Shown: positions 1 to 64,000 of the stretch, one piece after another
How positions within the stretch are numbered: the first letter of the stretch is position 1
Layout: every line of letters begins with the position of its first letter
From: an uncultured Collinsella sp.
Lineage (GTDB): Bacteria > Actinomycetota > Coriobacteriia > Coriobacteriales > Coriobacteriaceae
Assembly (NCBI GenBank): GCA_900541475.1
Contig: UQJV01000001.1
Span: forward strand, 34,245-98,244
Reading direction: 5' to 3'
DNA length: 64,000 bases
Notes under the pieces: model-generated
What the model saw: only the letters and a program-made list of their open reading frames with translations
The model's database searches: none
What the model was told of the DNA's origin: nothing
Made by a program: the position numbers and the translations under genes

Positions 1-166
1 TTTGGACCCGTGTTCAGCTGAACCGGGTGCGACCGAAACGCCCGTTTTGCTGCCAGACTGTCGGCGACAAAGCGGGCGGTCCAAGCCCGCGGAAGCAGCC
101 CTGGACGCGGCGCCGGACGGACCAGAGCCCGCCGCGCCCAGCCGGTGTGGACGATAAGGAGCAGAG

Positions 167-1354
167 ATGTTGATTCACTACGAGGCGAGTGTTGCGAGTG
201 CCAGGCACGAGATTCAGGGGTGTGGAAATCGGGAGCATTGCTGCGTGCAGGTGGTTGAGCCGCCCCGCGCGTTCGGTGCGGCGGGGGATGGTGGCCCGGA
301 CGGCGGAGGCTCGGCGACCGACGCGGCGCCTCGCCAGGCGATCGTTGCCGCTGTCGCGGGCGGTATGCCATCCATGATTTTGAGCGGCGAAGGTGCCCAC
401 CTTGCCAGCGAAGCTGCCGTCGATGCCGCGGCCGAGGCGTATCGTCGGGGCGAGCTCGTGCCGGGTGATGCCTCTGCCCTTAAGGGCGTGTTTGAGCGTG
501 CGCTTCGTGCGGTCGCAGACGTGGCCGTCGATCAGCCCGCTGCCGATATCACTTCGTTTGCCTGCACGCTATGCCTGGTAGTATGGGATGGCGTGCGCGT
601 TTGGTATGGCAATGCCGGTGATTCCGGTGCGGTTGCCGTGGACTTCTTGGGTGATCCGTTTGCCCTGACGCATATGCATTGCGGGCCGCTGTCGAGCCGG
701 CCGTTCCCGCTGCACGATTCCTATCACTGGGAGTTTGGCTATCGCACGAGCGCCGAAAGCGTGCTTGTGGCCACAGGTGGCATGCTTGGGCAGTTTGCCG
801 AGTGGGCGCCCGGCTCTTACGGTGCGCCGAAGGCGTATGACCGCGAGCTCATTGGCCTGCTCACGAATCGGAATATCGATGTGGACGATTTGCCGTTGAT
901 GAATGTCGCTGCAGCTAAATATCTGAACGAGTTTCCCGCGACCCGCGTGGACGGCGATAAGACGGCGGTGGCAATGATCAACAGCGAGAAGCCTTCGGTG
1001 ACAGATTTTATTTGCGCCACGGCGAAAGACGTGACGGCTGAGCGTCTTGCTGCGGCGGGCGCGTCCTTTGCGGACGAGGATGACGATCGAAAGGTCTTGC
1101 TGCCGTGGAACGACGAGCTGCGCATGCGCGCCGGCGATGTGGCGAATGACGTGGGCGGCGACTTCACTGTAGAGCTTGAGTATCAGCTCATGTGCGGCAT
1201 GTCGCTCGACCGCGCGTTTGAGCTGGCGGCTGCTGCTGCCCGCGAGCGCGCCGAGAGGTATCGCGTGTTCGAGGACTGTGTAGTCGACGGGCCCGAGGAT
1301 TTTTACGCGGCCATGCTGTTCGATGAGGAGGTGTTGTTTGACGAGATGGTCTAG
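167..1354 (+). CDS. PP2C-like (PPM-type) Ser/Thr phosphatase domain protein; N-terminus may lie upstream of window
   Basis: Motif VVWDGVRVWYGNAGDSGAVAV resembles the PPM metal-binding block (G-D-S-R-x-Y type); rest of protein low-complexity Ala/Asp-rich. Confidence 0.45.
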   Translation: MLIHYEASVASARHEIQGCGNREHCCVQVVEPPRAFGAAGDGGPDGGGSATDAAPRQAIVAAVAGGMPSMILSGEGAHLASEAAVDAAAEAYRRGELVPGDASALKGVFERALRAVADVAVDQPAADITSFACTLCLVVWDGVRVWYGNAGDSGAVAVDFLGDPFALTHMHCGPLSSRPFPLHDSYHWEFGYRTSAESVLVATGGMLGQFAEWAPGSYGAPKAYDRELIGLLTNRNIDVDDLPLMNVAAAKYLNEFPATRVDGDKTAVAMINSEKPSVTDFICATAKDVTAERLAAAGASFADEDDDRKVLLPWNDELRMRAGDVANDVGGDFTVELEYQLMCGMSLDRAFELAAAAARERAERYRVFEDCVVDGPEDFYAAMLFDEEVLFDEMV

Positions 1355-1489
1355 CGGCGTCGCGGGCCCTGGACTCTTCGCGCCGGGGGTGTTCAAGATA
1401 TGAAGGAATTATGCTCTACGAGATTTTCCTTGCCGTCTACCGAACTCCCGCGTAATATTCTTTCTTGCGCACATGAGGCGCCCAGACAT

Positions 1490-1566
1490 TGCGGGGTGGA
1501 GCAGTCTGGTAGCTCGCCGGGCTCATAACCCGGAGGTCGTAGGTTCAAATCCTGCCCCCGCGACCA
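1490..1566 (+). tRNA. initiator tRNA-fMet (anticodon CAT)
   Basis: Near-identical over its length to E. coli tRNA-fMet (CGCGGGGTGGAGCAG..GGGCTCATAACCC..GGTTCAAATCC..CCCCCGC.ACCA); three G-C pairs in anticodon stem, encoded CCA. Confidence 0.9.
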
Positions 1567-1653
1567 AGAACTTGCAGCTCGTCGGCCTAGCCGGCGAGCT
1601 TTTTTGTTATTGCGGATCATTGTTTTCGACCCAGTTCTCAACTTCCCAAACAA

Positions 1654-1711
1654 AATCTCGATCTGTAACATCTAGTCCCGATTTGGGCGTCTAGGTGTTA
1701 CAGATCGAGAT
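1654..1711. repeat. 57-58-bp palindromic element copy U1 (17-bp TIR ATCTCGATCTGTAACA / GTGTTACAGATCGAGAT, 24-nt core)
   Basis: Arms are reverse complements; core TCTAGTCCCGATTTGGGCGTCTAG related to cores of 6 other copies. Confidence 0.85.
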
Positions 1712-1856
1712 ATTTGGACAGGACGTTCTCTGTCATATCGAAGGGGGCGCTCCGTACGCCCGAACATGTACATGTCGGTAAGGTGGGAACTAGGGAACTT
1801 TACTAGGGAACTAGGAACCGCTGTTGGCTGAATCTCGCTCCGGGCGCAATTGCCCA

Positions 1857-1929
1857 TTTCCGGACATCCGCGGATAATGTCCGGAAATGGGTTGAAAATG
1901 TCCGGAAAAGGACGAAATGTCCGGAATAG
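1857..1929. promoter_or_regulatory. operator-like array A: TTCCGGACAT-N9-ATGTCCGGAA palindrome plus 2 further direct ATGTCCGGAA half-sites
   Basis: Seen directly; paralogous to arrays at 2235-2310 and 3746-3797. Confidence 0.6.
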
Positions 1930-2033
1930 TTGGGCTGTTCTACGCTTGGGTTGCCGTTATTCGGCTCTAAGTGTGGGCATGGGTTCCACTCCCATTCGGT
2001 GCTTTCGTTCCGATCATCAACTGCTCATATCAA

Positions 2034-2091
2034 AATCTTAATCTGTAACACCTAGATCTGATTTGGGCGGCCAACTGTTATAGATTAGGAC
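2034..2091. repeat. palindromic element copy U2
   Basis: AATCTTAATCTGTAACA-N24-CTGTTATAGATTAGGAC; core CCTAGATCTGATTTGGGCGGCCAA. Confidence 0.8.
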
Positions 2092-2234
2092 ATTCCGGCG
2101 GATAGCCCGCACTATGTCGAAGGAGTGTCCCGTACGTCTAATTTTGACGCATGCCAGACAGGTGTAAGGAACTCTGCTAGGGAGCTTGAGGGCTACTATT
2201 GGCCAGTTTCTATCTCGGACTCGGCGACTTCCTT

Positions 2235-2310
2235 TTCCGGACATTCGCGGGCGATGTCCGGAAAAGGGTTAAAAATGTCCGAATAACACTTAAAATGTCC
2301 CAAAAGAGCG
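2235..2310. promoter_or_regulatory. operator-like array B immediately upstream of the AlbA_2 gene (TTCCGGACAT-N9-ATGTCCGGAA plus degenerate half-sites)
   Basis: Seen directly; position suggests promoter/operator of CDS 2329-3723. Confidence 0.6.
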
Positions 2311-2328
2311 CGGCTGAAAGGCAAATGT

Positions 2329-3723
2329 ATGACTTCAGATGACATTGGAGAAATTCTCGCCAAAGGAGAGGGTGTTTCCATTGAATTTAAGCGATGCGGA
2401 AACCTTCCGGAAATCGATACGTTTGAAACGATTTGCTCTTTTGCGAATCGACAAGGAGGCAACATCCTGCTCGGGATTGTTGATGCTGAAAAATCCGACA
2501 CGGGGAAGCCTGAGGTCATTGGAATCGATTCTGCTCGTGTTGTCGAAATAGAGCGCAACATAGCGAATCGCTTGAATGATCCCAACTTCTTTAATGCTCC
2601 GCCTTCTATCGAGCTTGAGAGGGTTGAATATGAGGATAGGTTGGTTTTGCGTATCTGGGTGGTCGTCGGCGCCATCGTTCATAAATTGAAGGGTGTGGCG
2701 TATGACAGAATCGCCGATACGGATCGGAAAGTGACAACTGACACTCAGCTTGCGGCAATGTATATCCGTAAGCAGGATTACTATACCGAGCAGAGAGTCT
2801 ATCCCTATCTTGAGCTGGGGGACTTGCGTCTTGATTTGCTCGAACGGGTTAGGAGGATGGCGACAGCGAGACGTGCTAATCATCCATGGTCAGAGATGAA
2901 CGATGAAGATCTACTCCGAAGCGCAAATCTATATCTCAAAGACTACGAGACGGGTGTTGAGGGCTACACGTTTGCAGCCGCCCTTTTGCTTGGCAAAGAC
3001 AATGTGATTTCAAGTATCGCTCCGTCTTACAAAACTGATGCATACGTCCAGCGCGATGATGTGGACCGCTATGACGATCGTATTGTCGTGAAGACTAATC
3101 TTATCGAGGCGTACGATATTCTTCTGGAGTTCGCTCAGAAGCATCTGCCTGACAAGTTCTTTCTTGAGGGGACGCAATCGATTAGCCTGAGGGACGTCAT
3201 TTCGCGTGAGCTCATCGCTAACACGCTTATCCATCGCGAATACGCTAATCCTTACCCAGCAAAAATGGTTATCGATGCCGAGGGCATCCATACTGAGAAC
3301 GCGAGCCGCCCGCGATTCATCGGTGAGTTGTCGCCAAGCCATTTTAACCCGCTGCCTAAAAATCCCATCATTGCTGAGTTCTTTAGCAATATCGGTAGGG
3401 CAGAATCGTTGGGAAGTGGTACGAGAAATATGTTCAAGTACTCGTGGGCGTATGGCGGCGGTCAACCTGAGCTCGTTGAGGGCGATGTGTTTGATGCGCG
3501 TGTCCCCGTAGCGTCGAGTCTGGAGACGATTCAGAAGCTCGATGTCGATTGGGTCATTGAACGCATGCTGGAATCTTATGGGTACGTAACGGTAGCGGCG
3601 GTGGCGAATATCGCGAACGTTACCGAGAGGACGGTGCGAAGGCATATCTCCGATATGGTCGACGCCGGGGAGCTTCTGGGGGTCGGAGAGACGCGTGCAA
3701 GAAAGTTTGTCAGGGTGAAGTAA
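2329..3723 (+). CDS. AlbA_2 (Schlafen-like divergent AAA) + HATPase_c_4 + C-terminal wHTH protein ('RecG-like putative transcriptional regulator' family)
   Basis: N-term E.KR...E....ICSFANRQGGNILLGIVD matches AlbA_2 core; ISRELIANTLIHREY matches HATPase_c_4; C-terminal HTH-like VAAVANIANVTERTVRRHISDMVDAGEL. Confidence 0.75.
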   Translation: MTSDDIGEILAKGEGVSIEFKRCGNLPEIDTFETICSFANRQGGNILLGIVDAEKSDTGKPEVIGIDSARVVEIERNIANRLNDPNFFNAPPSIELERVEYEDRLVLRIWVVVGAIVHKLKGVAYDRIADTDRKVTTDTQLAAMYIRKQDYYTEQRVYPYLELGDLRLDLLERVRRMATARRANHPWSEMNDEDLLRSANLYLKDYETGVEGYTFAAALLLGKDNVISSIAPSYKTDAYVQRDDVDRYDDRIVVKTNLIEAYDILLEFAQKHLPDKFFLEGTQSISLRDVISRELIANTLIHREYANPYPAKMVIDAEGIHTENASRPRFIGELSPSHFNPLPKNPIIAEFFSNIGRAESLGSGTRNMFKYSWAYGGGQPELVEGDVFDARVPVASSLETIQKLDVDWVIERMLESYGYVTVAAVANIANVTERTVRRHISDMVDAGELLGVGETRARKFVRVK

Positions 3724-3745
3724 GGGAAGGACATGACGCCTCTCT

Positions 3746-3797
3746 TTCCGGACATTCGTGGACAATGTCCGTAATTAGGTCGAAATGTCCGGAATAG
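3746..3797. promoter_or_regulatory. operator-like array C downstream of AlbA_2 gene (TTCCGGACAT-N9-ATGTCCGTAA + GAAATGTCCGGAATAG)
   Basis: Seen directly. Confidence 0.55.
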
Positions 3798-3903
3798 CGG
3801 GGACGAGCTACATTTTGGTTGCCGAGATGCGGCCGTCCGCGCGGAAATGGTGTCACGACCCCGCCCTGTGTCTCTCGGCACTGTTCTTAACCTTTCAAAC
3901 TAG

Positions 3904-4122
3904 CATCTCGATCTGTAACATCTGGGGCCCATTTTGTCGAGTAACTGTTACAGATTTAGATCTTTCGGCAGGCTAGATTGGTTTGTCTCGATCTGTAACA
4001 GGTAGGGGTCAAAAGTGGGCCTAGCTGTTACAGATCTAGATTGTTGAGGATGGGTCGAGAGGAATGTCTCGATCTGTAACAGTAAGACCCGGTTTTGCCG
4101 AGTAACTGTTACAGATTGAGAC
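3904..4122. repeat. array of three palindromic element copies U3-U5 (3904-3962, 3985-4041, 4066-4122) separated by 22-23 bp; U4 core inverted relative to U3/U5
   Basis: Each: GTCTCGATCTGTAACA-N24-CTGTTACAGAT(C/T)(G/T)AGA(C/T); cores share GGCCC..TTTTG.CGAG.TAA. Confidence 0.85.
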
Positions 4123-4279
4123 AAACCGACGGCCGGGCTCATTCCATCCGACGCCCTGCCTCGCTCCATCCACCTGCCGCCACTTGATATTCGCCGATTT
4201 TCGTTGTGCTGTCGTGCTCCCATGCCATATCCTCTAGACAACTACGCGGCATCATCGCCGCCGCGCCTACAAGAGAGGA

Positions 4280-6316
4280 ATGTCCATGACCGCACCTGCA
4301 TCCAAGCTGCTCCAGCCCATTACAGTTGGCCCCCTTGAGCTCAAGAACCGCATTATGTTCCCGCCGCTGACCACCGGCTACGAGGAGCGTGACGGCTCCA
4401 TTGGCGAGCGCAGCCTGGCTTTTTACGAGCGCCTGGCCCGTGGCGGCGTGAGCTACATCGTCATCGGCGACGTCGCTCCCGTCATGACCGCAAGCCCCAC
4501 GCCCAAGCTGGCAACCGACGCCCAGATCCCCACGTTTAAGGCGCTGGCCGATGCCGTTCACAAGCACGGTGCCAAGGTCGCGCTGCAGCTGTTCCACCCC
4601 GAGTACGACGTGCCCGGTGTCGGCCGCATGGTCATGGGATCCATGGCTGCCGCCAAGGCCGCGCAGGAGGCCAAGGCCGCCGGCGACGAGGAGACCTTTG
4701 CCGCCAAGATGGCCGAGTCCAACGAGATTCGCAAGCAGGCATACGCCAAGCTGCACCACGATATGCAGCACTTTGTGAACGAGGCCAGCGTGGAGCAGCT
4801 CACCCAGATCAAGGAAGCCATCGCTGCCTCGGCCGCTCGCGCGCAGCAGGCCGGCATCGACGCCATCGAGGTCCACGGCGACCGCCTGGTGGGTTCGCTG
4901 TGCTCGGCCATCCTCAACCAGCGCACCGACGAGTACGGTGGCTCGTTCGAGAATCGCGTTCGCTACGCGCTCGAGGTCGTCGCTGCCATTAAGGAAGCCG
5001 CGCCGCAGCTGATGGTGGAGTACAAGCTCCCCGTGATCATGGAGAACCCCGACGGCACGCCGCGCGGCAAGGGCGGCCTGCAGCCCGACGAGGCCTGCGA
5101 GTTCGCCAAGCTGCTCGAGGGCGCCGGCATCGACATGATCCAGGTCGCGCAGGCAAACCATACCGGCAACATGGGCGATACCATTCCGCCCATGGGCGCC
5201 ATGCCCTACAACTGGACGCTGCCGGTGGCCGAGCGCGTTAAGGCCCTGGTCTCCGTGCCGGTGGCCACCGTCGGCCGTGTTGTCTCGGTCGAGGCCGGCG
5301 AAAAGATTCTGGAAGACGGCGCGGCCGACATCATCGCCTATGGCCGCTCGCTCATGTGCGACCCCGACATTGCGCTGAAGGCCGCCACGGGTGAGCCCAT
5401 CCGCGAGTGCCTCAACTGCAACAAGGGCTGCGTCGACGCGATTCAAAACCGCAAGTACATCTCGTGCGTGCTCAATGCCGAGAACGGCGACGAGGCGACC
5501 ATCGCCATTAAGCCGGGCGAGGGCGACAAGAAGATCGCCGTGGTGGGCGGCGGCATCGCCGGCCTGGAGGCCGCGCGCGTGGCGGCCAAGCGCGGCTACG
5601 ACGTGACCGTCTACGAGGCGAGCGATCACTTGGGCGGCCAGATTGTGCTGGCGGCCGCGCCTCCGCGCAAGGACGAGATCATGCGCTCCGTCGAGTACTA
5701 CGAGAAGATTCTGCCCGGCCTGGGCGTGAAGGTTGAGCTCAACCATGCCGCTACCGCTGAGGACCTCAACGCCGCCGACGCCGCGATTGTGGCCGTGGGC
5801 GCGCACGACGTGGTCATCCCTGTTCCGGGTGCCGACTCGGACAAGGTCGTCTCGAGCTGGGACGTGCTGGCCGGCAAGGTGGAGCTTACGGGCCGCGTCG
5901 CCGTCATTGGCGGTGGCCTGGTGGGCACCGAGACTGCCGAGTACCTGCTGCAGCACGGCTGCGAGGTGGCGATCGTGGAGATGCTCGACAAGATTGCCGC
6001 GGGCGAGTCCGAGACCATTCTGCCGCTGATCATGGGCGACTTTGCCGAGCACAACGTGGAGCAGCACGTGAAGACCCGCCTGACCGCCATTACCGACGAG
6101 GGCGTGGAGGCCATTCGCACCACTGAGGACGGCGCCGAGGAGCCGGTGAAAATCGCCTGCGATTACGTGGTGATGGCCGTGGGCTCCAAGGCCAACGCGT
6201 TTGACCTGGACGGCGTGACGGTGCCCATGACCTGCGTGGGCGACTGCTCGGGCGAGCGCACCGCCGATATCGCGAGCGCCATCCGCACGGCATATCACGC
6301 GGCCAACGAGCTGTAG
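4280..6316 (+). CDS. NADH:flavin oxidoreductase (OYE-like TIM barrel with 4Fe-4S Cys cluster) fused to FAD/NAD(P)-binding oxidoreductase domain (2,4-dienoyl-CoA reductase / enoate reductase family)
   Basis: 678 aa; CLNCNKGC cysteine motif after the OYE-like barrel; C-terminal KKIAVVGGGIAGLEAARVAAKRGYDVTVYE Rossmann motif and second VAVIGGGLVGTE motif. Confidence 0.8.
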   Translation: MSMTAPASKLLQPITVGPLELKNRIMFPPLTTGYEERDGSIGERSLAFYERLARGGVSYIVIGDVAPVMTASPTPKLATDAQIPTFKALADAVHKHGAKVALQLFHPEYDVPGVGRMVMGSMAAAKAAQEAKAAGDEETFAAKMAESNEIRKQAYAKLHHDMQHFVNEASVEQLTQIKEAIAASAARAQQAGIDAIEVHGDRLVGSLCSAILNQRTDEYGGSFENRVRYALEVVAAIKEAAPQLMVEYKLPVIMENPDGTPRGKGGLQPDEACEFAKLLEGAGIDMIQVAQANHTGNMGDTIPPMGAMPYNWTLPVAERVKALVSVPVATVGRVVSVEAGEKILEDGAADIIAYGRSLMCDPDIALKAATGEPIRECLNCNKGCVDAIQNRKYISCVLNAENGDEATIAIKPGEGDKKIAVVGGGIAGLEAARVAAKRGYDVTVYEASDHLGGQIVLAAAPPRKDEIMRSVEYYEKILPGLGVKVELNHAATAEDLNAADAAIVAVGAHDVVIPVPGADSDKVVSSWDVLAGKVELTGRVAVIGGGLVGTETAEYLLQHGCEVAIVEMLDKIAAGESETILPLIMGDFAEHNVEQHVKTRLTAITDEGVEAIRTTEDGAEEPVKIACDYVVMAVGSKANAFDLDGVTVPMTCVGDCSGERTADIASAIRTAYHAANEL

Positions 6317-6756
6317 TTAACTTCGCGGCCAGGCGGGGCGGTAGCACGGATCCGCCTCGCCCGACTGCGTCCCATCGGGTGTCAACCGGGGCGGGGTCTG
6401 CAAGCGCAGCAGGTCCCGCCCTTCTTGTTTTGCTCCAGTGGATGGCAATGCGCGCTAATCATGAGGAGCGAGGACGTCTACTGCCTTGCAGACCGCTCAA
6501 AATTATTAGGGGAGGGGTTAATAATTATATCCTCTATACCAAAGGACATAAAGAGATGCCAATTTTGTTGGCAAGCGAATGACGATTGGCTGCGAGCTAG
6601 CTACCAGCGTAAATAATCGATAAAGAAATGTCGTAAATTGATGCCAAATGCCCAGATGCCACCGTTGCAATTTTCAGTTAACTGTTACGCGCGAACAGCA
6701 AAATGCTACTATCTAACAAGCACGTAAGAAAGCAGATTAACGGTTAAGGCTAAGAA

Positions 6757-7161
6757 GTGGCAGGTATGTCGGAAGCAACAAGGACTCGCACGCATGCGCC
6801 CGAGGTTAGGCAGCGCGCCGTCGAGATCCTCCAAGAGGGGGTCGGTCACCGCGCCCTCGCCGCAAAGCTTGGCATTCCCCAGGCCACGGCTCGTCAGTGG
6901 GCCCGCGCATATGCCGTGGGCGGTGCCGACGCCGTGCTCAATGCGGGCGCTTGCCATCACATCTATTCGTACGACGTAAAACTCGCCGTGGTTAAGGACC
7001 GTCTGAAAAACGGCCTGACGGTTCGCGAGACCATGATCAAGTATGGGATTCCCAGCGAGTCTTCAGTCAAGGCCTGGTGCCGCCAGTATCGCGAGAGCGG
7101 TGAGTCCGCGCTGGTCGATAAGCCGCGCGGACGCAAGCCGCGCGTTAAAAAGGCGGAATAG
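6757..7161 (+). CDS. lone IS3-family OrfA-like HTH transposase fragment (no OrfB partner) in AT-rich island
   Basis: 134 aa with two HTH segments and C-terminal KPRGRKPRVKK typical of IS3 OrfA; preceded by roughly 330 bp of much lower GC content (not computed). Confidence 0.6.
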   Translation: MAGMSEATRTRTHAPEVRQRAVEILQEGVGHRALAAKLGIPQATARQWARAYAVGGADAVLNAGACHHIYSYDVKLAVVKDRLKNGLTVRETMIKYGIPSESSVKAWCRQYRESGESALVDKPRGRKPRVKKAE

Positions 7162-7171
7162 CGAACGGGAT

Positions 7172-7200
7172 GGTGCGCCCACAGGGGCGCATTTTTCTTG
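7172..7200 (+). terminator. hairpin GCGCCCACAGGGGCGC + ATTTTTCTT
   Basis: Seen in sequence. Confidence 0.5.
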
Positions 7201-7447
7201 CCGCGCCAACTTTTCGGACTGCCGCGAGCCTATCGGGACATCTTCCAACGTGGCCAATAAACCGCGCACAGTGGCCCGCGCGCCTGCCGCTGCGGTAAGG
7301 GAGCGTCACCCCTCTACTCCAATGCGGACAGACTCCTTACCCCGTACGCCTAAAACTCCCCAGTTGACCGAAAACCTGCCGCCGCCACTCCTCAATTGAG
7401 CTATAACGTTAAACAATTGCAGCGTTTTTGCATGGGGGAGTGATGGT

Positions 7448-10330
7448 ATGACGCTACTGTATTTCCTTACCCTGTTTCCGCTGGTACCGGCGCTGGGTAT
7501 GCTGTTCGCGCGCGGTGACCGCGCCCGCGATGCGGTGGGGCTCATAGGTTCCGGCATCATTATGGCGGTGACAGTTGTAGTCGCCGTCATGTTTTTTGGC
7601 ACGGGCCCGCAGAGCTTTGAGGTTGCCCCCGGCACCTCGCATGTGCTCTCGATCATCAGCTCCGCCATCGATGTCATCCTGTGCGCTGTCATCCTGTACA
7701 ACGCGTATAAATATAGGAACGTGCTTACCACAGTGCTCGGCATAGTCCAGCTGGTGGGGTCGCTCGCCTTTGCGACCATGACGCTGCCCGCGGCCGAAGC
7801 CGTCACGGCGACGCCGCTCTACCTGGACTACATGAGCGTGATCATGGTCCTCGCCGTCGGCATCGTCGGCAGCCTAATCTGCGTGTATGCCCTGGGCTAC
7901 ATGAAGGACTTCCAGGCCCACGACGAGCACGAGGCCGCGCTGCGCGGGCAGACCGCGCCCGACCGTCGCCCGCAGTTCCTGGCGCTCATGTTCCTGTTCC
8001 TCTCGGCCATGTTCGTCATCGTGACGAGCGACAACCTTGAGTGGCTGTTCTGCGGCTGGGAGATCACCACCGTGTGCTCGTTCCTCATGATTGGCTACAC
8101 GCGCACGCCCGAGGCCATCAAGAACGCCTTCACCCAGATCATCCTCAACATGCTGGGCGGTATCGCGTTTTTGGCCGGACTCATGTACCTGCACGTTAAC
8201 GGCATGCCGTTGACCATCTCGGGCATGATCGAGCTTTCCGGCGCCGGAACCGCGCAATCCGCGCTGCTGGTGATGCCGGTCATCCTGCTGTCGCTCGCCG
8301 CGCTCACCAAGGCCGCACAGATGCCGTTCCACACTTGGCTGCTCGGTGCCATGGTTGCCCCCACGCCCACGAGCGCCCTGCTGCATTCGTCCACCATGGT
8401 CAAAGCCGGCGTGTTCCTAATGGTCAAGCTGAGCCCGCTCTATGCCATCTATCCCGTGACCGGCTTTATGGTCACGAGTGTGGGTGCCATCACGTTTTTG
8501 CTCGCTGCCCTCATGGCCATCTCGCAGAGCAACGCCAAACGCGTGCTCGCGTACTCCACCATTTCCAACTTGGGCCTCATCAGTGCCTGCTTGGGTGTCG
8601 GCGCGCCCGAGGCCGTGTGGGCCGCCATCTTCCTGATCCTGTTCCACACGGTGGCCAAATCGCTGCTGTTCCTGTGCGTGGGCACCGCCGAGCATCATAT
8701 CGGCAGCCGCAATATCGAGGACATGGACGGTATGTTCAGCCGCATGCCGCACCTGACGCGTCTGATGATGCTGGGCATCATGGGCATGTTTGTGGCGCCG
8801 TTTGGCATGCTCGTGTCCAAGTGGGGTGCCCTGGTGGCGTTTGCGCAGACCGGCAACGTGCTCATGATCATGGTGCTTGCCTTTGGCTCGGCCGCGACGT
8901 TTTACTTCTGGGGCAAGTGGCTTGCCAAACTTTCGGGCGTCGACCCCACGGCTCAAAACGTTGAGGTTAATGTCCATAAGACCGAATGGATGGCGCTCAA
9001 CACCATCGCCGCGCTGCTGATTCTGTGCTGCGTGGCGTTCCCGGTTATCTCGAGCGGTCTGGTGTCGCCTTACTTGGCCATGGTGTTTGGCCGCGTGCCG
9101 TACGTTATTGGCAAGGACGCCATGTATCTGATGGTGGTTATCGTGGCGTTTATCGCCGTGGTGCTGCTGACGTCGTTCCGCGTGAGCAATAAGCCGCACG
9201 TCAACGTGTACCTTTCGGGCGTTGGAACCGAGAACTACCGTCATTTCCGCGGCTCGATGGGACACGAGGTAAAGGCCGAAAAGCGCAATTGGTACTCGGA
9301 GGACGCCCTTGGCGAGAAGCGTATTGGCCCCGCGGGTAGCGTCGTGTGCTGCAGCATTATCTTGTTTGCGCTGCTGTGCTGCGCGTGGATTGGGCCCGAG
9401 CGGCTTGCCATGAGTGCGCCCTCGGTGCTGCGCGGCAAGTATTTCGAAGGCTCGGGCGTCGTGGGCATTTTTATTGGTACCGTGGCGTTTGCCTTGCTGG
9501 CGCCGCTTGTGGGCGGTTTGATTGACGGCCTTGACCGCAAGCTGTCCGCTCGCATGCAGGGTCGCGTGGGGCCGCGTCTGCTGCAGCCCTTCTACGACGT
9601 TGCCAAGCTGCTGCGTAAAGCCCCTGCCAGCGTAAACACCATGGACGATACCTACATGGCGTGCGCGCTCATCTTTACCGCCGTGGGCGGCGGCATCTTT
9701 GTGTCGGGCTCCAACACGCTGCTGTGCGCCTTTATGGTGACGCTCGCCGCGATCTTTGTGGTGCTGGCGTCCGCCTCGACGCAAAGCCCGTTTGCCCAGG
9801 TCGGCGCCGATCGTGAGTTGCTGCAGGTTATGAGTTACGAGCCCGCCGTTCTGCTGATGAGCGTGGGCTTGTACCTTGCCACCGATAGCTTCGATTCCAT
9901 CGCCGTGACGGGGCAGTCGGCCCCCATCATCGTGTACAGCGCGCCCATTTTCCTCGCGCTGCTCGCGGTGCTCACCATCAAGCTGCGCAAGTCGCCGTTT
10001 GACCTTTCGTACTCACATCACGCGCATCAGGAGATCGTCCAGGGCGTCGCCACCGAGATGAGCGGCGGCACGCTGGCCAAGATGACCCTTATGCACTGGT
10101 GCGAGACCGTGCTGTTTTTGATGTGGGTGGGCATGTTCTTTGTCTGGGACAACCCGGTGAGCTGGGTCGTAGCCCTGGTCGTGATGGCTGCGACGTACTT
10201 TGTCGAGGTGCTGATTGACAACACCTTCGCGCGCAGCACCTGGCGCAGCTGCTTTAAGCTCGGCTGGGGCGTGGCGCTGGTATTTGGCCTGCTCAACCTT
10301 ATGCCCATCCTCGTTGACGTGTTTATTTAG
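7448..10330 (+). CDS. Ech-type hydrogenase membrane subunits EchA-like (NuoL/HyfB antiporter-like, about first 640 aa) fused in frame to EchB-like (NuoH/HycD-like, last ~300 aa)
   Basis: WLLGAMVAPTPTSALLHSSTMVKAGVFLMVKLSPL (NuoL/M/N signature); C-terminal GLIDGLDRKLSARMQGRVGPRLLQPFYDVAKLLRK (NuoH signature); single uninterrupted 960-aa ORF. Confidence 0.8.
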   Translation: MTLLYFLTLFPLVPALGMLFARGDRARDAVGLIGSGIIMAVTVVVAVMFFGTGPQSFEVAPGTSHVLSIISSAIDVILCAVILYNAYKYRNVLTTVLGIVQLVGSLAFATMTLPAAEAVTATPLYLDYMSVIMVLAVGIVGSLICVYALGYMKDFQAHDEHEAALRGQTAPDRRPQFLALMFLFLSAMFVIVTSDNLEWLFCGWEITTVCSFLMIGYTRTPEAIKNAFTQIILNMLGGIAFLAGLMYLHVNGMPLTISGMIELSGAGTAQSALLVMPVILLSLAALTKAAQMPFHTWLLGAMVAPTPTSALLHSSTMVKAGVFLMVKLSPLYAIYPVTGFMVTSVGAITFLLAALMAISQSNAKRVLAYSTISNLGLISACLGVGAPEAVWAAIFLILFHTVAKSLLFLCVGTAEHHIGSRNIEDMDGMFSRMPHLTRLMMLGIMGMFVAPFGMLVSKWGALVAFAQTGNVLMIMVLAFGSAATFYFWGKWLAKLSGVDPTAQNVEVNVHKTEWMALNTIAALLILCCVAFPVISSGLVSPYLAMVFGRVPYVIGKDAMYLMVVIVAFIAVVLLTSFRVSNKPHVNVYLSGVGTENYRHFRGSMGHEVKAEKRNWYSEDALGEKRIGPAGSVVCCSIILFALLCCAWIGPERLAMSAPSVLRGKYFEGSGVVGIFIGTVAFALLAPLVGGLIDGLDRKLSARMQGRVGPRLLQPFYDVAKLLRKAPASVNTMDDTYMACALIFTAVGGGIFVSGSNTLLCAFMVTLAAIFVVLASASTQSPFAQVGADRELLQVMSYEPAVLLMSVGLYLATDSFDSIAVTGQSAPIIVYSAPIFLALLAVLTIKLRKSPFDLSYSHHAHQEIVQGVATEMSGGTLAKMTLMHWCETVLFLMWVGMFFVWDNPVSWVVALVVMAATYFVEVLIDNTFARSTWRSCFKLGWGVALVFGLLNLMPILVDVFI

Positions 10331-10342
10331 GAGGCGGCATCC

Positions 10343-10969
10343 ATGAATCATAAAATGTCGCGCTCGCCGTGGGTTATTCATTACGACGGCTCGAGCTGCA
10401 ACGGATGCGATATCGAGGTGTTGGCCTCGCTCACGCCGCTGTTCGATGCGGAGCGCTTTGGCGTGGTCAACACCGGCAACCCCAAGCATGCGGATATCTT
10501 TTTGGTAACGGGGTCGGTCAACGCTCAGAACCTGCCCGTCGTGCGCCAGATCTACAACCAGATGCTCGAGCCCAAGTGCGTGGTGGCCTGCGGTATCTGC
10601 GCGTGTTCGGGCGGTGTGTTCCGCGATGCCTATAACGTGATCGGCGGCGTGGACCGCGCGATTCCCGTGGACGTGTACGCGCCCGGGTGCGCCATTCGCC
10701 CCGAGACGGTGATCGATGCCATCGTGGAGGCGTGCGGCATTCTGGACCAGAAGGAGGCCGTGATGCGCGCCGGCGGCGATCCGCTCACCGTGGGCGGCAC
10801 CGCTACCTGGGACGGTGGCGTTGAGCTGGGCGAGGACGGGTTTGTGGCAGCGGGGGCCGGGGCTGATGGCGCCGGTGACGCGCCTGCCGGGAAGTCCGCT
10901 GCGCCCGTCGCTGACGACGCACCTGTTGAGACGCCCACCGCGCCCGCCGCTGCAAAGGAGGCCGAGTAA
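10343..10969 (+). CDS. [NiFe] hydrogenase small subunit, NuoB-like (EchC-like), with Ala/Pro/Gly-rich C-terminal tail
   Basis: SCNGCDIE ... CGICACSGG ... APGCAIRPE Fe-S ligand pattern of NuoB/HycG family. Confidence 0.85.
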   Translation: MNHKMSRSPWVIHYDGSSCNGCDIEVLASLTPLFDAERFGVVNTGNPKHADIFLVTGSVNAQNLPVVRQIYNQMLEPKCVVACGICACSGGVFRDAYNVIGGVDRAIPVDVYAPGCAIRPETVIDAIVEACGILDQKEAVMRAGGDPLTVGGTATWDGGVELGEDGFVAAGAGADGAGDAPAGKSAAPVADDAPVETPTAPAAAKEAE

Positions 10970-11679
10970 TGCAAAAGGCTATCTATGCCACCGTCGGGAT
11001 TGACGAGCTCCTGTCACATGTGCAGGCGCTCAAGGGTGCCGGCGCGCGCTTTGTGCAAATGCACGCCGAGCGCAACGTCGACGACGGCTCGTATCGCCTG
11101 GTCTACACGTTTATCAACGTTCGTGCTGCTCAGGAGCATATCGCGCAGGACGGCAGCTATGCGATTGAGAACCTGGTGGTCGAGGGAATTGATCAGTACC
11201 AGGAGATTCCGTCCATCAGCTCGTACTATCCGGCGGTATTCCCGTTTGAAAATGAGGTCCACGACCTATTTGGTCTTGCCATCACCGACATGCAGATCGA
11301 CTTTAAGGGCTTTTTCTACCAGGTCTCGACTGCCGAGCCTATGAGCGTTATCACGCCCGAGGTGAAGGCCGCGCGCGAGAAGGCCATGAAGGTGCGTGCC
11401 GCCGCCGAGGCCAAGGCGCGCAAGGCCGCAGCCGAGAAGGTTGCCGCGGCCGCTGCGGGGGAGGGCGTTGCGGGCGCTGGCGATGCTGCGGACGCTGCCG
11501 CTCAGCCCGATGCGGCTGCCGGCTCCGATGCTCAGCACAATGAAGCTGCTGCCAAGGCGGCGCTTAAAGCCGCCGAGATGGAGGCAAAGCTCGCCGCCAT
11601 GGATCCTGAGAAAGCGGCCAAGGTCCGCGCGGCGCTTGCCGCCAAGGCCGCCCGCGACAAGCAGAAAAAGGAGGCGTAA
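10969..11679 (+). CDS. NuoC-like hydrogenase subunit (EchD-like) with roughly 100-aa Ala/Lys-rich C-terminal tail
   Basis: PFENEVHDLFGLAITD resembles NuoC E.E..D.FG motif; tail KAAREKAMKVRAAAEAKARKAAAEK... Confidence 0.65.
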   Translation: MQKAIYATVGIDELLSHVQALKGAGARFVQMHAERNVDDGSYRLVYTFINVRAAQEHIAQDGSYAIENLVVEGIDQYQEIPSISSYYPAVFPFENEVHDLFGLAITDMQIDFKGFFYQVSTAEPMSVITPEVKAAREKAMKVRAAAEAKARKAAAEKVAAAAAGEGVAGAGDAADAAAQPDAAAGSDAQHNEAAAKAALKAAEMEAKLAAMDPEKAAKVRAALAAKAARDKQKKEA

Positions 11680-11684
11680 GGTCC

Positions 11685-12773
11685 ATGGCGCATCGCTCCG
11701 TTATTCCGTTTGGCCCGCAGCACCCGGTGCTGCCCGAGCCGCTTCATCTGGACCTGGTGATCGAGGACGACCGTGTCATCGAGGCAATTCCGCAGATCGG
11801 CTTTGTGCACCGCGGACTCGAGAAGCTCACCGAAAAGCGTGATATGCATCAGTTTGGCTACATCGCCGAGCGCATCTGCGGTATCTGCGCCGTGGGCCAT
11901 AGCTACGGCTATGCCAGCGCCTGCGAGCGCATGTTCGGCATCGAGGTGCCCGGTCGCGTGCAGTATATCCGCACCATTTTGCACGAGCTTTCGCGCATTC
12001 ACTCGCACCTGCTGTGGTTGGGCCTGCTCGCCGATGCCTTTGGCTTCGAGGCGCTGTTCTATCGGTCGTGGACGCTGCGAGAGCAGATTCTCAATATCTT
12101 TGAGAGTACGTGCGGCGGTCGCGTGATTTTGTCAATCAACGAGATCGGCGGTCTTAAGCACGACATTGAGGACTCCGAGCTAGCGGGCATTGTCCAGACG
12201 CTCGACGCCATGCGTCCCGACTACGAGGCCCTGGTGCATACGTTTTTGGACGACAATAGCTGCGGCGAGCGCCTGCACGGCGTGGGCGTGATCAGCAAGA
12301 AGGACGCGCTGGAGCTTTCGATGGTCGGCCCGTTCGGCCGCGCCTCGGGCGTGGATTACGACGTGCGCATGTTTGGCGACGGTGCCTATGCGGACCTGGC
12401 CGCGTTTGAGCCCATCGTTGCTACCGATGGCGATTGCTACGCCCGCTGCCAGGTGCGTTGCGCCGAGGTCACGCAGGCCATGGACATCATCAAGGAGCTT
12501 GTGGGCAAGATTCCGCACGACGGTATCGGCGGGCGCACCAAGCTCACGCCGGCCGACGGCGCGCGCGGCGAGGTTGTGATTGAGCAGCCGCGCGGCGAGG
12601 CGTACTACTATGTGCGCGGCAACGGCACCAAGAACCTGGACCGTTTTCGCGTGCGCACGCCGACGTCGCAGAACCTGGCGGGTCTGACACATGCGCTGCA
12701 GGGTGTGCTCCTTGCCAACGTGCCCATGATTATCCTGACCATCGACCCCTGCATTAGCTGCACGGAAAGGTAG
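11685..12773 (+). CDS. [NiFe] hydrogenase large subunit, NuoD-like (EchE-like, 362 aa)
   Basis: N-terminal RICGICAVGHS and C-terminal DPCISCTER Ni-Fe ligand motifs. Confidence 0.9.
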   Translation: MAHRSVIPFGPQHPVLPEPLHLDLVIEDDRVIEAIPQIGFVHRGLEKLTEKRDMHQFGYIAERICGICAVGHSYGYASACERMFGIEVPGRVQYIRTILHELSRIHSHLLWLGLLADAFGFEALFYRSWTLREQILNIFESTCGGRVILSINEIGGLKHDIEDSELAGIVQTLDAMRPDYEALVHTFLDDNSCGERLHGVGVISKKDALELSMVGPFGRASGVDYDVRMFGDGAYADLAAFEPIVATDGDCYARCQVRCAEVTQAMDIIKELVGKIPHDGIGGRTKLTPADGARGEVVIEQPRGEAYYYVRGNGTKNLDRFRVRTPTSQNLAGLTHALQGVLLANVPMIILTIDPCISCTER

Positions 12774-12780
12774 GCGCGGC

Positions 12781-13122
12781 ATGAGTTTGCTGACATTTGC
12801 CAAGACGGCCTTGGGCTCTATGGTCAAGCCGCCGGTCACGGTGTGCTATCCGCAGGAGGAGCTGACGGCGCCCGAGCGCCTGCGCGGGCATATCGTCAAT
12901 GACATGGACGTGTGCATTTGCTGCGGCATGTGCGCGCGTCGTTGCCCGGCGGGCGCGCTTGCGGTCGATCGCAAAGGCGGCACCTGGTCGATTGACCCGT
13001 ATGCCTGCGTGGTGTGCGGCGAGTGCATCGAAAGCTGCCCCAAGCACTGCCTGACTATGGATACCGCCCGCACCCCAGTTGCGGTCGATAAGACTCCCAC
13101 GGTAGAAACCAAGCCGGAGTAA
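12781..13122 (+). CDS. 2x[4Fe-4S] ferredoxin subunit (EchF/NuoI-like)
   Basis: CICCGMCARRCP and CVVCGECIESCP. Confidence 0.85.
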   Translation: MSLLTFAKTALGSMVKPPVTVCYPQEELTAPERLRGHIVNDMDVCICCGMCARRCPAGALAVDRKGGTWSIDPYACVVCGECIESCPKHCLTMDTARTPVAVDKTPTVETKPE

Positions 13123-13143
13123 CGCTGGAATTGAGCTGGAATA

Positions 13144-13177
13144 GGGGCCGGCGGGGCAAAAATGCCCCACCGGCCCC
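13144..13177 (+). terminator. GC-rich hairpin after hydrogenase operon
   Basis: GGGGCCGGCGGGG-loop-CCCCACCGGCCCC. Confidence 0.45.
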
Positions 13178-13189
13178 GCGCTTAAACGC

Positions 13190-13440
13190 GCGGTTGGGCC
13201 GCCACGAACAAAACTATGCCGGTTTACGGGGCTGGATAGCGAACCTCCGACCATACAGAAAATCGCAAAAACAAAACCGCAGGTAGAACGCCTGCGGTTT
13301 TTCATTAAACGCGGTTATGGTCAGGGGTATCGGGTCAAACGTAGTAGATGGGCCAGTTTTGAGGCGAGCACCACCAATTGATCCCCCGGGGACGGAAGAA
13401 AGCGGATCATTTTTGCCTGATGGTTCCGAGTCGCACCCGT
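13190..13440. repeat. intergenic repeat block (family R) upstream of adhesin gene; contains hairpin AAAACCGCAGGTAGAACGCCTGCGGTTTT (13274-13301)
   Basis: Near-identical segments recur at 19960-20620 (e.g. GGGTCAAACGTAGTAGATGGGCC, GACGGAAGAAA(G/A)CGGATCATTTT, CAAAACTATGCCGGTTTACGG). Confidence 0.8.
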
Positions 13441-13590
13441 TTTCCTGCGAAAATGCCGTGTCTCAACTTTGGTGAGACATTTGTCTCACGCCCAAAACGG
13501 AATCTGGAGCATGTGTCACCTGCCCAAATTGTGTCTCATTTCGTAACTTTAGGCTGTTGCAAGGTCTGAGACCGCGAGAAGGGAGACGCG

Positions 13591-16500
13591 ATGAGTAAGT
13601 ACACGAGGGGTCTCTTGGCGGTGATACTTGCCGTAGTGCTTGTGTTGCCGGCTGCAGCATTTGCCATGCTGCCCGAGGCCAACGCCAGGTCCAGCACCGG
13701 AATGGACGGACCGACAATGACCGGAAAGGTCGTCGACCCCGACACCAGCAACTACTGGAAGTTCTGGGCCGGCGGCTATAACGGAAAGGAAGTAACAACT
13801 CAAAACGTCGGCCGAATCTGGACCGACAAGACGGTCAAGGCAGTCGAGAGCGGGGATTCGGATTTCCTGACCACGCTGTCTGCCATCTCTTCGACATCCG
13901 ATACGACGATTTCCGGCAAGCCGCTCGACATCGTGATGGTGCTGGATGCTTCTGGCTCGATGGACGACCCTATGGGCACGGGCGACAACACAAAGCGCAT
14001 CGATGCGCTAAAGACGGCCGCCAATACCTTTATTGACGCCATCGCCGCGCAAAACCAAAGCTTTACAGATGCGTCCAAGCAGCATCGGGTTGCCATCGTA
14101 AAGTTTGCGGGCAAGAAGAAGACTGATAAGGTCGGCAACGACACTTATCGTGATGGACGGTACACCTACAACTACTCGCAGACCATGAAGAACCTGACGT
14201 CCTGCAAGGGCAAGGATGCGGATAGCCTCAAGGACACGGTTGGCAACATCAATCCTGCCGGTTCCACGCAAGCCGACTATGGTCTGGAGCTGGCCGAGAA
14301 CATTACTATTAATTCTGGTCGTGCAGATGCCAAGAAGATTGTTGTGTTCTTTACCGATGGCTCACCTACGAGTTCAAGTGGATTCCAGGCAAGTGTTGCC
14401 GATAGCGCCATCGCTAGCGCCAAGAGCCTCAAAGCTAATGGTGCCGACATTTATACTATTGGCATCTTTAACGGAGCAAATCCCAGCGCCGACCCCACAG
14501 CTGAAGGCACGAGCAAAGTGAACAAGTTCATGCATGCTGTGTCGAGCAACTATCCTGGTGCCACGTCAAGCATCTCTTTCTGGGGCGAGTGGGTCATCGA
14601 CTATGGCACGCGTGCGGAAAACTCCGACTACTACAAGTCGGCAACCAGCGCCTCTGAGCTCGAGAAAATCTTCGAAGAGATCTCGGGAAGCATTATCCAA
14701 ACTGGTTACCCGACAGAAGTTCACAGCGGTTATGGCGAGCATAAGTCCGGCTACATCACGTTTACCGATGAGCTGGGCGACTTTATGCAGGTCGACAACT
14801 TTACGTCCGTCGTGTATGGTGGCGAGACGTTTGAAAAACCGTCAAAGAAGCCCGAGGGTAACGTCGACACCTACACATTTTCTGGTGCCGCTGCGAACCT
14901 GGTCATCACCGTTCAGCATGCCGAAGAGGGCAAGCCTCAGACCGGCGATATCGTAACGGCTAAGATTCCTGCGTCGCTGATTCCGCTGCGCCACTTTAAG
15001 ATCACCGACGGCGTTCTTACGGTCGACAATACTGAGCCCATCCAGGTGAACTACACCTCGAGCGTTAAGAAAGAAGCGCTCGATAACCTCTTTACGCCCA
15101 AGAACGTAAAGGGGCTCGAGGACTACATCAAGAGCAATACGACCACCGCGGAGAACGGTTCCAAGACCGTTAACTTCTACGCGAACAAGTGGAACGCTGG
15201 CGCGCTGGGCGATACGATCGCGAACTTTGAGCCTGCCGACACCAACCGCTATTACTATTTCCAGAAGCAGACCCCCATTTACACGGATAAGAACTGCACG
15301 ACGCCTGCAACGGGTTCGCTGCCTGTCGGCAGCAAGTATTACTACAAGGATGAGTTTGAGGCGCTGGGCGCAGACGGAAAGGCCGAATCCCGTACTGCTG
15401 TTATTGAGTTTGCCGGTGAAGACGCTGCGAACTTTGAGGGCGCCGTCGTGCGCGACGCGAGTGGAAACCTGTCGTTTAGCAAGGGAACCGCACGTCTGGC
15501 CTTTATTGATGAGCTCCACACCACCAAGGAGAGCGTGGGCGGTAACCTCACCGGCACCGCGGCCGACGTGCTCAATCCCAAGTGGAACAACACGTCTGCC
15601 AAGTCGAACGCCACGGAGGTTGACGTTCACTTGGGCAACAACGGCAAGATCAGCTATAAGTACGACATGACGCCGACAACGGTGGATACCAAGGCCAGCT
15701 TTGGCCTAACCAAGGTGCTCGAGGGCCGCGAGTGGACGGATGAGGACACGTTTGAGTTTGGGCTGACGTCCGAGGATAACGCCCCGATGCCCGCGTCCGC
15801 GATCGCGACTGCGACCGAGGGCAACACGGCTATCGATTTCGGTGAGATCACCTACGCCGAGCCCGGCACGTATGTCTACAAAGTCAGCGAAAAGAACGCC
15901 GGGACCACGGTTGACGGCATCGCCTACAGCAAGAACGTCGCGGAGATTACCGTGACGGTGACGCCCAACAAGAAGGGCGAGCTGAGCGCTGATGTGAATG
16001 TAGCCTGGAGCGAAGCCGGCGTGACCGAGTTCAGGAACACCTACACTACGAATCCTGTTGAGTCCAGCGTTACCGACAAGATTGACGTAACCAAGTCCCT
16101 GACCGGGCGCGACCTTACGGCCGGCGAGTTCAGCTTTGAGTTGCGCGAGGTTAAGGGCGAGGACTCCGAGCTTATTGAGACCGTTGCGAACGCCGCCGAC
16201 GGCAAGGTGACGTTCAGCCCCATCAGGTACACCGAGATCGGCCAGCACACCTACACGCTGCACGAGGTTAAGGGCAACGCCGGTGGCATCACCTACGACG
16301 ATACGGTCCACACCATCGTGACGACTATCAGCGATAACGGCAAGGGCCAGCTGGTGGCTACGCACGAGATAAAGGGCGCCGAGGGCGCCAAGAGCATCGA
16401 GTTCAAGAACGCATACAATCTGACCCCTAAGAGCTCCAGCGTCACTGACCAGGTCAAGGCGACTAAGGTCCTGACTGGACGCGAGCTTACTGCCGGCGAG

Positions 16501-19500
16501 TTCTCCTTCGAGCTCGTCGAGGGCGAGGACGCCAAGGTCGTCGCCACCGGTACTAACAATGCCGAAGGCAAGATTACGATGAGCCCCATCGAGTACACTG
16601 CTGCCGGCAAGCACACCTATACGCTGCGCGAGGTCAAGGGCAACGCTGGCGGTATCACCTACAGCGATGCCAAGTTCACCATCGAGACCACCATCACGGA
16701 CAACGGTGACGGTACGCTCAGTGCCACGCATGTTCTGAAGGACGTCAAGGTTGCCGAGTTCAAGAACTCCTACAACGTGACCCCCGAGAGCTCCAGCGTC
16801 ACCGACCAGATCACCGCGACCAAGTTCCTGACCGGCCGCGACCTCAAGGACGGCGAGTTCTCCTTCGAGCTCGTCGAGGGCGAGGGCGAGGGCGCCAAGG
16901 TCGTCGCCACCGGCACCAACAATGCCGAAGGCAACATCACGATGAGCGCCGTGAAGTACGACAAGGCCGGCAAGCACACCTACACGCTGCGCGAGGTCAA
17001 CGGCGGAACCACCAGCAAGGGCATCACCTACAGCACCGCCGAATACACCATCGAGACCACCATCACCGACAAGGGCGACGGTACGCTCAGTGCCACGCAT
17101 GTCCTGAAGGGCACCGAGCCCGCCGAGTTCAAGAACTCTTACAGTGTGACCCCGATCGACGCAGAGCTCGACTTTGGCCTGAGCAAGGCTGTCGATGGTC
17201 GCGCTTGGACGGACTCCGACGAGTTCAGCTTTACCATTACCGCCGCCGAGGGCACCCCGCTGCCCGACCCCGCAACCGTGACCGTGAACAAGAAGGACGC
17301 GAAGGACGGCATCGCCGCCATCAACTTCGGCAAGATCCGCTACACGGCTGCCGGAACCTACAAATATGAGATCCGCGAGAACGCGGGCAACGCGGCGGGC
17401 ATGACGTATGACGGACATGTCGCGACCGCCGAAGTGACCGTGACCGAGAACGGCGAGGGCGTCCTGACCGCCAACGTCACCAAGAAGGAAAGCGGACGTT
17501 TTACCAACACGTACCGCACTGAGCTCGATTACGCCGCGGCCGGCGGCCTTAAGCTCAGCAAGACCCTCTCCGGACGTCCCATGACCGAGGGTCAGTTCAC
17601 CTTTACCGTGACGCCCGCCGACGAGGCCTCTGCCATCGCGCTCGGCCTGCACGAGGGCGCCAACGTGTACAAGTCCCCTGCAACGGCAGAGGCAACGGTT
17701 GGTCTGATCGACATCCTGGCTGGCCATGAGGTCAAGTTTACGCAGGCTGACGCGGGCAAGACCTTTACATACACCGTTGCCGAGAAGAACGACGGCCAGC
17801 CCGGTTACACCTATGACGACGCCGAGCGCACCGTGACGATCGCTATCGCCGACGATGGCGCCGGCACGCTCACTGCTACCACGACCGTTACTGGCAACCC
17901 CGACAAGGGAACGCCGGTAACCGAGTACAAGACTGGTGCCGCTGCGGTCGAGAGCGCTGTGGTCCCGTTCGTCAACAGCTATAGCGCCACGACCGATGCA
18001 CCTGGTGGTGCCGTTGCTCAGGTCGTTGCCACCAAGACCCTGACCGGTCGTCCACTGGCCGACGGCGAGTTCTACTTTGGCATCGCCTACGCGGGCGAGA
18101 CGGAAGCCATCAGCGGTACGCCGACGTTCAACTATAACGGCCAGGTGAGCTTTGGCGCTCTGCATTACACGACCGATATGCTTGCCGACCTGGTAAGCAC
18201 CGGGCGCGCCATCCGCACCGACGCGGACGGCAAGCTTGCGTGGACTATCAACTACACAGCCTTTGAGTACACGAACTCGCTGGCCGGCATGGGCATTACC
18301 GCCGCTAAGTCGAGCTTTAGCTTTAAGGTCATCGTTATCGATAACGGCGACGGCACCCTGACGGCGACGACCGACTACGGTGATGCCAAGCCCGTGTTCG
18401 AGAACGTCTACGGCGCCGAGGCCGTCTATGCCACGCTCGCCGGCACCAAGAAGCTCCAGGCAGACAAGGGCCTGACCCCGGCCGACATCGCGGGCAAGTT
18501 CACCTTTACCGTGACTGCCGATGAGGCGGGCGCCCCGATGCCCGAGCATACGACTGCGACCAACGACACGGCCGGCAACGTGGACTTTGGCAAGATTCGC
18601 TTTACGCTCGAGGACCTCAACCGCGCCCTGGGCGTGACGACCGATGTGACCGATAAGGTCGAGGCAGACGAAGCTGACGAAGCCGAGGCCGACGCCGACG
18701 CTGATGCCAACGCCGACGAGTCCAGCGACGAGTCCGAGCCCGCAGCCCCCACCGCTCCGCGCTCGCACACCTTTACCTATACGGTGACCGAATCCGGTAG
18801 CGCCCCTGGCGTGACCAATGACGCCAACACCGCGCGCAAGGTTTCCTACACCGTGACCGATGACGGCGCCGGACATCTGAGCGTCGTGCGCAACGGCGAC
18901 GACGGTGCCGCCTTCACGTTCACCAACACGTACGGCGTGGCACCCACCGATTCTTCCGTGACCGATCAGGTCAAGACGGTTAAGCGTCTGACCGGACGCG
19001 ACCTTGCAGCTGGCGAGTTCACGTTTGAGCTGCTCGAGGACGGCGTGACTGTCGCTAGTGGCACCAACGACGCCAACGGTAACGTTACGCTGAGCCCGAT
19101 TCGCTACGAGGCGCCCGGTACGCACACGTACACGCTGCGCGAGGCTTGCCCCAACGCGCTCGGCCTGTACAAGGGTGTCACCTATGACGGCACGACCTAC
19201 ACCGTCGTGACCACCGTCTCCGACAACGGCGACGGCACGCTGACCGCGTCGCACAAGCTCGAGGGAACTACCGAGTCGGCTGGCTTTACCAACAAGTATC
19301 ACGCCATGCCCACGCAGGTTTCCATCGGCGCCATCAAGGTACTCGAGGGACGCGAACTCAAGAAGGACGAGTTTAGCTTTAAGCTCGTTGGCGAGGACGT
19401 CGAGTCCACCGTCACCAACGATGCCGACGGCAAGATCAACTTCGACAAGTTCGAGTACGACGAGCCCGGTACGTACGTCTACACCATCAGCGAGGTCAAG

Positions 19501-19833
19501 GGCGACGAGGCCGGTATGACCTACGACAAGTCCGTCTTTACCGCGACCGTTAACGTGGTCGACGACGGCGAGGGCAACCTCAAGGCGAACGTCGCCTTTA
19601 CCAAGGGCGACAAGAGCGTCGAGGGTATCGTGTTCAACAACACGTACAAGAAGTCCGAGACGCCCGTGCCGACGCCCGATCCCGGCACGCCCAAGACCGT
19701 GACGAACATCGTCAAGACGGTCAAGGGTTTCCTGCCCACCACGGGCGACCAGCAGGCTGCCGCACTGCTCATGGCATTCGTCATAGCCATGGCCGGCGTC
19801 GGAGCCCTAGTCTGGGGTATCCGTAAGCGCTAG
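13591..19833 (+). CDS. LPXTG cell-wall-anchored surface adhesin: signal peptide, VWA (MIDAS DxSxS) domain, >9 tandem ~120-aa SpaA/CnaB-like repeat domains, acidic D/E/A linker, LPTTG sorting signal
   Basis: MSKYTRGLLAVILAVVLVLPAAAFA; DIVMVLDASGSMDD; repeated ...TGR.L.AGEFSFEL...TYTLREVKG..GITYD... units; C-terminal LPTTGDQQAAALLMAFVIAMAGVGALVWGIRKR. Confidence 0.85.
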   Translation: MSKYTRGLLAVILAVVLVLPAAAFAMLPEANARSSTGMDGPTMTGKVVDPDTSNYWKFWAGGYNGKEVTTQNVGRIWTDKTVKAVESGDSDFLTTLSAISSTSDTTISGKPLDIVMVLDASGSMDDPMGTGDNTKRIDALKTAANTFIDAIAAQNQSFTDASKQHRVAIVKFAGKKKTDKVGNDTYRDGRYTYNYSQTMKNLTSCKGKDADSLKDTVGNINPAGSTQADYGLELAENITINSGRADAKKIVVFFTDGSPTSSSGFQASVADSAIASAKSLKANGADIYTIGIFNGANPSADPTAEGTSKVNKFMHAVSSNYPGATSSISFWGEWVIDYGTRAENSDYYKSATSASELEKIFEEISGSIIQTGYPTEVHSGYGEHKSGYITFTDELGDFMQVDNFTSVVYGGETFEKPSKKPEGNVDTYTFSGAAANLVITVQHAEEGKPQTGDIVTAKIPASLIPLRHFKITDGVLTVDNTEPIQVNYTSSVKKEALDNLFTPKNVKGLEDYIKSNTTTAENGSKTVNFYANKWNAGALGDTIANFEPADTNRYYYFQKQTPIYTDKNCTTPATGSLPVGSKYYYKDEFEALGADGKAESRTAVIEFAGEDAANFEGAVVRDASGNLSFSKGTARLAFIDELHTTKESVGGNLTGTAADVLNPKWNNTSAKSNATEVDVHLGNNGKISYKYDMTPTTVDTKASFGLTKVLEGREWTDEDTFEFGLTSEDNAPMPASAIATATEGNTAIDFGEITYAEPGTYVYKVSEKNAGTTVDGIAYSKNVAEITVTVTPNKKGELSADVNVAWSEAGVTEFRNTYTTNPVESSVTDKIDVTKSLTGRDLTAGEFSFELREVKGEDSELIETVANAADGKVTFSPIRYTEIGQHTYTLHEVKGNAGGITYDDTVHTIVTTISDNGKGQLVATHEIKGAEGAKSIEFKNAYNLTPKSSSVTDQVKATKVLTGRELTAGEFSFELVEGEDAKVVATGTNNAEGKITMSPIEYTAAGKHTYTLREVKGNAGGITYSDAKFTIETTITDNGDGTLSATHVLKDVKVAEFKNSYNVTPESSSVTDQITATKFLTGRDLKDGEFSFELVEGEGEGAKVVATGTNNAEGNITMSAVKYDKAGKHTYTLREVNGGTTSKGITYSTAEYTIETTITDKGDGTLSATHVLKGTEPAEFKNSYSVTPIDAELDFGLSKAVDGRAWTDSDEFSFTITAAEGTPLPDPATVTVNKKDAKDGIAAINFGKIRYTAAGTYKYEIRENAGNAAGMTYDGHVATAEVTVTENGEGVLTANVTKKESGRFTNTYRTELDYAAAGGLKLSKTLSGRPMTEGQFTFTVTPADEASAIALGLHEGANVYKSPATAEATVGLIDILAGHEVKFTQADAGKTFTYTVAEKNDGQPGYTYDDAERTVTIAIADDGAGTLTATTTVTGNPDKGTPVTEYKTGAAAVESAVVPFVNSYSATTDAPGGAVAQVVATKTLTGRPLADGEFYFGIAYAGETEAISGTPTFNYNGQVSFGALHYTTDMLADLVSTGRAIRTDADGKLAWTINYTAFEYTNSLAGMGITAAKSSFSFKVIVIDNGDGTLTATTDYGDAKPVFENVYGAEAVYATLAGTKKLQADKGLTPADIAGKFTFTVTADEAGAPMPEHTTATNDTAGNVDFGKIRFTLEDLNRALGVTTDVTDKVEADEADEAEADADADANADESSDESEPAAPTAPRSHTFTYTVTESGSAPGVTNDANTARKVSYTVTDDGAGHLSVVRNGDDGAAFTFTNTYGVAPTDSSVTDQVKTVKRLTGRDLAAGEFTFELLEDGVTVASGTNDANGNVTLSPIRYEAPGTHTYTLREACPNALGLYKGVTYDGTTYTVVTTVSDNGDGTLTASHKLEGTTESAGFTNKYHAMPTQVSIGAIKVLEGRELKKDEFSFKLVGEDVESTVTNDADGKINFDKFEYDEPGTYVYTISEVKGDEAGMTYDKSVFTATVNVVDDGEGNLKANVAFTKGDKSVEGIVFNNTYKKSETPVPTPDPGTPKTVTNIVKTVKGFLPTTGDQQAAALLMAFVIAMAGVGALVWGIRKR
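16435..17165 (+). repeat. two near-identical ~365-bp tandem DNA repeats inside the adhesin gene (more diverged copies flank them)
   Basis: Direct comparison of 16440-16800 with 16800-17160. Confidence 0.8.
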
Positions 19834-19845
19834 GCGCGCTGACAG

Positions 19846-19938
19846 CGCCCGGGGCCAAAAGGCCCCGGGCCGCTGGCGAAAAGCCAAAAATGTAGCCGCC
19901 ACGGAGGTATCTCCCTCCTCCGTGGCGGCGCTTTTGTG
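19846..19938 (+). terminator. two consecutive hairpins; second (19895-19938) is a canonical intrinsic terminator GCCGCCACGGAGG..CCTCCGTGGCGGC + GCTTTTGTG
   Basis: Seen in sequence. Confidence 0.7.
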
Positions 19939-19959
19939 CGTAGGCGAGAAGGGCTTGCC

Positions 19960-20620
19960 ATGGAACCGGCCCATCTACTACGTTTAGTCCCTTACCCCCA
20001 ACCATGCCAAAAAACGCGAAAACAAAACCGCAGGTAGAACGCCTGCGGTTTTGTTCAAAACGGGGGTATGGTTGGGGATGTCGGGTCAAACGTAGTAGAT
20101 GGGCCGATTCCGTGGCGGGCGCCGTCAGCCGACCTCCGCGGGCGGAAGAAAACGGATCATTTTGGTTCCGCGAGGCCTGGGATGGTATCCGTGCGGGACT
20201 ATCCGAACAAAACTATGTCGGTTTACTACGATGAATTCGACATTCCCGACCATGATTGCATTTTTCTAAATATCGCAAGCGTTCTACCTGCGGTTTTGCA
20301 AGCGCGCAATTTACCGTGGTCGAAGGTGGGCGATTCATCGTAGTAAACCGGCATAGTTTTGAGTTGATCCGTTGGGGACGGAGGAAAACGGATCATTTTT
20401 GGCTCTGTACGGCTTGCGGGGCGTCGGTATGTGACCCCACTGTTCCAAAACTATGTCGGTTTACGGGGCCGAATCGCGAACCCCCAACCATGCCGATAGT
20501 TGCAAGAATAAAACCGCAGGTAGATGAGCCGTCAATTTTCGAAAAAAGCAAGTATGGACGGGGTTCCTGGGTTTAGCCCCGTAAACCGGCATAGTTTTGA
20601 AATGGCATTAAAGCGGTAGC
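19960..20620. repeat. intergenic repeat block (family R) downstream of adhesin gene: about three degenerate tandem copies of the unit found at 13190-13440, both orientations
   Basis: Hairpin AAAACCGCAGGTAGAACGCCTGCGGTTTT at 20025-20053; inverse copy GTTCTACCTGCGGTTTTGC near 20283; CCGTAAACCGGCATAGTTTTG / CAAAACTATGTCGGTTTAC inverted copies. Confidence 0.8.
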
Positions 20621-20659
20621 AGACATTTTGCTATGCCGGGGTGGTCGGCCGTTGGGCAA

Positions 20660-21289
20660 CTACCCTCGCAGGTAGGCGATGGCGATCTGCGTGCGGTTGC
20701 GCAGGTCCATCTTTGCCAGGATTGAGCTGATGTGGTTGCGCACGGTGCCTTCGCCCATATAGGCGGTGGCGGCGATCTCCTTGTTGTCGAGGCCGCGGGC
20801 GATGAGCTCGGCGACTTCGAACTCGCGGTCGGTTAGGCTGGCGAAGGCCGCGGGTCGGCGGAGTGTGCCCGCCTCAACGCCCGTTCCGTCAAAATTGATG
20901 TCCTCGATCGCCTTGCCCTCGAGTACGCGTTTGCCGTCCATGACTTGCGTCAATGCCGGAGGAATGGCGGCGACATCGGTCTTGATCAGGTAGCCGCGGG
21001 CACCCAGTTTGAGCGCCGACACGATGTACTCGTCATCCGAGAATGTCGTCAGAAACACCACGCGCGCCGAAGGGTCGCGCTCAAGGATCTCGCGCGCCGC
21101 CGAAAGTCCGTCACGCCCCGGCATCTGAATGTCGAGCAGTGCGATATCGGGCGCGTGTTCGGCATAGAGCGAAACCGCATCGTTGCGGTTGGCACCGGTG
21201 CCCACCACTTCGATCTGCGGCTGGGCGCCCAGGATAATCTTGAGCGAATCGACCACCAAGCGGTCGTCGTCGACAACGATGAGCCTCAT
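20660..21289 (-). CDS. LuxR/NarL-family response regulator
   Basis: REC domain (VVDDD..D) and C-terminal LuxR HTH (LTDREFEVAELIARGLDNKEIAATAYMGEGTVRNHISSILAKM). Confidence 0.9.
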   Translation of the reverse strand: MRLIVVDDDRLVVDSLKIILGAQPQIEVVGTGANRNDAVSLYAEHAPDIALLDIQMPGRDGLSAAREILERDPSARVVFLTTFSDDEYIVSALKLGARGYLIKTDVAAIPPALTQVMDGKRVLEGKAIEDINFDGTGVEAGTLRRPAAFASLTDREFEVAELIARGLDNKEIAATAYMGEGTVRNHISSILAKMDLRNRTQIAIAYLRG

Positions 21290-22434
21290 CGGCCCTCATC
21301 TCCTTGTTGTTTGGGAACGGTGGCAAACACGCGCCAGCCGCCGGCGCTGGCACGCGGGCCGGCGGTGAAGGTGCCGCCAAGCGCCTCGATGCGCTCGCGC
21401 ATGGAGGCGAGCCCCATGCCCTCCGCGGCGCCGCGGCTGCTTGCTTGGACCTCGCCCGCGCCATCGTCGGTAACGATGAGCTGGTAAAACGACGGATGCT
21501 CCATGCATCGTACAGTGACGGTCTGGGCGCAAGCGTGGCGCATGGTGTTGGAGAGCGCCTCGCGCAGGACCGCCGCAAAGCAGTTGGCGACGTTTGCGGG
21601 TGCATGCTCGGCCATAACTTCAAGCTCAATCTGCGGGCCGCCGTCCGAGCGCGCGCCTTCAACAATGCGTTCGAGCTGCACGGAAAGGTCGACAGCGTTG
21701 TCGTTGAGCGCGTGGACGCTGGTGCGCACAAGCTGGAGCGCCTCGTCAACCGTGCGTTTAACGTCGGCGAAATCGGCGGCGACGCCGGGCTCGTCGGCGT
21801 GGACCACGCGCAGGGCTTCGGCTTGCAGCGAGGCGCGCGCGAGCTGGTGGCCCACATTGTCGTGGATCTCGCGCGCGATGCGGGCGCGTTCGGCGAGCGT
21901 CGCGAGCTCGACTTCGTAGTCCTGACGATCGGCGAGGTCGCGGTTGCGCGCTTCGAGCGTGAGGGCTCGTTCTTGCAGCTCGTCGCGGGTACGGCGCATG
22001 CGCTGCTGCTCGCGCTCCAACTGGGCGGTGCGTAGCGATAGCAAGGTGGCGGCAACCGAAAGGATGGCGGTCAGCAGGAGCGTTCGGGCGGTGAGCGCGT
22101 CGGCGCGTAGGTCCGCAATGAGCGCAAAAGCAAAGACGGAGCCAATGCCCAGCGCGACCCAGGCGTGCTCACGGCGCATGTGCCGCGCGATGTCATAGAG
22201 GGCGAGAGGCGCAAACGGCACAAACGGTGGCACGAAGACAGCCGCGATGATGTAAGCGTAACTTGCGGCCTCGCTTGCACGGCGCGTGCGTTCCCCCTGT
22301 GCGACTTCGGCCAGCGAAGCGGCAATAACGCCAAGGCAAAACGCCGCGACCAGGCGAGCGTCCACAGCAAGACCCATGGCGGCCGCAATGCAGCACGCCA
22401 GCACAATCGATTTGTCGAAAAGCCTGTTCATACG
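21286..22434 (-). CDS. membrane sensor histidine kinase (HisKA_3/NarX-LiaS type); ORF extends to 22593 but probable start MNRLFDKS
   Basis: IHDNVGHQLARASLQAE H-box; GMGLASMRERIEALGG G2 box; N-terminal TM segments. Confidence 0.85.
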   Translation of the reverse strand, partial: RMNRLFDKSIVLACCIAAAMGLAVDARLVAAFCLGVIAASLAEVAQGERTRRASEAASYAYIIAAVFVPPFVPFAPLALYDIARHMRREHAWVALGIGSVFAFALIADLRADALTARTLLLTAILSVAATLLSLRTAQLEREQQRMRRTRDELQERALTLEARNRDLADRQDYEVELATLAERARIAREIHDNVGHQLARASLQAEALRVVHADEPGVAADFADVKRTVDEALQLVRTSVHALNDNAVDLSVQLERIVEGARSDGGPQIELEVMAEHAPANVANCFAAVLREALSNTMRHACAQTVTVRCMEHPSFYQLIVTDDGAGEVQASSRGAAEGMGLASMRERIEALGGTFTAGPRASAGGWRVFATVPKQQGDEGR

Positions 22435-22628
22435 GGTATTGTACGCGATGCTGCGCGCGGGGGAGGGGCCGCCTGCGCAACCGTGACATTCCTCCCGCGC
22501 GGCAAATCGGGGGCATCGGCAGGCCGTGCGACCAAGCTCCGCACTCGTGACAAAGCTCACTGGTGCGCGCCGCCTGCTCCTGCGATGATGCAATCGTACC
22601 AGGCCGCAATCAACAGAAGGGCCGCCTC

Positions 22629-23567
22629 ATGGCAGATATCGTCCACGTCGCAAACCTCGTCAAGCGCTACGACGATCTTATCGCGCTCGACCACTTTAAC
22701 CTGAGCATCGCCCCCGGCGAGATCTTTGGCCTGCTCGGCCCCAACGGCTCGGGCAAGACCACGTCCATCAACTGCATTCTGCAGCTGCTTGCCTACGACA
22801 AAGGCACCATCGAGCTGTTCGGCGAGCCCATGACGCCCGCCCGCTACGACCTCAAGCGTCGCATCGGCGTGGTGCCGCAGCAGGTGGCGGTGTTCGACGA
22901 GCTTACGGTGCGCGAGAACATCGACTATTTCTGCAGCCTTTACGTCAACGACCGCAAGCGCCGCCGCGCGCTGGTGGACGAGGCGATCGACTTTGTCGGG
23001 CTGGGCGACTTTACCAAGTTTCGCCCCGGCAAGCTCTCGGGCGGCCTGGCGCGTCGCCTCAACATCGCCTGCGGTATCGCGCACGAGCCCGAGCTCATCT
23101 TTTTTGACGAGCCCACGGTGGCGGTCGACCCGCAGAGCCGCAACGCCATCCTGGAGGGCATCTGCCGCCTGCGCGACGAGGGCGCCACGGTGGTGTATAC
23201 CAGCCATTACATGGAGGAAGTCGAGCAGATTTGCAGCCGCATCATGATCATGGACGGCGGCCGCGTGCTGGCGCAGGGCACCAACGACGAACTCAAGCGC
23301 ATGATTCAGATGGGCGAGCGCGTGACCGTCGAGGTCGGCGCCGTCGAGACCGCCACGGTTGAGCGCCTGCGCGCCCTCGAGCACGTGCTCAGTGTCGGGC
23401 TGTCCGGCGGCGAGCTCGTCTGCACCTGCGAAGCGAGCCCGCACAACCTGGTCGACATCCTCGACACGCTGCGCGCCGCCGACGTGGCACTCGGCCGCGT
23501 GTGGAGCGAGCCGCCGACCCTCAACGACGTGTTCCTCGAGATTACCGGCCGCGAGCTGCGCGACTAG
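22629..23567 (+). CDS. ABC transporter ATP-binding protein (ABC-2 type)
   Basis: Walker A GPNGSGKTT, signature LSGGLARRL, Walker B IFFDEPT. Confidence 0.9.
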   Translation: MADIVHVANLVKRYDDLIALDHFNLSIAPGEIFGLLGPNGSGKTTSINCILQLLAYDKGTIELFGEPMTPARYDLKRRIGVVPQQVAVFDELTVRENIDYFCSLYVNDRKRRRALVDEAIDFVGLGDFTKFRPGKLSGGLARRLNIACGIAHEPELIFFDEPTVAVDPQSRNAILEGICRLRDEGATVVYTSHYMEEVEQICSRIMIMDGGRVLAQGTNDELKRMIQMGERVTVEVGAVETATVERLRALEHVLSVGLSGGELVCTCEASPHNLVDILDTLRAADVALGRVWSEPPTLNDVFLEITGRELRD

Positions 23568-23576
23568 GGGGCAGTC

Positions 23577-24764
23577 ATGTTCAACACCATCATCACCGCG
23601 GTCAAGACGCTGCTGCGCCGTCCGAGCACGTGGGTCTGGGGCGCGGTCTTTCCCGTCGCGCTTTCCACGATGTTCATGTTTATGTTTGCGAACCTCAGCT
23701 CCGACGGCACGGTCGACCCGGTGCCGGTGGCCGTCGTTGCGGATGAGGCCTGGGGCGCCTCGACCTTTAAGGACGTGGCGACGTCGCTTGCCCAGGAAGG
23801 CGACGACCGGCTGCTCGAGATCCGCGAGTGCGATGACGCAGCCGATGCGAACCGTGCGCTTAAGGCCGGTGAGGTCGCGGGCGTCTATACGGTCGACGAC
23901 GCGGGCACGCCCAAACTCACGCTGCTATCGAGCTACGACAGCTCTCGCGCCACATCGGTGCTCACCGATCGCAGCATCCTGGAGACGGTGGCAAGCTCGT
24001 ATACGCAAAATGCCGAGCTCATGTCCCAGATTGCCCAGGACAACTCGGCGGCGCTCGCCGACCCGGAGGCGGTTGCGCGCGCCCTGTCGCTCGAGGGCGG
24101 CACCCGCCGCGTTAGCCTGACGCGCACCACGCCCGATGGTACGGTCATCTACTATTACGCGCTTTTTGGCCTGGTCGCGATGATGTCTGCCGAGTTTGCC
24201 GCCTTGAGCGTCGTCGATTTGCAACCCAATCTGTCGGGCCTCGGCGCGCGTCGCTGCGTGGGTGGCCTTTCCAAGACAGCGTCGCTGGCCGGCATCTTTG
24301 TCGGCTCGTGGCTGGTCTCCTTTGCCTCGATGACGATCGTGATCGGCTACGTGCGCCTGGTCGTGGGCGTCGACTTTGGCGGGCGCGAGGGGCTGTGTTT
24401 GGTGGGAGGCGCCGCTTCCGCGCTTGCCGCCACGGGCCTGGGGCTCTTTGTGGGCACGCTTCCCGTTAAGGGCGGCAAGGCGTCCAAGTCGGGCATCCTT
24501 ACGGGCTTTGCTACCACGTGCGCCCTGTTCGCCGGCCTCTACGGCGAGCCGGCGATGGCGCTTGCCGACGACGTCGCCCGCGCCTGCCCGGCCGAGTGCT
24601 GGCTCAACCCCGTCAAGCTCATCTGCGACATGTTCAACCGCCTGTATTTCTTTGAGGACCTGGGCCCCTTTGTCGTTCGCGCCGGCGCACTGGTCCTTAT
24701 GGCGCTGCTGTTCGTTGCCGCCGCCACGCTGATCTTTGGGAGGAGCCGCTATGAGCACCTTTAA
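23577..24764 (+). CDS. ABC-2 family permease
   Basis: Multi-TM, position after ATPase. Confidence 0.75.
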   Translation: MFNTIITAVKTLLRRPSTWVWGAVFPVALSTMFMFMFANLSSDGTVDPVPVAVVADEAWGASTFKDVATSLAQEGDDRLLEIRECDDAADANRALKAGEVAGVYTVDDAGTPKLTLLSSYDSSRATSVLTDRSILETVASSYTQNAELMSQIAQDNSAALADPEAVARALSLEGGTRRVSLTRTTPDGTVIYYYALFGLVAMMSAEFAALSVVDLQPNLSGLGARRCVGGLSKTASLAGIFVGSWLVSFASMTIVIGYVRLVVGVDFGGREGLCLVGGAASALAATGLGLFVGTLPVKGGKASKSGILTGFATTCALFAGLYGEPAMALADDVARACPAECWLNPVKLICDMFNRLYFFEDLGPFVVRAGALVLMALLFVAAATLIFGRSRYEHL

Positions 24765-25956
24765 GACCGCACTTCGCATGGCGCTCGCGCACCCGTTCTA
24801 CCTGCTTATCTACACGGTGTTCATTTCGCTGATGGGTGTGTTTATCGCGGCATCGGTGAGCTGGAACTCGTCGCAGCTCACCGAGTACAAGCCCTATGAT
24901 GCCAACGTGATCGTGGTCGACCGCGACGACAGCGACCTTTCGCGTGCGCTTACCAAGCATCTGGGTTCGCGCTTTGAGCTGGTCACGGGCGTCGATGACG
25001 ATACGTACGATCTCGCGGACGCGCTTTCCAAGAGCAACAGCGCCAAGGGTAGTGCCGACTGCGTATTCTTTATCCCGGAGGGGTTTGAGGACGACCTCGT
25101 TGCAGCAGCCCGCGCGGGGGAGTCCCTGCCCAAGCTCGATGTGACCTACGGTGCCGGCACCATGGCGGCGGCACTTTCGTCTGCCGAGGCCTCGCGCTGG
25201 ATCTCGCTCGCGGGCGCTGCGGCCGCACTTGAGCCCGCCGCCTCTAACGGTGACGTTGCCAAGGCCGCCGAGCATGCGGCCACCGAGCGTGCCGAGGTCG
25301 AGATCGAGCAGGTCAAGGTCGACTCGACGGCCGCCGCCACGTTCGAGTCGTATTTCAACTTTGGTGCGTACGCGATTATCTCGTCGGTCATCGTGTCGGT
25401 GGGGCTGGTGTTCTCGGGCATGAACGAGCCCGAGCGCGTGCGTCGTATGGATGCCGGCCCAATCTCCGAGCGCCAACGTTCGCTTGCCGTGTTTGCCGCC
25501 GCCGCCGTGCTCACCGTCTGCATCTGGTTTGTGTCGAGCATGATGGGCGTCGCGGGCTTTGCCGGCGCGGTCGCCGAGGTCGGCGTGGGCCGTGTGTGCC
25601 TGGCACTGGCGGCGACGTTTGCCCTGGCGTGCACGCCGCTGGCCGTTGGCTTTGCCCTTTCGAGCCTGGGTGCGCGCGAGGAGCTGCTCAACGGCGTGGG
25701 CAACTTACTCGGCATGCTCATGACGTTTTTGGGCGGCGCCTGGATGCCGCTGTCGCTCATGGGCTCGGCCGTGCAGACCGTGGCGCACTTTGTGCCGACG
25801 TTTTGGGTGAACGACGCGATCAGCAAGGCGCTCGTCTCGGATTTAACGTCCACCGTGCTGGGCGACATCGCCTGCGACCTGGGCGTCACGGCACTCTTCG
25901 CCGTGGCCATCGCCGCCGCAGGCCTCGCCCTCGCACGCACCAAATCCCACGCCTAG
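24751..25956 (+). CDS. ABC-2 family permease (second)
   Basis: Multi-TM, overlaps previous stop; RBS GGGAGG. Confidence 0.75.
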   Translation: MSTFKTALRMALAHPFYLLIYTVFISLMGVFIAASVSWNSSQLTEYKPYDANVIVVDRDDSDLSRALTKHLGSRFELVTGVDDDTYDLADALSKSNSAKGSADCVFFIPEGFEDDLVAAARAGESLPKLDVTYGAGTMAAALSSAEASRWISLAGAAAALEPAASNGDVAKAAEHAATERAEVEIEQVKVDSTAAATFESYFNFGAYAIISSVIVSVGLVFSGMNEPERVRRMDAGPISERQRSLAVFAAAAVLTVCIWFVSSMMGVAGFAGAVAEVGVGRVCLALAATFALACTPLAVGFALSSLGAREELLNGVGNLLGMLMTFLGGAWMPLSLMGSAVQTVAHFVPTFWVNDAISKALVSDLTSTVLGDIACDLGVTALFAVAIAAAGLALARTKSHA

Positions 25957-25960
25957 CCAC

Positions 25961-25993
25961 CTAGTCATTTAAGAACGTCCCCAATGACTAGTC
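25961..25993. repeat. REP-like palindrome CTAGTCATTTAAGAACGTCCCCAATGACTAGTC
   Basis: Copies also at 29471-29556 and 38041-38071, all immediately after stop codons. Confidence 0.75.
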
Positions 25994-26072
25994 TGAAATA
26001 AATCCCCGGCCTCGCCCCAAAATAGTTCGCCAAGGTTTACTATTATGCTCATAAAGTAGCACGAGGCTAACA

Positions 26073-26798
<726 letters not shown>

Positions 26799-26806
26799 GC
26801 GGCACC

Positions 26807-29473
26807 ATGACACCTCTCGCAAAACGTCTCCCGCGCGAGCTGCGCCGCAATATCGGCAAGTACCTGGGCATCTTTTTGCTTATGTGCGGAAGCATCGCCC
26901 TTACCTCGGGCTTTTTGCTCGCGGCGCATTCCATCGGTTGTCTTATCGACGACATGCGCGATGCGTACACGATTGAGGACGGCCGCGTGACCACCTCTTT
27001 CGAGGCTACCGACGATCAACTCAAGGCCGCCGAGAATGCCGCCAGTGACGTCGGCGGCGTCACGCTCTACAAGAATTTCTCCATCGACGCCATCATCAAA
27101 AAGGTGTCTGGCGACGACGGCACCAAGCGCACGCTGCGCACCTATGCGCACCGCACCAAGGTCGACATTGCGTCGTACAGCGAGGGCAAGCAGCCAAAGG
27201 CAGATGACGAGGTGGCAATCGACCGCGTTTTTGCCACCAACAACGACCTCGTCGTGGGCGATAAGGTCGAGCTCGAGGGCCGCACCTACACCATCTGCGG
27301 CATCATGACCCAGCCCGATAGCCAGGCGCTGTTCCTCAACAATTCGGACTTTACGGTGAACACCATCACGTACGGCGTGGCCGAGGTCACCGATGCCGGC
27401 TTTGCCGCGCTTGAGGATGCCGGCGGCGCACCCGCCTACACCTACTCCTTCACCTTTGCCGATCGCGACCTCCCCACCGCGGATCGCATCGATGCGGAGC
27501 AGGATATGGTCGAGGCGCTGGCCGATGCCGATGCGCGCGTGGACGATCTGATCGATGCCGATTCCAACCAGGGCATTGGCTATGCGCGCGACGACGTGGA
27601 CGGCGACTCCATGATGTGGATGACTCTGCTCGACATCATCATCGTGATCATGGCGTTTGTCTTTGTGGTCCTTACCGACGCCACCATCGAGGAGGAGAGC
27701 GCCATCATCGGCACGCTGCTCGCCAGCGGCTATCGTCGACGCGAGATTGTGCTGCACTACCTGGCACTTCCCGCCATCGTGGGCGTGGTCGCGGCGCTTT
27801 TGGGCACTGCGCTTGGCATTGTGTTCTTTACCGAGCCCATGCGCAGCCTCTATTACGGTTCGTACAGCCTGCCGCCCTTCCAGGTGTACTGGAGCTGGGA
27901 GATCTTTGTGAAGTGCGCCGTGGTCCCCGCCGCTGCGCTCATCCTCATCACGCTGGTGGGCCTGCTTCGCAAAATGGGCAAGACGCCGTTGCAATTCCTT
28001 CGTCACGAGGCGAGCGGCAAATCGGGTACCAAGCGCGGCCTGCAGCTGCCGGAGCGCATGGGTTTTGTCTCGCGCTTTCGCCTGCGCATCTTCCTGCGCA
28101 ACCTGGGCAGCTTCGCCACGCTCTTCGTGGGTATTGCGTTTGCTTCGCTGCTGCTGCTCTTTGGCCTGGCGATTTTGCCCACGATGACGCACTACGCGGA
28201 CAACCTCGAGACGAGCCTGGTCGCCGAGCACCAGTACACGCTCAAGGCGCCGCTGGAGTTCGAGGGCACTGCCGAGGAGCGCGAGCAGTGGTCGGCACTC
28301 GAGCGCTTGCAGTCGGTTGACGGCGCGCTGTTTTCCGCCGCCCGGGATGCCGATGACGAGCTTGACGACGCGGCCGATGCTGCGCGGGCGGCGGCCGATG
28401 CCGCGACCGCATCTCCGTCTGCCGAGAGCCTGACCGCAGCGCAGGATGCGCTTGCCAAGGTCCAGGACAAGAAGGGTGCGCTCTACGCGCGCCTTGACGA
28501 TCTTGCCGATGCCCTCGGCTGCAACCGCGACGAGGCTATCGACCTGATCGACAAAGCCTCCAAGATTGACACTGACAACGACGATATTCACCCGGTCAAT
28601 ACGACCGACAACGGCGCGGGCGCAATCGCGCAGGCCGAGAAATATGCCGTTTACCAGCTGCAATACGACCGCGGCGATGGAAATGGCGAGGAGACGATTT
28701 CCATCTACGGCATCTCGCCCGATTCGCGCTATTGGAAAGACCTCAACGTCGGCGATGGGCGCGTCGTCTTTGGCGGTGGTCTGCTCGACAAGTTTGGCTG
28801 GAGCGAGGGTCAGAAGGTCACACTCGGCGACAAGTACGAGGGTGAGCATTATTCCCTTGAGTACGCGGGCAAGGATTGTGCCTGGGGCTCCAAGTCGGAC
28901 ATGAATATCTATATGAGTATCGACGACTTTAACGAGCTGTTCGACAACGATGCCGCCTACTTTAACGGCTATGTGAGCGACGAGAAGCTCGACCTCGATG
29001 CGCGTTACTTTGCCGGCGACACCACGCCCGACGACATGCGCGCCGTGGGCGACCAGTTCATCGGCATGATGAGCAAAATGATCGGCATGATGGTTGGGCT
29101 CGCGGTGTTTATCTTCCTGCTGTTTATGTACCTGCTGACCAAGGCTGTGATCGACCATAGCGCCCGTTCGATCAGCTACATGAAAGTCTTTGGCTATCGC
29201 GATAGCGAGATCTCGCATCTGTACATCCGCCCGATCACACTGTGCGTGGTGGTGTCGCTCGTGCTAAGCCTGCCGGTCATTATTGGCTCGCTCACGGCCA
29301 TCTTCCGCTCGATGCTCCTCGCCTACAACGGCAATATCGAGATCTACGTGCCCGCTTGGTCCATGGCGGCGTGCGTGGGCATTGGCTTTGCGACCTACCT
29401 GGTCGTGGCGCTGCTACACACGCGTTCTATCAAGCGCGTCAGTCTGGCCGAAGCCCTCAAAGTCCAAGAGTAG
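26807..29473 (+). CDS. FtsX-like ABC permease (MacB-type, ~890 aa with two large extracytoplasmic domains)
   Basis: Two 4-TM blocks each preceded by large hydrophilic domain; follows cognate ATPase. Confidence 0.75.
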   Translation: MTPLAKRLPRELRRNIGKYLGIFLLMCGSIALTSGFLLAAHSIGCLIDDMRDAYTIEDGRVTTSFEATDDQLKAAENAASDVGGVTLYKNFSIDAIIKKVSGDDGTKRTLRTYAHRTKVDIASYSEGKQPKADDEVAIDRVFATNNDLVVGDKVELEGRTYTICGIMTQPDSQALFLNNSDFTVNTITYGVAEVTDAGFAALEDAGGAPAYTYSFTFADRDLPTADRIDAEQDMVEALADADARVDDLIDADSNQGIGYARDDVDGDSMMWMTLLDIIIVIMAFVFVVLTDATIEEESAIIGTLLASGYRRREIVLHYLALPAIVGVVAALLGTALGIVFFTEPMRSLYYGSYSLPPFQVYWSWEIFVKCAVVPAAALILITLVGLLRKMGKTPLQFLRHEASGKSGTKRGLQLPERMGFVSRFRLRIFLRNLGSFATLFVGIAFASLLLLFGLAILPTMTHYADNLETSLVAEHQYTLKAPLEFEGTAEEREQWSALERLQSVDGALFSAARDADDELDDAADAARAAADAATASPSAESLTAAQDALAKVQDKKGALYARLDDLADALGCNRDEAIDLIDKASKIDTDNDDIHPVNTTDNGAGAIAQAEKYAVYQLQYDRGDGNGEETISIYGISPDSRYWKDLNVGDGRVVFGGGLLDKFGWSEGQKVTLGDKYEGEHYSLEYAGKDCAWGSKSDMNIYMSIDDFNELFDNDAAYFNGYVSDEKLDLDARYFAGDTTPDDMRAVGDQFIGMMSKMIGMMVGLAVFIFLLFMYLLTKAVIDHSARSISYMKVFGYRDSEISHLYIRPITLCVVVSLVLSLPVIIGSLTAIFRSMLLAYNGNIEIYVPAWSMAACVGIGFATYLVVALLHTRSIKRVSLAEALKVQE

Positions 29474-29556
29474 TCATCGGGGACGTTCCTAAAAGACTAG
29501 TCGCTGGGGACATTCTTTCGCCGCCCGGCAGGAAAGGGACGTCCCCAACGACTAGG
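29471..29556. repeat. two REP-like palindrome copies in opposite orientation
   Basis: TAGTCATCGGGGACGTTCCTAAAAGACTAGTC and GGGACGTCCCCAACGACTAGG. Confidence 0.7.
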
Positions 29557-29638
29557 TTTCGCGCTTGACTTTGACCCTACTTCAGCGGGTACCATCCTCT
29601 TATGTCTGTAACGCCATATAGACCGAGGGGATATATCT

Positions 29639-30844
29639 ATGACCGCAACTGCACCCGCAGCACCCGCTAAGGTGTACTTCACCAACCTGCGCACGCATGC
29701 TCGCGAGAGCCAGCTCGACAAGCTCAAGCGCCTCATCCGTCACGCCGGAATTGAGCAGATCGACTTTGAGAACAAGTTCGTCGCCATCAAGATTCACTTT
29801 GGCGAGCTGGGCAACCTGAGCTTTTTGCGCCCCAACTACGCCCGCGCCGTCGCGGATGTCGTGAAGGAGCTGGGCGGCAAGCCCTTCCTTACCGACTGCA
29901 ACACACTCTACGTCGGTAGCCGCAAAAACGCGCTCGAGCACATCGACACTGCCTACCAGAACGGCTTTACCCCGTATGCCACGGGTTGCCAGATCATCAT
30001 CGCCGACGGCCTCAAGGGTACTGATGAGGCGCTCGTCCCGGTCGAGGGCGGCGAGTACGTGCATGAGGCCAAGATCGGTCAGGCGCTCATGGATGCCGAT
30101 ATCGTGATCAGCCTCACCCACTTTAAGGGTCATGAGCAGGCCGGCTTTGGCGGCGCCATGAAGAACCTGGGTATGGGTGGCGGCAGCCGCGCCGGCAAGA
30201 TGGAGCAGCATGCCGCCGGCAAGCCGAACGTCGCGACCGAGCACTGCGTTGGCTGCCATGCCTGCGAAAAGATCTGCGCACACGACGCTATCTCGTTCGA
30301 CGACACCCGCGAGCGCGAGCTTGCCAGCGGCGCTACTCGCACGGTGCACGTGGCCGCCATCGACCACGATCGCTGCGTGGGCTGCGGACGCTGCATTGCG
30401 GCATGCAACCAGGACTGCATCAAGCCCGGCTATGACGCCGCGGCCGACGTGCTCAACTGCAAGATCGCCGAGTACACCAAGGCCGTCGTCGACGGCCGCC
30501 CGAGCTTCCACATTTCGCTCGCCATGGACATCAGCCCCAACTGCGACTGCCATCCCGAAAACGACACGCCTATCGTTAACGATATCGGCATGTTCGCGAG
30601 CTTTGACCCGGTCGCCATCGACCAGGCCTGTGCCGATGCCGTCATGGCATCCGAGCCGCTGCCCAACACCGAGCTCACCGATAGTGCGGCCAAGATGGAG
30701 CACAACCACGAGCACCTGGAGGGCGAGCAGGCCAGGGACCCCTTCTGCATCACGCATCCCGACACCGACTGGCGCACCTGTATCGCACACGCCGAGAAGA
30801 TCGGCCTGGGCACGAGCGAGTACGAGCTCATCGAGGTCAAATAG
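29639..30844 (+). CDS. DUF362-family protein with inserted 2x[4Fe-4S] ferredoxin motif
   Basis: CVGCHACEKIC and CVGCGRCIAACNQDC embedded in DUF362-like scaffold. Confidence 0.6.
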   Translation: MTATAPAAPAKVYFTNLRTHARESQLDKLKRLIRHAGIEQIDFENKFVAIKIHFGELGNLSFLRPNYARAVADVVKELGGKPFLTDCNTLYVGSRKNALEHIDTAYQNGFTPYATGCQIIIADGLKGTDEALVPVEGGEYVHEAKIGQALMDADIVISLTHFKGHEQAGFGGAMKNLGMGGGSRAGKMEQHAAGKPNVATEHCVGCHACEKICAHDAISFDDTRERELASGATRTVHVAAIDHDRCVGCGRCIAACNQDCIKPGYDAAADVLNCKIAEYTKAVVDGRPSFHISLAMDISPNCDCHPENDTPIVNDIGMFASFDPVAIDQACADAVMASEPLPNTELTDSAAKMEHNHEHLEGEQARDPFCITHPDTDWRTCIAHAEKIGLGTSEYELIEVK

Positions 30845-30892
30845 CGCCTATCTATTGGACAAAACAAGCGCCTTTGTAGCGTTAGTTGAGCA

Positions 30893-30929
30893 AAAGCCGC
30901 CCGTGGGCACAGCGCTCACGGGCGGCTTT
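30893..30929. terminator. bidirectional hairpin between convergent genes
   Basis: AAAGCCGCCCGTG..CACGGGCGGCTTT. Confidence 0.5.
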
Positions 30930-31095
30930 CCGGAAGTATGCGGCAAATTTCGAGACCGCCGAGCACACGACGTTTTTTGGCAACAAAACCCCTGATAAAT
31001 TGTTGGTAAAACTGCGGTCTGGTCGGCAGTTCCAGATTTTTCCGCATACTTCCGAAAATAGGGGGTCAGATAAAGCCCCAGACGTTGCTTTTTGC

Positions 31096-32061
31096 CTAAA
31101 AATACTCGTCGAGGAAGTTGTTGACTGTGTTCCAGTAGAGCTCGGGGTCAACTTGCGCGCTCTTGGCGTGGGTGGCGCCATGGATGGTGAGCTTTTGCTT
31201 GACTTTGCTGGCGCACGCGTCGTAGTTTTGGTCGAGCATGTCGTACGGCACAAAGGTGTCCTGGTCGCCGTGGATAAACAGCATGGGAACCGTCGCGTGT
31301 TTGAGTTGCTCCGCACTGCTCGCCTTATGAAAGTCGTAGCCCGCGCGCACGTTGCACACCAAGTTTGCTACATCGAGCAAGGGAAAGCTGGGCAGGCCGA
31401 ACACGTCCTTGAGCTGCAGAGAAAACTCGTCCCAAACACTCGTATAACCACAGTCCTCGATAATACATTTCACGTTTGCGGGCAGAGATTCTCCCGCCAC
31501 GTTCATAGCGGTTGCTGCACCCATCGACTCGCCAAAGACCAGGATGCGCGCCTCGGGGTCAGCCTGAACGATTTGCTCGATCCATGCGACGATATCGAGG
31601 CGCTCGGGCCAGCCCATGCCGATATAGTCGCCGCCGGAGCGCTCGTGGGCGCGGGCGGCAGGCGCAAGCACGTTCATGCCGCGGTCGTGGAAGCGCTTGG
31701 CGTATCGGGCCATGCCGATGGGCTCGTTGGTATATCCATGCAGGCAGACGGCGTAATCGTGGGTGTTCTCCGAGGCGGCAAAATACCAAGCGGCAAGTTC
31801 GGTTCCGTCATCTGCGGTGAGGCTGCTGCTCTCGCGGTTGTCCTTAAACCACGCCCGCGCCTCGGTGTCCTCGGCATCCATCTGTTCGCCCTTTTCGGCG
31901 TCCTTGCCATCCTGCATCATCTTCATGGTGTATGGCGCGCGGGGATTCAGCGCGAAGTCAAACAGAAAGTTGCCGGCAAATCCGAGCAGCGCAACGACAA
32001 CCACCAGCGCAACGATGCCGGCTATCTTGAGCTTTCGATGGGAACGTGCGTTTTGAGCCAT
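31096..32061 (-). CDS. membrane-anchored alpha/beta hydrolase (esterase/lipase fold)
   Basis: N-terminal TM helix; GESMG nucleophile elbow; HG oxyanion region. Confidence 0.75.
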   Translation of the reverse strand: MAQNARSHRKLKIAGIVALVVVVALLGFAGNFLFDFALNPRAPYTMKMMQDGKDAEKGEQMDAEDTEARAWFKDNRESSSLTADDGTELAAWYFAASENTHDYAVCLHGYTNEPIGMARYAKRFHDRGMNVLAPAARAHERSGGDYIGMGWPERLDIVAWIEQIVQADPEARILVFGESMGAATAMNVAGESLPANVKCIIEDCGYTSVWDEFSLQLKDVFGLPSFPLLDVANLVCNVRAGYDFHKASSAEQLKHATVPMLFIHGDQDTFVPYDMLDQNYDACASKVKQKLTIHGATHAKSAQVDPELYWNTVNNFLDEYF

Positions 32062-32229
32062 GCGGTATTCTCCTATAAGATGTTAATACATCAACATTTA
32101 ATGCAAGCGCATTATGGACGTTCGCCGTTGATGCGTCAACAAGCAAAGAATGGGTAAACAAAGGGTCACGTATGGTGCAAATTTCGCACGTACCTAGACG
32201 CTTTGATATAGTGTTGAGAACTCTTTACG

Positions 32230-32931
32230 TTGGAGGATGTAACCGGCATGTCCGATTCGAGCGACAGTTCTAAGCCGCGACCCAAGATCGCGGCCGTTCC
32301 ACACTACACGGTGGGCGAGGAGATCATGAACTCCGTCACCCATGGTGTCGGCTGCCTGCTGGGTATCGCGGGCCTGGTGCTCCTGATCGTATTCGCCGCC
32401 CTGCGCGGCGGGGGCCCGGCCCACATGGCCGCGGCAATTGTCTATGGCGTCAGCATTATCCTCGAATACCTAGCCTCTACGCTCTACCATGCGATTCAGC
32501 CCGCGGGCGCTAAACGCGTGTTCCGCATTATCGACCACAGCTGCATCTACCTGCTCATAGCCGGCAGCTATACGCCGTTTTGCCTCATCACGCTCGCAAA
32601 CGACGGCGGCGCTGTGCTGTTCTTTGCCGTGTGGGCCATCGCCATCATCGGCATCGCCCTCGAGTGTTTTATGCGTGAGCGTCAACCGCACTGGGTAAGC
32701 GGCCTGGTCTACCTGCTGATGGGCTGGCTCGTCGTCTTTAAGCTGCCCGAGCTCGTGTCGCTGCTCAACCCCGTGGCACTTGCCCTGCTCGCCGTCGGCG
32801 GCGTGTGCTACACCGCGGGCGTGCCGTTCTATATCGCCAAAAACGTGCGCTATCTGCACAGCGTGTTTCACCTGTGGGTGCTCGCCGGCAGCATCTTCCA
32901 GTTCATGGCGGTGATCCTCTTCGTAATCTAG
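32230..32931 (+). CDS. hemolysin-III / PAQR family channel protein (probable start at MSDSSD, ~32248)
   Basis: 7-TM pattern; HAIQ / HxxxH-like motifs typical of HlyIII (YqfA). Confidence 0.75.
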   Translation: MEDVTGMSDSSDSSKPRPKIAAVPHYTVGEEIMNSVTHGVGCLLGIAGLVLLIVFAALRGGGPAHMAAAIVYGVSIILEYLASTLYHAIQPAGAKRVFRIIDHSCIYLLIAGSYTPFCLITLANDGGAVLFFAVWAIAIIGIALECFMRERQPHWVSGLVYLLMGWLVVFKLPELVSLLNPVALALLAVGGVCYTAGVPFYIAKNVRYLHSVFHLWVLAGSIFQFMAVILFVI

Positions 32932-33041
32932 CGACCATGCCTGCGCGTCCGCGTCCTCGTTTGGGCGCCAGTGCAATTGCTGTATCTGTCATCAACGTTT
33001 TACCCTAACGTCCCGAATCTTGGAGGTTCGAGAAACTCCCG

Positions 33042-34415
33042 ATGGACATAACCATCTCCCTTATCACCACCCTCGTTTTGACCCTCATCAACGGCTACTT
33101 CTCCATGTCCGAGATGGCGCTCACCACGGCTAAGCGCGCCGTGCTGGAGCACGAGGCCGAGGAGGGCGACAAGCGCGCCGAGCGCGCCATTAAGCTGGCC
33201 GCCGATTCCGACCAGCTGCTCGCCACCATCCAGGTCGCCATCACGCTCGTGGGCTTTGCCTCGTCTGCCGTCGCCTCGACGAGCCTGTCCGACCCGCTTG
33301 CCACATGGCTCACGAGCTTTGGCATCGCGCCGCTCTCCGCCATCGCGCGTGGCCTGGCGCCGGTCATCATCACCGTCGCGGTCGCCTTCGTGTCTATCGT
33401 GATCGGCGAGCTGGTTCCCAAGCGCATTGGACTGGCCAACGCCGAGGGCGTATCCAAGCAGGTCGTGGGCCCGCTGTCGTTTTTCCAAAAGATCGCCCAC
33501 CCGCTCGTGTGGCTGACCGGCGCCTGCTCCGATGGCCTGGCTCGCATCCTGCGCATCAAGAGCGCCGACGACCGCCAGAACGTCTCGGAGGAGGAGATCA
33601 AGTACATGGTCTCGGAGCAGGACGACCTGCTCGACGAGGAAAAGCGCATGATCCACGAGATCTTCGACCTGGGCGACACCGTTGCCCGCGAGGTCATGGT
33701 GCCGCGCGTGGACACTACCATGTGCGAGGACGACGAGACGGTCGCCGACGTGCTGTCCACCATGCGCCAGACCGGCTTTAGCCGCATCCCCGTCTATCAC
33801 GAGGATCCCGACAACGTCGCCGGCATCGCGCACATCAAGGACCTGATCCAGCCTTCGCTCGACGGCAAGGGCGATCAGCCCATCGCCGACTTTTTGCGCG
33901 ACGCCACCTTTGTGCCCGACACCAAGGACATCCTGCCGTTGCTGTCCGAGATGCAGACCTCGCACGACCAGATCGTAGTGGTCGTGGACGAGTACGGTGG
34001 CACGGCCGGCATCATCACCATCGAGGACATCGTCGAGGAGATCGTGGGCGAGATCGAGGACGAGTTCGACCCCGACAACAAGTACCTCACGCGCCTTTCG
34101 CGCCGCGAGTGGCTCGTCGATGGGCGTTTTTCGTGCGATGACGCGATTGAGCTTGGTTGGCCGCTCGAGGAAAGCGATGATTATGAGACCATCGCCGGCT
34201 GGATTTTGGAGCTTTGCGACTCGGTACCCGACATCGGAGAGGTGTTTGAGGTCGCGGGGTACAAGTTTAAGGTGCAGTCGATGCGTGGCCAGCGCATCTC
34301 GCTCATTCGCGTGATCGCTCCGGCCGAAACCGATAAGAAGGATTCCGAGCCCTCGGCAGATAAGCCGACGGTGTCGGGTGCGGGCTCTGCGGACCCGCAC
34401 GACGGCGACGAGTAG
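33042..34415 (+). CDS. CNNM/DUF21 + CBS pair + CorC_HlyC transporter-associated domain protein (TlyC/CorC family)
   Basis: N-terminal DUF21 TM domain, CBS region, C-terminal CorC domain. Confidence 0.85.
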   Translation: MDITISLITTLVLTLINGYFSMSEMALTTAKRAVLEHEAEEGDKRAERAIKLAADSDQLLATIQVAITLVGFASSAVASTSLSDPLATWLTSFGIAPLSAIARGLAPVIITVAVAFVSIVIGELVPKRIGLANAEGVSKQVVGPLSFFQKIAHPLVWLTGACSDGLARILRIKSADDRQNVSEEEIKYMVSEQDDLLDEEKRMIHEIFDLGDTVAREVMVPRVDTTMCEDDETVADVLSTMRQTGFSRIPVYHEDPDNVAGIAHIKDLIQPSLDGKGDQPIADFLRDATFVPDTKDILPLLSEMQTSHDQIVVVVDEYGGTAGIITIEDIVEEIVGEIEDEFDPDNKYLTRLSRREWLVDGRFSCDDAIELGWPLEESDDYETIAGWILELCDSVPDIGEVFEVAGYKFKVQSMRGQRISLIRVIAPAETDKKDSEPSADKPTVSGAGSADPHDGDE

Positions 34416-34439
34416 GGCAAGGAAGAGTAGGGGAGAGTT

Positions 34440-35285
34440 ATGGCAGGCCTGTTCAACATCCTTAAGGTCACCGTCAGCGAGGACAAGATCTGCGCGCATG
34501 TGCTGGTGAACCCCGGCATGCCGCTCATGACCTCGGAGGACATCGAAGCCACGGCGCGCGTGTACTACCTGGTGCCCGCGATTGCCAAGCATCTGTGCCT
34601 GGGCGATTCCGGTCGCGAGTTCCAGGACTGCATGGGCCAGACCGAGCTTTGCCATCTGCTGGAGCACGTGACGGTCGAGCTCATGAACGAGACCGGGCTT
34701 GCCGGCAGCATTTCGTGCGGCCGCACTCGTGTGAGCGAGCACGATGAGCGTGTCTTTGAGGTCGAGCTTTCGTGTCCCGACGACGCGCTGGCCATCGGCG
34801 CGCTGTCTTCGGCGATCTTTATGATGGATTGGGCCTATCTGCATGCCGACCAGCCCGCTCCCGATGTGGACGGTACGGTCGCGGGCCTGCGCAACCTGGT
34901 GCTGGGCATGCGTGCCGAGGCCGAGGGCAAGGATCCGCACGAGGCCGTCGCCGCCGCGAACGCCGAGGACGAGGCCGGGGACGCGACCGAGGGCGATGTG
35001 CCTGTCGAGGCTGCCGTCGATCCTGTCGACGAGGCGCCTGCTGAGGCGGCTTCCGAGCCCGAGCCCGCGGAGCCCCAGGGCGTCCCGAGCTTTGACGACG
35101 AACCGCAGGAGGCAATCGATACCGAGGGAGCGACCGCCGAAAGCCACGAGGCCCCTGCTGCCGTCTACGGTGGCGCGGCGACGGCTCCGGTTGCCCCCGT
35201 GCACGAGGGAGCGCTGCCGCTCGTTGACGGCGCCGGCGAAGACCCGGCCGCCACGGTGGCCATGCCGGCCGTGCCGCAGGAGTAG
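34440..35285 (+). CDS. hypothetical protein with Cys/His-containing N-domain and acidic Ala/Glu/Pro-rich tail
   Basis: ORF only; no recognised family. Confidence 0.4.
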   Translation: MAGLFNILKVTVSEDKICAHVLVNPGMPLMTSEDIEATARVYYLVPAIAKHLCLGDSGREFQDCMGQTELCHLLEHVTVELMNETGLAGSISCGRTRVSEHDERVFEVELSCPDDALAIGALSSAIFMMDWAYLHADQPAPDVDGTVAGLRNLVLGMRAEAEGKDPHEAVAAANAEDEAGDATEGDVPVEAAVDPVDEAPAEAASEPEPAEPQGVPSFDDEPQEAIDTEGATAESHEAPAAVYGGAATAPVAPVHEGALPLVDGAGEDPAATVAMPAVPQE

Positions 35286-35415
35286 GCTCACTCGCTTATC
35301 ACCATCATGTACCTGCGCCTTTACCGTACGCAGATGAGCAAGACGGCAAGCGCTGTGCTGCGGGTATAATGGACAGCATTCAAACGGTGGGCGCCGAGGT
35401 GCCCGCAGGAGAGGA

Positions 35416-35811
35416 ATGAACATGGGTAAGACTTTCAACTTTATCTCGGGTGCGCTCTTCGGTGCTGCCGCCGGCGCCATCATCGGCGTCGCCCTGGCTC
35501 CGCGCTCGGGCGCCGAGACCCGCGCCATGGCTGCCGATATCGCCAACGACGCCTGGGATAACATGCGCGACACCTACGAGCACGGTGCCGAGGAGGCCCG
35601 CGCCGCGGTCAACGATTTTGGCCCGATGGTCGACGCCAAGACCGATGACCTGCGTGCCAAGGTTGACCTTGCCCGCGAGCGCATGGACCAGCTGCGCGAG
35701 CAGCTCAACGACGCCATCTCGGGCGGCAACGTGACGCCCGCCGCCGATGTCGTGGTCGAAAACGCCGTCGAGGCCGACACCGAGGCCGCGGAGCCTTCGA
35801 CCGAGGCATAA
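35416..35811 (+). CDS. YtxH-like (general stress) small membrane-associated protein
   Basis: GALFGAAAGAIIGVALAPRSGAETR matches YtxH N-terminal motif. Confidence 0.65.
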   Translation: MNMGKTFNFISGALFGAAAGAIIGVALAPRSGAETRAMAADIANDAWDNMRDTYEHGAEEARAAVNDFGPMVDAKTDDLRAKVDLARERMDQLREQLNDAISGGNVTPAADVVVENAVEADTEAAEPSTEA

Positions 35812-36566
35812 TGCGCGCCGGGGATTTTGTCGGCGCCAAGATCTATCGCAAACCTACCGAGGACAAGCGCACCAAAAAAGACGGCACGCCGCGCAGCCCT
35901 AAAAAGCTCGGCAAGATTCACTTTCCGGTCTTTACCCCGGGCGGTACGCGCGTGGTGGGCTTTATGGTTCGCCAGTCCGATATCGCGGGTATGATCGAGC
36001 GCCCCGACCGATTTGTGGCGCTCGATGCCATTGGCGTCTACGAGGGCGCCATCGCGGTTGATGACGTCAAGGGCACCTACGATACCGCTGCGGCCAAGCG
36101 CCTCGACATCAACCTGGACGATTGCATTATCTGGGTTGGCATGGACGTGCGCACGGAGTCGGGCGATGTCGTCGGCTATTGCTCGGATGTGGAGTTCAAG
36201 CCGCGTTCGGGCGTCGTGCAGACGTTCTACGTGACCGCCGGCACTGCCTCGAGTGTGCTGGTGGGCGACACGCAGATGCCGCCGACGATGCTGCGCGGCT
36301 ATGCGGACGGCGCGATGATCGTTTCGGACGAGGTCAAGTCGCTCGGGTATTCGGGCGGCGCCGCCGCAAAGGCTGCCGAGGCAAGCGTCGCGGTGGGCGA
36401 TAAGGTCAAGAAGGGCGCCAAGGTGCTCGATGACAAGGGTTCGGTCGCCGTGGACAAGGGCAGCCGCGCGCTGGGCAAGCAGCTCGGCAAGACGCGCGGT
36501 ATGTTCAAGGCCTTTAAGGACGAATATCAAAAGGCGAGCGGGGGCTCGTCGAAAGCTAGCAAATAG
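35811..36566 (+). CDS. tandem PRC-barrel domain protein
   Basis: Two PRC-barrel-like segments (VVGFMVRQ...; VVGYCSDVEFKPRSGVV). Confidence 0.5.
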   Translation: MRAGDFVGAKIYRKPTEDKRTKKDGTPRSPKKLGKIHFPVFTPGGTRVVGFMVRQSDIAGMIERPDRFVALDAIGVYEGAIAVDDVKGTYDTAAAKRLDINLDDCIIWVGMDVRTESGDVVGYCSDVEFKPRSGVVQTFYVTAGTASSVLVGDTQMPPTMLRGYADGAMIVSDEVKSLGYSGGAAAKAAEASVAVGDKVKKGAKVLDDKGSVAVDKGSRALGKQLGKTRGMFKAFKDEYQKASGGSSKASK

Positions 36567-36589
36567 CGACGTACCAAATGACGGGAGAC

Positions 36590-36628
36590 AAGCCGGAGAC
36601 CTGTTGCTCCGGCTTGCTGCGTTTATGG
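36590..36628 (+). terminator. intrinsic terminator
   Basis: CAAGCCGGAG..CTCCGGCTTG + CTGCGTTTATG. Confidence 0.6.
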
Positions 36629-36638
36629 GGGAGGGCAC

Positions 36639-38045
36639 ATGCGTCAAAACGGATCTAACTTAAACAGGCGCTCGGGTGCGCGTCCGACGGCGCGCCGCGA
36701 CCTGGGGCAGCTGCCCAGCGGTCAGCGCAAGCGTCACCGTAAGCCCGGCGCGATGTATCTTAACCATAGCCGCGGCTTTAGCGACCGCAGCGCTCGCATC
36801 GGCAACAGCCGCACGCCCCGTCGTTCGTCTCGCCTGCCCTATGCGCTTATTGCCGTGGGTTGTGCGCTCGTGTTGTTTATCGCTGCCGTCGTGGGCTACG
36901 TCAACCGCAGCGTGGATGTCGTCCTCAATGGCCAGGAGACTGCGGTGCGCGTCGGCTCTACGCTGCAAAATCTCATCGACGACCAGGAGCTGGCCGATAC
37001 CTACGATGCCGGGGACCTGCTGGCTGTTGACGACAGCGTGCTGACCCGCCATGGCGGCGAAAAGCTGTCGGTAAAGGTGGACGGCAAGCGCATAAAACAG
37101 GGCAAGTGGAAAAGCCGCGAGCTTACGGGCGGCGAGAAGGTGACGGTCAAGGACGGCCGCGACACGTATGAGAAGCACGAGGTCCAGGCGACGGTTATCG
37201 AGCCCAAGCTCAAGGTCGAGGGCACGGGTGCCATCGAATACGTTAAGACGTGGGGTATCCAGGGTCGCTCTGAGGTGTGGATCGGCGAGCAATCTGGCAA
37301 GACGCAGGACCGTGGCGAGGTCGTGCCCGCCACCGATTGCGTGGTCGAGTGCGCGAGCGTGGCGCCCAAGGGCAACGAAAAGTACGTGGCGCTGACGTTT
37401 GATGAGGGCCCGAGCGGCGCGACCAAGCAGATCTTGCAGGTGCTCAAGGAAAAGGGCGTCACCGCGACGTTCTTCCTGTCGGGCGATGCGGCCGAGGCCT
37501 CGCCCGCCACGGCCAAGGCGATTGTCGATGCCGGCTGCGAGGTCGGCTCCAACAGTTACCGTGACGAATCGCTCAAGGGCCAGGACCGCGATGCGGTGCG
37601 CGAGCAGGTTTCGAAGGGCACCGAGGCGATCAAGTCCGCGACCGGAACGTCGACGATGCTTCTGCGTGCTCCCTACGCAGCCTTTGACGAGCAAAACTGG
37701 ATTGATGCGATGGACCTGGTGTCTGCCGTGGTCTCGTGGAATATCGATTCGGGCGACTGGCTGCTCAACGGTGCCGACGAGCAAGTCTCGACGGTGCTCG
37801 ATTCGGTGACGCCAGGCAACATTGTGCTGCTGACCGATAACGATAAGTGCGCCGAGCAGACGCTCGAGGCGTTGCCGCAGATTATCGATGGGCTTATTGC
37901 CGACGGCTACAAAATCGTGACGTTGAGCGATCTGGTTAAGACGGACGCATCGCTGAGCAAAAAGCTCACCTCGCTGACGAAGGTCGCCATGCCCAAAAAC
38001 GCCGTGTTCCCCCAGCTCGTCGAAGATGACGACACCACAGACTAG
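36639..38045 (+). CDS. polysaccharide deacetylase (NodB homology) with N-terminal TM and beta-rich extracellular domains; true start possibly at MYLNHS (~36753)
   Basis: VALTFDEGP (TFDDGP motif), downstream His motifs. Confidence 0.8.
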   Translation: MRQNGSNLNRRSGARPTARRDLGQLPSGQRKRHRKPGAMYLNHSRGFSDRSARIGNSRTPRRSSRLPYALIAVGCALVLFIAAVVGYVNRSVDVVLNGQETAVRVGSTLQNLIDDQELADTYDAGDLLAVDDSVLTRHGGEKLSVKVDGKRIKQGKWKSRELTGGEKVTVKDGRDTYEKHEVQATVIEPKLKVEGTGAIEYVKTWGIQGRSEVWIGEQSGKTQDRGEVVPATDCVVECASVAPKGNEKYVALTFDEGPSGATKQILQVLKEKGVTATFFLSGDAAEASPATAKAIVDAGCEVGSNSYRDESLKGQDRDAVREQVSKGTEAIKSATGTSTMLLRAPYAAFDEQNWIDAMDLVSAVVSWNIDSGDWLLNGADEQVSTVLDSVTPGNIVLLTDNDKCAEQTLEALPQIIDGLIADGYKIVTLSDLVKTDASLSKKLTSLTKVAMPKNAVFPQLVEDDDTTD

Positions 38046-38071
38046 TCATTTAAGAACGTTCCCAATGACTA
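38041..38071. repeat. REP-like palindrome ACTAGTCATTTAAGAACGTTCCCAATGACTA
   Basis: Third locus of the family. Confidence 0.75.
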
Positions 38072-38365
38072 TGTCACGGATGCGTCAGCGTTTGGTATGC
38101 CTGTGATGTTTGGAGCATAAATATGGCGCCACAGCGCGATGCTGATGCTATAGTTACTGCGGATAACAAGGGTCAAGAGAAAGGTTGCAGGTGAAATCCA
38201 AACCTCGACCATACAGTCGATGACCCCTTGCAGGTGCTTCTTGCGCATGCACGGGGTGTGAGCGCCGAGCGGCGTGCCGCCCGCGCATGCGTATACATAT
38301 CTAAAAGTCCACGGATGGCGTGCCGGTATGGCCGCAGTCCGAAGGAATAATGATGGGGAGCACCA

Positions 38366-40210
38366 GTGAATTATCTGAGTGAGATGCTCAAACTGCCGGT
38401 CTTGGACGTCGATGGCGAAAAGCTCGGCGTTGTGAACGATTTTGGCATTGCTACCGGCGAAGTTTTTCCGCACGTGACATCGCTCGCGTTCCGCGGACCC
38501 GGTAAGACGCCGTTTATGATCAGCTGGCGCAAATGGGTCGACCGTATCGACGAGACTGGTGTGCACCTTAAGTCGCCGGCCACCGAAATCCGTTTTTCGT
38601 ACCTGCAGCCGACCGAACTCTTGCTCGCGCGCGACGTGCTCAACAAACAGATTGTCGACACGCAGGGCATGAAGGTCGTGCGCGTAAACGACATCAAGTT
38701 TTCCATGTCGGGCGAAAATCAGCTGCGCCTGCTGGGTGCCGAAGTTGGCGCCCGCGGTCTGCTGCGCGCGATCAGCCCCACACTCGAGCATGTCGTCGAG
38801 GGCTTTATGAAGCACCTGGGCAAACCGCTCGGCGAGGATATCATCGCCTGGTCCTACATGGACCTGCTCGATCGTTCGACTAAAAACATCCAGCTTTCGG
38901 TGTCGCACAAGACGCTTGGAGAGCTGCACCCTGCCGACATTGCCGACATTATCGAACAGCTCGACCCGCGCCTGCGTGCGCAGGTGTTCGCGCAACTCGA
39001 TACCGCCCAGGCCGCCGAGGCCATCTCGGAGTTCGATGACGACGAGCTTATGACCGAGATGCTCGAGGGCCTGTCCGACACGGACGCATCGTCGATGCTG
39101 GCCATGATGGACCCGGACGACGCCGCCGACCTGATCGACGAGCTCGATTACGAGAAGGCCGAGAAGCTTTTGCGCCTGATGGGCGTTCAGGAGGAGAAGG
39201 CGATTCGTAACCTGCTGGGCTATGAGGACAACACCGCCGGCCGTATCATGACCTCGGAGTTTGTCTCCCTGCCCGCTACGGCGACGGTCGGTGACGCCAT
39301 CGAGGCGATTCGCAAGCTCGACGAGGACTTCGAGAGCGTCTACTACGTCTATACCGAGGACCCGAGCGGCATGCTCACCGGCGTGCTTTCGCTGCGCACG
39401 CTCATCGTGGCCGACCGCGACGCCACGCTGGGCCAGCTGGCCTATCGCGACCTGGTTTATGTATCGCCCGACGATGACCAGGAAGACGTAACGGACGAGA
39501 TGACCAAGTACGACTTGGTCGCCATCCCCGTTTGCGACGAGAATCGTCACATCTTGGGTATCGTGACCTTTGACGACGCCATGGACGTTATCGCCGAGGA
39601 GCACCAGGAGGACCTGCAGATCGCAGGCGTCGGCTCGGGCGATAGCGCGTCTGACGATTCGACGAATGTGCTCAGCTGGTTTGTGCATCGCCAGTACTGG
39701 GTTGTAGTATGGGGCATTGCCTCGTGCATCATGGCAACAGTGCTGGGGACGGCGCTTGGCTCTGCGCATCTGGTGGTGTTCCCCATGTGCGCCATGCCGC
39801 TCGTGCTGCTGGCTGCCTCGCGTATGGTGTCGTTCGTCAAGAACTACTTCTTGGAATACGACGGCCATGACGATGAGCCCAAGCCGTATCTGGGATTTTT
39901 CTTCCAGAGTACGGGCATGGGCTTGATTCTGTCGCTCGTGACCTACCTGTGTGCCCAGCTGGTGCGCACCGCCGCGTTCCTCGACGCGCCTATGTTTGAG
40001 GAGCAACTCTTTACCGGCTGCTTTAACATCGCGGCCATCGTCTGCCTGATTGGCAACATGAGTGCCGTGATTTACCTGATGGTGCTGTTCTGGCGTGACG
40101 AGCACGACCTCAATACGTCGGGCACCGCCATGAACGTCATTGCCGTCATGATCTCGTGTGTGGCGTACTGCATCGCCGCGGTGCTGCTCACCATGTCAGT
40201 CATGGGTTAG
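38366..40210 (+). CDS. mgtE: MgtE-family Mg2+ transporter with extra N-terminal PRC-barrel domain
   Basis: PRC-like N-term, MgtE_N acidic helix region, CBS pair, C-terminal TM domain. Confidence 0.75.
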   Translation: MNYLSEMLKLPVLDVDGEKLGVVNDFGIATGEVFPHVTSLAFRGPGKTPFMISWRKWVDRIDETGVHLKSPATEIRFSYLQPTELLLARDVLNKQIVDTQGMKVVRVNDIKFSMSGENQLRLLGAEVGARGLLRAISPTLEHVVEGFMKHLGKPLGEDIIAWSYMDLLDRSTKNIQLSVSHKTLGELHPADIADIIEQLDPRLRAQVFAQLDTAQAAEAISEFDDDELMTEMLEGLSDTDASSMLAMMDPDDAADLIDELDYEKAEKLLRLMGVQEEKAIRNLLGYEDNTAGRIMTSEFVSLPATATVGDAIEAIRKLDEDFESVYYVYTEDPSGMLTGVLSLRTLIVADRDATLGQLAYRDLVYVSPDDDQEDVTDEMTKYDLVAIPVCDENRHILGIVTFDDAMDVIAEEHQEDLQIAGVGSGDSASDDSTNVLSWFVHRQYWVVVWGIASCIMATVLGTALGSAHLVVFPMCAMPLVLLAASRMVSFVKNYFLEYDGHDDEPKPYLGFFFQSTGMGLILSLVTYLCAQLVRTAAFLDAPMFEEQLFTGCFNIAAIVCLIGNMSAVIYLMVLFWRDEHDLNTSGTAMNVIAVMISCVAYCIAAVLLTMSVMG

Positions 40211-40218
40211 GTGGTCGC

Positions 40219-41481
40219 GTGCAAAACACGAAGCAAAAGGCGAGCACCAAGCAAAAGCTGACCATCGCGGCCATCTTTGGCGCCATGGGCCCTGGCCTTC
40301 TGGCGGCGCTTTCGGGCAATGACGCCGGCGGCATCGCCACGTATTCCAGCGCTGGTGCCAGCTATGGCTACAAGATGCTGTGGATGCTTCCCGTCATGAC
40401 CGTGCTGCTCATCGTGACGCAAGAGACCGCGGCGCGTTGCGGCTGCGTGACGGGCAAGGGCCTGGCCTCGCTCATCCGCGAGCGCTTTGGCGTGCGTAGG
40501 AGCGTGTTGGCCATGGCGGCGCTGCTGATCGCCAACACAGCCGTTACTATCTCGGAGTTTGCGGGTATCGCGAGCGGCCTTGCCCTCTTTGGCGTGCCGG
40601 CGAGCATCTCGGTGCCGCTGGTGGCACTGCTGGTTTGGATGCTTACCATGTCGGGCAGCTTCCAGCGCATCGAGAAGATTCTGCTCCTGGTGAGCTGCGT
40701 GTTTGTGACCTACATTGTCGCTGCATTTATGGCTGGTCCCAGCTGGGGCGAGGTGGCAGTTGACCTGGTTGTGCCCAACATCCAAAACGACCCCAGCTAC
40801 GTGTCGCTTGTGGTCGCAACGATCGGTACCACCATCGCGCCGTGGATGATTTTCTTGGCGCAGAACAACGTGGTCGATAAGAATGCGGGCGAGGACGATA
40901 TCGTGCTGCAGCGCATCGATACCGTGAGCGGCTCGATCGCTGCTGATATCATTGCGGGCTTCATTATCATCACGACCGGTACGGTATTGTTCCCCGCGGG
41001 CATTCAGATTAGCGACGCTGCCGATGCCGCCCGCGCGTTGGAGCCTATCGCGGGCCAGTGGTCCACGGTGCTGTTTGCCTCGGGCCTGGTCGCGGCGAGC
41101 TTCTTGGCCGCCTGTGTGCTGCCGGGCGTTACGTCCAGCGCCATCTGCGAGGCATTTGGCTGGGAGCGCGGTGCCGATCGCAGCTGGGACGAGGCACCGG
41201 TCTACCGTGGCATCATTACGGCCATCATTGGCATCTCTGCCGTGCTGGTGCTTATGCCCGGTGTTGACCTGTTCCAGATTATGATGACCTCGCAGGTCAT
41301 CAACGGCGTGCTGCTGCCCGTGGTTTTGGTGTTCCAAGTGGTTATCGCCGCCGATCGTCACATTATGGGTGCCAACCGCAACGGACGCGTGTGGAACGTG
41401 CTCACGTGGGCGACTATCGGTGTGATTACGGTGCTGACGGTCGTCATGTTTGTTCTGCAGGCGATGGGCTACAGCGCGTAG
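40219..41481 (+). CDS. mntH: NRAMP-family divalent metal (Mn2+/Fe2+) transporter; GTG start right after mgtE stop, RBS AGGTGG
   Basis: GPGLLAALSGNDAGGIATYSSAGASYGYKMLWMLP resembles Nramp TM1 DPGN region; 11-12 TM. Confidence 0.8.
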   Translation: MQNTKQKASTKQKLTIAAIFGAMGPGLLAALSGNDAGGIATYSSAGASYGYKMLWMLPVMTVLLIVTQETAARCGCVTGKGLASLIRERFGVRRSVLAMAALLIANTAVTISEFAGIASGLALFGVPASISVPLVALLVWMLTMSGSFQRIEKILLLVSCVFVTYIVAAFMAGPSWGEVAVDLVVPNIQNDPSYVSLVVATIGTTIAPWMIFLAQNNVVDKNAGEDDIVLQRIDTVSGSIAADIIAGFIIITTGTVLFPAGIQISDAADAARALEPIAGQWSTVLFASGLVAASFLAACVLPGVTSSAICEAFGWERGADRSWDEAPVYRGIITAIIGISAVLVLMPGVDLFQIMMTSQVINGVLLPVVLVFQVVIAADRHIMGANRNGRVWNVLTWATIGVITVLTVVMFVLQAMGYSA

Positions 41482-41566
41482 CGTCTCTTTTGGGTTTCGA
41501 GCGGGCCGTGGCCATGGGCTGCGGCCTGTTTTTTGCCTGTTGTAGGGGGTCGGTTATATATGTGTG

Positions 41567-41792
41567 GGCAAAAAATGCCAAATATGAGTACTGTTGTTAA
41601 TCCAGTGGCAATTAAGACAAAGAAGATAATGAACATAACTAAAGTATCTGCTCATTAATATCGATACAGCCAGGTTTTAAACCGATCATTCTGTTCGGTC
41701 CAAAGGGGTATGGCGACCGAAAGAACGCCATTTTGGGCAATTTTGCCTGTTACTAAAATGGTATCAGTACTCATATTTGGCATTTTTTGCCC
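41567..41792. repeat. 226-bp mini-element: perfect 28-bp terminal inverted repeats (GGGCAAAAAATGCCAAATATGAGTACTG) enclosing an AT-rich core
   Basis: Seen directly; core much lower GC than surroundings. Confidence 0.7.
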
Positions 41793-41966
41793 ACGGCCCC
41801 TTTGGGGCCGGCTCGAAAAGAGCAACCTTGGGGTGTTTGCTGCGGGTGCGGGGCTTGCAGACGACACTCGGGGTGGCGAGGAACTCAGAATTCGGCCGCG
41901 GAAGGGCATTCATCGACCGCGTCAGGAGTGTCCCTAAGTGCCGGCACATATGGAACGTCCCTAACT

Positions 41967-42006
41967 GCCGGAGGGGGCGTCGGTTGTGGCCGACGCCCCC
42001 TCCGGG
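41967..42006. terminator. strong GC hairpin (likely terminator of minus-strand acyltransferase gene)
   Basis: CCGGAGGGGGCGTCGG..CCGACGCCCCCTCCGG. Confidence 0.55.
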
Positions 42007-42028
42007 TGCAAGCGGATTTGACAGTGTG

Positions 42029-44245
42029 TTACTTGTCGGTGCCTAGCTTGTGCGGTTTGTAGGCGAGCGCGTTGACGAGTGCGTCGGCGGCGGACTTGAC
42101 GGCCGTCGGCTGCGGATCGTTAACGTGGTCCTCGGGATGCACGGGCAGGTCCTTCTTGACGGCATCGTGGATGAGCTTAAGGTACTCGGCCACGCCCGCG
42201 TTCGAAAGGTGCGTGCCGTCGCCGTCGAACAGATCGTTGCGGTTGGCACTATATCCGTACCAGTCGATAACGCGCACGTTTTTATAGCGCGTGGCGGCGT
42301 TGGCGATGGCCTGATTGGTGGCGCCGACCCATGGCTGCGGGCTGCGCGTGTTTACAAATACGACGGTGCGCTGATTGCCGGCATCGGCCATGATGGCGTC
42401 AATCTGGGCATCGGTCACCAGGCCGTTGGTGCCCAGCGCAAAGACTACGATCTTGCCGGCGAGGTTCTGCTGGATATAACCCTCAAATGTTGTGCGGCCC
42501 GCATCGAACTGGCGGCCCTTTTCGGCATCGATGTGACTGTGGGGGAACACGCCGTCAAAGGAATCGACGGCGCGCAGCGACACGGAGTCGCCGATCATCA
42601 GCAGGTCGTAGGATCCGTCGGGGAAGCCGTCGTTGTCCTTGTCGGTGTCATCGGCCGCCTGCTGGTCCTGGGGTTTTGCATTTTTGGCTTCCTTGTTTAG
42701 GATTTCGGCGCCCTCGCCGCTCAGCGCGGATGTGTCGGGCACAAAGACCAGACCACCCAGCGCCACGACAAGCACGACGCCGCAAACGGCGCACACGGGA
42801 ATATGCGCGCGCACCCAGTTTGCGGGCGTGGTGGTGCCTTCGCGGAGCTCGGAAACGGTGCGTCCAAAGGCGCCCTTCCTAAACGGCGTCTCGATAAAGC
42901 GATAGGAGCACTCGGCTACGGCGACCACCACAAGTACCTGCAAGATGTACTGCCACCAGGGCGTATCGCTGATGTTGGCGACCGGGTTCATGAGCAGCAG
43001 CAGTGGATAGTGCCACAGGTAGATGCTGTACGAGCGCTTGCCAACCCACACGAGCGGCTCGGCGGACAGCGCGCGGGCAACCATTCCCTGGGGCTGCACG
43101 CAGGCTGCGATGACCATGAGCGTGAGGATGGAGCATAACAGCGTGCCGCCGCGATACTGGAACGCGGTGTAGCCGTTGGTGAGTGCGACCATGGCGGCAA
43201 GGCCAACCAGACCCACGACGCCCAAGACATCGATGGATGCGGGCGAGGACCAAAAGCGCACGAGGGCGCTCGGCTGTGCCAGGGCGGTATCGGCTGATTC
43301 GTCGGCCTTCTTGTCAGGCTTGTCCTCGGCTTTCTTGCCGTGCTTGGCGGCGCCAGCCAGGCGATTGAGCCCCAAACGATGAGCGAGACGCACCGGCGCC
43401 AGGTCGCGAACGGGGATAAAGGCCATCCAGGCACCCAGTAGCAGCGAGAACACGCGGGTGTCGGTGCCGTAGTACACGCGGCTGGGGTCGGCGGCGGGAT
43501 TGTAGAGCACCATCATGGCGAGGGCAGATACCGCGGCAAGGCCCAGAACCACGCGGCGCGTGTTGGGCTTGCTCACATGCATGGATACCATGGCAAACAG
43601 CAATGGCGGCCAAATCAGGTAGAACTGTTCCTCGATGGCGAGCGACCAAAAGTGCGTGAGCGGCGAGGGGTCGCCCAGAGCATTGAAGTACGAGACGTTT
43701 TGGGCAATCTGCCACCAGTTATTAAAAAACAGCAGCGACGGCAGGATGTCGGGGCGCATCTTGGTGAGCATCACATGGTTAAAGATGGTGCACAGCGCGC
43801 AGGTCACCACCACAACGGTTACCACGGCGGGGAACAGGCGACGGATGCGGCGAATCCAGAAGCTCTTGAGGTCGATGCGGCCGGTCTTTGACACTTCGTT
43901 GATGAGCAGGCGCGTGATCAGATAGCCCGAGAGCACAAAGAAAATCGTGACGCCAAGCAGGCCGCCCTGTGCCCATGTGAGGTTGAGGTGATAGAGCACT
44001 ACCGCGACGACGGCGAGCGTGCGCAGGCCGTCGAGGGCGGGGATATATCGAGATTTGGGGCGCGTGGGCGCCTGTTCTTTTGCGGCGCTGTTGGTGTGGG
44101 CACCCTTGTTGGCGGGCGCACGATGAGAGCCTGCGGCGTGGCGCGGCTCGGTGGCTTGTCGGTTAGCGCGCGAACGTTCGTGCGGCGCTTGTTGATCGCT
44201 CGCGTGGCGTGAGCTGCGCGAACTCGATCGCGGGAATTGTTCCAT
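42029..44245 (-). CDS. acyltransferase-3 (OafA/YrhL) membrane domain fused to SGNH hydrolase domain (OatA-like O-acetyltransferase)
   Basis: N-terminal LDGLRTLAVVAVVLYH...FFVLSGYLIT motif; 738 aa with C-terminal extracytoplasmic SGNH-like domain. Confidence 0.8.
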   Translation of the reverse strand: MEQFPRSSSRSSRHASDQQAPHERSRANRQATEPRHAAGSHRAPANKGAHTNSAAKEQAPTRPKSRYIPALDGLRTLAVVAVVLYHLNLTWAQGGLLGVTIFFVLSGYLITRLLINEVSKTGRIDLKSFWIRRIRRLFPAVVTVVVVTCALCTIFNHVMLTKMRPDILPSLLFFNNWWQIAQNVSYFNALGDPSPLTHFWSLAIEEQFYLIWPPLLFAMVSMHVSKPNTRRVVLGLAAVSALAMMVLYNPAADPSRVYYGTDTRVFSLLLGAWMAFIPVRDLAPVRLAHRLGLNRLAGAAKHGKKAEDKPDKKADESADTALAQPSALVRFWSSPASIDVLGVVGLVGLAAMVALTNGYTAFQYRGGTLLCSILTLMVIAACVQPQGMVARALSAEPLVWVGKRSYSIYLWHYPLLLLMNPVANISDTPWWQYILQVLVVVAVAECSYRFIETPFRKGAFGRTVSELREGTTTPANWVRAHIPVCAVCGVVLVVALGGLVFVPDTSALSGEGAEILNKEAKNAKPQDQQAADDTDKDNDGFPDGSYDLLMIGDSVSLRAVDSFDGVFPHSHIDAEKGRQFDAGRTTFEGYIQQNLAGKIVVFALGTNGLVTDAQIDAIMADAGNQRTVVFVNTRSPQPWVGATNQAIANAATRYKNVRVIDWYGYSANRNDLFDGDGTHLSNAGVAEYLKLIHDAVKKDLPVHPEDHVNDPQPTAVKSAADALVNALAYKPHKLGTDK

Positions 44246-44431
44246 AAAACATCATCCAATGACGAGAATAATCAGCACGTCTTCATTGTAACCGCCTGCT
44301 CCTGTGAATGCTTGCTGCCGGCGCAAGCTCAAGCGCGCGTCCACATCAAAGTGAACTAAAGTTATAGAGGCGCGAGAGCGCACGATTGACGGCCAACGGC
44401 GGGTGCAGAGCCCGCGGACGAGGAGGTTTCC

Positions 44432-45394
44432 ATGGCAGATAGCGGCATCGTTGCGGTGTTCGGCAGCATGAACATGGACCTTTCGGTGGCGTGCGAGCGC
44501 ATGCCGCGTGCGGGCGAGACCGTTGGCGGCAGCGGGTTTATCACCAACGCCGGTGGCAAGGGCGCCAACCAGGCTGTGGCCGCTGCGCGCATGGGTGCGC
44601 GTACGTGCATGATCGGTGCGGTCGGGCGTGATGCGTTTGGCGACGCGCTCGTGACGGGGCTTCGGGATGCCGGCGTGGACTGCGACTTTGCGACGCGTCG
44701 CGACGACGTGGAGACCGGTACGGCGACCATCATCCGCTGCGGGGGCGACAACCGCATCGTGCTGTCGCCGGGCGCCAACCATGCGCTTGCGGGCGAGGAC
44801 GTTGCCCACGCGCTGCGAAGCCTGGTGGCCGATGAGCTCGATGTCGACGCCGGCGAGATAGCCCCGGCTGCCGGAAGCGTCTTTATCGCCCAGGGCGAAT
44901 GTGACCTTGCGGCGACGGCCGAGGCGCTTGTTTGCGCGCACGAGCTGGGGTTCTATACGGTCTTTAACCCGGCGCCGGCTTGCGATGTGCCGGCAGAGGT
45001 GTGGCCGGCGGTCGATCTGGTCTGCCCCAACGAGACCGAGTGCCAGGCGCTGACGAGTGTCCTGCCTACAGACGACGCAAGCTGTGCGGCCGCTCTCGAG
45101 GCGCTGCTCGCCAAGGGTGCCTCAGCCGCGGTCATCACGCTGGGCGGCGCCGGTTCGGTTACGCTCGGCGATGATGGCGAGCCGCTGCGCATGCCGGCGC
45201 TTTCGAGCACGGTAGTCGACACGACGGCCGCGGGTGATACGTTTATCGGCGCGCTTGCAGCGGCCCGCCTGGAGGGCTTGCCGCTCTTTGAGTGCATGGC
45301 CGCAGGTGCCCGTGCCTCGGCGGTGACGGTGTCGCGTTTGGGCGCGCAGCAGTCGATTCCCACGCGCGCCGAAGTTGAACATTGGTTTGGTTAA
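44432..45394 (+). CDS. rbsK: ribokinase (PfkB family)
   Basis: GGKGANQAVAAARMG and DTTAAGDTFIGALAAA PfkB signatures. Confidence 0.85.
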   Translation: MADSGIVAVFGSMNMDLSVACERMPRAGETVGGSGFITNAGGKGANQAVAAARMGARTCMIGAVGRDAFGDALVTGLRDAGVDCDFATRRDDVETGTATIIRCGGDNRIVLSPGANHALAGEDVAHALRSLVADELDVDAGEIAPAAGSVFIAQGECDLAATAEALVCAHELGFYTVFNPAPACDVPAEVWPAVDLVCPNETECQALTSVLPTDDASCAAALEALLAKGASAAVITLGGAGSVTLGDDGEPLRMPALSSTVVDTTAAGDTFIGALAAARLEGLPLFECMAAGARASAVTVSRLGAQQSIPTRAEVEHWFG

Positions 45395-45424
45395 ACGATT
45401 GAGACGGAGAAGCGGAGTAGAACA

Positions 45425-46399
45425 ATGGCAACCAAGAAGCTGATCCTTGATCTGGATATGGGCGTGGACGATGCGATGGCGCTCGCCTATGCCATCGCGA
45501 GCCCCGAAGTGGAGCTCGTCGGTATTACCACGTGCTTTGGCAACGTGCGCGTCGAGCAGTCGGCGCATAACTGCCTGGCGGTGCTCGACTTGTTGGGTCG
45601 TCCCGAGGTGCCGGTGTACCTGGGCGCCGATCGTCCCGTGAAGGCGACCGAACCCTACACGCCGCCGGCGTCCACCACGCTTATCCACGGCAAGAACGGC
45701 ATCGGCGGCGCAAGCGTGCCCGCCTCGCCGTACGAGCCGGTGGGCGCGACGTCGGCCGATGGCAATGCGGCGGTCGATTACCTGATTGATGCCGCGCGTA
45801 CCTATGGTCCCGACTTGGTCTATGTGGCGACCGGTCCGTTCTCCAACCTGGCGCTCGCCCTTGAGCGCGACGCGGCGGCGATGATGTCTATCGGCCGCGT
45901 GGTGGTGATGGGTGGCGCCCTGACCGTGCCCGGCAACGTGAGCGCCGGTGCCGAGGCCAACATGGCGAGCGACCCCGAGGCCGCTGACGCCGTGCTGCGC
46001 TCGGGCCGCAAACTCACCATGGTTGGTCTTGACGTGACGCATCGCGTGGTGCTGACGCGCCGCGACATTGCCGGTTGGACGGGCTCGGGCACCATGGCGG
46101 GCTGCGCATTTGCGAGTATGGTCGAGCACTACATTGGCTCGTACGAGATGAACGCACCCTACCTGGGTGGTTGTGCGCTGCACGATCCGTTGGCCGTTGC
46201 CGTGGCGATCGACCCCACGCTCGTAGGTGCACTCGGCTGCAATCTGCGTGTTGATCTGCTGGGCGAGTATCGCGGTCGCACCATTTGCGATGAGCACCGC
46301 CTGTCCGATCCGGACAAGAGTGCGCTTGTGGCGCTGACCGTGGATGTCCCGCGCTTCCTGTCCGAGTTCAAGACACGTATGGCCCTCGTTCTGGGCTGA
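45425..46399 (+). CDS. inosine-uridine-preferring nucleoside hydrolase
   Basis: LILDLDMGVDDAMALAYA (DxDxxxDD motif). Confidence 0.85.
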   Translation: MATKKLILDLDMGVDDAMALAYAIASPEVELVGITTCFGNVRVEQSAHNCLAVLDLLGRPEVPVYLGADRPVKATEPYTPPASTTLIHGKNGIGGASVPASPYEPVGATSADGNAAVDYLIDAARTYGPDLVYVATGPFSNLALALERDAAAMMSIGRVVVMGGALTVPGNVSAGAEANMASDPEAADAVLRSGRKLTMVGLDVTHRVVLTRRDIAGWTGSGTMAGCAFASMVEHYIGSYEMNAPYLGGCALHDPLAVAVAIDPTLVGALGCNLRVDLLGEYRGRTICDEHRLSDPDKSALVALTVDVPRFLSEFKTRMALVLG

Positions 46400-46526
46400 T
46401 CCGCAAGATTGAGACGGCCTCCCAATCGTTTCAACGCTTCCAAAACCGTTCACGGACGATATGCTACCGTTGGTCGGCTGTGGACGGTGCTCCCCGCGAA
46501 GATATGGGCTATCATTCTTTGCTGCG

Positions 46527-46636
46527 CGGATTGTTACTTCTAGGGAGGCATGCCCGCGCCTCGATACAACGGATTGTTACTGGTAAGGCATGACCGCGAT
46601 AGCTCGGCTATTTGCAGTCATGCCTTTTCTTTTTGA
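46527..46636 (+). promoter_or_regulatory. RAT (ribonucleic antiterminator)-like elements (GGATTGTTAC at 46527 and 46571) overlapping an intrinsic terminator (46585-46636)
   Basis: GGATTGTTACTGGTAAGGCATGACC matches BglG/LicT RAT consensus; hairpin AAGGCATGAC..GTCATGCCTT + TTTCTTTTT. Confidence 0.75.
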
Positions 46637-46659
46637 TAATTCCGAAAGGAGGTTCAATA

Positions 46660-47499
46660 ATGCTTGCGATTAAAAAGCTCAACAACAATGCCGTTCTTTG
46701 CCGCGACGGGCAGGGGCGCGACGTGATCGCCATGGGCAGGGGCGTCGGTTTCGGCGGAGATTTTCCTCGAGAGCTCCCTCTTTCTAAAATCGAGCATACA
46801 TTTTACGACATTGATCCTAAAGGACAAGATGTCATGAGGGATCTTCCCTCGGATATCGTGATGTTTGCGGCGAAAGTTATGGACATCGTTGCCAACGAAC
46901 TGCCCTACGACCTCTCGACCAATGCGACGCTGTTCATGGCTGATCACCTGTCGTTTGCCGTTGCGCGAGCCCAAAAGGGGGTCCGCATCGCGATGCCTCT
47001 TGCCTATGAAGTGCGGGAGACGTATCCGAAGGAATACAAGGCTGCCCAGTTTATCGTCATGCGACTCGAGAAGGAGCTCGGAGAGCGGCTTCCCAAGGAT
47101 GAGATTGCCAGTATTGCGATGAATCTCGTGAACGCACGGGTTGTTGAAGCCGTCAAAGCCACGGCCGAGCCCGCAAAGCAGTTCGACGATATGCTCGAGG
47201 ACGTTATCGAGATTCTCGAAAGCGATTTCCGCATTATTGTCGACCGCGATTCCTTTGATTTCACCCGCTTCGCCACGCATCTGCGGTACCTGTTCAAGCG
47301 CATTCAAGCCGGCGAGTCGCTGAACAGCGCCAACATGCAGATGTACAAGAACTTTCGTGAGGAGTTTCCGCAGTTGGCAGAGTGCGTGAAGCATATCGGT
47401 TCCTATTGTCGTGAAACGTGGGACGCCACGCTCTCCGAGGAGGAGGAACTCTATCTGATGATCCATCTCAACCGGATCATCTCCAAAAAAGGATTGTAA
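46660..47499 (+). CDS. licT: BglG/LicT-family transcription antiterminator (CAT RNA-binding domain + 2 PRD)
   Basis: MLAIKKLNNNAVL..GRGVGFG CAT domain; RBS AAAGGAGG. Confidence 0.85.
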   Translation: MLAIKKLNNNAVLCRDGQGRDVIAMGRGVGFGGDFPRELPLSKIEHTFYDIDPKGQDVMRDLPSDIVMFAAKVMDIVANELPYDLSTNATLFMADHLSFAVARAQKGVRIAMPLAYEVRETYPKEYKAAQFIVMRLEKELGERLPKDEIASIAMNLVNARVVEAVKATAEPAKQFDDMLEDVIEILESDFRIIVDRDSFDFTRFATHLRYLFKRIQAGESLNSANMQMYKNFREEFPQLAECVKHIGSYCRETWDATLSEEEELYLMIHLNRIISKKGL

Positions 47500-47566
47500 C
47501 CCGTAGCCATTCGGGGCATGACCTTTGCCGATTCGAACAGTAAGCCAAGATTGTGCAAAGGAGCCA

Positions 47567-50583
<3,017 letters not shown>

Positions 50584-50765
50584 TAACGTTAAGATGGACA
50601 AATGCGCCCGTTGGGGGAATAGTCGTGCCACTTCGCTTGACAACAGGCTAAACTAGCTATTAAACATTTACTATTCTGTTTAGATTGAATTTGCGGTCGT
50701 TTAGTTGCCGAGCCACGGGGCGGTCAAGCCACGATGCTCGGCCGCGACCGATGCTAGGGGGAACG

Positions 50766-51776
50766 ATGGCTAAAGCAAGCGTCCGCGAGATCAGCCGCAT
50801 TACCGGCTTTTCGCCCGCAACCGTGTCCAACGCGCTCAACCGCAAGCGCAGCGTGAGCGAGGAGACCGCCAAGGTCATCCTGGAGTGCGCGCAGTCGCTT
50901 GGCTATCAGCAGTCGACGCAGCTCGAGAGCATCCAGTTTGTGCTTGCGCGCAAGACGGGCGCCATCCTGGACGAGAGCACCTTCCATCCCGCGGTCATCG
51001 AGGGCGTGGAGCGCCAGGCGCGTCGCCACGGCATGAGCACGAGCTTTGTCTCGCTCGACTTTAGCGACCTGGACGCCGTGCGCCCGCAGGTCGAGGGCCT
51101 GATCGCCGACCCGTCGGCCGCCATCGTGCTGATGGGTACCGAGCTGGGCGAGGAGGACTACGCCCTGTTCGCCGACGCTGCCGCCCACCTGATTGTGCTC
51201 GACGGCTGGAGCGATCGCCAGTACTTCGATGCCGTAGTCATCGCCAACACCGATTCGGTGCTGCGTGCCGTGGATTACCTTATCGAGAAAGGCCACAGGC
51301 AAATCGGCTATCTGGCGGGCGACCTTCGGATCCGCAACTTTAAGGACCGCGAGCGCGGCTATCGCCAAGCGCTTGAGGACGCGGGCCTCGAGGCCAATCC
51401 GGCATGGCGTGTCACGTTGGGCACCACGCTCGAGGGTGCCTATCGCGACATGGGCGTGTGGCTCGACAACGTCTCGCGCGACGATCTGCCGACGGCTTTC
51501 TTTGCCGAGAACGACGTGCTCGCCGTGGGCGCCATGCGCGCGTTCAACGAGCACGGTATTCGCGTGCCCGAGGATGTCTCGATCATCGGCTTTGACGACC
51601 TGTCTTTGGGCGCCTTCTCCAACCCGCCGCTCACCACGGTGCATGTTCCCAAGCACGAGGTGGGCGAGATCGCGGTGCGTCGCCTGGTGGGCAACATCCG
51701 CAACCCCAAGAGCTATACCTGCAAGACGGCCGTGTCGACCTACTTTGTCGAGCGCCAGAGCGTGTGCGAGATCTAG
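50766..51776 (+). CDS. LacI-family transcriptional regulator
   Basis: N-terminal HTH VREISRITGFSPATVSNALN; periplasmic-binding-like C-domain. Confidence 0.85.
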   Translation: MAKASVREISRITGFSPATVSNALNRKRSVSEETAKVILECAQSLGYQQSTQLESIQFVLARKTGAILDESTFHPAVIEGVERQARRHGMSTSFVSLDFSDLDAVRPQVEGLIADPSAAIVLMGTELGEEDYALFADAAAHLIVLDGWSDRQYFDAVVIANTDSVLRAVDYLIEKGHRQIGYLAGDLRIRNFKDRERGYRQALEDAGLEANPAWRVTLGTTLEGAYRDMGVWLDNVSRDDLPTAFFAENDVLAVGAMRAFNEHGIRVPEDVSIIGFDDLSLGAFSNPPLTTVHVPKHEVGEIAVRRLVGNIRNPKSYTCKTAVSTYFVERQSVCEI

Positions 51777-51842
51777 GCGAAGAAAACGCCGGGGCGCAGG
51801 GCGGCAAAGCTCGCTAAGGCAGCCATATCTAACGCTACTAAG

Positions 51843-51873
51843 AGAGGGTCCTTCGGGGCCCTCTTTTTGTTTC
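51843..51873 (+). terminator. canonical intrinsic terminator
   Basis: GAGGGTCCTTCGGGGCCCTC + TTTTTGTTT. Confidence 0.8.
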
Positions 51874-52034
51874 CCTTGTATGTTCAGTTTGTTTACATAC
51901 CGTTTAGGCTGATTTCTCTACCGTTTACGGGACTTTCGCGCTAGACTATTAAACAAAAGAGTAAAACATTTAGTAAACAGAACAAAACGAAACATGCGTC
52001 TGTTTACTGAACATGTGATTAGGGGAGGACGTAC

Positions 52035-53435
52035 ATGGACAAGATCAAGCTCGGCTTTGTGCCCACGCGCCGCAGCATCTTTAGCGCGCCGGACGCAATC
52101 AAGTATCGCGGCCTGACGGCTGATCGCCTGCGCGAGATCGGCGTCGACATCGTGGATATCGACGACATCAATGACGAGGGCCTGCTGTTCGACGACAGCC
52201 ACATTGAGCCTATCGTCAAGAAATTCCGCGCCGAGGGCGTCGATGGCATTATGCTGTGCCACGCCAACTTTGGCACCGAGTACGTTTGCGCTCGCCTTGC
52301 CCGCGAGCTCGGCCTGCCCGTGCTGCTGTGGGGCCCGCGCGACGAGCGCCCCGAGCCCGACGGCACGCGCCTGCGCGATAGCCAGTGCGGTCTGTTCGCC
52401 ACCGGCAAGGTCCTGCGCCGCTTCCAGGTTCCCTTCACCTACATGACCAACTGCCGCCTGACCGACCCCGAGTTCGAGCGCGGCGTTTGGGACTTTTTGG
52501 CCGTTTGCAACGTGGTCAAGACCTTCAAGCACACCCGCATCCTGCAGATGGCCACCCGTCCATTCGACTTCTGGTCGACCATGTGCAACGAGGGCGAGCT
52601 GCTCGAGAAGTTCAACATCCAGCTTTCGCCTATCCCCATGACCGAACTTGTCCAGGCTGTGCGCGACGCCCAGGCCGACGAGCAGGCCATGGCCGCCATG
52701 CTTGCCCACATCAACGACAGCTTTGAGATCTGCATCCCCGAGGACAAGGTCCCTGCGGTCGCCGGTCTTGCCATCGCCATGAAGCGCTTGGTCGAGAAGT
52801 ATGGCTGCAACGCCGGTGCCATTCAGTGCTGGAACGCTCTGCAGGACGAGCTGGGCATTATGCCCTGCGCCGCCAACGCCATCCTCAACGAGATGGGCAT
52901 TCCTATCGTATGCGAGACCGATATCCACGGCGCCATCACCGCGCTGATGGTCGAGGCCGCCGACCTGGGCCGTCACCGCGGCATGTTCGCCGACTGGACC
53001 GTGCGCCATCCCGATAACGAGAACGGCGAGCTGCTGCAGCATTGCGGCCCCTGGCCCTGCAGCTGCGCGGCCGTCAAGCCCAAGCTCACCTACCCGCTGG
53101 CTTTCGATCACCCCGGCGCGCTGACGGCCGAGGCCAAGCACGGCGACCTCACCCTTGCCCGCTTTGACGGTGACAACGGCGAGTACTCGCTGCTACTGGG
53201 CAACGCCCGCGGCATCGACGGCCCGGCCGGCATGGGCACCTACCTGTGGGTCGAGGTCGACAACCTCAAGCGCCTCGAGGCCAAGATCGTCGAGGGTCCC
53301 TACATCCACCACTGCGTCGCCATTCACGCCAACGTGGTGCCGGTGCTCTACGAGGCGTGCAAGTACATCGGCATTGCCCCCGACTTATACGACCCGATTG
53401 AAGAAGACGTCAAAGCCTACCTGCGAGGAGAGTAG
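52035..53435 (+). CDS. L-fucose/L-arabinose isomerase-family sugar isomerase
   Basis: 466 aa; family-level resemblance only. Confidence 0.5.
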   Translation: MDKIKLGFVPTRRSIFSAPDAIKYRGLTADRLREIGVDIVDIDDINDEGLLFDDSHIEPIVKKFRAEGVDGIMLCHANFGTEYVCARLARELGLPVLLWGPRDERPEPDGTRLRDSQCGLFATGKVLRRFQVPFTYMTNCRLTDPEFERGVWDFLAVCNVVKTFKHTRILQMATRPFDFWSTMCNEGELLEKFNIQLSPIPMTELVQAVRDAQADEQAMAAMLAHINDSFEICIPEDKVPAVAGLAIAMKRLVEKYGCNAGAIQCWNALQDELGIMPCAANAILNEMGIPIVCETDIHGAITALMVEAADLGRHRGMFADWTVRHPDNENGELLQHCGPWPCSCAAVKPKLTYPLAFDHPGALTAEAKHGDLTLARFDGDNGEYSLLLGNARGIDGPAGMGTYLWVEVDNLKRLEAKIVEGPYIHHCVAIHANVVPVLYEACKYIGIAPDLYDPIEEDVKAYLRGE

Positions 53436-53437
53436 AA

Positions 53438-54274
53438 ATGGCAACTATCGAAGAGCTTGAGTCCCTGCGTTGGGACCTTCGCCGCGATTGCGTCGATATC
53501 ATCATGGCTGGCGCCGGCGGCCACATCGGCGGCGACATGTCGGTGATTGACGCCCTCATGACCCTCTATGCCAACCACCTCAACATTTCGCCCGAGACCG
53601 TCGACGATCCCAACCGCGATCGCTTCGTGCTCTCCAAGGGCCACGCAATGGAGGCCTACTATGCGGTGCTCTGCCACGAGGGCTATCTGGATCTCGATGA
53701 CGTCAAGGCCCGCTTCTCCAAGTTCGGCAGCCCCTACATCGGTCACCCCAACAACAAGCTCAAGGGCATCGAGATGAACTCGGGCTCGCTGGGTCACGGC
53801 CTGCCCGTGGCCGTGGGCATGGCGCTCGCCGGCAAGATGGACGGCCGCGACTATCGCGTCTATACCATCATGGGCGACGGCGAGCTTGCCGAGGGCTCGG
53901 TCTGGGAGGGCGCCATGAGCGGCGGCAACTACCAGCTCGATAACCTGTGCGCGCTCGTGGACCGCAACCGCCTGCAGATCAGCGGTAGCACCGAGGACGT
54001 CATGAAGCAGGACTCGCAGGAGGAGCGCTGGGCAGCCTTCGGATGGAACGTGCTCTCCATTCCGGGCAACGACGTCCGGGCCATCGACGCCGCGCTGACG
54101 CTTGCGGCCGAGACCTGCGGCAAGCCCACGGTCATCATCCTCAACACGGTGAAGGGCTATGGCTCGCCTGTTATGGAGGACAAGGCCGCCTGGCATCATC
54201 ACCTGCCCAATGATGAGGAATATGCCCAGATCATCGCCGATTTCGCTGCCCATAAGGAGGCCATCAATGGCTAA
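53438..54274 (+). CDS. transketolase, N-terminal (TPP-binding) subunit
   Basis: HIGGDMS, GHPN, GSLGHGL, MGDGEL motifs. Confidence 0.9.
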   Translation: MATIEELESLRWDLRRDCVDIIMAGAGGHIGGDMSVIDALMTLYANHLNISPETVDDPNRDRFVLSKGHAMEAYYAVLCHEGYLDLDDVKARFSKFGSPYIGHPNNKLKGIEMNSGSLGHGLPVAVGMALAGKMDGRDYRVYTIMGDGELAEGSVWEGAMSGGNYQLDNLCALVDRNRLQISGSTEDVMKQDSQEERWAAFGWNVLSIPGNDVRAIDAALTLAAETCGKPTVIILNTVKGYGSPVMEDKAAWHHHLPNDEEYAQIIADFAAHKEAING

Positions 54275-55208
54275 CAAGATCGCCAATCGCAAGGTTATCT
54301 GCGACACGCTGCTCGAGGCCGCGAAGACCGATAAGGATATCGTCGTCCTGTGCTCCGACTCCCGCGGCTCCGCATCGCTCACGCCGTTCTTTGATCAGTA
54401 TCCCCAGCAGTCCGTCGAGGTCGGCATTGCCGAGCAGGACCTGGTGAGCATCGCTGCCGGTATGGCTTCGTGCGGCAAGAAGGCCTGGGCCGCCTCGCCG
54501 GCGTCCTTTGTGACCACGCGCTCGTATGAGCAGTGCAAGGTCGACGTTTCGTACTCCAACACCAACGTCAAGCTCATCGGCATCTCGGGCGGCGTGTCCT
54601 ACGGCGCTTTGGGCATGAGCCATCACTCCGCGCAGGATATCGCCGCCATGAGCGCGATTCCCAACATGCGCGTGTATCTGCCGAGCGACCGCTTCCAGAC
54701 CGCCGAGCTCGTGCGGGCCCTGGTCGCCGATAACAAACCGGCCTACATCCGCGTGGGCCGCAACCCGGTCGAGGACGTGTACACCGAGGACGAGTGCCCG
54801 TTCCAGATGGATCGCGCCACCTGGGTACGCCGCGGCACCGATGTAACGCTCGTCGCTACCGGCGAGATGGTCCGCCATGCCGTGGACGCTGCCGACCTGC
54901 TGGCCGAGCAGGGCATCTCGGCAACGGTACTCGACATGTACTGCGTCAAGCCGCTCGACGCCGAGGCCGTGATTGAGGCCGCCGGTGCCACGCGCGCCGT
55001 CGTGACCGTCGAGGAGCACAGCCCCTTCGGCGGTCTGGGCTCTATGGTCGCGCAGGTGGTGGGTGAGCATTGCCCGCGCCCGGTCAAGTGCCTCTCCCTG
55101 CCCGACGCGCCGGTCATCACCGGCACGAGCCCCGAGGTCTTTGCACACTACGGCCTGACGGGTGTCGGAATCGCCAAGACCGTTGCCGAATTCCTGCCCG
55201 TAGAGTAA
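54267..55208 (+). CDS. transketolase, C-terminal (pyrimidine-binding) subunit
   Basis: ATG overlaps previous stop (ATGGCTAA); VEVGIAEQD motif. Confidence 0.9.
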   Translation: MANKIANRKVICDTLLEAAKTDKDIVVLCSDSRGSASLTPFFDQYPQQSVEVGIAEQDLVSIAAGMASCGKKAWAASPASFVTTRSYEQCKVDVSYSNTNVKLIGISGGVSYGALGMSHHSAQDIAAMSAIPNMRVYLPSDRFQTAELVRALVADNKPAYIRVGRNPVEDVYTEDECPFQMDRATWVRRGTDVTLVATGEMVRHAVDAADLLAEQGISATVLDMYCVKPLDAEAVIEAAGATRAVVTVEEHSPFGGLGSMVAQVVGEHCPRPVKCLSLPDAPVITGTSPEVFAHYGLTGVGIAKTVAEFLPVE

Positions 55209-55249
55209 TTGGAATGTGACAAAGGGACCGTCCCTTTGTCACATTCGTT

Positions 55250-56755
55250 TTGAAAGGGGTGGCCATGGGCCGCTACATCATCGGAATCGATCAATCCACG
55301 CAGGGCACCAAGGCGCTGCTGGTAGACGAGGGCGGCCATTTGATTCATCGTGCCGACCGTTCGCATCGCCAGATTGTCAACGAGGCCGGCTGGGTGAGCC
55401 ATGATCCGGCCGAGATTGCCACCAATGTGCTGGCCGTGGCACGTGCCGTGGTGGAGGAGACCGGGGTCGATCCGGCCGACGTCGCCGGCATCGGCATCTC
55501 CAACCAGCGCGAGACCACCGTTGCCTGGAACCGCACGACGGGCGAGCCGCTGTGCGACGCCGTGGTGTGGCAGTGCGCCCGCGCCCGCGAGCTGTGCGAC
55601 AAGCTGGCCGCGCGCGAGGGTGTGGCCGAGCTGGTGCGTGACACGACGGGCCTGGTGCTCTCGCCCTACTACCCGGCGGGTAAGATGGCTTGGATCCTCG
55701 CGAACGTTCCCGCTGCTGCCGAGGCCGCGGCGGCTGGCGAACTGTGCCTGGGCACCATCGATGCCTGGGTGGTCTGGACGCTCACGGGCGGCGCAGAGTT
55801 CCGCTGCGACTGGTCCAACGCCAGCCGCACGCAGCTCTTTGACCTGCGCCGTGGCTGCTGGAGCGAGCCAGTGTGCGAGGCCTTTGGCGTCGACGTGGCC
55901 TGTCTGCCACAGGTGACCGATTCCGATGGCCTGTTCGGCACGACGGATCTGGGCGGCTTTTTGCCAGCGCCCGTGCCCATTCACGGCGTGCTGGGCGACA
56001 GCCACGCGGCCTTGTTCGCGCAGGGCTGCCACAGCCGCGGTATGGCTAAGGCGACCTATGGCACCGGCAGCTCGGTCATGATGAACGTCGGCGACGAGTT
56101 CGTTGCCAGCTCGCACGGGCTTTCGAGCTCGCTCGCATGGCGTATGGACGGCGTGACCGAGTACGTGCTCGAGGGCAACGTGAGCTACGCCGGTGCTGTC
56201 AAGACGTGGCTGCGCGACGATCTGGAGCTCATCAATAACCCCGAGGAAGTTACCGACCTGTGCTACGCTGCCAATCCGGCGAGCCGCGTCTACTTTGTGC
56301 CGGCGTTTACCGGTTTGGGCGCGCCGCACTGGGCGAGTGACGCCGAGGGCTGCGTATTTGGCATGACGCGTACCACGGGTCGCGCGGAGTTCGTAAAAGC
56401 TGCAGACGAATCGATTGCCTATCAAATCTTTGACGTAATTGACGCAATGGTCGAGGATTCTGGCGCGGCACTTGCCGAGCTTCGCGTTGACGGCGGTCCC
56501 ACGCGCGACGCGTACCTGATGCAGTTTGAGAGCGACTTGGTTGGCTCGCCCATCCGCATCGCGAGCAATGACGAGATGAGCGGCCTGGGCGCGGCCTGGG
56601 CCTGCGGCATTGCGCTGGGCATGTACACGCGCGGTGTCGTCGACGTCTACGGCGCCCGCGGCATCGTGGAGCCGTCGATGCCCGCCGACGAGCGCGCTAA
56701 AAAGATCGCCGGCTGGCGCCACGCCGTGAAATCAACGATTGCCTACACAGCCTAG
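55250..56755 (+). CDS. FGGY-family carbohydrate kinase (xylulokinase/glycerol kinase-like)
   Basis: GIDQSTQGTKALL N-terminal motif; GTGSS and C-terminal FGGY_C features. Confidence 0.8.
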   Translation: MKGVAMGRYIIGIDQSTQGTKALLVDEGGHLIHRADRSHRQIVNEAGWVSHDPAEIATNVLAVARAVVEETGVDPADVAGIGISNQRETTVAWNRTTGEPLCDAVVWQCARARELCDKLAAREGVAELVRDTTGLVLSPYYPAGKMAWILANVPAAAEAAAAGELCLGTIDAWVVWTLTGGAEFRCDWSNASRTQLFDLRRGCWSEPVCEAFGVDVACLPQVTDSDGLFGTTDLGGFLPAPVPIHGVLGDSHAALFAQGCHSRGMAKATYGTGSSVMMNVGDEFVASSHGLSSSLAWRMDGVTEYVLEGNVSYAGAVKTWLRDDLELINNPEEVTDLCYAANPASRVYFVPAFTGLGAPHWASDAEGCVFGMTRTTGRAEFVKAADESIAYQIFDVIDAMVEDSGAALAELRVDGGPTRDAYLMQFESDLVGSPIRIASNDEMSGLGAAWACGIALGMYTRGVVDVYGARGIVEPSMPADERAKKIAGWRHAVKSTIAYTA

Positions 56756-56765
56756 AATGGTTTTT

Positions 56766-56888
56766 CTGGGACGGAGATTAAAAAATCATTGGTCCTCGTC
56801 CCAGGTAGTCAATTTGGGACGGGGCTTTTTTGACTGGTATGATTGGTGCGACCATTCGAACCAGCTAAAAGAGCCCGTCCCAATTTGA
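56766..56888. repeat. structured intergenic region: hairpin CTGGGACGGAG..CTCGTCCCAG, then 18-bp perfect inverted repeats GTCAATTTGGGACGGGGCT / AGCCCGTCCCAATTTGAC about 45 bp apart
   Basis: Seen directly. Confidence 0.6.
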
Positions 56889-56906
56889 CTATCGAGAGGA
56901 TCTGCC

Positions 56907-57395
56907 ATGGAGCGCATCGCGAGCTTTTCCGTTGACCATCTGCTGCTTGAGCCCGGCGTCTATGTGAGCCGCGTCGACCGCGATCCGGCGACCGGCGCCG
57001 CCGTCACCACCTTTGACCTGCGCTTGACCACGCCCAACACGGAACCGGTCATGAATACGGCCGAGTGCCACACCATCGAGCACCTGGGCGCGACGTTCCT
57101 TCGCAACCATGCCGAGTGGTCGAGTCGTATTGTCTACTTTGGCCCTATGGGCTGCCGCACGGGCTTTTACCTGGTCGTGTTTGGCGAGGTGACGAGCGAG
57201 GAGATCTTACCGCTCGTGCGTGAGCTGTTCGAGTTTGTCGCCGGCTTTGAGGGCGATGTCCCCGGTGCCGCTCCCGAGGAGTGCGGTAACTATCTGGACC
57301 AGAACCTCCCCATGGCAAACTGGCTCGCACGCCGCTACCTCGACCGCGACCTGGCCGATATCGACGAGAAGCACCTGCATTATCAGCAGGCGTAA
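56907..57395 (+). CDS. luxS: S-ribosylhomocysteine lyase
   Basis: HTIEHL metal-binding motif, GCRTGFY region. Confidence 0.9.
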   Translation: MERIASFSVDHLLLEPGVYVSRVDRDPATGAAVTTFDLRLTTPNTEPVMNTAECHTIEHLGATFLRNHAEWSSRIVYFGPMGCRTGFYLVVFGEVTSEEILPLVRELFEFVAGFEGDVPGAAPEECGNYLDQNLPMANWLARRYLDRDLADIDEKHLHYQQA

Positions 57396-57533
57396 GGGCT
57401 TTATCGCCTAAAACGCATGGATTGGGCGCCTTCGCTTATGCGGGGGCGCCTTTTTGTTGAGTGGTCAGGACGAGCGTTCAAAATCGCTCATGTTTGTTCT
57501 AGAATGTTCGTATAGTCACATTTACGAACAGGA

Positions 57534-58184
57534 GTGAACATGCATATCTACTCTGTCTCTGATCCCGAGTTCAAGTCCTATGGCCGCGTGTGGGATGACG
57601 TTCCGTCCAGCCTGACCGCTCCACTCGTCGAGGCACTCGCGGCTACGCCCATCCCCGAGGGCAGCAAATACGTGGCCTCCGCGCCCGAGCTCGAGCAGGT
57701 TGAGGGCGCCGACACGCTCGGCCTGCTCATGTACGGCGGCCGCCCCTTCCAGCTCGGCTGGTGCAACGGCCACAACACACGACTCAACTGTCTGGAGTAT
57801 CACCGCGCGAGTGAGTTTAACCTGGGCGCCCGCGACTTTATCCTGCTCGTGGCGCATCGCTGGGAGATCGAGGACGGAAAGCTCGATACCGCTCAGGTCA
57901 AGGCGTTCCGCGTGCCGGCGGGCAAGGTTGTCGAGGTCTTCAACACCACGCTCCACTACACGCCGTGCATGGTCGATGAAAGCGGCTTCCAGGTGATGGT
58001 GGCGCTGCCCGCCGGTACCAACGGTCCGCGCCCCGAGGCCGCAACCGACATGCCTGCCGCCGGTGACAGCTACTGCTACTGGAAGGCCGACAAGTGGGTC
58101 CTCTGCCATGCTGACAGCCCCAAGGCAGCCGAAGGCGGCTACGTGGGCCTCATCGGAAAGAACCTCGACATCGCCTGCGACTAG
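57534..58184 (+). CDS. hypothetical protein (possibly DUF4867-like)
   Basis: ORF only. Confidence 0.4.
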   Translation: MNMHIYSVSDPEFKSYGRVWDDVPSSLTAPLVEALAATPIPEGSKYVASAPELEQVEGADTLGLLMYGGRPFQLGWCNGHNTRLNCLEYHRASEFNLGARDFILLVAHRWEIEDGKLDTAQVKAFRVPAGKVVEVFNTTLHYTPCMVDESGFQVMVALPAGTNGPRPEAATDMPAAGDSYCYWKADKWVLCHADSPKAAEGGYVGLIGKNLDIACD

Positions 58185-58192
58185 AATCTTCT

Positions 58193-58330
58193 GTCTCAAT
58201 CTGTAACACCTAGCGGGCTAAATCGCCTCTACCTGTTATAGATCGAGACAAACCGTAGAGGGCCGCCCGAACAATCTCAATCTGTAACACCGGGCCCGGT
58301 TTTGGCGGCCTAACTGTTACAGATCGAGAC
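58193..58330. repeat. two palindromic element copies U6 (58193-58249, inverted core) and U7 (58275-58330)
   Basis: GTCTCAATCTGTAACA-N24-CTGTTATAGATCGAGAC and TCTCAATCTGTAACA-N24-CTGTTACAGATCGAGAC. Confidence 0.85.
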
Positions 58331-58525
58331 AAACGGGCCCCAGCCATCACAAAGGTGACTGTCCCCTTTGCGGTGGCTGGGGCAGGTGGGTATCAAAAAG
58401 TGTCAGACGGGGTGGTTGCCGGGCGCCTGCACGCGAAAAGAAGTATCGGCCTGCGCCGTTGCCGTTGAGCGACGCGTTGTTTGCAGGGATACTGAGCCTA
58501 TGACAACAGCGTGCGAAAGGATTGA

Positions 58526-59959
<1,434 letters not shown>

Positions 59960-60132
59960 GGGCACTGAGGCGCTCAACCTTGGGGCTCCAACCCTCCTCG
60001 CGTACCTAAGTACGCTTCGTCGGGCTTGTCGCTCCCAATCTTGAGCACCTCAGGCCCTTAGGGGACGGGCCTGACCGCTGTGAATTTCGCGGGCTCATCC
60101 TCATAGTCTCCTAATCAAGGCGCCCGGCGAGT

Positions 60133-62103
60133 ATGTGCTCTCCGGGCGCCTTGCCGTCTGCGGATTTTGGGACATGCGGCCCGCTTTTTCGACCCATCTG
60201 TCGGTACACTAAAGGGACTATGGGTACCCGCGAGCGACATATCGGCCACGCGGCCGCCCGGACCGCGCCGGTTGCGGATCCCAGGGGTGGCAGGCTCTTC
60301 GCCATGCCGCGATTCCTTGTTGGCATAACACATCAGGTGTACCGCCACCGCGTCTTTGCTATCGCCGGCGCCATCACCGCGCTGTTCCTCATGCTTTTGG
60401 CGGTCTTGCCGGCGCTGTTCGCCTTCGACCCCAAACTTTCTAACGCCGTGCCCGCCTATAGCAAGGTGTCCGAAGAGGTCGTGGATGCGCTCGCCCATTC
60501 GAGCTCTCTCCCGCTGCTTGTCGCCGCAATTGTATTTTCGATCTGGGGCGTATCGGTCTATCTGCGCTGTTTGGACTATGTGTTGCGTCGCCGCCTTGTG
60601 GCCATCGCCACCATCTGCGCCTTGTGGATGATCGAAGTCATTCTCAAGTACAAGTCGTTCACGCCGTTCTATGCCACCGTGCTGTGGTACCTGTACTACG
60701 TGCCCATGACGCTCATTCCGCTGCTCTACCAGCTCTGCGGCCTGCGCCTTGCGGGCCTGGAGCAACACCGCCTGGGTCGCCGCTACTGCGCTGCGCTGTG
60801 GATTGCGGCCATCCTGCTTATCGGATTTGTGCTCACCAACGATTTTCATCAGCAGGTCTTCCGCTTTGACCGTACAAGCGACACCTGGAGTAACGATTAC
60901 ACGTACGGCTGGGGTTATTTTGTCGTTCTCGTGTGGACGGTCTTCGACTTCGTGGCCTTTTTTATCCTGGTTGGTCGGTCCTCGTCCTTTCGCATCCAGC
61001 GTTTCTCGGGCACGGCGGCGCTCGTACTGCTGGGTGGCGCATTCTTTGCCGTCTCGTATGCGTTGCGCGTGCCCTGGGCATGGAGGCTCAACTTTTCGCT
61101 CGTCTATTGCGTCCTGTGCGTGGTGGCGATGGAAATCTGTCTCGATTGCGGTGTCATTCCGTCGTATCACGACATCGCCGGCATCTTCGACACCTTGCCG
61201 CTCGACCTCAAAGTCCTAACGCGCGACCTGCAGGAGGTCTATGCCACGCCGGTGTCAAAGCCAATGCCGGTAGGCGTGCGCGAGGAGTTGCGGACCCAGG
61301 AGCACGGCCGCGCCCATGCCTTTGCCGTGGCGTCCGATCCCAATGTGATGTACCGTGCCTTTCCGCTGCTGGGTGGATCGGCGCTGCTTGCCCAAGACGT
61401 GTCGGAGCTCAACGAGCTTAACCGTGAACTGGCACATCGTCGCATGGAGCTGCAGCGTCAAAACGAGCTGCTCGCCGCCGACTACGACCTTAAGACGCAT
61501 TTGGCAGATCAAGAGGCCGAGACCTTGCTGGTCCAAGATGTGGACCAAGCGCTTGCCCGCGCGCTCGAAGGGATGTACGACCTGCTGAGCTCGCTGCCGC
61601 CGTTGACCGACGAAGCGTCTTCGCACGAGCGCTACCGCATGCTGCAGCGCGCCAAGATGCTCGTCGCCTATTGCAAGCGCAAGGGGTCGCTCACGTTGGC
61701 ACAGCACGGGGAGAGCGGTTTTGATCGCGACCGCATTCAGCTCATTGCCAACGAGCTCGCAAGCGACCTGCGCACCATCGATATCGATTGCGCCTCGATT
61801 ATCGCCATACGGCGCCCGTTGCACGCCAGTACGGTAAGCGCCCTGTACGACTGCGTGTATGACTTTGCGTTTTTTGCCTACACCACCGACCATCCGGCGC
61901 TTATGTATCACTTGGGCGACCATGACCGATGCAGTGTCGAGCTGCGCGCCACGCTTTTTTCCAACGATGATGAAGATCTTTCGCAGACGCTCGCTGCGCA
62001 AGAGCTCGAAAGCGCTCTGCAAGGGCGCAACGTGGCATACCGCCTTGAGGGCGAGCCCGGCCAGCTGCACATGATTGTCTTGATGCCGAGGGCGGGTGAG
62101 TGA
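60133..62103 (+). CDS. polytopic membrane sensor-like protein paralogous to downstream kinase but lacking the H-box histidine (pseudo-kinase); start uncertain
   Basis: At least 8 TM helices; LLVQDVDQALARAL aligns with VHDVIGQRLSIL of next gene (His to Gln). Confidence 0.55.
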   Translation: MCSPGALPSADFGTCGPLFRPICRYTKGTMGTRERHIGHAAARTAPVADPRGGRLFAMPRFLVGITHQVYRHRVFAIAGAITALFLMLLAVLPALFAFDPKLSNAVPAYSKVSEEVVDALAHSSSLPLLVAAIVFSIWGVSVYLRCLDYVLRRRLVAIATICALWMIEVILKYKSFTPFYATVLWYLYYVPMTLIPLLYQLCGLRLAGLEQHRLGRRYCAALWIAAILLIGFVLTNDFHQQVFRFDRTSDTWSNDYTYGWGYFVVLVWTVFDFVAFFILVGRSSSFRIQRFSGTAALVLLGGAFFAVSYALRVPWAWRLNFSLVYCVLCVVAMEICLDCGVIPSYHDIAGIFDTLPLDLKVLTRDLQEVYATPVSKPMPVGVREELRTQEHGRAHAFAVASDPNVMYRAFPLLGGSALLAQDVSELNELNRELAHRRMELQRQNELLAADYDLKTHLADQEAETLLVQDVDQALARALEGMYDLLSSLPPLTDEASSHERYRMLQRAKMLVAYCKRKGSLTLAQHGESGFDRDRIQLIANELASDLRTIDIDCASIIAIRRPLHASTVSALYDCVYDFAFFAYTTDHPALMYHLGDHDRCSVELRATLFSNDDEDLSQTLAAQELESALQGRNVAYRLEGEPGQLHMIVLMPRAGE

Positions 62104-63599
62104 CGATGCAGATTTCGCTCATTCTTCCCCAAATCGTTGCGCTCGATGTTGTCTTTGCCCTGGCCGCGTGCCTGCAGACGATCCACGTCCCGCTCATCGC
62201 ATCGCGCCGCTCGCCCTATAACCGTAAGGTGATTTGCGCCTACGAGGCGAGCCTTGTGCTTCACCTGGTGGTTTCGGCGCTCATCTTATTCGCGTCGTCT
62301 GGCTCGTATCTGGTGGCGCCGCTTGACGTTTGCGCCAGGGCAATGGGCGGAGCGTTGTGGCTCAATGCCGCAATCTTTGCCTATGGCGTGGTACTTATGG
62401 TGCACTATCGTCGCCTCGTCATGCTGGCCGAACTGTTGCTTGTTGTCGCCGTTACACCACCGGTGGTTTTTGCCATGGGCTCGGCGTGGACCGTTGTCCT
62501 TATCACGGAGGGGGCGTTCTTCCTGTTCCGCTCCATCGCGGCGCTCTTGATGGACGTCCGTAACCGCCAGGAGGATATCACCATGTTCTCGACGATCGAG
62601 ACCATCAACGTGATTCCCGTGGGCATCCTGTATCTAGACCCGAGGGGCCGTCCGCTGCTCATGAACCGCTGCATGCGCAAAAACCTCGTAGAGCTCCATA
62701 TGCCCACCGATCTGGGCGACATGAGCAGCACGTGGAACGACCTGCGCAAACTTAGCATGCAAATGCCTGAAAGCAGTAGAAACCGTGTGTGGATTAATCT
62801 GGACCGCTTTGGTGAGGCTCGTGCGGTGATCGAGATTTCTCCCGCCGAGATTCGCCTATTTGTGCACGACGACGTTATGGTTTCGGGCCGCCTCTTTGAG
62901 CGCATTATCGGCCTGGACGTGACGGAGTATGCGCATGCCCACGACCGCCTGGCACAAGCCAACCACCTGCTTGAGCTTGCGGGCCAGGAACTCCAGGCGC
63001 AGATCGAAGAGGTTAAAAAAGTTGCCGACAATGCGGCATACCTGCGTATGCGTGCCCGCGTGCACGACGTGATTGGGCAGCGCCTGTCCATTCTCCATCG
63101 CTATCTGGAAGAGGGGCGCCTGGACGACGAATCGCTCGAGCAAATTGACCCGTTGCTGCGCTCGATCACCGCCGACCTACGCAGTGGCGGCGCCAGCGAG
63201 CCGGCAGAGCAGCTGGGCGATATCGTCCACGCTTTTGGCTTGGTGAGCGTGCAGATTGATGTTGAGGGATCGCTCCCCGACGACGTGCGCGTCGCCGCGG
63301 CCTTTTTGCAGATTATCCGCGAGGCCTCGACCAATGCCACCAAGCATGCGCAGGCCCACCGGGTCCATGTGCGCCTGTGGCAGGAGGGGCGGGACGGCGA
63401 TGCCGTCGCGCGCATGACGATTTCCAACGATGGGTCCCCTGCCCCCGTATCGTATCGCGAGGGAACGGGTATCCCAGGTATGAGGCATGTCGCACAAGAT
63501 CTGGGCGGCAGCCTGGAAGTCCACGCCGCCCCGCCCTTTACGCTTGCGGTGTCCATCCCACTGAGCCCCGACGCCACGGTCCAAAGGAGAAGCTCATGA
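62100..63599 (+). CDS. membrane sensor histidine kinase (HisKA_3 type); GTG start overlapping upstream stop
   Basis: H-box RARVHDVIGQRLSILHRYLEEG; HATPase N-box EASTNATKHA and G-box GTGIPGMRHV. Confidence 0.85.
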   Translation: MTMQISLILPQIVALDVVFALAACLQTIHVPLIASRRSPYNRKVICAYEASLVLHLVVSALILFASSGSYLVAPLDVCARAMGGALWLNAAIFAYGVVLMVHYRRLVMLAELLLVVAVTPPVVFAMGSAWTVVLITEGAFFLFRSIAALLMDVRNRQEDITMFSTIETINVIPVGILYLDPRGRPLLMNRCMRKNLVELHMPTDLGDMSSTWNDLRKLSMQMPESSRNRVWINLDRFGEARAVIEISPAEIRLFVHDDVMVSGRLFERIIGLDVTEYAHAHDRLAQANHLLELAGQELQAQIEEVKKVADNAAYLRMRARVHDVIGQRLSILHRYLEEGRLDDESLEQIDPLLRSITADLRSGGASEPAEQLGDIVHAFGLVSVQIDVEGSLPDDVRVAAAFLQIIREASTNATKHAQAHRVHVRLWQEGRDGDAVARMTISNDGSPAPVSYREGTGIPGMRHVAQDLGGSLEVHAAPPFTLAVSIPLSPDATVQRRSS

Positions 63600-64000
63600 T
63601 CCGCGTCCTTATAGTCGAAGACCAGGCCATCCTGCGCGAGAGCTTGGCTCGCTCCGTTGGCGATCAGCCCGATATGACCGTTGTCGCCGCGATCGCCGAT
63701 GCATCCGAGGCTCTCGACGTCGTGCTTAAGGAGCGCCCAGACATGGTACTGATGGACGTGTGCACCGAGCATGACTCCAACGGCATCGTGGCGGCGGCAC
63801 GCATTAAAGAGGAGCTGCCCGAATGTCGCGTCATCATCATGACCGGCATGCCCGAGATCACCTTTGTCGACCAGGCGCGCGAGGCCGGCGTCGATAGCTT
63901 TGTGTACAAGAACGTCGGCATCGATGAGCTGTTCGCCGTGATGCGCTCCACGCTGGCGGGTTACTGCACGTTTCCCAAGCCGCCCGAGAGCATCTTTTCG
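63596..64000 (+). CDS. LuxR/NarL-family response regulator (3' end beyond window)
   Basis: MIRVLIVEDQAILRESL... REC domain with D residues (MDV), ATGA overlap with kinase stop. Confidence 0.8.
   Translation, partial: MIRVLIVEDQAILRESLARSVGDQPDMTVVAAIADASEALDVVLKERPDMVLMDVCTEHDSNGIVAAARIKEELPECRVIIMTGMPEITFVDQAREAGVDSFVYKNVGIDELFAVMRSTLAGYCTFPKPPESIFS

What the first reader, a model, noticed from the sequence alone, without database searches (positions are those of the whole stretch)
1600..4140. tRNA-fMet-adjacent island built from duplicated non-coding modules with a single AlbA_2/Schlafen-like cargo gene
Directly downstream of the initiator tRNA the sequence is organised as repeated modules: [58-bp palindromic element] - [~130 bp leader with shared blocks such as TCGAAGG.G.G..CCGTACG and CTAGGGA] - [array of ATGTCCGGAA operator half-sites] - [cargo or nothing] - [~100 bp tail containing TTGGTTGCCG] - [next palindromic element]. 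Module 1 (1654-2033) is empty. Module 2 (2034-3903) carries the AlbA_2/HATPase_c_4/wHTH gene and ends in three tandem palindromic elements. A tRNA-flanked, modular, repeat-delimited architecture with an ATP-binding nucleic-acid-associated protein is not a standard operon layout. It could be a remnant or miniature integrative element, a cassette-like recombination array, or an uncharacterised regulatory or defence locus.
Basis: partly seen in the sequence, partly recalled or inferred. Interest (0 to 1): 0.8.

Follow-up and report, generated by a model that had tools for sequence, protein, structure and literature searches.

The report
Schlafen defence gene bracketed by operator arrays
Next to a tRNA gene in a gut Collinsella bacterium sits a single Schlafen-type (antiviral-nuclease family) gene that is flanked on both sides by matching arrays of short DNA-binding sites; gene and arrays travel together between genomes and recombine with each other, which gives a first handle on what the DNA-binding domain of this very common but uncharacterised class of bacterial Schlafen proteins recognises.

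Summary
Downstream of an initiator-type tRNA-Met lies a low-GC island made of palindromes, two homologous non-coding modules and one gene.

- **Gene (2329-3723).** It encodes a prokaryotic Schlafen of the Schlafen-GHKL-HTH class: Ex4ExK motif invariant, full-length fold match to 3LMM, dN/dS about 0.05.
- **ATGTCCGGAA arrays.** They are built on GGACAT-N4-GGACA·A·TGTCC plus phased direct half-sites. In all nine lineages of this subfamily examined, in unrelated contexts, one array overlaps the gene's promoter and a second, promoter-less array follows the stop codon. Homology between relocated copies runs exactly from array to array.
- **Recombination.** Arrays recombine: L094 is a natural array1×array3 deletion that removes the gene. 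Solo arrays with intact half-sites are common.
- **Module 1.** It is such a gene-less array.
- **Palindromes.** The 57-bp palindromes are a separate REP/BIME-like repeat family, also present at 58.2 kb and absent from non-Collinsella cassettes.
- **Island.** The tRNA-Met island is hypervariable between strains. This strain has no integrase and no att repeat.

Best reading: an autorepressed defence-type gene with bracketing operator arrays that also make it cassette-like. Binding, looping and antiphage activity are inferred, not shown.

The parts
1490..1566 (+). tRNA-Met (CAT), initiator-type. It marks the left edge of a strain-variable island.
   Evidence: ARAGORN and Rfam tRNA at 63 bits. GGG/CCC closes the anticodon stem and pair 1:72 is U-G (sequence).
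1576..1600 (+). Intrinsic terminator of the tRNA gene. It insulates the island from tRNA transcription.
   Evidence: 11-bp stem with 8 GC pairs, followed by TTTTTTGTT.
1654..1712 (.). PAL1: palindromic repeat element (arms TCTCGATCTGTAACA), REP/BIME-like.
   Evidence: RNA fold energy is -38.5 kcal/mol.
1713..1841 (+). Leader 1: Collinsella-specific non-coding sequence, paralogous to leader 2.
   Evidence: Alignment of module 1 to the left flank of the gene. It is not conserved outside Collinsella.
1842..1927 (+). Array 1, a solo (gene-less) array. It has TTCCGGACAT, the central GGATA-A-TGTCC and three direct ATGTCCGGAA half-sites spaced 19-21 bp. It has no -10 box (CGAAAT).
1928..2033 (+). Tail 1, paralogous to tail 3.
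   Evidence: Repeat family D3 at 72% identity; alignment.
2034..2092 (.). PAL2: degenerate palindromic element.
2093..2216 (+). Leader 2.
   Evidence: It evolves no more slowly than synonymous sites (81% and 58% identity to L025 and L026).
2217..2305 (+). Array 2: operator array overlapping the gene's promoter (-35 TTAAAA at 2269-2274; -10 TAAAAT at 2291-2296, overlapping the last half-site).
   Evidence: A TAnAAT -10 box is present in 9 of 9 lineages. It is more conserved than synonymous sites (98% to L025).
2329..3723 (+). Gene for a 464-aa prokaryotic Schlafen: AlbA_2 nuclease domain (E14-x4-E19-x-K21), GHKL-like domain (N298, G362-S-G364 invariant) and a C-terminal wHTH (recognition helix TERTVRRH).
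   Evidence: Pfam, alignment A1, AF2 model with pLDDT 84.6, Foldseek hits to 3LMM, SLFN5/11/13/14 and MarR/AspA, dN/dS 0.04-0.06.
3729..3797 (+). Array 3: promoter-less operator array starting 6 nt after the stop codon. It contains GGACAT, TTCCGGACAT, the central GGACA-A-TGTCC and one further ATGTCCGGAA.
   Evidence: A downstream array is conserved in all 9 lineages, and it remains alignable to L030 although dS is about 2.2.
3798..3904 (+). Tail 3.
   Evidence: It is 97% identical in the recombinant L094.
3905..4123 (.). Cluster of three PAL elements (3905-3961, 3986-4042 with inverted loop, 4067-4123) at an 80-81 bp period. The copy number varies from 1 to 3 between strains.
58194..58329 (.). 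Second, unrelated PAL cluster (two copies, 81-bp period) directly after the stop codon of gene 57534-58184. It shows that the PALs are a dispersed repeat.

Best explanation
The core of the locus is a compact unit: [operator array]-[Schlafen-GHKL-wHTH gene]-[operator array].

Protein. It is a stand-alone prokaryotic Schlafen of the 'HisKinase-HTH' class (the SLFN+GHKL 'Schlatpase' pair plus a wHTH). By homology it is probably an ATP-regulated tRNA/RNA nuclease used in defence.

Proposed mechanism.
1. The C-terminal wHTH most likely binds the GGACA/TGTCC half-sites.
2. The upstream array overlaps the -35 and -10 boxes, so the protein represses its own, potentially toxic, gene.
3. A second array with the same sites but no -10 box sits right after the stop codon. 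It is kept by selection and probably cooperates with the upstream array through the oligomeric protein, by looping or as a second anchor.
4. Because the two arrays are direct repeats, they also recombine. This homogenises them, deletes the gene leaving a solo array, and makes the unit portable between Coriobacteriia genomes.

The rest of the locus.
- Module 1 is a solo array with duplicated local flanks.
- The 57-bp palindromes are an unrelated REP/BIME-like repeat family that has colonised the intergenic DNA.
- The tRNA-Met neighbourhood is a strain-variable island that holds other Schlafen paralogs and Abi genes in other strains.

Shown: the anatomy, the conservation, the array-to-array boundaries, the recombinant and the protein class.
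Inferred: DNA binding by the wHTH, autorepression, looping, and nuclease or defence activity.
For: Protein.
- AlbA_2 scores 1.3e-11 in Pfam.
- E14, E19 and K21 are invariant in 50 homologs. They match the Ex4(E/D)xK catalytic motif of pSlfns (PMC13056530).
- The full-length fold matches 3LMM at E=1.5e-19. The N-domain matches SLFN5/11/13/14 and the C-terminus matches MarR and AspA wHTH domains.
- HisKinase-HTH is 19.2% of pSlfns. SLFN+GHKL is a supradomain whose ATP binding drives an active tetramer in SLFN-pAgo.
- dN/dS is 0.04-0.06.
- Homologs sit beside SIR2_2, Abi_2, AbiEi/Eii, an integrase and HNH genes. The same island in other strains holds Abi_2, ORF6N and two other Schlafen paralogs.

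Arrays.
- All nine lineages at 65-100% identity have an array on both sides.
- W vs L030 homology is W2239-3795. L041 vs L074 homology is 4910-6487 vs 2260-3835. Both are exactly array-to-array.
- A TAnAAT -10 box is present in 9/9 upstream arrays and 0/9 downstream arrays. L044's single mismatch in 94 bp is the -10 A.
- A half-site not forced by the search pattern is present in phase in 36/44 distinct arrays, against about 0.2% expected by chance.
- Half-sites are invariant while spacers vary.
- Both arrays stay alignable where dS is about 2.2.

Protein-operator co-variation.
- RT(V/A)RRH plus a TRxR(K/R) wing goes with GGACA.
- The Gordonibacter homolog (KTAKRH) still has TGTCC repeats and a TATAAT box overlapping one of them.
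- The P0071 clade (RTAQRY, no wing) has a different operator, TAGACCAAAA.

Recombination.
- L094 fuses leader 1 and the left of array 1 to the right of array 3 and tail 3, inside the central palindrome.
- L083 is a solo-array counterpart of the occupied site in L074.
- Up/down identity within one gene is 0.99, 0.91 and 0.80, against a between-lineage mean of 0.59 and maximum of 0.74.

Palindromes (PALs).
- A second cluster lies at 58.2 kb.
- PALs are absent from non-Collinsella cassettes.
- Copy number varies between strains, and contigs break in them.
Against: - No experiment shows that this protein binds the arrays. With nine lineages, the correlation between wing residues and the bases flanking the half-site is not clean.
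- About 30 of 49 array-bearing metagenome loci have no gene of this clade within several kb. So the arrays can persist without an adjacent gene. Whether the gene is elsewhere in those genomes is unknown.
- A looping role for the downstream array rests on analogy only. The array is absent in the 51-55% homologs, which still have upstream operators.
- The HisKinase-type pSlfns tested in E. coli gave no detectable defence against that phage panel.
- The HATPase_c_4 match is below the Pfam threshold.
- A ~480-bp fragment lies on varying sides of the cassette in L041, L074 and L083. Simple inter-array recombination does not explain this.
Confidence: 0.6

Rival explanations
1. The [array-gene-array] unit is an autonomous or host-assisted site-specific mobile cassette. 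The arrays are recombination (att-like) sites. A circular gene-plus-one-array intermediate integrates into solo arrays ('empty sites') and excises from them, catalysed by the encoded protein or by a host recombinase.
For: - The gene is flanked by direct repeats, and these are nearly identical in L044 (93/94) and L061.
- Homology between relocated copies is array-to-array.
- Solo arrays are common, including in a likely mobile element.
- The L094 crossover lies in the central palindrome.
- L083 and L074 form an empty/occupied pair.
Against: - No recombinase fold is present. The protein is Schlafen+GHKL+wHTH.
- The arrays do not look like tyrosine- or serine-recombinase core sites. The '9-bp spacer' itself contains a half-site, and the central palindrome has a 1-nt spacer.
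- The upstream and downstream arrays differ systematically at the -10 box. This fits selection on regulatory function better than regeneration by site-specific exchange.
- In several lineages up/down identity is only about 60-70%.
- RecA-type recombination between 60-95 bp repeats explains L094 equally well.
Confidence: 0.12
2. The arrays are the sensing target of the defence protein. The wHTH recognises GGACA arrays carried by invading mobile elements (type-B arrays next to RT-like, SSB and ParA genes). Binding to foreign arrays, or titration away from the protein's own arrays, switches on the Schlafen nuclease.
For: - Twelve loci carry a conserved five-site array in a context with SSB, a ParA-type ATPase and an RT-like ORF, with no Schlafen gene nearby.
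- The domains fused to pSlfns are proposed to be sensors (PMC13056530).
- In SLFN-pAgo, recognition of DNA releases an inactive filament into an active tetramer.
Against: - The mobile nature of the type-B context is not proven. There is no match in phage or plasmid collections, and RVT_1 scores only E=0.003.
- Nothing shows activation by DNA.
- The arrays in that element could equally be scars of a lost cassette, or operators for a protein encoded elsewhere in the element.
Confidence: 0.1
3. The arrays are binding sites of an unrelated host factor (a nucleoid or global regulator of Coriobacteriia). They merely regulate this gene and other loci, and the encoded wHTH binds something else.
For: Solo arrays with conserved half-sites occur in loci lacking the gene.
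Against: - The arrays travel with the gene into unrelated contexts and different genera. Their half-site flanks follow the gene lineage, identically on both sides.
- The operator type changes when the wHTH recognition helix changes.
- The arrays were not seen around paralogs in the same island.
Confidence: 0.08
4. The island is a decayed tRNA-targeting integrative element. The modules are remnants of its attachment or arm-type sites and no longer have a function.
For: - The island is adjacent to a tRNA gene and has low GC.
- Other strains show partial tRNA-Met copies bracketing other cargo.
- The content of the island varies between strains.
Against: - This window has no integrase and no repeat of the tRNA 3' end.
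- The same array-gene-array unit occurs far from any tRNA in other genomes.
- The gene and the arrays are under purifying selection.
Confidence: 0.06

Closest known systems
Prokaryotic Schlafen (pSlfn) antiphage effectors, HisKinase-HTH class (Perez Taboada et al., Nat Microbiol 2026, PMC13056530); the 'Schlatpase' SLFN+GHKL supradomain (bioRxiv 10.64898/2026.05.29.728809); structural representative DIP2311 (PDB 3LMM)
   Same: - N-terminal AlbA_2/Schlafen domain with the Ex4ExK motif at the same position as the catalytic E15/D20 of RorSlfn5.
- A GHKL-like middle domain and a C-terminal HTH.
- Location in variable, defence-type neighbourhoods.
- Full-length fold match to 3LMM.
   Different: - The characterised pSlfns (Ig-like and DUF262 fusions, SLFN-pAgo, CRISPR-associated Cash) have other sensor domains.
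- In the papers I read, the HisKinase-HTH class is only catalogued. No DNA target of the HTH and no cis-architecture are described.
- Here the GHKL domain is divergent (PF13749 E=0.001).
- The gene carries conserved binding-site arrays on both sides.
Autoregulated repressors with paired, distant operator arrays (lambda CI with OL/OR; lac, gal and deo looping systems)
   Same: - Multiple phased sites overlap the regulator's own promoter.
- A second set of sites lies 1.5 kb away.
- The regulator is expected to be oligomeric.
- As in the lambda immunity region, the regulator gene lies between the two arrays.
   Different: - The arrays are in direct, not mirrored, orientation.
- The second array has no promoter and controls no visible gene.
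- The regulator is fused to a nuclease and an ATPase-like domain.
- Binding and looping are untested.
Gene cassettes bounded by recombination sites (integron attC cassettes; Xer-dependent pdif modules and IMEX elements)
   Same: - A single promoter-proximal gene is bounded by repeated imperfect-palindrome sites.
- Gene-less sites exist.
- The unit occurs in different contexts with its boundaries at the sites.
- Natural recombinants between sites exist.
   Different: - No integron integrase is nearby.
- There is no attC R/L-box structure or GTTRRRY core.
- There is no dif-like 11-6/8-11 geometry.
- The sites double as promoter and operator.
- Only one kind of cargo (this Schlafen clade) was seen between two arrays.
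REP/BIME elements of Proteobacteria (for the 57-bp palindromes only)
   Same: - Extragenic imperfect palindromes, placed just after stop codons.
- Clustered in tandem, with some copies in alternating orientation.
- Copy number varies between strains.
- Strong hairpins.
   Different: - They are longer (55-61 bp against about 35 bp).
- They have a rigid 80-81-bp period with linkers that are not conserved.
- They occur in an actinobacterial (Coriobacteriia) host.
- Genome-wide copy number and any RAYT transposase association were not established.

Membership tests
Prokaryotic Schlafen (pSlfn), HisKinase-HTH class | Schlafen/AlbA_2 nuclease domain | tested here: met
   Pfam PF04326 at E=1.3e-11, 45.5 bits against a cutoff of 25.3. 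Foldseek hits to SLFN14, SLFN5, SLFN11 and SLFN13 N-domains at E 5e-5 to 9e-4.
Prokaryotic Schlafen (pSlfn), HisKinase-HTH class | Catalytic Ex4(E/D)xK motif | tested here: met
   The motif is E14-GVSI-E19-F-K21. E14, E19 and K21 are invariant in 50 aligned homologs. The motif is as defined in PMC13056530.
Prokaryotic Schlafen (pSlfn), HisKinase-HTH class | GHKL / histidine-kinase-like ATPase domain (PF13749) | tested here: inconclusive
   Pfam gives E=0.001 and 19.5 bits, below the 26-bit cutoff. In favour: the whole chain matches 3LMM, several homologs carry PF13749, and N298 and G362-S-G364 are invariant. ATP binding is untested.
Prokaryotic Schlafen (pSlfn), HisKinase-HTH class | C-terminal helix-turn-helix domain | tested here: met
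   The AF2 model shows three helices plus a beta-hairpin at 406-462. Foldseek hits MarR-family and AspA/TubR wHTH domains. Pfam HTH hits are weak.
Prokaryotic Schlafen (pSlfn), HisKinase-HTH class | Phage defence through trigger-activated tRNA cleavage | not testable with these tools
   This needs phage or MGE challenge and RNA cleavage assays. Only neighbourhood evidence is available here.
Autoregulated repressor with looping operators | Operator sites overlap the regulator's own promoter | tested here: met
   The -35 and -10 boxes lie inside array 2. A TAnAAT box overlaps the last half-site in 9/9 lineages. This is a sequence-level inference only.
Autoregulated repressor with looping operators | The encoded protein binds the sites, and distant sites are bridged | not testable with these tools
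   Only indirect support exists: operator type co-varies with the recognition helix, and the downstream array is conserved beyond saturation of dS.
Integron gene cassette | attC site (R''-L''...L'-R' with a GTTRRRY core) and an integron integrase or CALIN array | tested here: not met
   The arrays are phased GGACA/TGTCC half-sites without a GTTRRRY core. There is no integrase ORF in 1-8000.
tRNA-targeting integrative element / genomic island | Integrase gene and a direct repeat of the tRNA 3' end bounding the island | tested here: not met
   The tRNA 3' 25-mer occurs only once in the window with up to 3 mismatches, and there is no integrase. Partial tRNA copies do exist in other strains around other cargo.
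Xer/dif modules (pdif, IMEX) | dif-like site: two 11-bp arms around a 6-8 bp central region | tested here: not met
   The outer inverted repeat has a 9-bp spacer that itself holds a half-site. The central palindrome has a 1-nt spacer.
REP/BIME repeats (palindromes only) | Dispersed extragenic imperfect palindromes in clusters | tested here: met
   Seven copies at two unrelated intergenic sites in 64 kb. 125 copies were found in fetched Collinsella loci, with 80-81 bp spacing in 54 of 57 neighbouring pairs. Strain-variable number. The fetched loci are biased towards this island.
REP/BIME repeats (palindromes only) | Association with a RAYT (IS200/IS605-like) transposase and high genome-wide copy number | not tested

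The most novel reading that the evidence does not exclude
The GGACA arrays reveal the missing logic of the Schlafen-GHKL-HTH proteins, one of the two most common prokaryotic Schlafen architectures. The nuclease would be parked, inactive, on sequence-specific DNA arrays that bracket its own gene. It would be released or activated when matching arrays arrive on, or are exposed by, an invading mobile element (the type-B arrays). The same arrays would make the gene a self-contained cassette that inserts into and excises from solo arrays. This would be a defence gene whose operator, sensor target and mobility site are one and the same DNA element.
Probability: 0.1. Interest if true: 0.85.

Novelty: new variant of a known kind. 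Interest (0 to 1): 0.58.

Why it matters
Prokaryotic Schlafens were shown only in 2025-2026 to be antiphage tRNases. The HisKinase and HisKinase-HTH fusions together make up about half of them, but their sensing and regulation are unknown. In the one screen I read, HisKinase fusions gave no phenotype.

This locus and its relatives supply a concrete, testable DNA target for the HTH of one clade: GGACAT-N4-GGACA-A-TGTCC plus phased half-sites. They also supply a conserved two-array architecture, natural variants (solo arrays, an inter-array deletion, truncated genes) and a candidate foreign target.

The work also shows how a regulatory repeat can make a single gene behave like a cassette without a dedicated recombinase. 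Finally, it documents an undescribed REP/BIME-like palindromic repeat and a hypervariable tRNA-Met island in Collinsella, an abundant human gut genus.

Tried and rejected
- Rfam scan of 1300-4400 at a permissive threshold found only the tRNA and chance miRNA-like hits on the hairpins. No known RNA element is present.
- NCBIfam gave no hit. PADLOC gave only weak hits to Argonaute-associated models, E=2e-5, now explained by the shared SLFN/GHKL region.
- A PDB sequence search gave only a marginal Schlafen 8 hit. The fold search was needed.
- The 469-aa 'alternative allele' in L019 and L020 is the same gene with a start called 15 nt further upstream.
- An att-type repeat of the tRNA 3' end is absent from the window.
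- The idea that the downstream array is the promoter of whatever lies downstream is rejected. 0/9 downstream arrays have a TAnAAT box, and the downstream genes are unrelated or on the opposite strand.
- The idea that bracketing repeats are general to the AlbA_2/HATPase_c_4/wHTH family is rejected. Three paralogs in the same island, the second gene in L046 and three Bifidobacterium homologs show nothing (z<2.5 against z=11.9 for the window gene). Homologs at 51-55% identity have only upstream operators.
- Co-variation of wing residues with the bases flanking the half-site among the nine lineages is inconclusive.
- The array pattern gave no hits in viral contigs. The type-B context has no match in phages or plasmids. 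The protein's nearest plasmid and phage relatives are at most 43% identical.
- The small ORFs that start at the ATG of half-sites (for example 3785-3976) are similar between modules only because the DNA is similar. There is no evidence that they are coding.
- The exact reductase look-up failed with the longer start and worked with the start that was actually called.

Full report
**1. What is in the window**

The window comes from a Collinsella species (Coriobacteriia, human gut). The closest genome loci are Collinsella isolates and MAGs, with 94-98% protein identity.

- A tRNA-Met(CAT) lies at 1490-1566. It has initiator features: three G-C pairs closing the anticodon stem and a weak U1-G72 pair (read from the sequence).
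- Its own strong terminator follows at 1576-1600.
- From about 1600 to 4140 the GC content drops to 0.45-0.53, against 0.60-0.68 on both sides.

- Five palindromic elements (PALs) of 55-61 bp with arms TCTCGATCTGTAACA.
- Three arrays of ATGTCCGGAA-type half-sites, at 1853-1927, 2231-2305 and 3742-3797.
- A 464-aa ORF at 2329-3723.
- Module 1 (1654-2033) aligns with the left flank of the gene up to the array and then with the right flank from the array onwards. It is therefore a gene-less version of module 2.

The motif counts are far above chance: 13 against 0.5 expected for the PAL arm, and 15 against 3.1 for the half-site.

**2. The palindromes are a separate repeat family**

- Two further PALs, with the same 81-bp period, lie directly after the stop codon of an unrelated gene at 58194-58329.
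54 of 57 neighbouring pairs are 80-81 bp apart. They fold into hairpins of -17 to -38 kcal/mol.
- Their number at the 3' side of the gene varies from one to three between strains that encode the identical protein.
- Metagenome contigs often break inside them.
- None of the copies of the gene outside Collinsella has them.

They resemble REP/BIME elements in position, clustering, partly alternating orientation and variability. Genome-wide copy number and any transposase association could not be tested. Most fetched copies come from this island, because that is how the loci were selected.

**3. The protein**

- Pfam finds SLFN_AlbA_2 (1.3e-11). HATPase_c_4 (E=0.001) and HTH families score only below threshold.
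- An AlphaFold2 model built on 50 homologs has mean pLDDT 84.6.
- Foldseek matches the whole chain to DIP2311 (3LMM, E=1.5e-19). It matches the N-domain to the nuclease domains of SLFN14, 5, 11 and 13, and the C-terminus to MarR-type and AspA/TubR wHTH domains.
- E14, E19 and K21 are invariant. They form the Ex4(E/D)xK catalytic motif defined for prokaryotic Schlafens, at the same N-terminal position as the catalytic E15/D20 of RorSlfn5 (PMC13056530).
- N298 and G362-S-G364, which I read as the N-box and a glycine box of a GHKL fold, are also invariant.
- In that paper, Slfn-HisKinase-HTH is the second most common of 55 architectures (19.2% of 5,930 proteins). It was catalogued but not dissected. 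The HisKinase fusions tested in E. coli were not among the two systems that protected.
- A 2026 preprint names the SLFN+GHKL pair 'Schlatpase'. [quoted passage not shown]
- The gene is under strong purifying selection, with dN/dS 0.04-0.06 against three Collinsella orthologs and L030.
- NCBI annotates the protein generically as 'RNA-binding domain-containing protein'.

**4. The arrays belong to the gene**

I examined every lineage of the subfamily for which I could get flanking DNA:

- the window and other Collinsella (94-98% identity);
- L030 (85%), L056/L074 (74%), L041 (73%), L061 (70%), L044 (69%), L066 (68%) and L046 (65%).

Their neighbourhoods are unrelated. Several contain SIR2_2, Abi_2, AbiEi/AbiEii, integrase, HNH or endonuclease genes.

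In all of them the gene has an array just upstream and another just downstream, in direct orientation. The common design is GGACAT-N4-GGACA-A-TGTCC, followed by one or two direct ATGTCC sites about 21 bp apart. One or two further GGACAT sites often lie to the left.

The bases flanking the half-site differ between lineages (CCGG, TTAG, GCGG) but are the same on both sides of a given gene.

DNA homology between the window and L030 runs from W2239 to W3795, that is from the first to the last half-site, and nothing outside is shared. L041 and L074 give the same result (4910-6487 against 2260-3835).

**5. Evidence that the arrays are functional protein-binding sites**

- A scan of metagenome contigs with a pattern covering three half-sites returned 49 loci. 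A fourth half-site, not required by the pattern, is present in the expected phase in 36 of 44 distinct arrays, where chance would give about 0.2% each. The exceptions are five unrelated environmental hits, two arrays with a one-base variant, and one recombinant.
- Within the Collinsella arrays the half-sites are invariant while the spacers vary.
- Array 2 is more conserved than synonymous sites: 98% against L025, where pS is 0.115. Leader 2 is not (81% and 58%).
- Both arrays remain alignable between the window and L030 although dS is about 2.2.

**6. Upstream and downstream arrays differ in one systematic way**

In nine of nine lineages the gene-proximal array ends in a TAnAAT box that overlaps the last half-site (TAAAAT, TACAAT, TATAAT, TAGAAT). 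In the window this is the predicted promoter, TTAAAA-16-TAAAAT at 2269-2296.

In none of the nine does the downstream array have such a box (CGAAAT, TGTAAT, CGAGAT, TTTGAT and so on). In L044 the two arrays are identical at 93 of 94 positions, and the one difference is the second base of the -10 box.

So the upstream array is a promoter with operators over it, which is the classic layout of negative autoregulation. The downstream array is a set of the same sites without a promoter.

**7. Who binds**

The most economical candidate is the protein's own wHTH.

| Clade | Recognition helix and wing | Upstream operator |
|---|---|---|
| Array-bearing clade | RT(V/A)RRH; wing TRxR(K/R) | GGACA/TGTCC arrays |
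| Gordonibacter homolog (51%, L102) | KTAKRH; wing TRDRK | three ATGTCCCGAA repeats at 11-bp spacing, plus a TATAAT overlapping a fourth site |
| P0071 clade (55%, L099) | RTAQRY; no such wing | a different inverted repeat, TAGACCAAAA...TTTTGGTCTA |

Neither L102 nor L099 has a downstream array.

The pattern supports reading of the arrays by the wHTH, but it rests on three classes only. Finer correlations within the clade were not clean.

Paralogs of the wider family in the same island, the second AlbA_2 gene in L046 and three Bifidobacterium homologs have no bracketing repeats (z<2.5 against z=11.9 for the window gene).

**8. The arrays recombine**

- L094 carries leader 1 and the left part of array 1, including its diagnostic CCGC spacer. 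This is fused, within the central palindrome, to the right part of array 3 and to tail 3 (97% identical). About 1.9 kb, including the gene, is missing.
- L083 has a solo array whose right flank (677 bp, 92%) and immediate left flank match the occupied site of L074.
- Other loci keep the downstream array with only a C-terminal remnant of the gene (L050, L053, L079, L082, L098).
- The two arrays of one gene are often more alike, spacers included, than arrays of different lineages. Identity is 0.99, 0.91 and 0.80 within genes, against a between-lineage mean of 0.59 and maximum of 0.74. This indicates gene conversion or repeated exchange.

Module 1 of the window is therefore best seen as a solo array with duplicated local flanks. 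It probably arose by a tandem duplication, perhaps through the PALs, followed by inter-array deletion. It is old (25-30% divergence from module 2) and present in other Collinsella species. Its four half-sites are perfect.

**9. Solo arrays elsewhere**

About 30 of the 49 array-bearing loci have no gene of this clade within several kb.

- Type A: Collinsella leader-array-tail modules, single or double. They lie next to the same reductase gene as in the window, but in strains with other cargo.
- Type B (12 loci): a five-site array at the 3' end of an ORF with a weak reverse-transcriptase match (E=0.003), upstream of a 144-aa ORF and an SSB gene. A ParA-type ATPase and a flotillin-like gene lie nearby. 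The context is suggestive of a mobile element, but it has no match in the phage and plasmid collections.
- Type C (3 loci): an array between an unannotated 550-aa ORF and an ORF that, judging from its N-terminal sequence, encodes a GroEL-type chaperonin.

Whether these genomes encode the protein elsewhere could not be determined.

**10. The island**

The stretch between tRNA-Met and the reductase is hypervariable in Collinsella.

- L062 and L087 have a 499-aa canonical AlbA_2+HATPase_c_4+wHTH paralog bracketed by the tRNA and a partial tRNA copy.
- L095 has about 10 kb of cargo, including a 488-aa paralog.
- L097, L064 and L077 have an Abi_2 gene and a third paralog.
- L029 has only the 3' half of the tRNA next to foreign DNA.

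So the tRNA is an integration hot spot. In this window, however, there is no integrase and no att-type repeat. The Schlafen cassette also occurs far from tRNAs in other genomes.

**11. Mechanism proposed**

Shown:
- the protein class and its conserved catalytic motif;
- the two-array architecture and its conservation;
- the promoter asymmetry between the two arrays;
- the array-to-array boundaries;
- recombination between arrays;
- the independence of the PALs.

Inferred:
- the wHTH binds the half-sites;
- the protein represses its own promoter;
- the downstream array cooperates with the upstream one through the oligomeric protein, or otherwise anchors it;
- the nuclease is a defence effector controlled by ATP and an unknown trigger.

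Rival readings are given with their tests in the rival explanations: a site-specific mobile cassette, arrays as the sensed target on invading DNA, a host factor as the binder, and a decayed integrative element. None is excluded. The first two could be true in addition to autoregulation.

**12. Verdict**

The protein is a new member of a known and recently characterised kind. I did not find the cis-architecture around it described in the papers available. This covers the bracketing operator arrays that travel with the gene, the promoter-less second array, the solo arrays and the cassette-like recombination. I therefore rate the finding a new variant of a known kind, of moderate to good interest.

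Unexplained points:
- the role of the downstream array;
- who occupies the solo arrays;
- the ~480-bp fragment that changes sides around the cassette in L041, L074 and L083;
- the rigid 80-81-bp PAL period.

Noticed in passing
window 6757-7161 (+), with a low-GC patch at 6451-6750: A 134-aa ORF consisting only of IS3-type transposase HTH domains (HTH_28, HTH_Tnp_1), preceded by a GC dip to 0.43. It is conserved (131-134 aa) in all strains, between the reductase and the hydrogenase/antiporter-like operon. It may be a domesticated regulator or an IS remnant.
   Followed up: no
window 58194-58329: Two copies of the 57-bp palindromic repeat, 81 bp apart, directly after the stop codon of gene 57534-58184 and upstream of a glycoside-hydrolase-like gene.
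   Followed up: partly
L029 4700-4754: Only the 3' half of tRNA-Met plus its terminator is present, preceded by unrelated DNA with a 261-aa reverse-strand ORF. This looks like an att-type remnant of an element integrated into the tRNA in Collinsella sp. AF33-16.
   Followed up: partly
L062 6874-8986 and L087 678-2657: A different 499-aa AlbA_2+HATPase_c_4+wHTH paralog sits between the full tRNA-Met (with PAL and part of leader 1) and a second, partial tRNA-Met copy that starts at the gene's stop codon.
   Followed up: partly
L071 ~5044, L073 ~8247, L096 ~3828 and nine similar loci (coordinates in the array-oriented strand): A conserved five-half-site array lies at the 3' end of an RT-like ORF (RVT_1 E=0.003, YMDD motif). 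A 144-aa ORF and an SSB gene follow, with ParA-type and flotillin-like genes nearby. No Schlafen gene is in the locus.
   Followed up: partly
L041 4385-4877; L074 1108-1591 and 3967-4435; L083 2552-3062: A ~480-bp fragment lies immediately upstream of the cassette in one genome, on both sides of it in another, and downstream of a solo array in a third. From the sequence it looks to me like the 3' end of a sugar-dehydrogenase gene; this was not tested. The arrangement is unexplained.
   Followed up: partly
L033, L036 and L038, just past the tblastn match to the gene: Distant homologs in Phycisphaerae and Bacteroidia end in 12-bp tandem repeats (CTACCGCGCAAG x4, GATACTTTAAAT x6, AAATGTCGTGAT x5) at or after the 3' end of the gene.
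   Followed up: no
L102 4404-4560: In the Gordonibacter homolog locus, the sequence after the gene's terminator hairpin looks by eye like a tRNA gene on the opposite strand. If so, this family sits next to a tRNA in a second genus. No tRNA scan was run on this locus.
   Followed up: no
L053, about 400 bp upstream of the array at 12581: A (GA)n microsatellite lies next to a truncated copy of the gene that retains only the out-of-frame wHTH coding remnant.
   Followed up: no

Follow-up and report, generated by a model that had tools for sequence, protein, structure and literature searches.

The window, by which we mean the whole stretch of 64 kb analysed here, holds seven 57-bp palindromic units starting at 1655, 2035, 3905, 3985, 4066, 58193 and 58274, with a chance expectation of none. 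These seven palindromes are copies of a previously undescribed intergenic repeat found across the gut bacterium Collinsella. The pattern CTGTAACA-N20-28-TGTTACAG gave five matches in the window and none in 100 shuffles, and the 16-nt arm GTCTCGATCTGTAACA, with up to three mismatches allowed, gave 13 matches in 64 kb where 0.24 were expected. All 13 arm matches fall within the seven units, thus solo arms are absent from the 64 kb. The units and the features around them are as follows.

1655..1711, unit U1: both arms perfect, ATCTCGATCTGTAACA and TGTTACAGATCGAGAT; 25-nt core reading TTT on the + strand; opens the tRNA-Met-proximal array and has an orthologous unit in 7 other Collinsella genomes
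1712..3904, + strand, low-GC strain-specific insertion: outside the repeat family, splits the array
2035..2091, unit U2: degenerate copy within the strain-specific insertion; left arm with 3 mismatches, right arm TGTTATAGATTAGGAC; belongs to a tandem duplication of about 380 bp of the U1 region
2329..3723, SLFN/AlbA_2-domain gene: carried by the insertion
3905..3961, unit U3: core in + orientation; in other genomes, the second unit of this locus is its orthologue
3962..3984 (23 bp), 4042..4065 and 58250..58273 (24 bp each), inter-unit spacers: sequence not conserved, length constrained
3985..4041, unit U4: flipped core, reading AAAA on the + strand
4066..4122, unit U5: core in + orientation; closes the array ahead of the NADH:flavin oxidoreductase gene (4280-6316)
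58193..58249, unit U6: flipped core; begins 9 bp past the DUF4867 stop codon (gene at 57534-58184)
58274..58330, unit U7: core in + orientation; upstream of the GH1 glycosidase gene (58529-59959)

The seven copies of a repeated palindrome given in the preliminary description were confirmed, and their assignment to two loci is correct, since the units at 1655 and 2035 and those at 3905-4122 belong to one ancestral array cut by the 2.2-kb strain-specific insertion. The core occurs in both orientations as had been claimed, with AAA at its centre in U4 and U6, opposite to the TTT of the other orientation, and the view of a discrete, orientation-independent repeated element rather than a local operator is supported. 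On the other hand, the perfect 17-bp terminal inverted repeat holds for the consensus only, single copies having 0-4 mismatches in 16 nt, and the core, put at 24 nt, is 25 nt long as measured between TGTAACA and TGTTACA. Start-to-start distances inside the clusters of the window are 80, 81 and 81 bp. The duplication D1 relates the U1 and U2 regions (1642-1722 versus 2022-2102, 67%), and orthologous units of U6 were found at loci L035, L043, L048 and L070. The SLFN/AlbA_2-domain gene is flanked by a second, local repeat, TTCCGGACAT-N9-ATGTCCGGAA plus half-sites. The TCCGGACAT repeat (famA), which lies beside the units, is multi-copy in this window only, and a link to the units was rejected.

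Each unit consists of two inverted arms of 16-20 bp, (GTTT)GTCTCGATCTGTAACA, lying 41 bp apart centre to centre on either side of a 25-bp core whose length is fixed and whose sequence (nnTAG......TTT......CTAnn) is loosely conserved. No hairpin lies within the conserved arm; it takes two arms, with 25 nt between them, to form the palindrome. The arms alternate in orientation and follow one another at intervals of about 40.5 bp, which results in a period of 80/81 bp, and 216 of 253 neighbour distances are 80 or 81 bp. The 25-nt core length was used in defining the unit, and its conservation is read from the period and the spacers: the stretch between inner 10-nt arm motifs, measured in 223 spacers, is 35 nt (128), 36 nt (88) or 34 nt (7) long. 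The spacers between units, 23-25 bp and free of ORFs, have almost no information content beyond the arm tips, and the flanks of the units are either GTTT/AAAC, which is palindromic, or unrelated.

Exact matches were found at more than 120 loci, nearly all of them labelled Collinsella, and the 120 sampled loci together with the window gave 374 units in clusters of 1-5, in a sample fetched by exact arm match, an approach that overstates the conservation of the arms and enriches for unit-rich loci. Phased clustering is the rule, singletons accounting for 24 of 151 clusters, and a single 0.9-Mb record of C. aerofaciens has at least 32 matching places. Nearly all units (362/368) lie outside called genes; the six that overlap one do so at the ends of ORFs called next to the arrays of the nuclease-gene locus described below, and are read as ORF-calling artefacts. 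The arrays occupy 39 divergent, 43 convergent and 32 tandem intergenic regions, and many units lie shortly 3' of a stop codon (median 71 bp). The units are securely a REP-like family of interspersed repeats, and no earlier description was found in the literature on Collinsella repeats, in MITE surveys or in work linking DUF559/AbiEi to repeats. An origin from phages or plasmids was rejected, since only 12 viral contigs match, several of them at the edge of the fetched stretch, and the consensus unit matches, among 72,556 plasmid records, one 0.9-Mb Collinsella replicon only.

What is conserved in the arms is their sequence, and not a selected hairpin. Every unit can be folded into a long hairpin (-17 to -41 kcal/mol, with z-scores down to -9.7), and the preliminary description had taken the stem-loop for a possible functional entity. 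Among 334 distinct units, the two arms differ by a mean of 1.74 mismatches and are perfect in only 52, and the mean was 1.76 after arms had been swapped between units. At columns 9/55, G/A and C/T pair up randomly, with A-C in 74 of 334 units and 79 expected, and the folding energy of the core is not better than that of column shuffles. These two arm positions form a hot spot of the CpG type, and the arms include TCGA/GATC sites. The covariation, arm-swap and column-shuffle tests being all negative, a selected hairpin was rejected. At orthologous sites of less than 93% identity, change amounts to 5.2% in the inner arm, 11% in the outer arm, 22.6% in the core and 15.8% in the flanks, the inner arms changing 3-4 times more slowly than cores and spacers. 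Fixed lengths of core and spacer with drifting sequence, together with slow arms, point to recognition of the arm sequence by a protein. Unit orientation is random relative to genes and transcription (148/160 and 136/140). In the window, Rfam at the gathering threshold matched a tRNA only and none of the units, and its E-value mode returned only sub-threshold artefacts of miRNA hairpins, so a structured RNA was rejected; an intrinsic terminator was likewise rejected, with no terminator call at the units, no T-run after the stem, random orientation and 39 arrays between divergent genes.

Copies are genus-wide and their number varies between species by whole units, contrary to the confinement to two invariant loci that had been named as evidence against mobility. 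At the tRNA-Met locus, U4 and its spacer (81 bp) are present in three and absent from four of seven compared genomes, and between orthologous arrays, differences of ±1, ±2 or more 80.5-bp steps are frequent. Adjacent units differ at 12.2 and random units at 12.3 of 25 core positions; because adjacent units are no more similar than random ones, most arrays are old. Recent tandem duplication was thus rejected as the origin of the arrays, adjacent cores and spacers having diverged like random pairs, and the single 81-bp tandem duplication at L013 is the sole recent case seen. Active spread of units was not observed, and the search of empty sites for insertion or excision footprints turned up nothing beyond copy-number steps and a single decayed unit. 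Phase-variable core inversion was discarded, since the 11 of 924 orthologous comparisons that look flipped are explicable by unit indels, as was a CRISPR array, in view of the alternating orientation of the motif, the divergence of adjacent cores and the occurrence of 1-5 units at hundreds of loci. In two arrays, strain-specific insertions of single genes have duplicated units at their borders. In the L035 insertion, 65 nt of the gene upstream are duplicated as well, a sign of homology-driven rearrangement rather than of site-specific recombination.

A single-copy Collinsella gene in a conserved chromosomal position has an array of 2-5 units on one side and one of 1-4 units on the other in 10 of 10 genomes (nine species loci and C. 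aerofaciens); the window itself is without it. The encoded protein is predicted to combine an AbiEi-like wHTH N-terminus with a Vsr/DUF559-type PD-(D/E)xK nuclease C-terminus (AF2 model, pLDDT 90.6). This fold was revealed by structure prediction only, Pfam and NCBIfam giving nothing significant for the protein (DUF559 at E 0.024 and AbiEi_4 in 3 of 60 members, both sub-threshold). The restriction-endonuclease-like fold is accompanied by conserved acidic and lysine residues, and the invariant positions include D266, E280, D282 and K286. The family of wHTH and Vsr/DUF559-type fusions comprises 4,665 representative sequences, a count of sequences rather than of organisms, and AbiEi-type domains bind inverted repeats (PMC7319586). 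Twelve relatives were examined, and seven of the ten assessable have their own lineage-specific palindromes on both flanks; at the other three (L139, L140 and L144) one side has no matching repeat. Cognate palindromes were found for a Collinsella paralogue and at L134, L135, L137, L138 and L143, and arrays phased at 81-82 bp in three lineages, the genes at L134 and L143 being flanked by arrays of this period with different arm sequences. As a control, a repeat common to both flanks was found in only one of 22 neighbouring genes.

The link between protein and repeat is correlational, its evidence being one of position. Unit arrays also lie on both sides of Nramp, of phosphoglycerate mutase and of a kinase/FHA pair, thus two-sided arrays are not unique to the nuclease gene. 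In addition, other palindrome families lie on either side of unrelated AlbA_2-type genes, and famB, one of these families, also flanks the nuclease paralogue; the rule may be one of variable wHTH genes in palindromic arrays, with no strict one-protein-one-repeat relation. As to other enzymes, a regex motif scan of 0.9 Mb of unit-bearing loci, which is a weak test, found no RAYT-like protein, and no autonomous element sharing the termini of the units was found in about 1 Mb of loci, the window, or the plasmid and phage collections. The IS200/RAYT-type enzyme for which the preliminary description had suggested looking is not found beside the units. The sole IS200-family tnpA seen belongs to an ordinary IS200 near a decayed unit in C. 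aerofaciens, and it was rejected as a partner since its ends (CCACCC...GGGTGG hairpins) are unlike the arms of the unit.

We lean towards the view that the units are a family of the REP/BIME/REPIN kind tied to a non-HUH wHTH-nuclease, with the arms as its candidate binding sites. The arms would be bound in pairs by the wHTH-nuclease protein acting as an oligomer, the geometry of which would set the spacing, and break-and-repair or recombination might be started by the protein's nuclease activity, exerted at the conserved outer tip GTTTGTC or close to it. Events of this type would add, remove and occasionally seed units, and the partnership would parallel that of REPs and REPINs with a single-copy RAYT, putatively by way of another catalytic fold. 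For the host, possible by-products of the arrays include the insulation of neighbouring genes, nucleoid shaping and recombination hot spots. A wider proposal, which we offer tentatively and hold to be somewhat doubtful, is that the units are the satellite DNA of an unrecognised repeat-enzyme partnership, in which each lineage of the widespread protein family would maintain its own palindrome and some, as in Collinsella, would amplify it genome-wide, often with 81-82-bp phasing.

Several other explanations have been weighed against this putative partnership with the nuclease. The arms might be architectural or regulatory sites of the host, bound cooperatively by a nucleoid-associated protein or global regulator unrelated to the nuclease gene, kept by host selection and changing in copy number by slippage or unequal crossing-over. 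The apparent purifying selection on arms at orthologous sites, the fixed spacing with free spacer sequence, the age of adjacent units, which have diverged like random pairs, and the presence of arrays in divergent, convergent and tandem regions alike all agree with such sites, and the BIMEs of E. coli bind IHF and gyrase. However, this explanation accounts neither for the origin of hundreds of 57-bp sites nor for the lineage-specific palindromes on both flanks of nuclease genes (7/10 versus 1/22 controls), and no candidate regulator was identified, so we consider it unlikely. An improbable alternative is a classical MITE, in which the 16-20-bp arms would be the terminal inverted repeats of an unseen DDE-type IS with its transposase acting in trans. 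Short length, terminal inverted repeats, many intergenic copies in both orientations and the presence or absence of units between species are what a MITE would show; flanks that are palindromic (GTTT...AAAC) or unrelated, on the other hand, leave no direct target duplication, clean empty sites were not found, about 1 Mb of sampled DNA has no transposase gene between paired arms, and the consensus is matched in the plasmid records by the Collinsella replicon only. Moreover, strict 80/81-bp phasing is not expected from independent insertions. Of the kinds of element first proposed, REP/BIME agrees with a genus-wide, intergenic and clustered repeat, whereas the classical MITE is not supported, no target-site duplication, clean empty site or autonomous DDE copy having been found in the DNA sampled.

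The foldability of all units, the position of many just 3' of stop codons and the presence of an IS200 tnpA in C. aerofaciens might suggest a transcribed RNA or single-stranded DNA hairpin, acting as a terminator, a stabiliser of mRNA 3' ends, a small RNA or a substrate of an HUH enzyme (RAYT/IS200-type). We regard this as quite improbable, given that compensatory covariation and depletion of A-C mismatches are absent on either strand, that arm swapping leaves pairing equal, that orientation is random with respect to transcription and arrays lie between divergent genes, that T-runs and terminator calls are lacking and Rfam matches spurious, and that neither the IS200 ends nor the weak scan for RAYT-like proteins provided a fitting enzyme. 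Least credible, in our judgement, are the attC-like sites of the preliminary description, or other site-specific recombination sites marking cassettes in an integron- or CALIN-like manner. The size of 57 bp and the inverted arms containing AAC...GTT fit loosely, and the single-gene insertions bordered by duplicated units in two arrays are reminiscent of cassettes. However, attC sites keep structure and vary in sequence and the units do the reverse, most arrays have no gene between units but 24-bp spacers, CTGTAAC breaks RYYYAAC at two positions, the annotated or Pfam-scanned neighbours of the arrays include no integrase, and the duplication of part of the upstream gene in the L035 insertion also argues against such a site.

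With enterobacterial REP/BIME, and BIME-2 arrays in particular, the Collinsella units share their nature as short, high-copy, extragenic, non-coding palindromes in both orientations, the alternation of the motif in clusters with linkers of set length, and strain-variable copy number. A REP is an imperfect G+C-rich stem-loop of about 35 bp, whereas the Collinsella arm is of 16-20 bp without an internal hairpin and forms a palindrome only with a partner 41 bp away; in addition, the arm sequence is unrelated, the host is actinobacterial (Coriobacteriia), the 80/81-bp phasing is tighter and no RAYT was found in the 0.9 Mb scanned. The likeness to the REPIN-RAYT system lies in two inverted, highly conserved 16-mers (approximately) around a less conserved spacer whose length matters, in doublets and higher-order clusters, in notable clusters adjoining a single-copy, vertically inherited enzyme gene, and in different repeat flavours accompanying different enzyme lineages or paralogues. 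REPIN clusters adjoin RAYT genes (Bertels and Rainey 2011, PMC3116915), and compensatory changes are common in REPIN hairpins (PMC3116915), whereas the Collinsella units show none. In contrast to REPINs, excision intermediates were not observed and phased arrays prevail, and the candidate partner is a wHTH and Vsr/DUF559-type PD-(D/E)xK nuclease, not an HUH/Y1 transposase. This candidate differs from the Vsr, DUF559 and I-Bth0305I nucleases and from AbiEi antitoxins in lacking both a partner AbiEii toxin gene and any intron or intein context, and no published link between a wHTH-nuclease fusion and repeat arrays was found. MITEs such as Correia, RUP, BOX and Nezha are likewise small, non-coding, high-copy, intergenic and bounded by terminal inverted repeats, but the 57-bp unit is much smaller, has no target-site duplication, is without a matching autonomous IS in the loci and collections covered, and forms strictly phased tandem arrays. 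Integron attC sites resemble the units in minimum length, in their imperfect inverted repeats and in the AAC/GTT core; the R''/R' consensus of attC (RYYYAAC...GTTRRRY) does not fit the units, which keep sequence rather than structure, and no cassettes or integrase were seen.

Among the non-coding features of bacterial genomes, REP-type repeats rank with the most common, and to our knowledge a dedicated enzyme partner has been known only in the form of the HUH transposase RAYT. As far as found, the present repeat would be the first of its kind described in Collinsella, a prevalent human-gut genus of the Coriobacteriia; its candidate partner comes from a different nuclease superfamily and has relatives with lineage-specific palindromes of their own. 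Should the link to the protein prove true, it would represent a second, independent route to repeat-enzyme symbiosis and a new mechanism for making and keeping interspersed bacterial repeats, in functional analogy to REP/REPIN-RAYT but with a nuclease of a non-HUH kind. It would also give a function to a large family of 'hypothetical' proteins, explain the breaks of Collinsella assemblies at unit sites, and provide natural pairs of a sequence-specific DNA-binding nuclease and its target of about 20 bp. The arrays are VNTR-like markers for the typing of Collinsella strains. In two separate cases, they have also been the insertion sites of foreign genes.

The palindromic units at 3904-4122 belong to a genus-wide family of phased repeats in Collinsella, a real finding whose properties could be demonstrated directly. 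Three units occupy this interval, spaced 80 and 81 bp start to start, each built as (G/A)TCTCGATCTGTAACA - 25 nt - TGTTACAGAT(C/T)(G/T)AGA(C/T). The inner pattern has five matches in the window (GC content 60.6%) versus none in 100 shuffles, and the 16-nt arm, with up to three mismatches, has 13 matches versus 0.24 expected, thus both scans place the excess of units far above chance. The 13 arm matches are all accounted for by seven units, U1 to U7 (starting at 1655, 2035, 3905, 3985, 4066, 58193 and 58274), and the arm scan found no solo arms in the window. The genes flanking these units are 88-98% identical to fetched unit-bearing loci, which places the window in a Collinsella of the aerofaciens group. 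The family extends well beyond the two loci of the preliminary description. When prokaryotic species, each represented by one genome, were scanned with the pattern ATCTGTAACA-N23-27-TGTTACAGAT, at least 120 loci matched; among the matches listed, practically all are labelled Collinsella, and the few with another or no genus label are taken to be misbinned or unlabelled MAGs. With two mismatches allowed per inner arm, 374 units were called in these loci and the window, a sample biased to loci rich in exact units; clusters hold 1 to 5 units, and neighbour distances are 80 bp in 128 cases and 81 bp in 88. At least 32 places in a 0.9-Mb C. aerofaciens replicon from the plasmid collection match the consensus unit, a density of about one array per 28 kb that agrees with the window. 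No other record of that collection matches the unit, and only 12 viral contigs do, several at the edges of fetched stretches. The family is apparently new, as we could not find it described: a literature search for such repeats gave no published description from Collinsella, and the genus goes unmentioned in a large MITE survey.

After the units were oriented by an EM procedure, the consensus reads (gttt)GTCTC(G/A)ATCTGTAACA nnTAGa.c.g.TTT.g.c..CTAgn TGTTACAGAT(C/T)GAGAC(aaac). Core polarity is real, with a conserved central TTT, conserved flanking TAG/CTA and a median orientation score difference of 13.6 nats; the unit sequences bear out the earlier reading that the core is flipped in U4 and U6, and arrays mix both polarities without strict alternation. 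The perfect inverted repeat reported previously holds for the consensus and fails for most single copies, since the 16-nt arms of 334 distinct units from many genomes differ at a mean of 1.74 positions and only 52 are perfect. Measured across the spacers, the inner 10-nt motifs of facing arms lie 35 nt apart in 128 cases, 36 nt in 88 and 34 nt in 7. Inter-unit spacers are fixed in length with almost no sequence conservation, thus the true regularity is one arm per 40-41 bp in alternating orientation, with 25-bp 'cores' and 23-25-bp 'spacers' between the arms. Strong polymorphism in the arms is confined to the CG of TCGA (TC(G/A)ATC, e.g. window 3909-3914 and 4112-4117), where CG changes to CA or TG and the two arms vary independently (G/A in one, C/T in the other). 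This suggests a CpG-type transition hot spot, possibly tied to cytosine methylation.

It had been proposed that each unit could form a stem-loop, and every unit does fold well as RNA (-17 to -41 kcal/mol), but any inverted repeat would, and selection on pairing is the real question. Columns 9/55 combine as G-C 99, G-T 80, A-T 79 and A-C 74 times, the last expected 79 times under independence. Swapping right arms among units changes neither mismatches (1.74 observed versus 1.76 ± 0.04 swapped) nor folding energy (-24.3 versus -24.4 kcal/mol), and cores fold no better than column-shuffled ones (-3.3 versus -4.0 kcal/mol). Taken together, the random column pairing, the arm swap and the core shuffle indicate that pairing in the units is not selected, and the stem-loop as a selected structure was abandoned; covariation gave one weak pair only. 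An RNA or terminator role is countered by random unit polarity relative to the adjacent gene (downstream 148/160, upstream 136/140), by the lack of a T-run or terminator call at the units, and by the mixed intergenic contexts of arrays (convergent 43, divergent 39, tandem 32). Between genomes less than 93% identical, the share of orthologous positions that have changed is 5.2% in the inner arm, 11% in the outer arm, 22.6% in the core and 15.8% in surrounding DNA, a contrast inflated by ascertainment because units were retrieved via their inner arms. Decayed units within arrays are rare, a double period occurring in only 2 of 253 neighbour distances. The data fit a reading in which the sequence of each arm is recognized by a protein, with geometric limits on spacing.

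Comparison of genomes for polymorphism, suggested earlier for strains, revealed whole modules of about 80.5 bp present in some and absent from others. From tRNA-Met to the NADH:flavin oxidoreductase gene, seven other Collinsella genomes have 433-525 bp with 3 or 4 units, and three of them carry, while four lack, the flipped U4-equivalent together with its spacer (81 bp). In the window, a low-GC insert of ~2.2 kb interrupts the array at this tRNA-Met (1490-1566), separating U1 from U3.

Genes inserted in unit arrays
window 1712-3904: strain-specific low-GC insertion, ~2.2 kb, at a position where the array is unbroken in seven other Collinsella genomes
window 2329-3723: gene in this insertion, SLFN/AlbA_2-domain match at E 1.3e-11
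L035 4801-6100 and L043 2489-3785 (fetched loci outside the window, at the place orthologous to window 58190-58335): inserted 368-aa AAA_16/ATPase_2 gene

The gene at 2329-3723 has a GC3 of 0.55 versus ~0.8 in native genes. Inside the insertion, a ~380-bp tandem duplication (1642-2022 versus 2022-2400) contains U2, itself a diverged copy of U1, along with one copy of the array of another palindromic family, famA. In the window and in two fetched loci (L048 and L070), an array of two units separates the DUF4867 and GH1 genes, and in L035 and L043 this array holds the AAA-ATPase gene, whose product has a possible C-terminal HTH (weak NCBIfam matches only). At the edges of this insertion lie two units and a second copy, ~87% identical, of the final 65 nt of the DUF4867 gene; the hairpin after U7 (window about 58345-58385) also recurs in inverted form. 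The unit arrays appear to be hot spots of gene insertion. Over all loci, arrays at orthologous places are very often offset by ±1, ±2 or more 80.5-bp steps. Two neighbouring modules of one locus (L013) are nearly identical, pointing to a recent 81-bp duplication, and most arrays are old, since adjacent units are as unlike as random pairs (12.2 versus 12.3 differences among 25 core positions). No clean empty site was found among the orthologous loci compared; at one locus L093 and L133 carry a decayed unit where other genomes hold 2-4 intact ones.

One gene is found repeatedly with a unit cluster on either side, and it encodes a protein of 358-364 aa. Its locus is single and conserved, between the gltB-gltD operon and an amidohydrolase gene, with 2-5 units directly upstream and 1-4 directly downstream in nine species; in C. 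aerofaciens it has 4 + 2 flanking units and is single copy in 0.9 Mb, and the window does not contain it. Close relatives of the protein are annotated only as 'Collinsella hypothetical protein', and there is no significant Pfam or NCBIfam match (DUF559 at E 0.024). An exhaustive HMMER search gave a family of 4,665 representatives with E below 1e-3, and D186, E232, S233, R236, D266, E280, D282, G283, K286, E304, R307, E308 and R320 are invariant in a 60-member alignment.

Fold comparison of the protein
I-Bth0305I homing endonuclease, catalytic domain: 10.2
Vsr: 9.8
NGO0050: 9.6
AbiEi antitoxin, N-terminal part: 8.2

The structures of I-Bth0305I, Vsr and NGO0050 are exactly those that define the Vsr/DUF559 clade of PD-(D/E)xK nucleases (PMC3424549), and AbiEi antitoxins are winged-helix proteins binding inverted repeats (PMC7319586). 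All relatives of this wHTH-nuclease gene with fetchable flanking DNA were inspected.

Repeats around relatives of the nuclease gene (identity to the Collinsella protein)
Collinsella paralogue, 36%: a palindrome of another kind on each flank (arms of 25 nt, GAGCGTGGATAATCTCCC...; loop of 18 nt) and tandem half-sites of 22 bp
L134, syntenic orthologue, 58%: 3 units left, 3-4 right, 16-nt arms CGTGCGTATCTCAGAC, 25 nt between, 81-82-bp period
L143, 46%: 3 units left, 4 right, 82-bp period, a further different arm sequence
L135/L136, 36%: 75-88-nt direct repeats on both sides, a long palindrome in each
L137, 41%: 91-nt direct repeats on both sides, a long palindrome in each
L138, 39%: 140-nt direct repeats on both sides, long palindromes in each
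L139, 39%: both sides palindromic, mutually alike only in part
L140, 44%: repeat on one side only
L144, 42%: repeat on one side only
L141 and L142, 35% and 38%: one flank lost at contig end, other flank palindromic

Matching palindromes occupy both flanks in 7 of the 10 assessable members, and at least one long palindrome is adjacent in 12 of 12; as a control, a repeat common to both flanks was seen for 1 of 22 neighbouring genes at six relatives' loci, and this single gene sits within another array. Four lineages share the outer tip GTTTGTC in their repeats: Collinsella, L134, L137 and L138. Of the listed metagenomic contigs with orthologues of the nuclease gene, most measure 1-5 kb and some fetched ones end near the gene, which fits assembly breaks in the repeats on either side. 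In L134, from the sister lineage, a further intergenic region (200-700) also holds an array, built of a variant of that lineage's own repeat (arms GTCACAGATGCGCACG), thus dispersal of a cognate repeat is not unique to Collinsella. Other genes also lie between unit arrays (Nramp, phosphoglycerate mutase and a kinase/FHA pair), and AlbA_2-type genes, including that of the window insert, lie between other palindrome families, one of which also flanks the nuclease paralogue; a looser rule may therefore apply, in which variable DNA-binding genes reside in palindromic arrays.

What emerges is an enzyme gene present once, at a conserved locus, inside clusters of a genome-scattered repeat, with related genes matched to different repeat flavours. 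Such an arrangement is the defining trait of REP or REPIN and RAYT systems (PMC3116915; PMC5581495). The Collinsella case differs in the enzyme fold of the candidate, in units without compensatory hairpin evolution, and in strict phasing. Based on this likeness, we infer the binding, cleavage and causal role of the wHTH-nuclease, with the window units as its cognate sites; this candidate partnership is supported across lineages by the position of genes and repeats. The 41/40-bp geometry would follow from binding of the wHTH-nuclease to pairs of arms, and nuclease-initiated repair or recombination would lead to unit gain, loss and occasional seeding. The candidate partnership with the Vsr/DUF559-type nuclease family is the most interesting outcome. 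As for class, the units behave like REP/BIME/REPIN elements though they depart from them in two respects: a single arm is no stem-loop, and a motif scan of 0.9 Mb of unit-bearing loci, a weak test, found no RAYT. They do not qualify as attC sites, CRISPR arrays, terminators, known RNAs or, strictly taken, MITEs, and the resemblance to MITEs and attC sites noted before was dropped from the final assignment.

Further repeats and a transposase gene were observed alongside the units. famA consists of a palindrome CCATTTCCGGACAT-N9-ATGTCCGGAAATGG with extra ATGTCCGGAA half-sites, and in two or more copies it was found in no fetched locus besides the window; it may represent an operator or cassette ends. 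A third dispersed Collinsella family, famB, combines a 22-bp tandem GACGAGCGTGGATTTTCGGACG with a palindrome GAGCGTGGATAATCTCCC-N18-GGGAGATTATCCACGCTC, and flanks two genes, the nuclease paralogue and one of 493 aa with an N-terminal sequence similar to AlbA_2-type proteins.

Other repeats and a transposase gene
window 1854-1930, 2231-2305 and 3742-3797: famA, on both sides of the AlbA_2-type gene and directly upstream of its start
L025 1430-1581 and 2851-2982; L044 6119-6246 and 7526-7646; L116 2454-2477 and 4402-4424: famB
L133 1888-2346 (C. aerofaciens NZ_OY725717.1 422883-423341): ordinary IS200-family tnpA, 152 aa

The IS200 element of L133, inserted downstream of the Nramp gene with a terminator on one side and a decayed unit on the other, has its own CCACCC/GGGTGG end hairpins, and its ends are unlike the unit arms.

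Follow-up and report, generated by a model that had tools for sequence, protein, structure and literature searches.

The sequence evidence makes it most probable, at roughly 85%, that the gene at positions 4280..6316 (+ strand) of the window, by which we mean the whole 64,000-nucleotide stretch analysed here, codes for the long form of bilirubin reductase, BilR, in the Collinsella aerofaciens group. This enzyme carries out the long-sought conversion of bilirubin to urobilinoids in the gut, and is relevant to jaundice, to the enterohepatic recycling of bilirubin and to pigment gallstones. Bilirubin reduction has been demonstrated for the BilR proteins of R. gnavus, C. symbiosum and C. difficile (PMC10769871), and the bilR-bilV operon of F. 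intestinalis has been assayed (PMC13252198). By analogy, the Collinsella enzyme would reduce the methine bridges of bilirubin, giving (divinyl-)urobilinogen. The identity of the gene is already known, being catalogued in the original BilR paper and named in RefSeq. The locus brings nothing new on this point, and the finding is real but ordinary.

Family assignment

The NCBIfam model NF045599, 'bilirubin reductase, long form', matched the translated product with 1042.4 bits against a cut-off of 750 (E=0), in an alignment spanning query residues 10-678 and profile positions 1-641 of 641, and model NF045592 (bili_reduct_N) gave 526 bits against 425. The third-best NCBIfam model, BaiCD (NF041087), gave 423.9 bits against a cut-off of 825, mycofactocin OYE2 gave 337 against 793, and the query fell far under the cut-offs of NamA, NemA and the remaining class III OYE models. 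Hall 2024 used a BilR profile threshold of E<1e-100 in hmmsearch, and a filter that retains proteins with the HGDR motif, with PF00724 and PF07992 only, and with at least 50% of the length of C. symbiosum BilR (PMC10769871). The query, with a length of 676-678 aa, HGDR, PF00724 and PF07992, passes this filter; its further Pfam matches are overlapping Rossmann-type families in the stretch shared with PF07992. The supplementary table of that study contains a Collinsella 'Long' BilR entry with the N-terminus of the query (PMC10769871), and RefSeq uses the name 'bilirubin reductase, long form [Collinsella aerofaciens]' for WP_229026381.1, which shares a 90% cluster with the query. The name aerofaciens is absent from the main text of the preprint by Russell et al. 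(10.64898/2026.06.10.731317). The first-pass annotation had held that the substrate of this enzyme could not be inferred, a view not supported in the light of the NF045599 score, the HGDR motif, the listing in Hall 2024 and the RefSeq name.

The HGDR motif occupies aa 199-202 (4874..4885, + strand), its Asp and Arg being the proposed proton-donor pair, and in alignment it stands in register with the HGDR at 164-167 of R. gnavus BilR, to which the query is 55.5% identical across the first 399 residues of the latter. Among representatives clustered at 50% identity, every HGDR protein clusters nearest the query, and the non-BilR OYEs carry HG-AHG-Y in a loop three residues longer, in agreement with the published description. 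The active-site loop of the query is three residues shorter than both the HG-AHG-Y and the AHAH loops, and an AHAH motif was found nowhere in the query protein.

The earlier placement of the product in the class III OYE family, related to 2,4-dienoyl-CoA reductase, is correct. The first-pass annotation left it open that a generic enzyme of this family might act on an unrelated substrate, such as a 2,4-dienoyl-CoA, an enoate, a 3-oxo-delta4/delta6 bile-acid intermediate (BaiCD/BaiH-like) or a xenobiotic. Fold and domain order are indeed those of DCR and NCR, BaiCD ranks third among the NCBIfam models, and the Coriobacteriia have many substrate-specific reductases. We nevertheless consider this reading extremely unlikely, since both BilR models are passed while BaiCD, the mycofactocin OYEs, NamA and NemA lie far below their cut-offs, and since the Tyr of the HG-AHG-Y loop, which aligns with the DCR proton donor Tyr166, is replaced by the shorter HGDR loop. 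Alignments with 1PS9 and with the family place this change at the catalytic Tyr166 of FadH (HG-x-x-G-Y loop), whose position is deleted or replaced in the query. The substrates of the 2,4-dienoyl-CoA reductase FadH are CoA thioesters, for which the query locus offers no support. BaiCD and BaiH are, like the query, class III OYEs of gut anaerobes, but the BaiCD profile aligns poorly over the N-terminal third of the query and the bai operon context is absent. Pfam and NCBIfam profile searches found no bai, acyl-CoA or fatty-acid genes near bilR, and these profiles together with tblastn found neither a CoA ligase nor a transporter nor a second OYE gene near it.

Domain architecture, proposed mechanism and insertion

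The OYE-4Fe4S-FAD build described in the first-pass annotation was recovered, with its barrel, its four-Cys motif and two GxGxxG motifs. An N-terminal OYE/FMN TIM-barrel domain (aa 9-371; 4304..5392, + strand; Pfam PF00724, Oxidored_FMN, E=1e-45), in whose predicted model strands and helices alternate, is followed by a [4Fe-4S] motif, C377-x2-C380-x3-C384-x11-C396 (CLNCNKGCVDAIQNRKYISC in the translated sequence; 5408..5467, + strand). The C-terminal Rossmann domains for FAD and NAD(P)H (aa 418-648; 5531..6223, + strand) are matched by PF07992, PF00070 and PF13450, the Pyr_redox_2 match (PF07992) covering residues 418-648 with E=7e-31, and hold the dinucleotide-binding GxGxxG motifs GGGIAG at 423 and GGGLVG at 544. 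Cys377/380/384/396 are conserved across nearly all full-length representatives, and in 26 aligned homologues the four Cys and both GxGxxG motifs are invariant. Furthermore, the Cys-rich stretch aligns with the corresponding motif of DCR 1PS9. The query model has a fold of the 1PS9/6QKG type (Foldseek TM 0.78), with pLDDT below 50 at the Fe-S loop, residues 377-405. Structures 1PS9 and 6QKG are the best solved relatives (phmmer E=3e-77) and have the cofactor set in common with the query, together with a presumed path from NAD(P)H through FAD and [4Fe-4S] to FMN; identity to the query is about 26%, and the query differs in having HGDR for the Tyr166 loop and a capping insertion.

Among characterized bilirubin reductases, the long BilR of Ruminococcus/Mediterraneibacter gnavus CC55_001C (WP_009244284.1; PMC10769871) has the same order of OYE, [4Fe-4S], FAD and NAD(P)H elements. 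Like the query, it has HGDR in register, is encoded by a solo gene without bilS or bilQ, and is matched by the same NCBIfam model; the host of the query differs in being actinobacterial, with 60% GC. The short BilR proteins of Clostridium symbiosum and Clostridioides difficile have a TIM barrel with HGDR homologous to that of the query, but are without the Fe-S, FAD and NAD(P)H domains, all three of which the query has, and depend on the flavodoxin-like BilS. The MarR regulator BilQ often accompanies short BilR; the genes for BilS and BilQ are both absent at the query locus. Since long-form BilR brings its own electron-input domains, BilS would not be needed.

The electron path proposed here draws on the homologous 2,4-dienoyl-CoA reductase 1PS9 and on AlphaFold3 models that have been published for BilR. 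NAD(P)H would reduce the FAD in the C-terminal Rossmann domains of BilR, and single-electron transfers would then lead from FAD through the [4Fe-4S] cluster, held by Cys377/380/384/396, to the FMN of the N-terminal TIM barrel. The reduced FMN would pass a hydride onto a C=C bond of the bilin in the active site, with the proton coming from the Asp201-Arg202 pair in the HGDR loop; the DR-to-AA mutant of R. gnavus BilR lost activity (PMC10769871). Vinyl groups would be reduced by a second OYE enzyme, BilV, which has the AHAH motif and is encoded at a separate locus. BilR is specific for methine bridges, and BilV is needed for the vinyls (PMC13252198; 10.64898/2026.06.10.731317).

Between the HPEYDV and HHDM motifs the query has 28 residues more than R. 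gnavus BilR, and the same excess was seen against Algorimicrobium BilR. Alignments place this clade-specific insertion within aa ~116-155 (approximately 4625..4744, + strand). In the model it belongs to a long hairpin of helices that follows barrel strand 3 and lies in the capping region; flanking residues complete the hairpin at aa ~114-168 (678-aa numbering), and its helices run from 112-131 and 135-166 (676-aa numbering). Query residues 108-161 are unaligned to 1PS9, in which the insertion is without counterpart, and the HGDR representatives have a segment of either 62 or 34 residues at this site. According to PMC13252198, which cites Dufault-Thompson et al. 2024, an 'insertion' clade of BilR has an extra sequence region relative to basal and short BilR. 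From this description and the alignments we infer that the query belongs to that clade and that the 28-residue stretch is the insertion for which it is named. Of the insertion-clade species, 66% also carry bilV, in many cases close by; such linkage was not seen at the query locus, and is a tendency of the clade and no defining feature. The Collinsella BilR is thus probably of the insertion type, and the BilR proteins assayed in the papers cited here come from other genera (PMC10769871; PMC13252198).

The insertion bears on whether an enzyme of the BilR clade could have another physiological substrate, such as mesobilirubin after the action of BilV, biliverdin, conjugated bilirubin or another linear tetrapyrrole. 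It sits in the region following barrel strand 3 that caps the active site in OYEs, and is missing from the validated R. gnavus enzyme. In addition, different substrate preferences of BilR subtypes have been speculated upon and biliverdin is accepted by BilR (Jiang et al., PMC13252198), and BilR converts mesobilirubin to urobilinogen (Russell et al., 10.64898/2026.06.10.731317). We regard a different substrate as unlikely, because conservation is good in the catalytic HGDR loop and throughout the remaining barrel, R. gnavus BilR being 55% identical to the query, and because the neighbourhood holds no pointer to another pathway. The alternatives are, moreover, all methine-bridge reductions of bilins, so that the class of enzyme would be unchanged. 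Apart from the assignment as bilirubin reductase, which we retain, the hairpin might conceivably alter the substrate order or the partner dependence of Collinsella BilR in comparison with R. gnavus BilR, for example through a preference for mesobilirubin supplied by the unlinked BilV or through docking of BilV, an idea to which we give little credence. If true, the Collinsella pathway would proceed vinyl first, then methine, with two separately regulated loci.

The gene and its surroundings

The 678-aa ORF reported earlier at 4280-6316 has exactly these coordinates, with 678 codons plus the stop and the first ATG at 4280. The true start is likely the ATG at 4286, giving a product of 676 aa, because the putative Shine-Dalgarno-like AGAGAGGA (4271..4278, + strand), as read from the DNA, lies 7 nt 5' of that ATG, a spacing that suits it, and directly adjoins the first one, and because the bilR database clusters are of 676 aa and the exact 676-aa product exists in the public collection. 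The ORF has 66% GC and a GC3 of 0.877, the maximum of the neighbourhood. It is a genuine gene and no chance product of GC-rich DNA, given its Pfam domains, its GC3 pattern and its cofactor motifs. An antisense ORF of 719 codons (4139..6298; GC3 0.669), also considered as a gene, was ruled out by the wrong GC3 pattern and the lack of any Pfam match.

A scan for sigma-70-type promoters upstream of bilR detected none. A strong intrinsic-terminator-like hairpin of 14 bp (10 of them GC) followed by a T-run lies at 6388..6422 (+ strand), 72 nt past the bilR stop, so that bilR is monocistronic. Neither a dedicated regulator nor a flavodoxin gene (bilS) nor bilQ adjoins it. The description of the gene as stand-alone, with no CoA-ligase, transporter or regulator, thus agrees with this hairpin and with the absence of partner genes, and its location between a repeat island (about 1642-4133) and a transposase-type HTH ORF is as first reported.

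On the left, the locus is anchored by a conserved tRNA-Met(CAT) at 1490..1566 (+ strand), likely the integration landmark for a variable island. A 92-aa ORF at 1393-1671 (- strand) was tried as a truncated coaX and rejected, because the tRNA-Met occupies this segment on the + strand. Between palindromic units lies a strain-specific, low-GC island (1723..3891; about 50% GC) that is not part of bilR and holds a second palindrome family as well as an AlbA_2/Schlafen-domain ORF (2329-3723; Pfam PF04326; GC3 0.548); none of 59 comparable loci shares this AlbA_2 cargo. Just 5' of bilR, at 3892..4133, are three tandem palindromic REP/MITE-like units of about 81 nt, TCTCGATCTGTAACA...TGTTACAGATCGAGA, with further copies at 1642-1722, 2022-2102 and 58196-58327. 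The core of the unit has 13 matches against 0.8 expected, its copy number varies between strains, and a search of Rfam gave no match for these palindromes. They were considered as a bilR-specific operator, a reading we rejected because the unit recurs at these other places in the window and because its copy number varies.

On the right, AT-rich intergenic DNA precedes an ORF for a tandem-HTH protein of 134 aa (6757..7161, + strand; Pfam HTH_28, HTH_23 and HTH_Tnp_1), which has its own terminator-like hairpin at 7172-7193. The protein resembles the N-terminus of IS3/IS630/IS481 transposases without the catalytic domain. The first-pass annotation had called this region an AT-rich IS remnant. The name refers to the transposase-type HTH ORF with the AT-rich DNA before it. 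All NCBIfam transposase models fall far under their cut-offs on this ORF, and it is kept at a conserved position in 58 of 69 loci.

Conservation of bilR and its separation from bilV

Of at least 588 GTDB species representatives with a relative, the best 80 all have the gene, 99% identical at the amino-acid level. A hydrogenase-like operon is shared downstream together with the HTH ORF in 58/69 loci, and the tRNA segment (~1388-1713) lies upstream of bilR in 51/59. Among 1058 Collinsella genomes, about 88% or more have been reported to carry BilR (Russell et al., 10.64898/2026.06.10.731317). Because the 80 best representatives carry bilR and its downstream genes are kept in 58/69 loci, bilR is a genus-core gene of Collinsella and no strain accessory.

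The first-pass annotation had proposed an accessory, acquired function, and a recently acquired, strain-variable gene belonging to the adjacent island would have some observations in its favour: bilR lies about 0.5-2.7 kb 3' of the tRNA-Met, beside an insertion hot spot, a transposase-type HTH ORF comes after it, in 11 of 69 loci the homology ends precisely with the bilR stop codon, and other Coriobacteriales genera hold relatives in different chromosomal contexts. Against this, the 99% identity in the best 80 of at least 588 representatives, the collinear flanks in most loci, the frequency reported by Russell et al. and a base composition that is host-like or higher (GC 66% and GC3 0.877, against the GC3 of 0.548 in the island cargo) make recent acquisition very improbable. 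The cargo of the island changes from strain to strain while bilR persists. At strain level the accessory proposal is not supported; vertical conservation, which that annotation had set against its own proposal, is largely seen at genus level. An ancient lateral origin is still plausible. The relatives of 86% and 79% identity belong to other Coriobacteriales genera, where each is a lone gene among unrelated housekeeping genes; those that follow, at 71-75%, count among them one placed by NCBI in a Lachnospiraceae MAG.

The second enzyme of the pathway, BilV, has the three-domain class III OYE fold in common with the query (PMC13252198; 10.64898/2026.06.10.731317). Collinsella BilV is 33% identical to the query and has the loop VHAAHAHG, three residues longer, against VHGDR; its targets are the C3 and C18 vinyl groups, whereas BilR acts on methine bridges. 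A tblastn search with BilR of the 64-kb window and 80 bilR loci found no second OYE paralogue (bilV), and a Collinsella BilV fragment, used as tblastn query on the window and on 84 bilR loci out to 10 kb from the gene, matched only bilR. Extra matches in three loci (L056, L057 and L077) were examined as bilV, and represent an unrelated NuoG/GltD-like Fe-S flavoprotein in alternative island cargo. The sole AHAH-bearing representative, P0201, was tried and rejected as a proxy for BilV; because its relatives are environmental OYEs (Bathyarchaeia, Carboxydothermus, Zixibacteria), its AHAH is probably coincidental.

In Collinsella, bilV, whose product has 649 aa, was found at its own locus as a solo gene in 5 places, between rlmL/kup and an AlbA_2-HATPase gene. 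It is nearly as abundant as bilR, the BilV cluster having 19,161 members and the BilR cluster 24,145, and most genomes with both BilR and BilV appear to be Collinsella. The two genes occurred together in 0/80 bilR loci and 0/5 bilV loci. Within the C. aerofaciens group the two are thus solo genes without linkage, which qualifies a preprint's statement that many Collinsella genomes have them side by side. The public name of Collinsella BilV is still the generic 'NAD(P)/FAD-dependent oxidoreductase'.

Identity of the long-form bilirubin reductase gene

The ORF at 4280..6316 on the + strand (678 codons plus stop) lies exactly where the first-pass annotation had placed it, and it is a real gene, as supported by its Pfam domains and by the GC3 of its reading frame (0.877). 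An N-terminal Oxidored_FMN barrel (residues 9-371, E=1e-45) and a C-terminal Pyr_redox_2 domain (residues 418-648, E=7e-31), together with the cysteine motif C377-x2-C-x3-C-x11-C396 and with GxGxxG occurring twice, at 423 and 544, confirm the proposed family and the OYE-4Fe4S-FAD fusion architecture. The best PDB sequence matches of the product coincide with its structural relatives (1PS9/6QKG). A 719-codon antisense ORF, with a GC3 of 0.669 and lacking a Pfam match, was rejected as a GC-rich shadow. The Shine-Dalgarno-like sequence AGAGAGGA better fits the second ATG (4286); public clusters hold the product at 676 aa, and this exact 676-aa protein has already been recorded. A terminator-like hairpin 3' of the gene (6388-6422) indicates that bilR is monocistronic; a scan of its upstream region for sigma-70-type promoters detected none.

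The substrate, earlier considered impossible to infer, is indicated by several results to be bilirubin. The product matches the NCBIfam model NF045599 ('bilirubin reductase, long form') from end to end at 1042 bits against a cut-off of 750, and NF045592, for the BilR barrel, at 526 bits against 425. The BaiCD model stayed below its cut-off (424 vs 825 bits), as did those for mycofactocin OYE, NamA and NemA. Residues 199-202 form the HGDR motif, by which Hall et al. (2024, PMC10769871) defined the BilR clade; their DR to AA mutant of R. gnavus BilR was inactive. The AHAH motif is absent. Over the first 399 residues of the validated R. gnavus BilR, the part available from the supplement of that paper, identity is 55.5%, with HGDR in register. 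In the top 150 of the 50%-identity representatives drawn from 1.8 billion proteins, those closest to the bilR product carry HGDR, whereas the other OYEs show the classical loop HG-AHG-Y, which is longer by three residues, in exact agreement with the published description of BilR. Furthermore, the Collinsella 'Long' BilR entries in the same supplement, starting MTAPASKLLQPITVGPLELKNR, are identical to the ORF from codon 3, and one member of its 90% cluster (24,145 sequences) is named 'bilirubin reductase, long form [Collinsella aerofaciens]' in RefSeq. Together, the profile match, the motif and these two records establish bilR as an already known and catalogued gene.

Compared with R. gnavus BilR, a proteobacterial BilR and 1PS9, the product is 28 residues longer between the HPEYDV and HHDM motifs, a region which in HGDR representatives falls into two groups, of 62 or 34 residues. 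In the predicted structure this region, the insertion included, would form a long hairpin of two helices (112-131 and 135-166, 676-aa numbering) that comes right after barrel strand 3, within the region capping OYE active sites. Judged from the alignments, the insertion is consistent with membership of the clade that PMC13252198 calls 'BilR-insertion'.

Putative reaction and the separate bilV locus

By homology to 2,4-dienoyl-CoA reductase (1PS9) and to published BilR models, NAD(P)H would reduce the FAD, whose electrons would reach FMN by way of the [4Fe-4S] cluster; a hydride would then move from FMN to the substrate C=C bond, with the Asp-Arg pair of HGDR supplying the proton. No bilS, coding for the flavodoxin-like partner of short-form BilR, lies beside bilR, because the long form has its own electron-input domains. 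Two 2026 preprints (PMC13252198; 10.64898/2026.06.10.731317) revise the product of BilR and attribute reduction of the vinyl groups to BilV, a paralogous OYE with AHAH. These BilR and BilV steps, shown in other species, would carry over to Collinsella.

BilV was reported in 92.5% of 1058 Collinsella genomes, with bilR and bilV adjacent in many of them (Russell et al., 10.64898/2026.06.10.731317). A search of the window and 84 loci with a Collinsella BilV fragment, taken from the supplement of Jiang et al. (PMC13252198), matched only bilR itself (33%) and found no bilV. Collinsella BilV, a 649-aa protein with the motif VHAAHAHG and a cluster of 19,161 members, is still named just 'NAD(P)/FAD-dependent oxidoreductase' at NCBI. 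The bilV gene stands alone in five independent places, with rlmL/kup on one side and, on the other, an AlbA_2-HATPase_c_4 gene and then genes for giant surface proteins; no bilR lies within 10 kb. Since no locus is shared in the 84 and 5 places, bilR and bilV are unlinked in the C. aerofaciens-like genomes sampled, which disagrees, at least for these genomes, with the adjacency remark of the preprint. The bilV neighbourhood is of the same variable kind as that of bilR, but is a separate locus.

A constant gene beside an insertion hot spot

When one genome per GTDB species was scanned, at least 588 loci encoded a relative of the bilR product, and the best 80, with an amino-acid identity of 99%, all belonged to Collinsella (C. 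aerofaciens or unnamed species). Nucleotide synteny was assessed in 69 loci with sufficient downstream sequence and in 59 for the upstream side. The tRNA segment directly precedes bilR in 51/59, and downstream a tandem-HTH ORF and then a hydrogenase-like operon follow as in the window in 58/69; in the other 11, homology ends exactly at the bilR stop codon, and the sequence beyond it includes other genes, such as one for a DUF4143 ATPase in L007. The GC3 of bilR is higher than in the neighbouring genes (0.71-0.83) and much higher than in the island gene (0.548). The identity, the synteny and the high GC3 contradict the accessory status first proposed, at the level intended; conservation essentially holds at the genus level, though bilR has no housekeeping role. 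Lateral transfer deeper in time is plausible: relatives at 86% and 79% identity (the latter named Paratractidigestivibacter) occur as lone genes amid unrelated housekeeping genes, and among the next, at 71-75%, one is assigned by NCBI to a Lachnospiraceae MAG.

Upstream, 3' of tRNA-Met(CAT) (1490-1566), a low-GC 2.2-kb segment (1723-3891) is absent from 59/59 loci. Its cargo is an AlbA_2/Schlafen-domain ORF (2329-3723) with a weak PADLOC match to the Aga_SIR2 model (E=2e-5), and it contains a second palindrome family, TTCCGGACAT-N9-ATGTCCGGAA, at 1858, 2235 and 3746. The segment is flanked by copies of an 81-nt palindromic unit that looks like a Collinsella REP/MITE-like repeat, with 24-nt arms (AAAATCTCGATCTGTAACATCTAG / CTAGGTGTTACAGATCGAGATATT) and a loop of about 15 nt. 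These elements occur in intergenic tandem arrays (1642-1722, 2022-2102, 3892-4133 and 58196-58327), their core has 13 matches against 0.8 expected, no Rfam family corresponds to them, and their copy number upstream of bilR varies among strains. At the same site three loci (L056, L057 and L077, at about 1400-9600) have an 8-kb cluster for flavoprotein/Fe-S reductases (FAD_binding_2 / NuoG-GltD-like / NuoF-like / FMN_red), accompanied by a PucR-type regulator, and L073, L024, L039, L042 and L053 are also among the loci with varied cargo; no integrase was seen. As cargo differs by strain and bilR stays, the island is a true insertion hot spot, with bilR outside it and constant. On the left side of the tRNA-Met segment, the gene at 167-1354 codes for a PP2C-type phosphatase and has the same position in just 2/59 related loci, and L007 has type III pantothenate kinase and folP/folK genes instead, which points to a second rearrangement breakpoint at about 1388.

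Downstream neighbours

The tandem-HTH gene (6757-7161, 134 aa) encodes two transposase-type HTH domains (IS3/IS630/IS481-like, far below all family cut-offs) without a catalytic domain. The gene has an AT-rich upstream region and a terminator (7172-7193) of its own and keeps its position; its product seems to be a domesticated, stand-alone DNA-binding protein rather than a recent IS remnant. The compact four-gene operon (7448-12773), conserved beside bilR in most Collinsella, encodes a 960-aa fusion of NuoL/Mrp-antiporter-like and NuoH-like membrane parts, then NuoB-like, NuoC-like and NuoD/[NiFe]-large-subunit-like proteins. This set is similar to that of a minimal membrane-bound hydrogenase of group 4 (Ech/Mbh-type) or a related energy-converting complex. 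Beyond it lies a gene (13591-19833) whose 2080-aa product, an LPXTG-anchored surface protein, has nine or more streptococcal-pilin isopeptide-linkage repeats; at the DNA level, tandem repeats of 369 nt occupy 16398-17153. This gene diverges far more between strains (about 70-85% nucleotide identity) than the flanking genes (92-95%).
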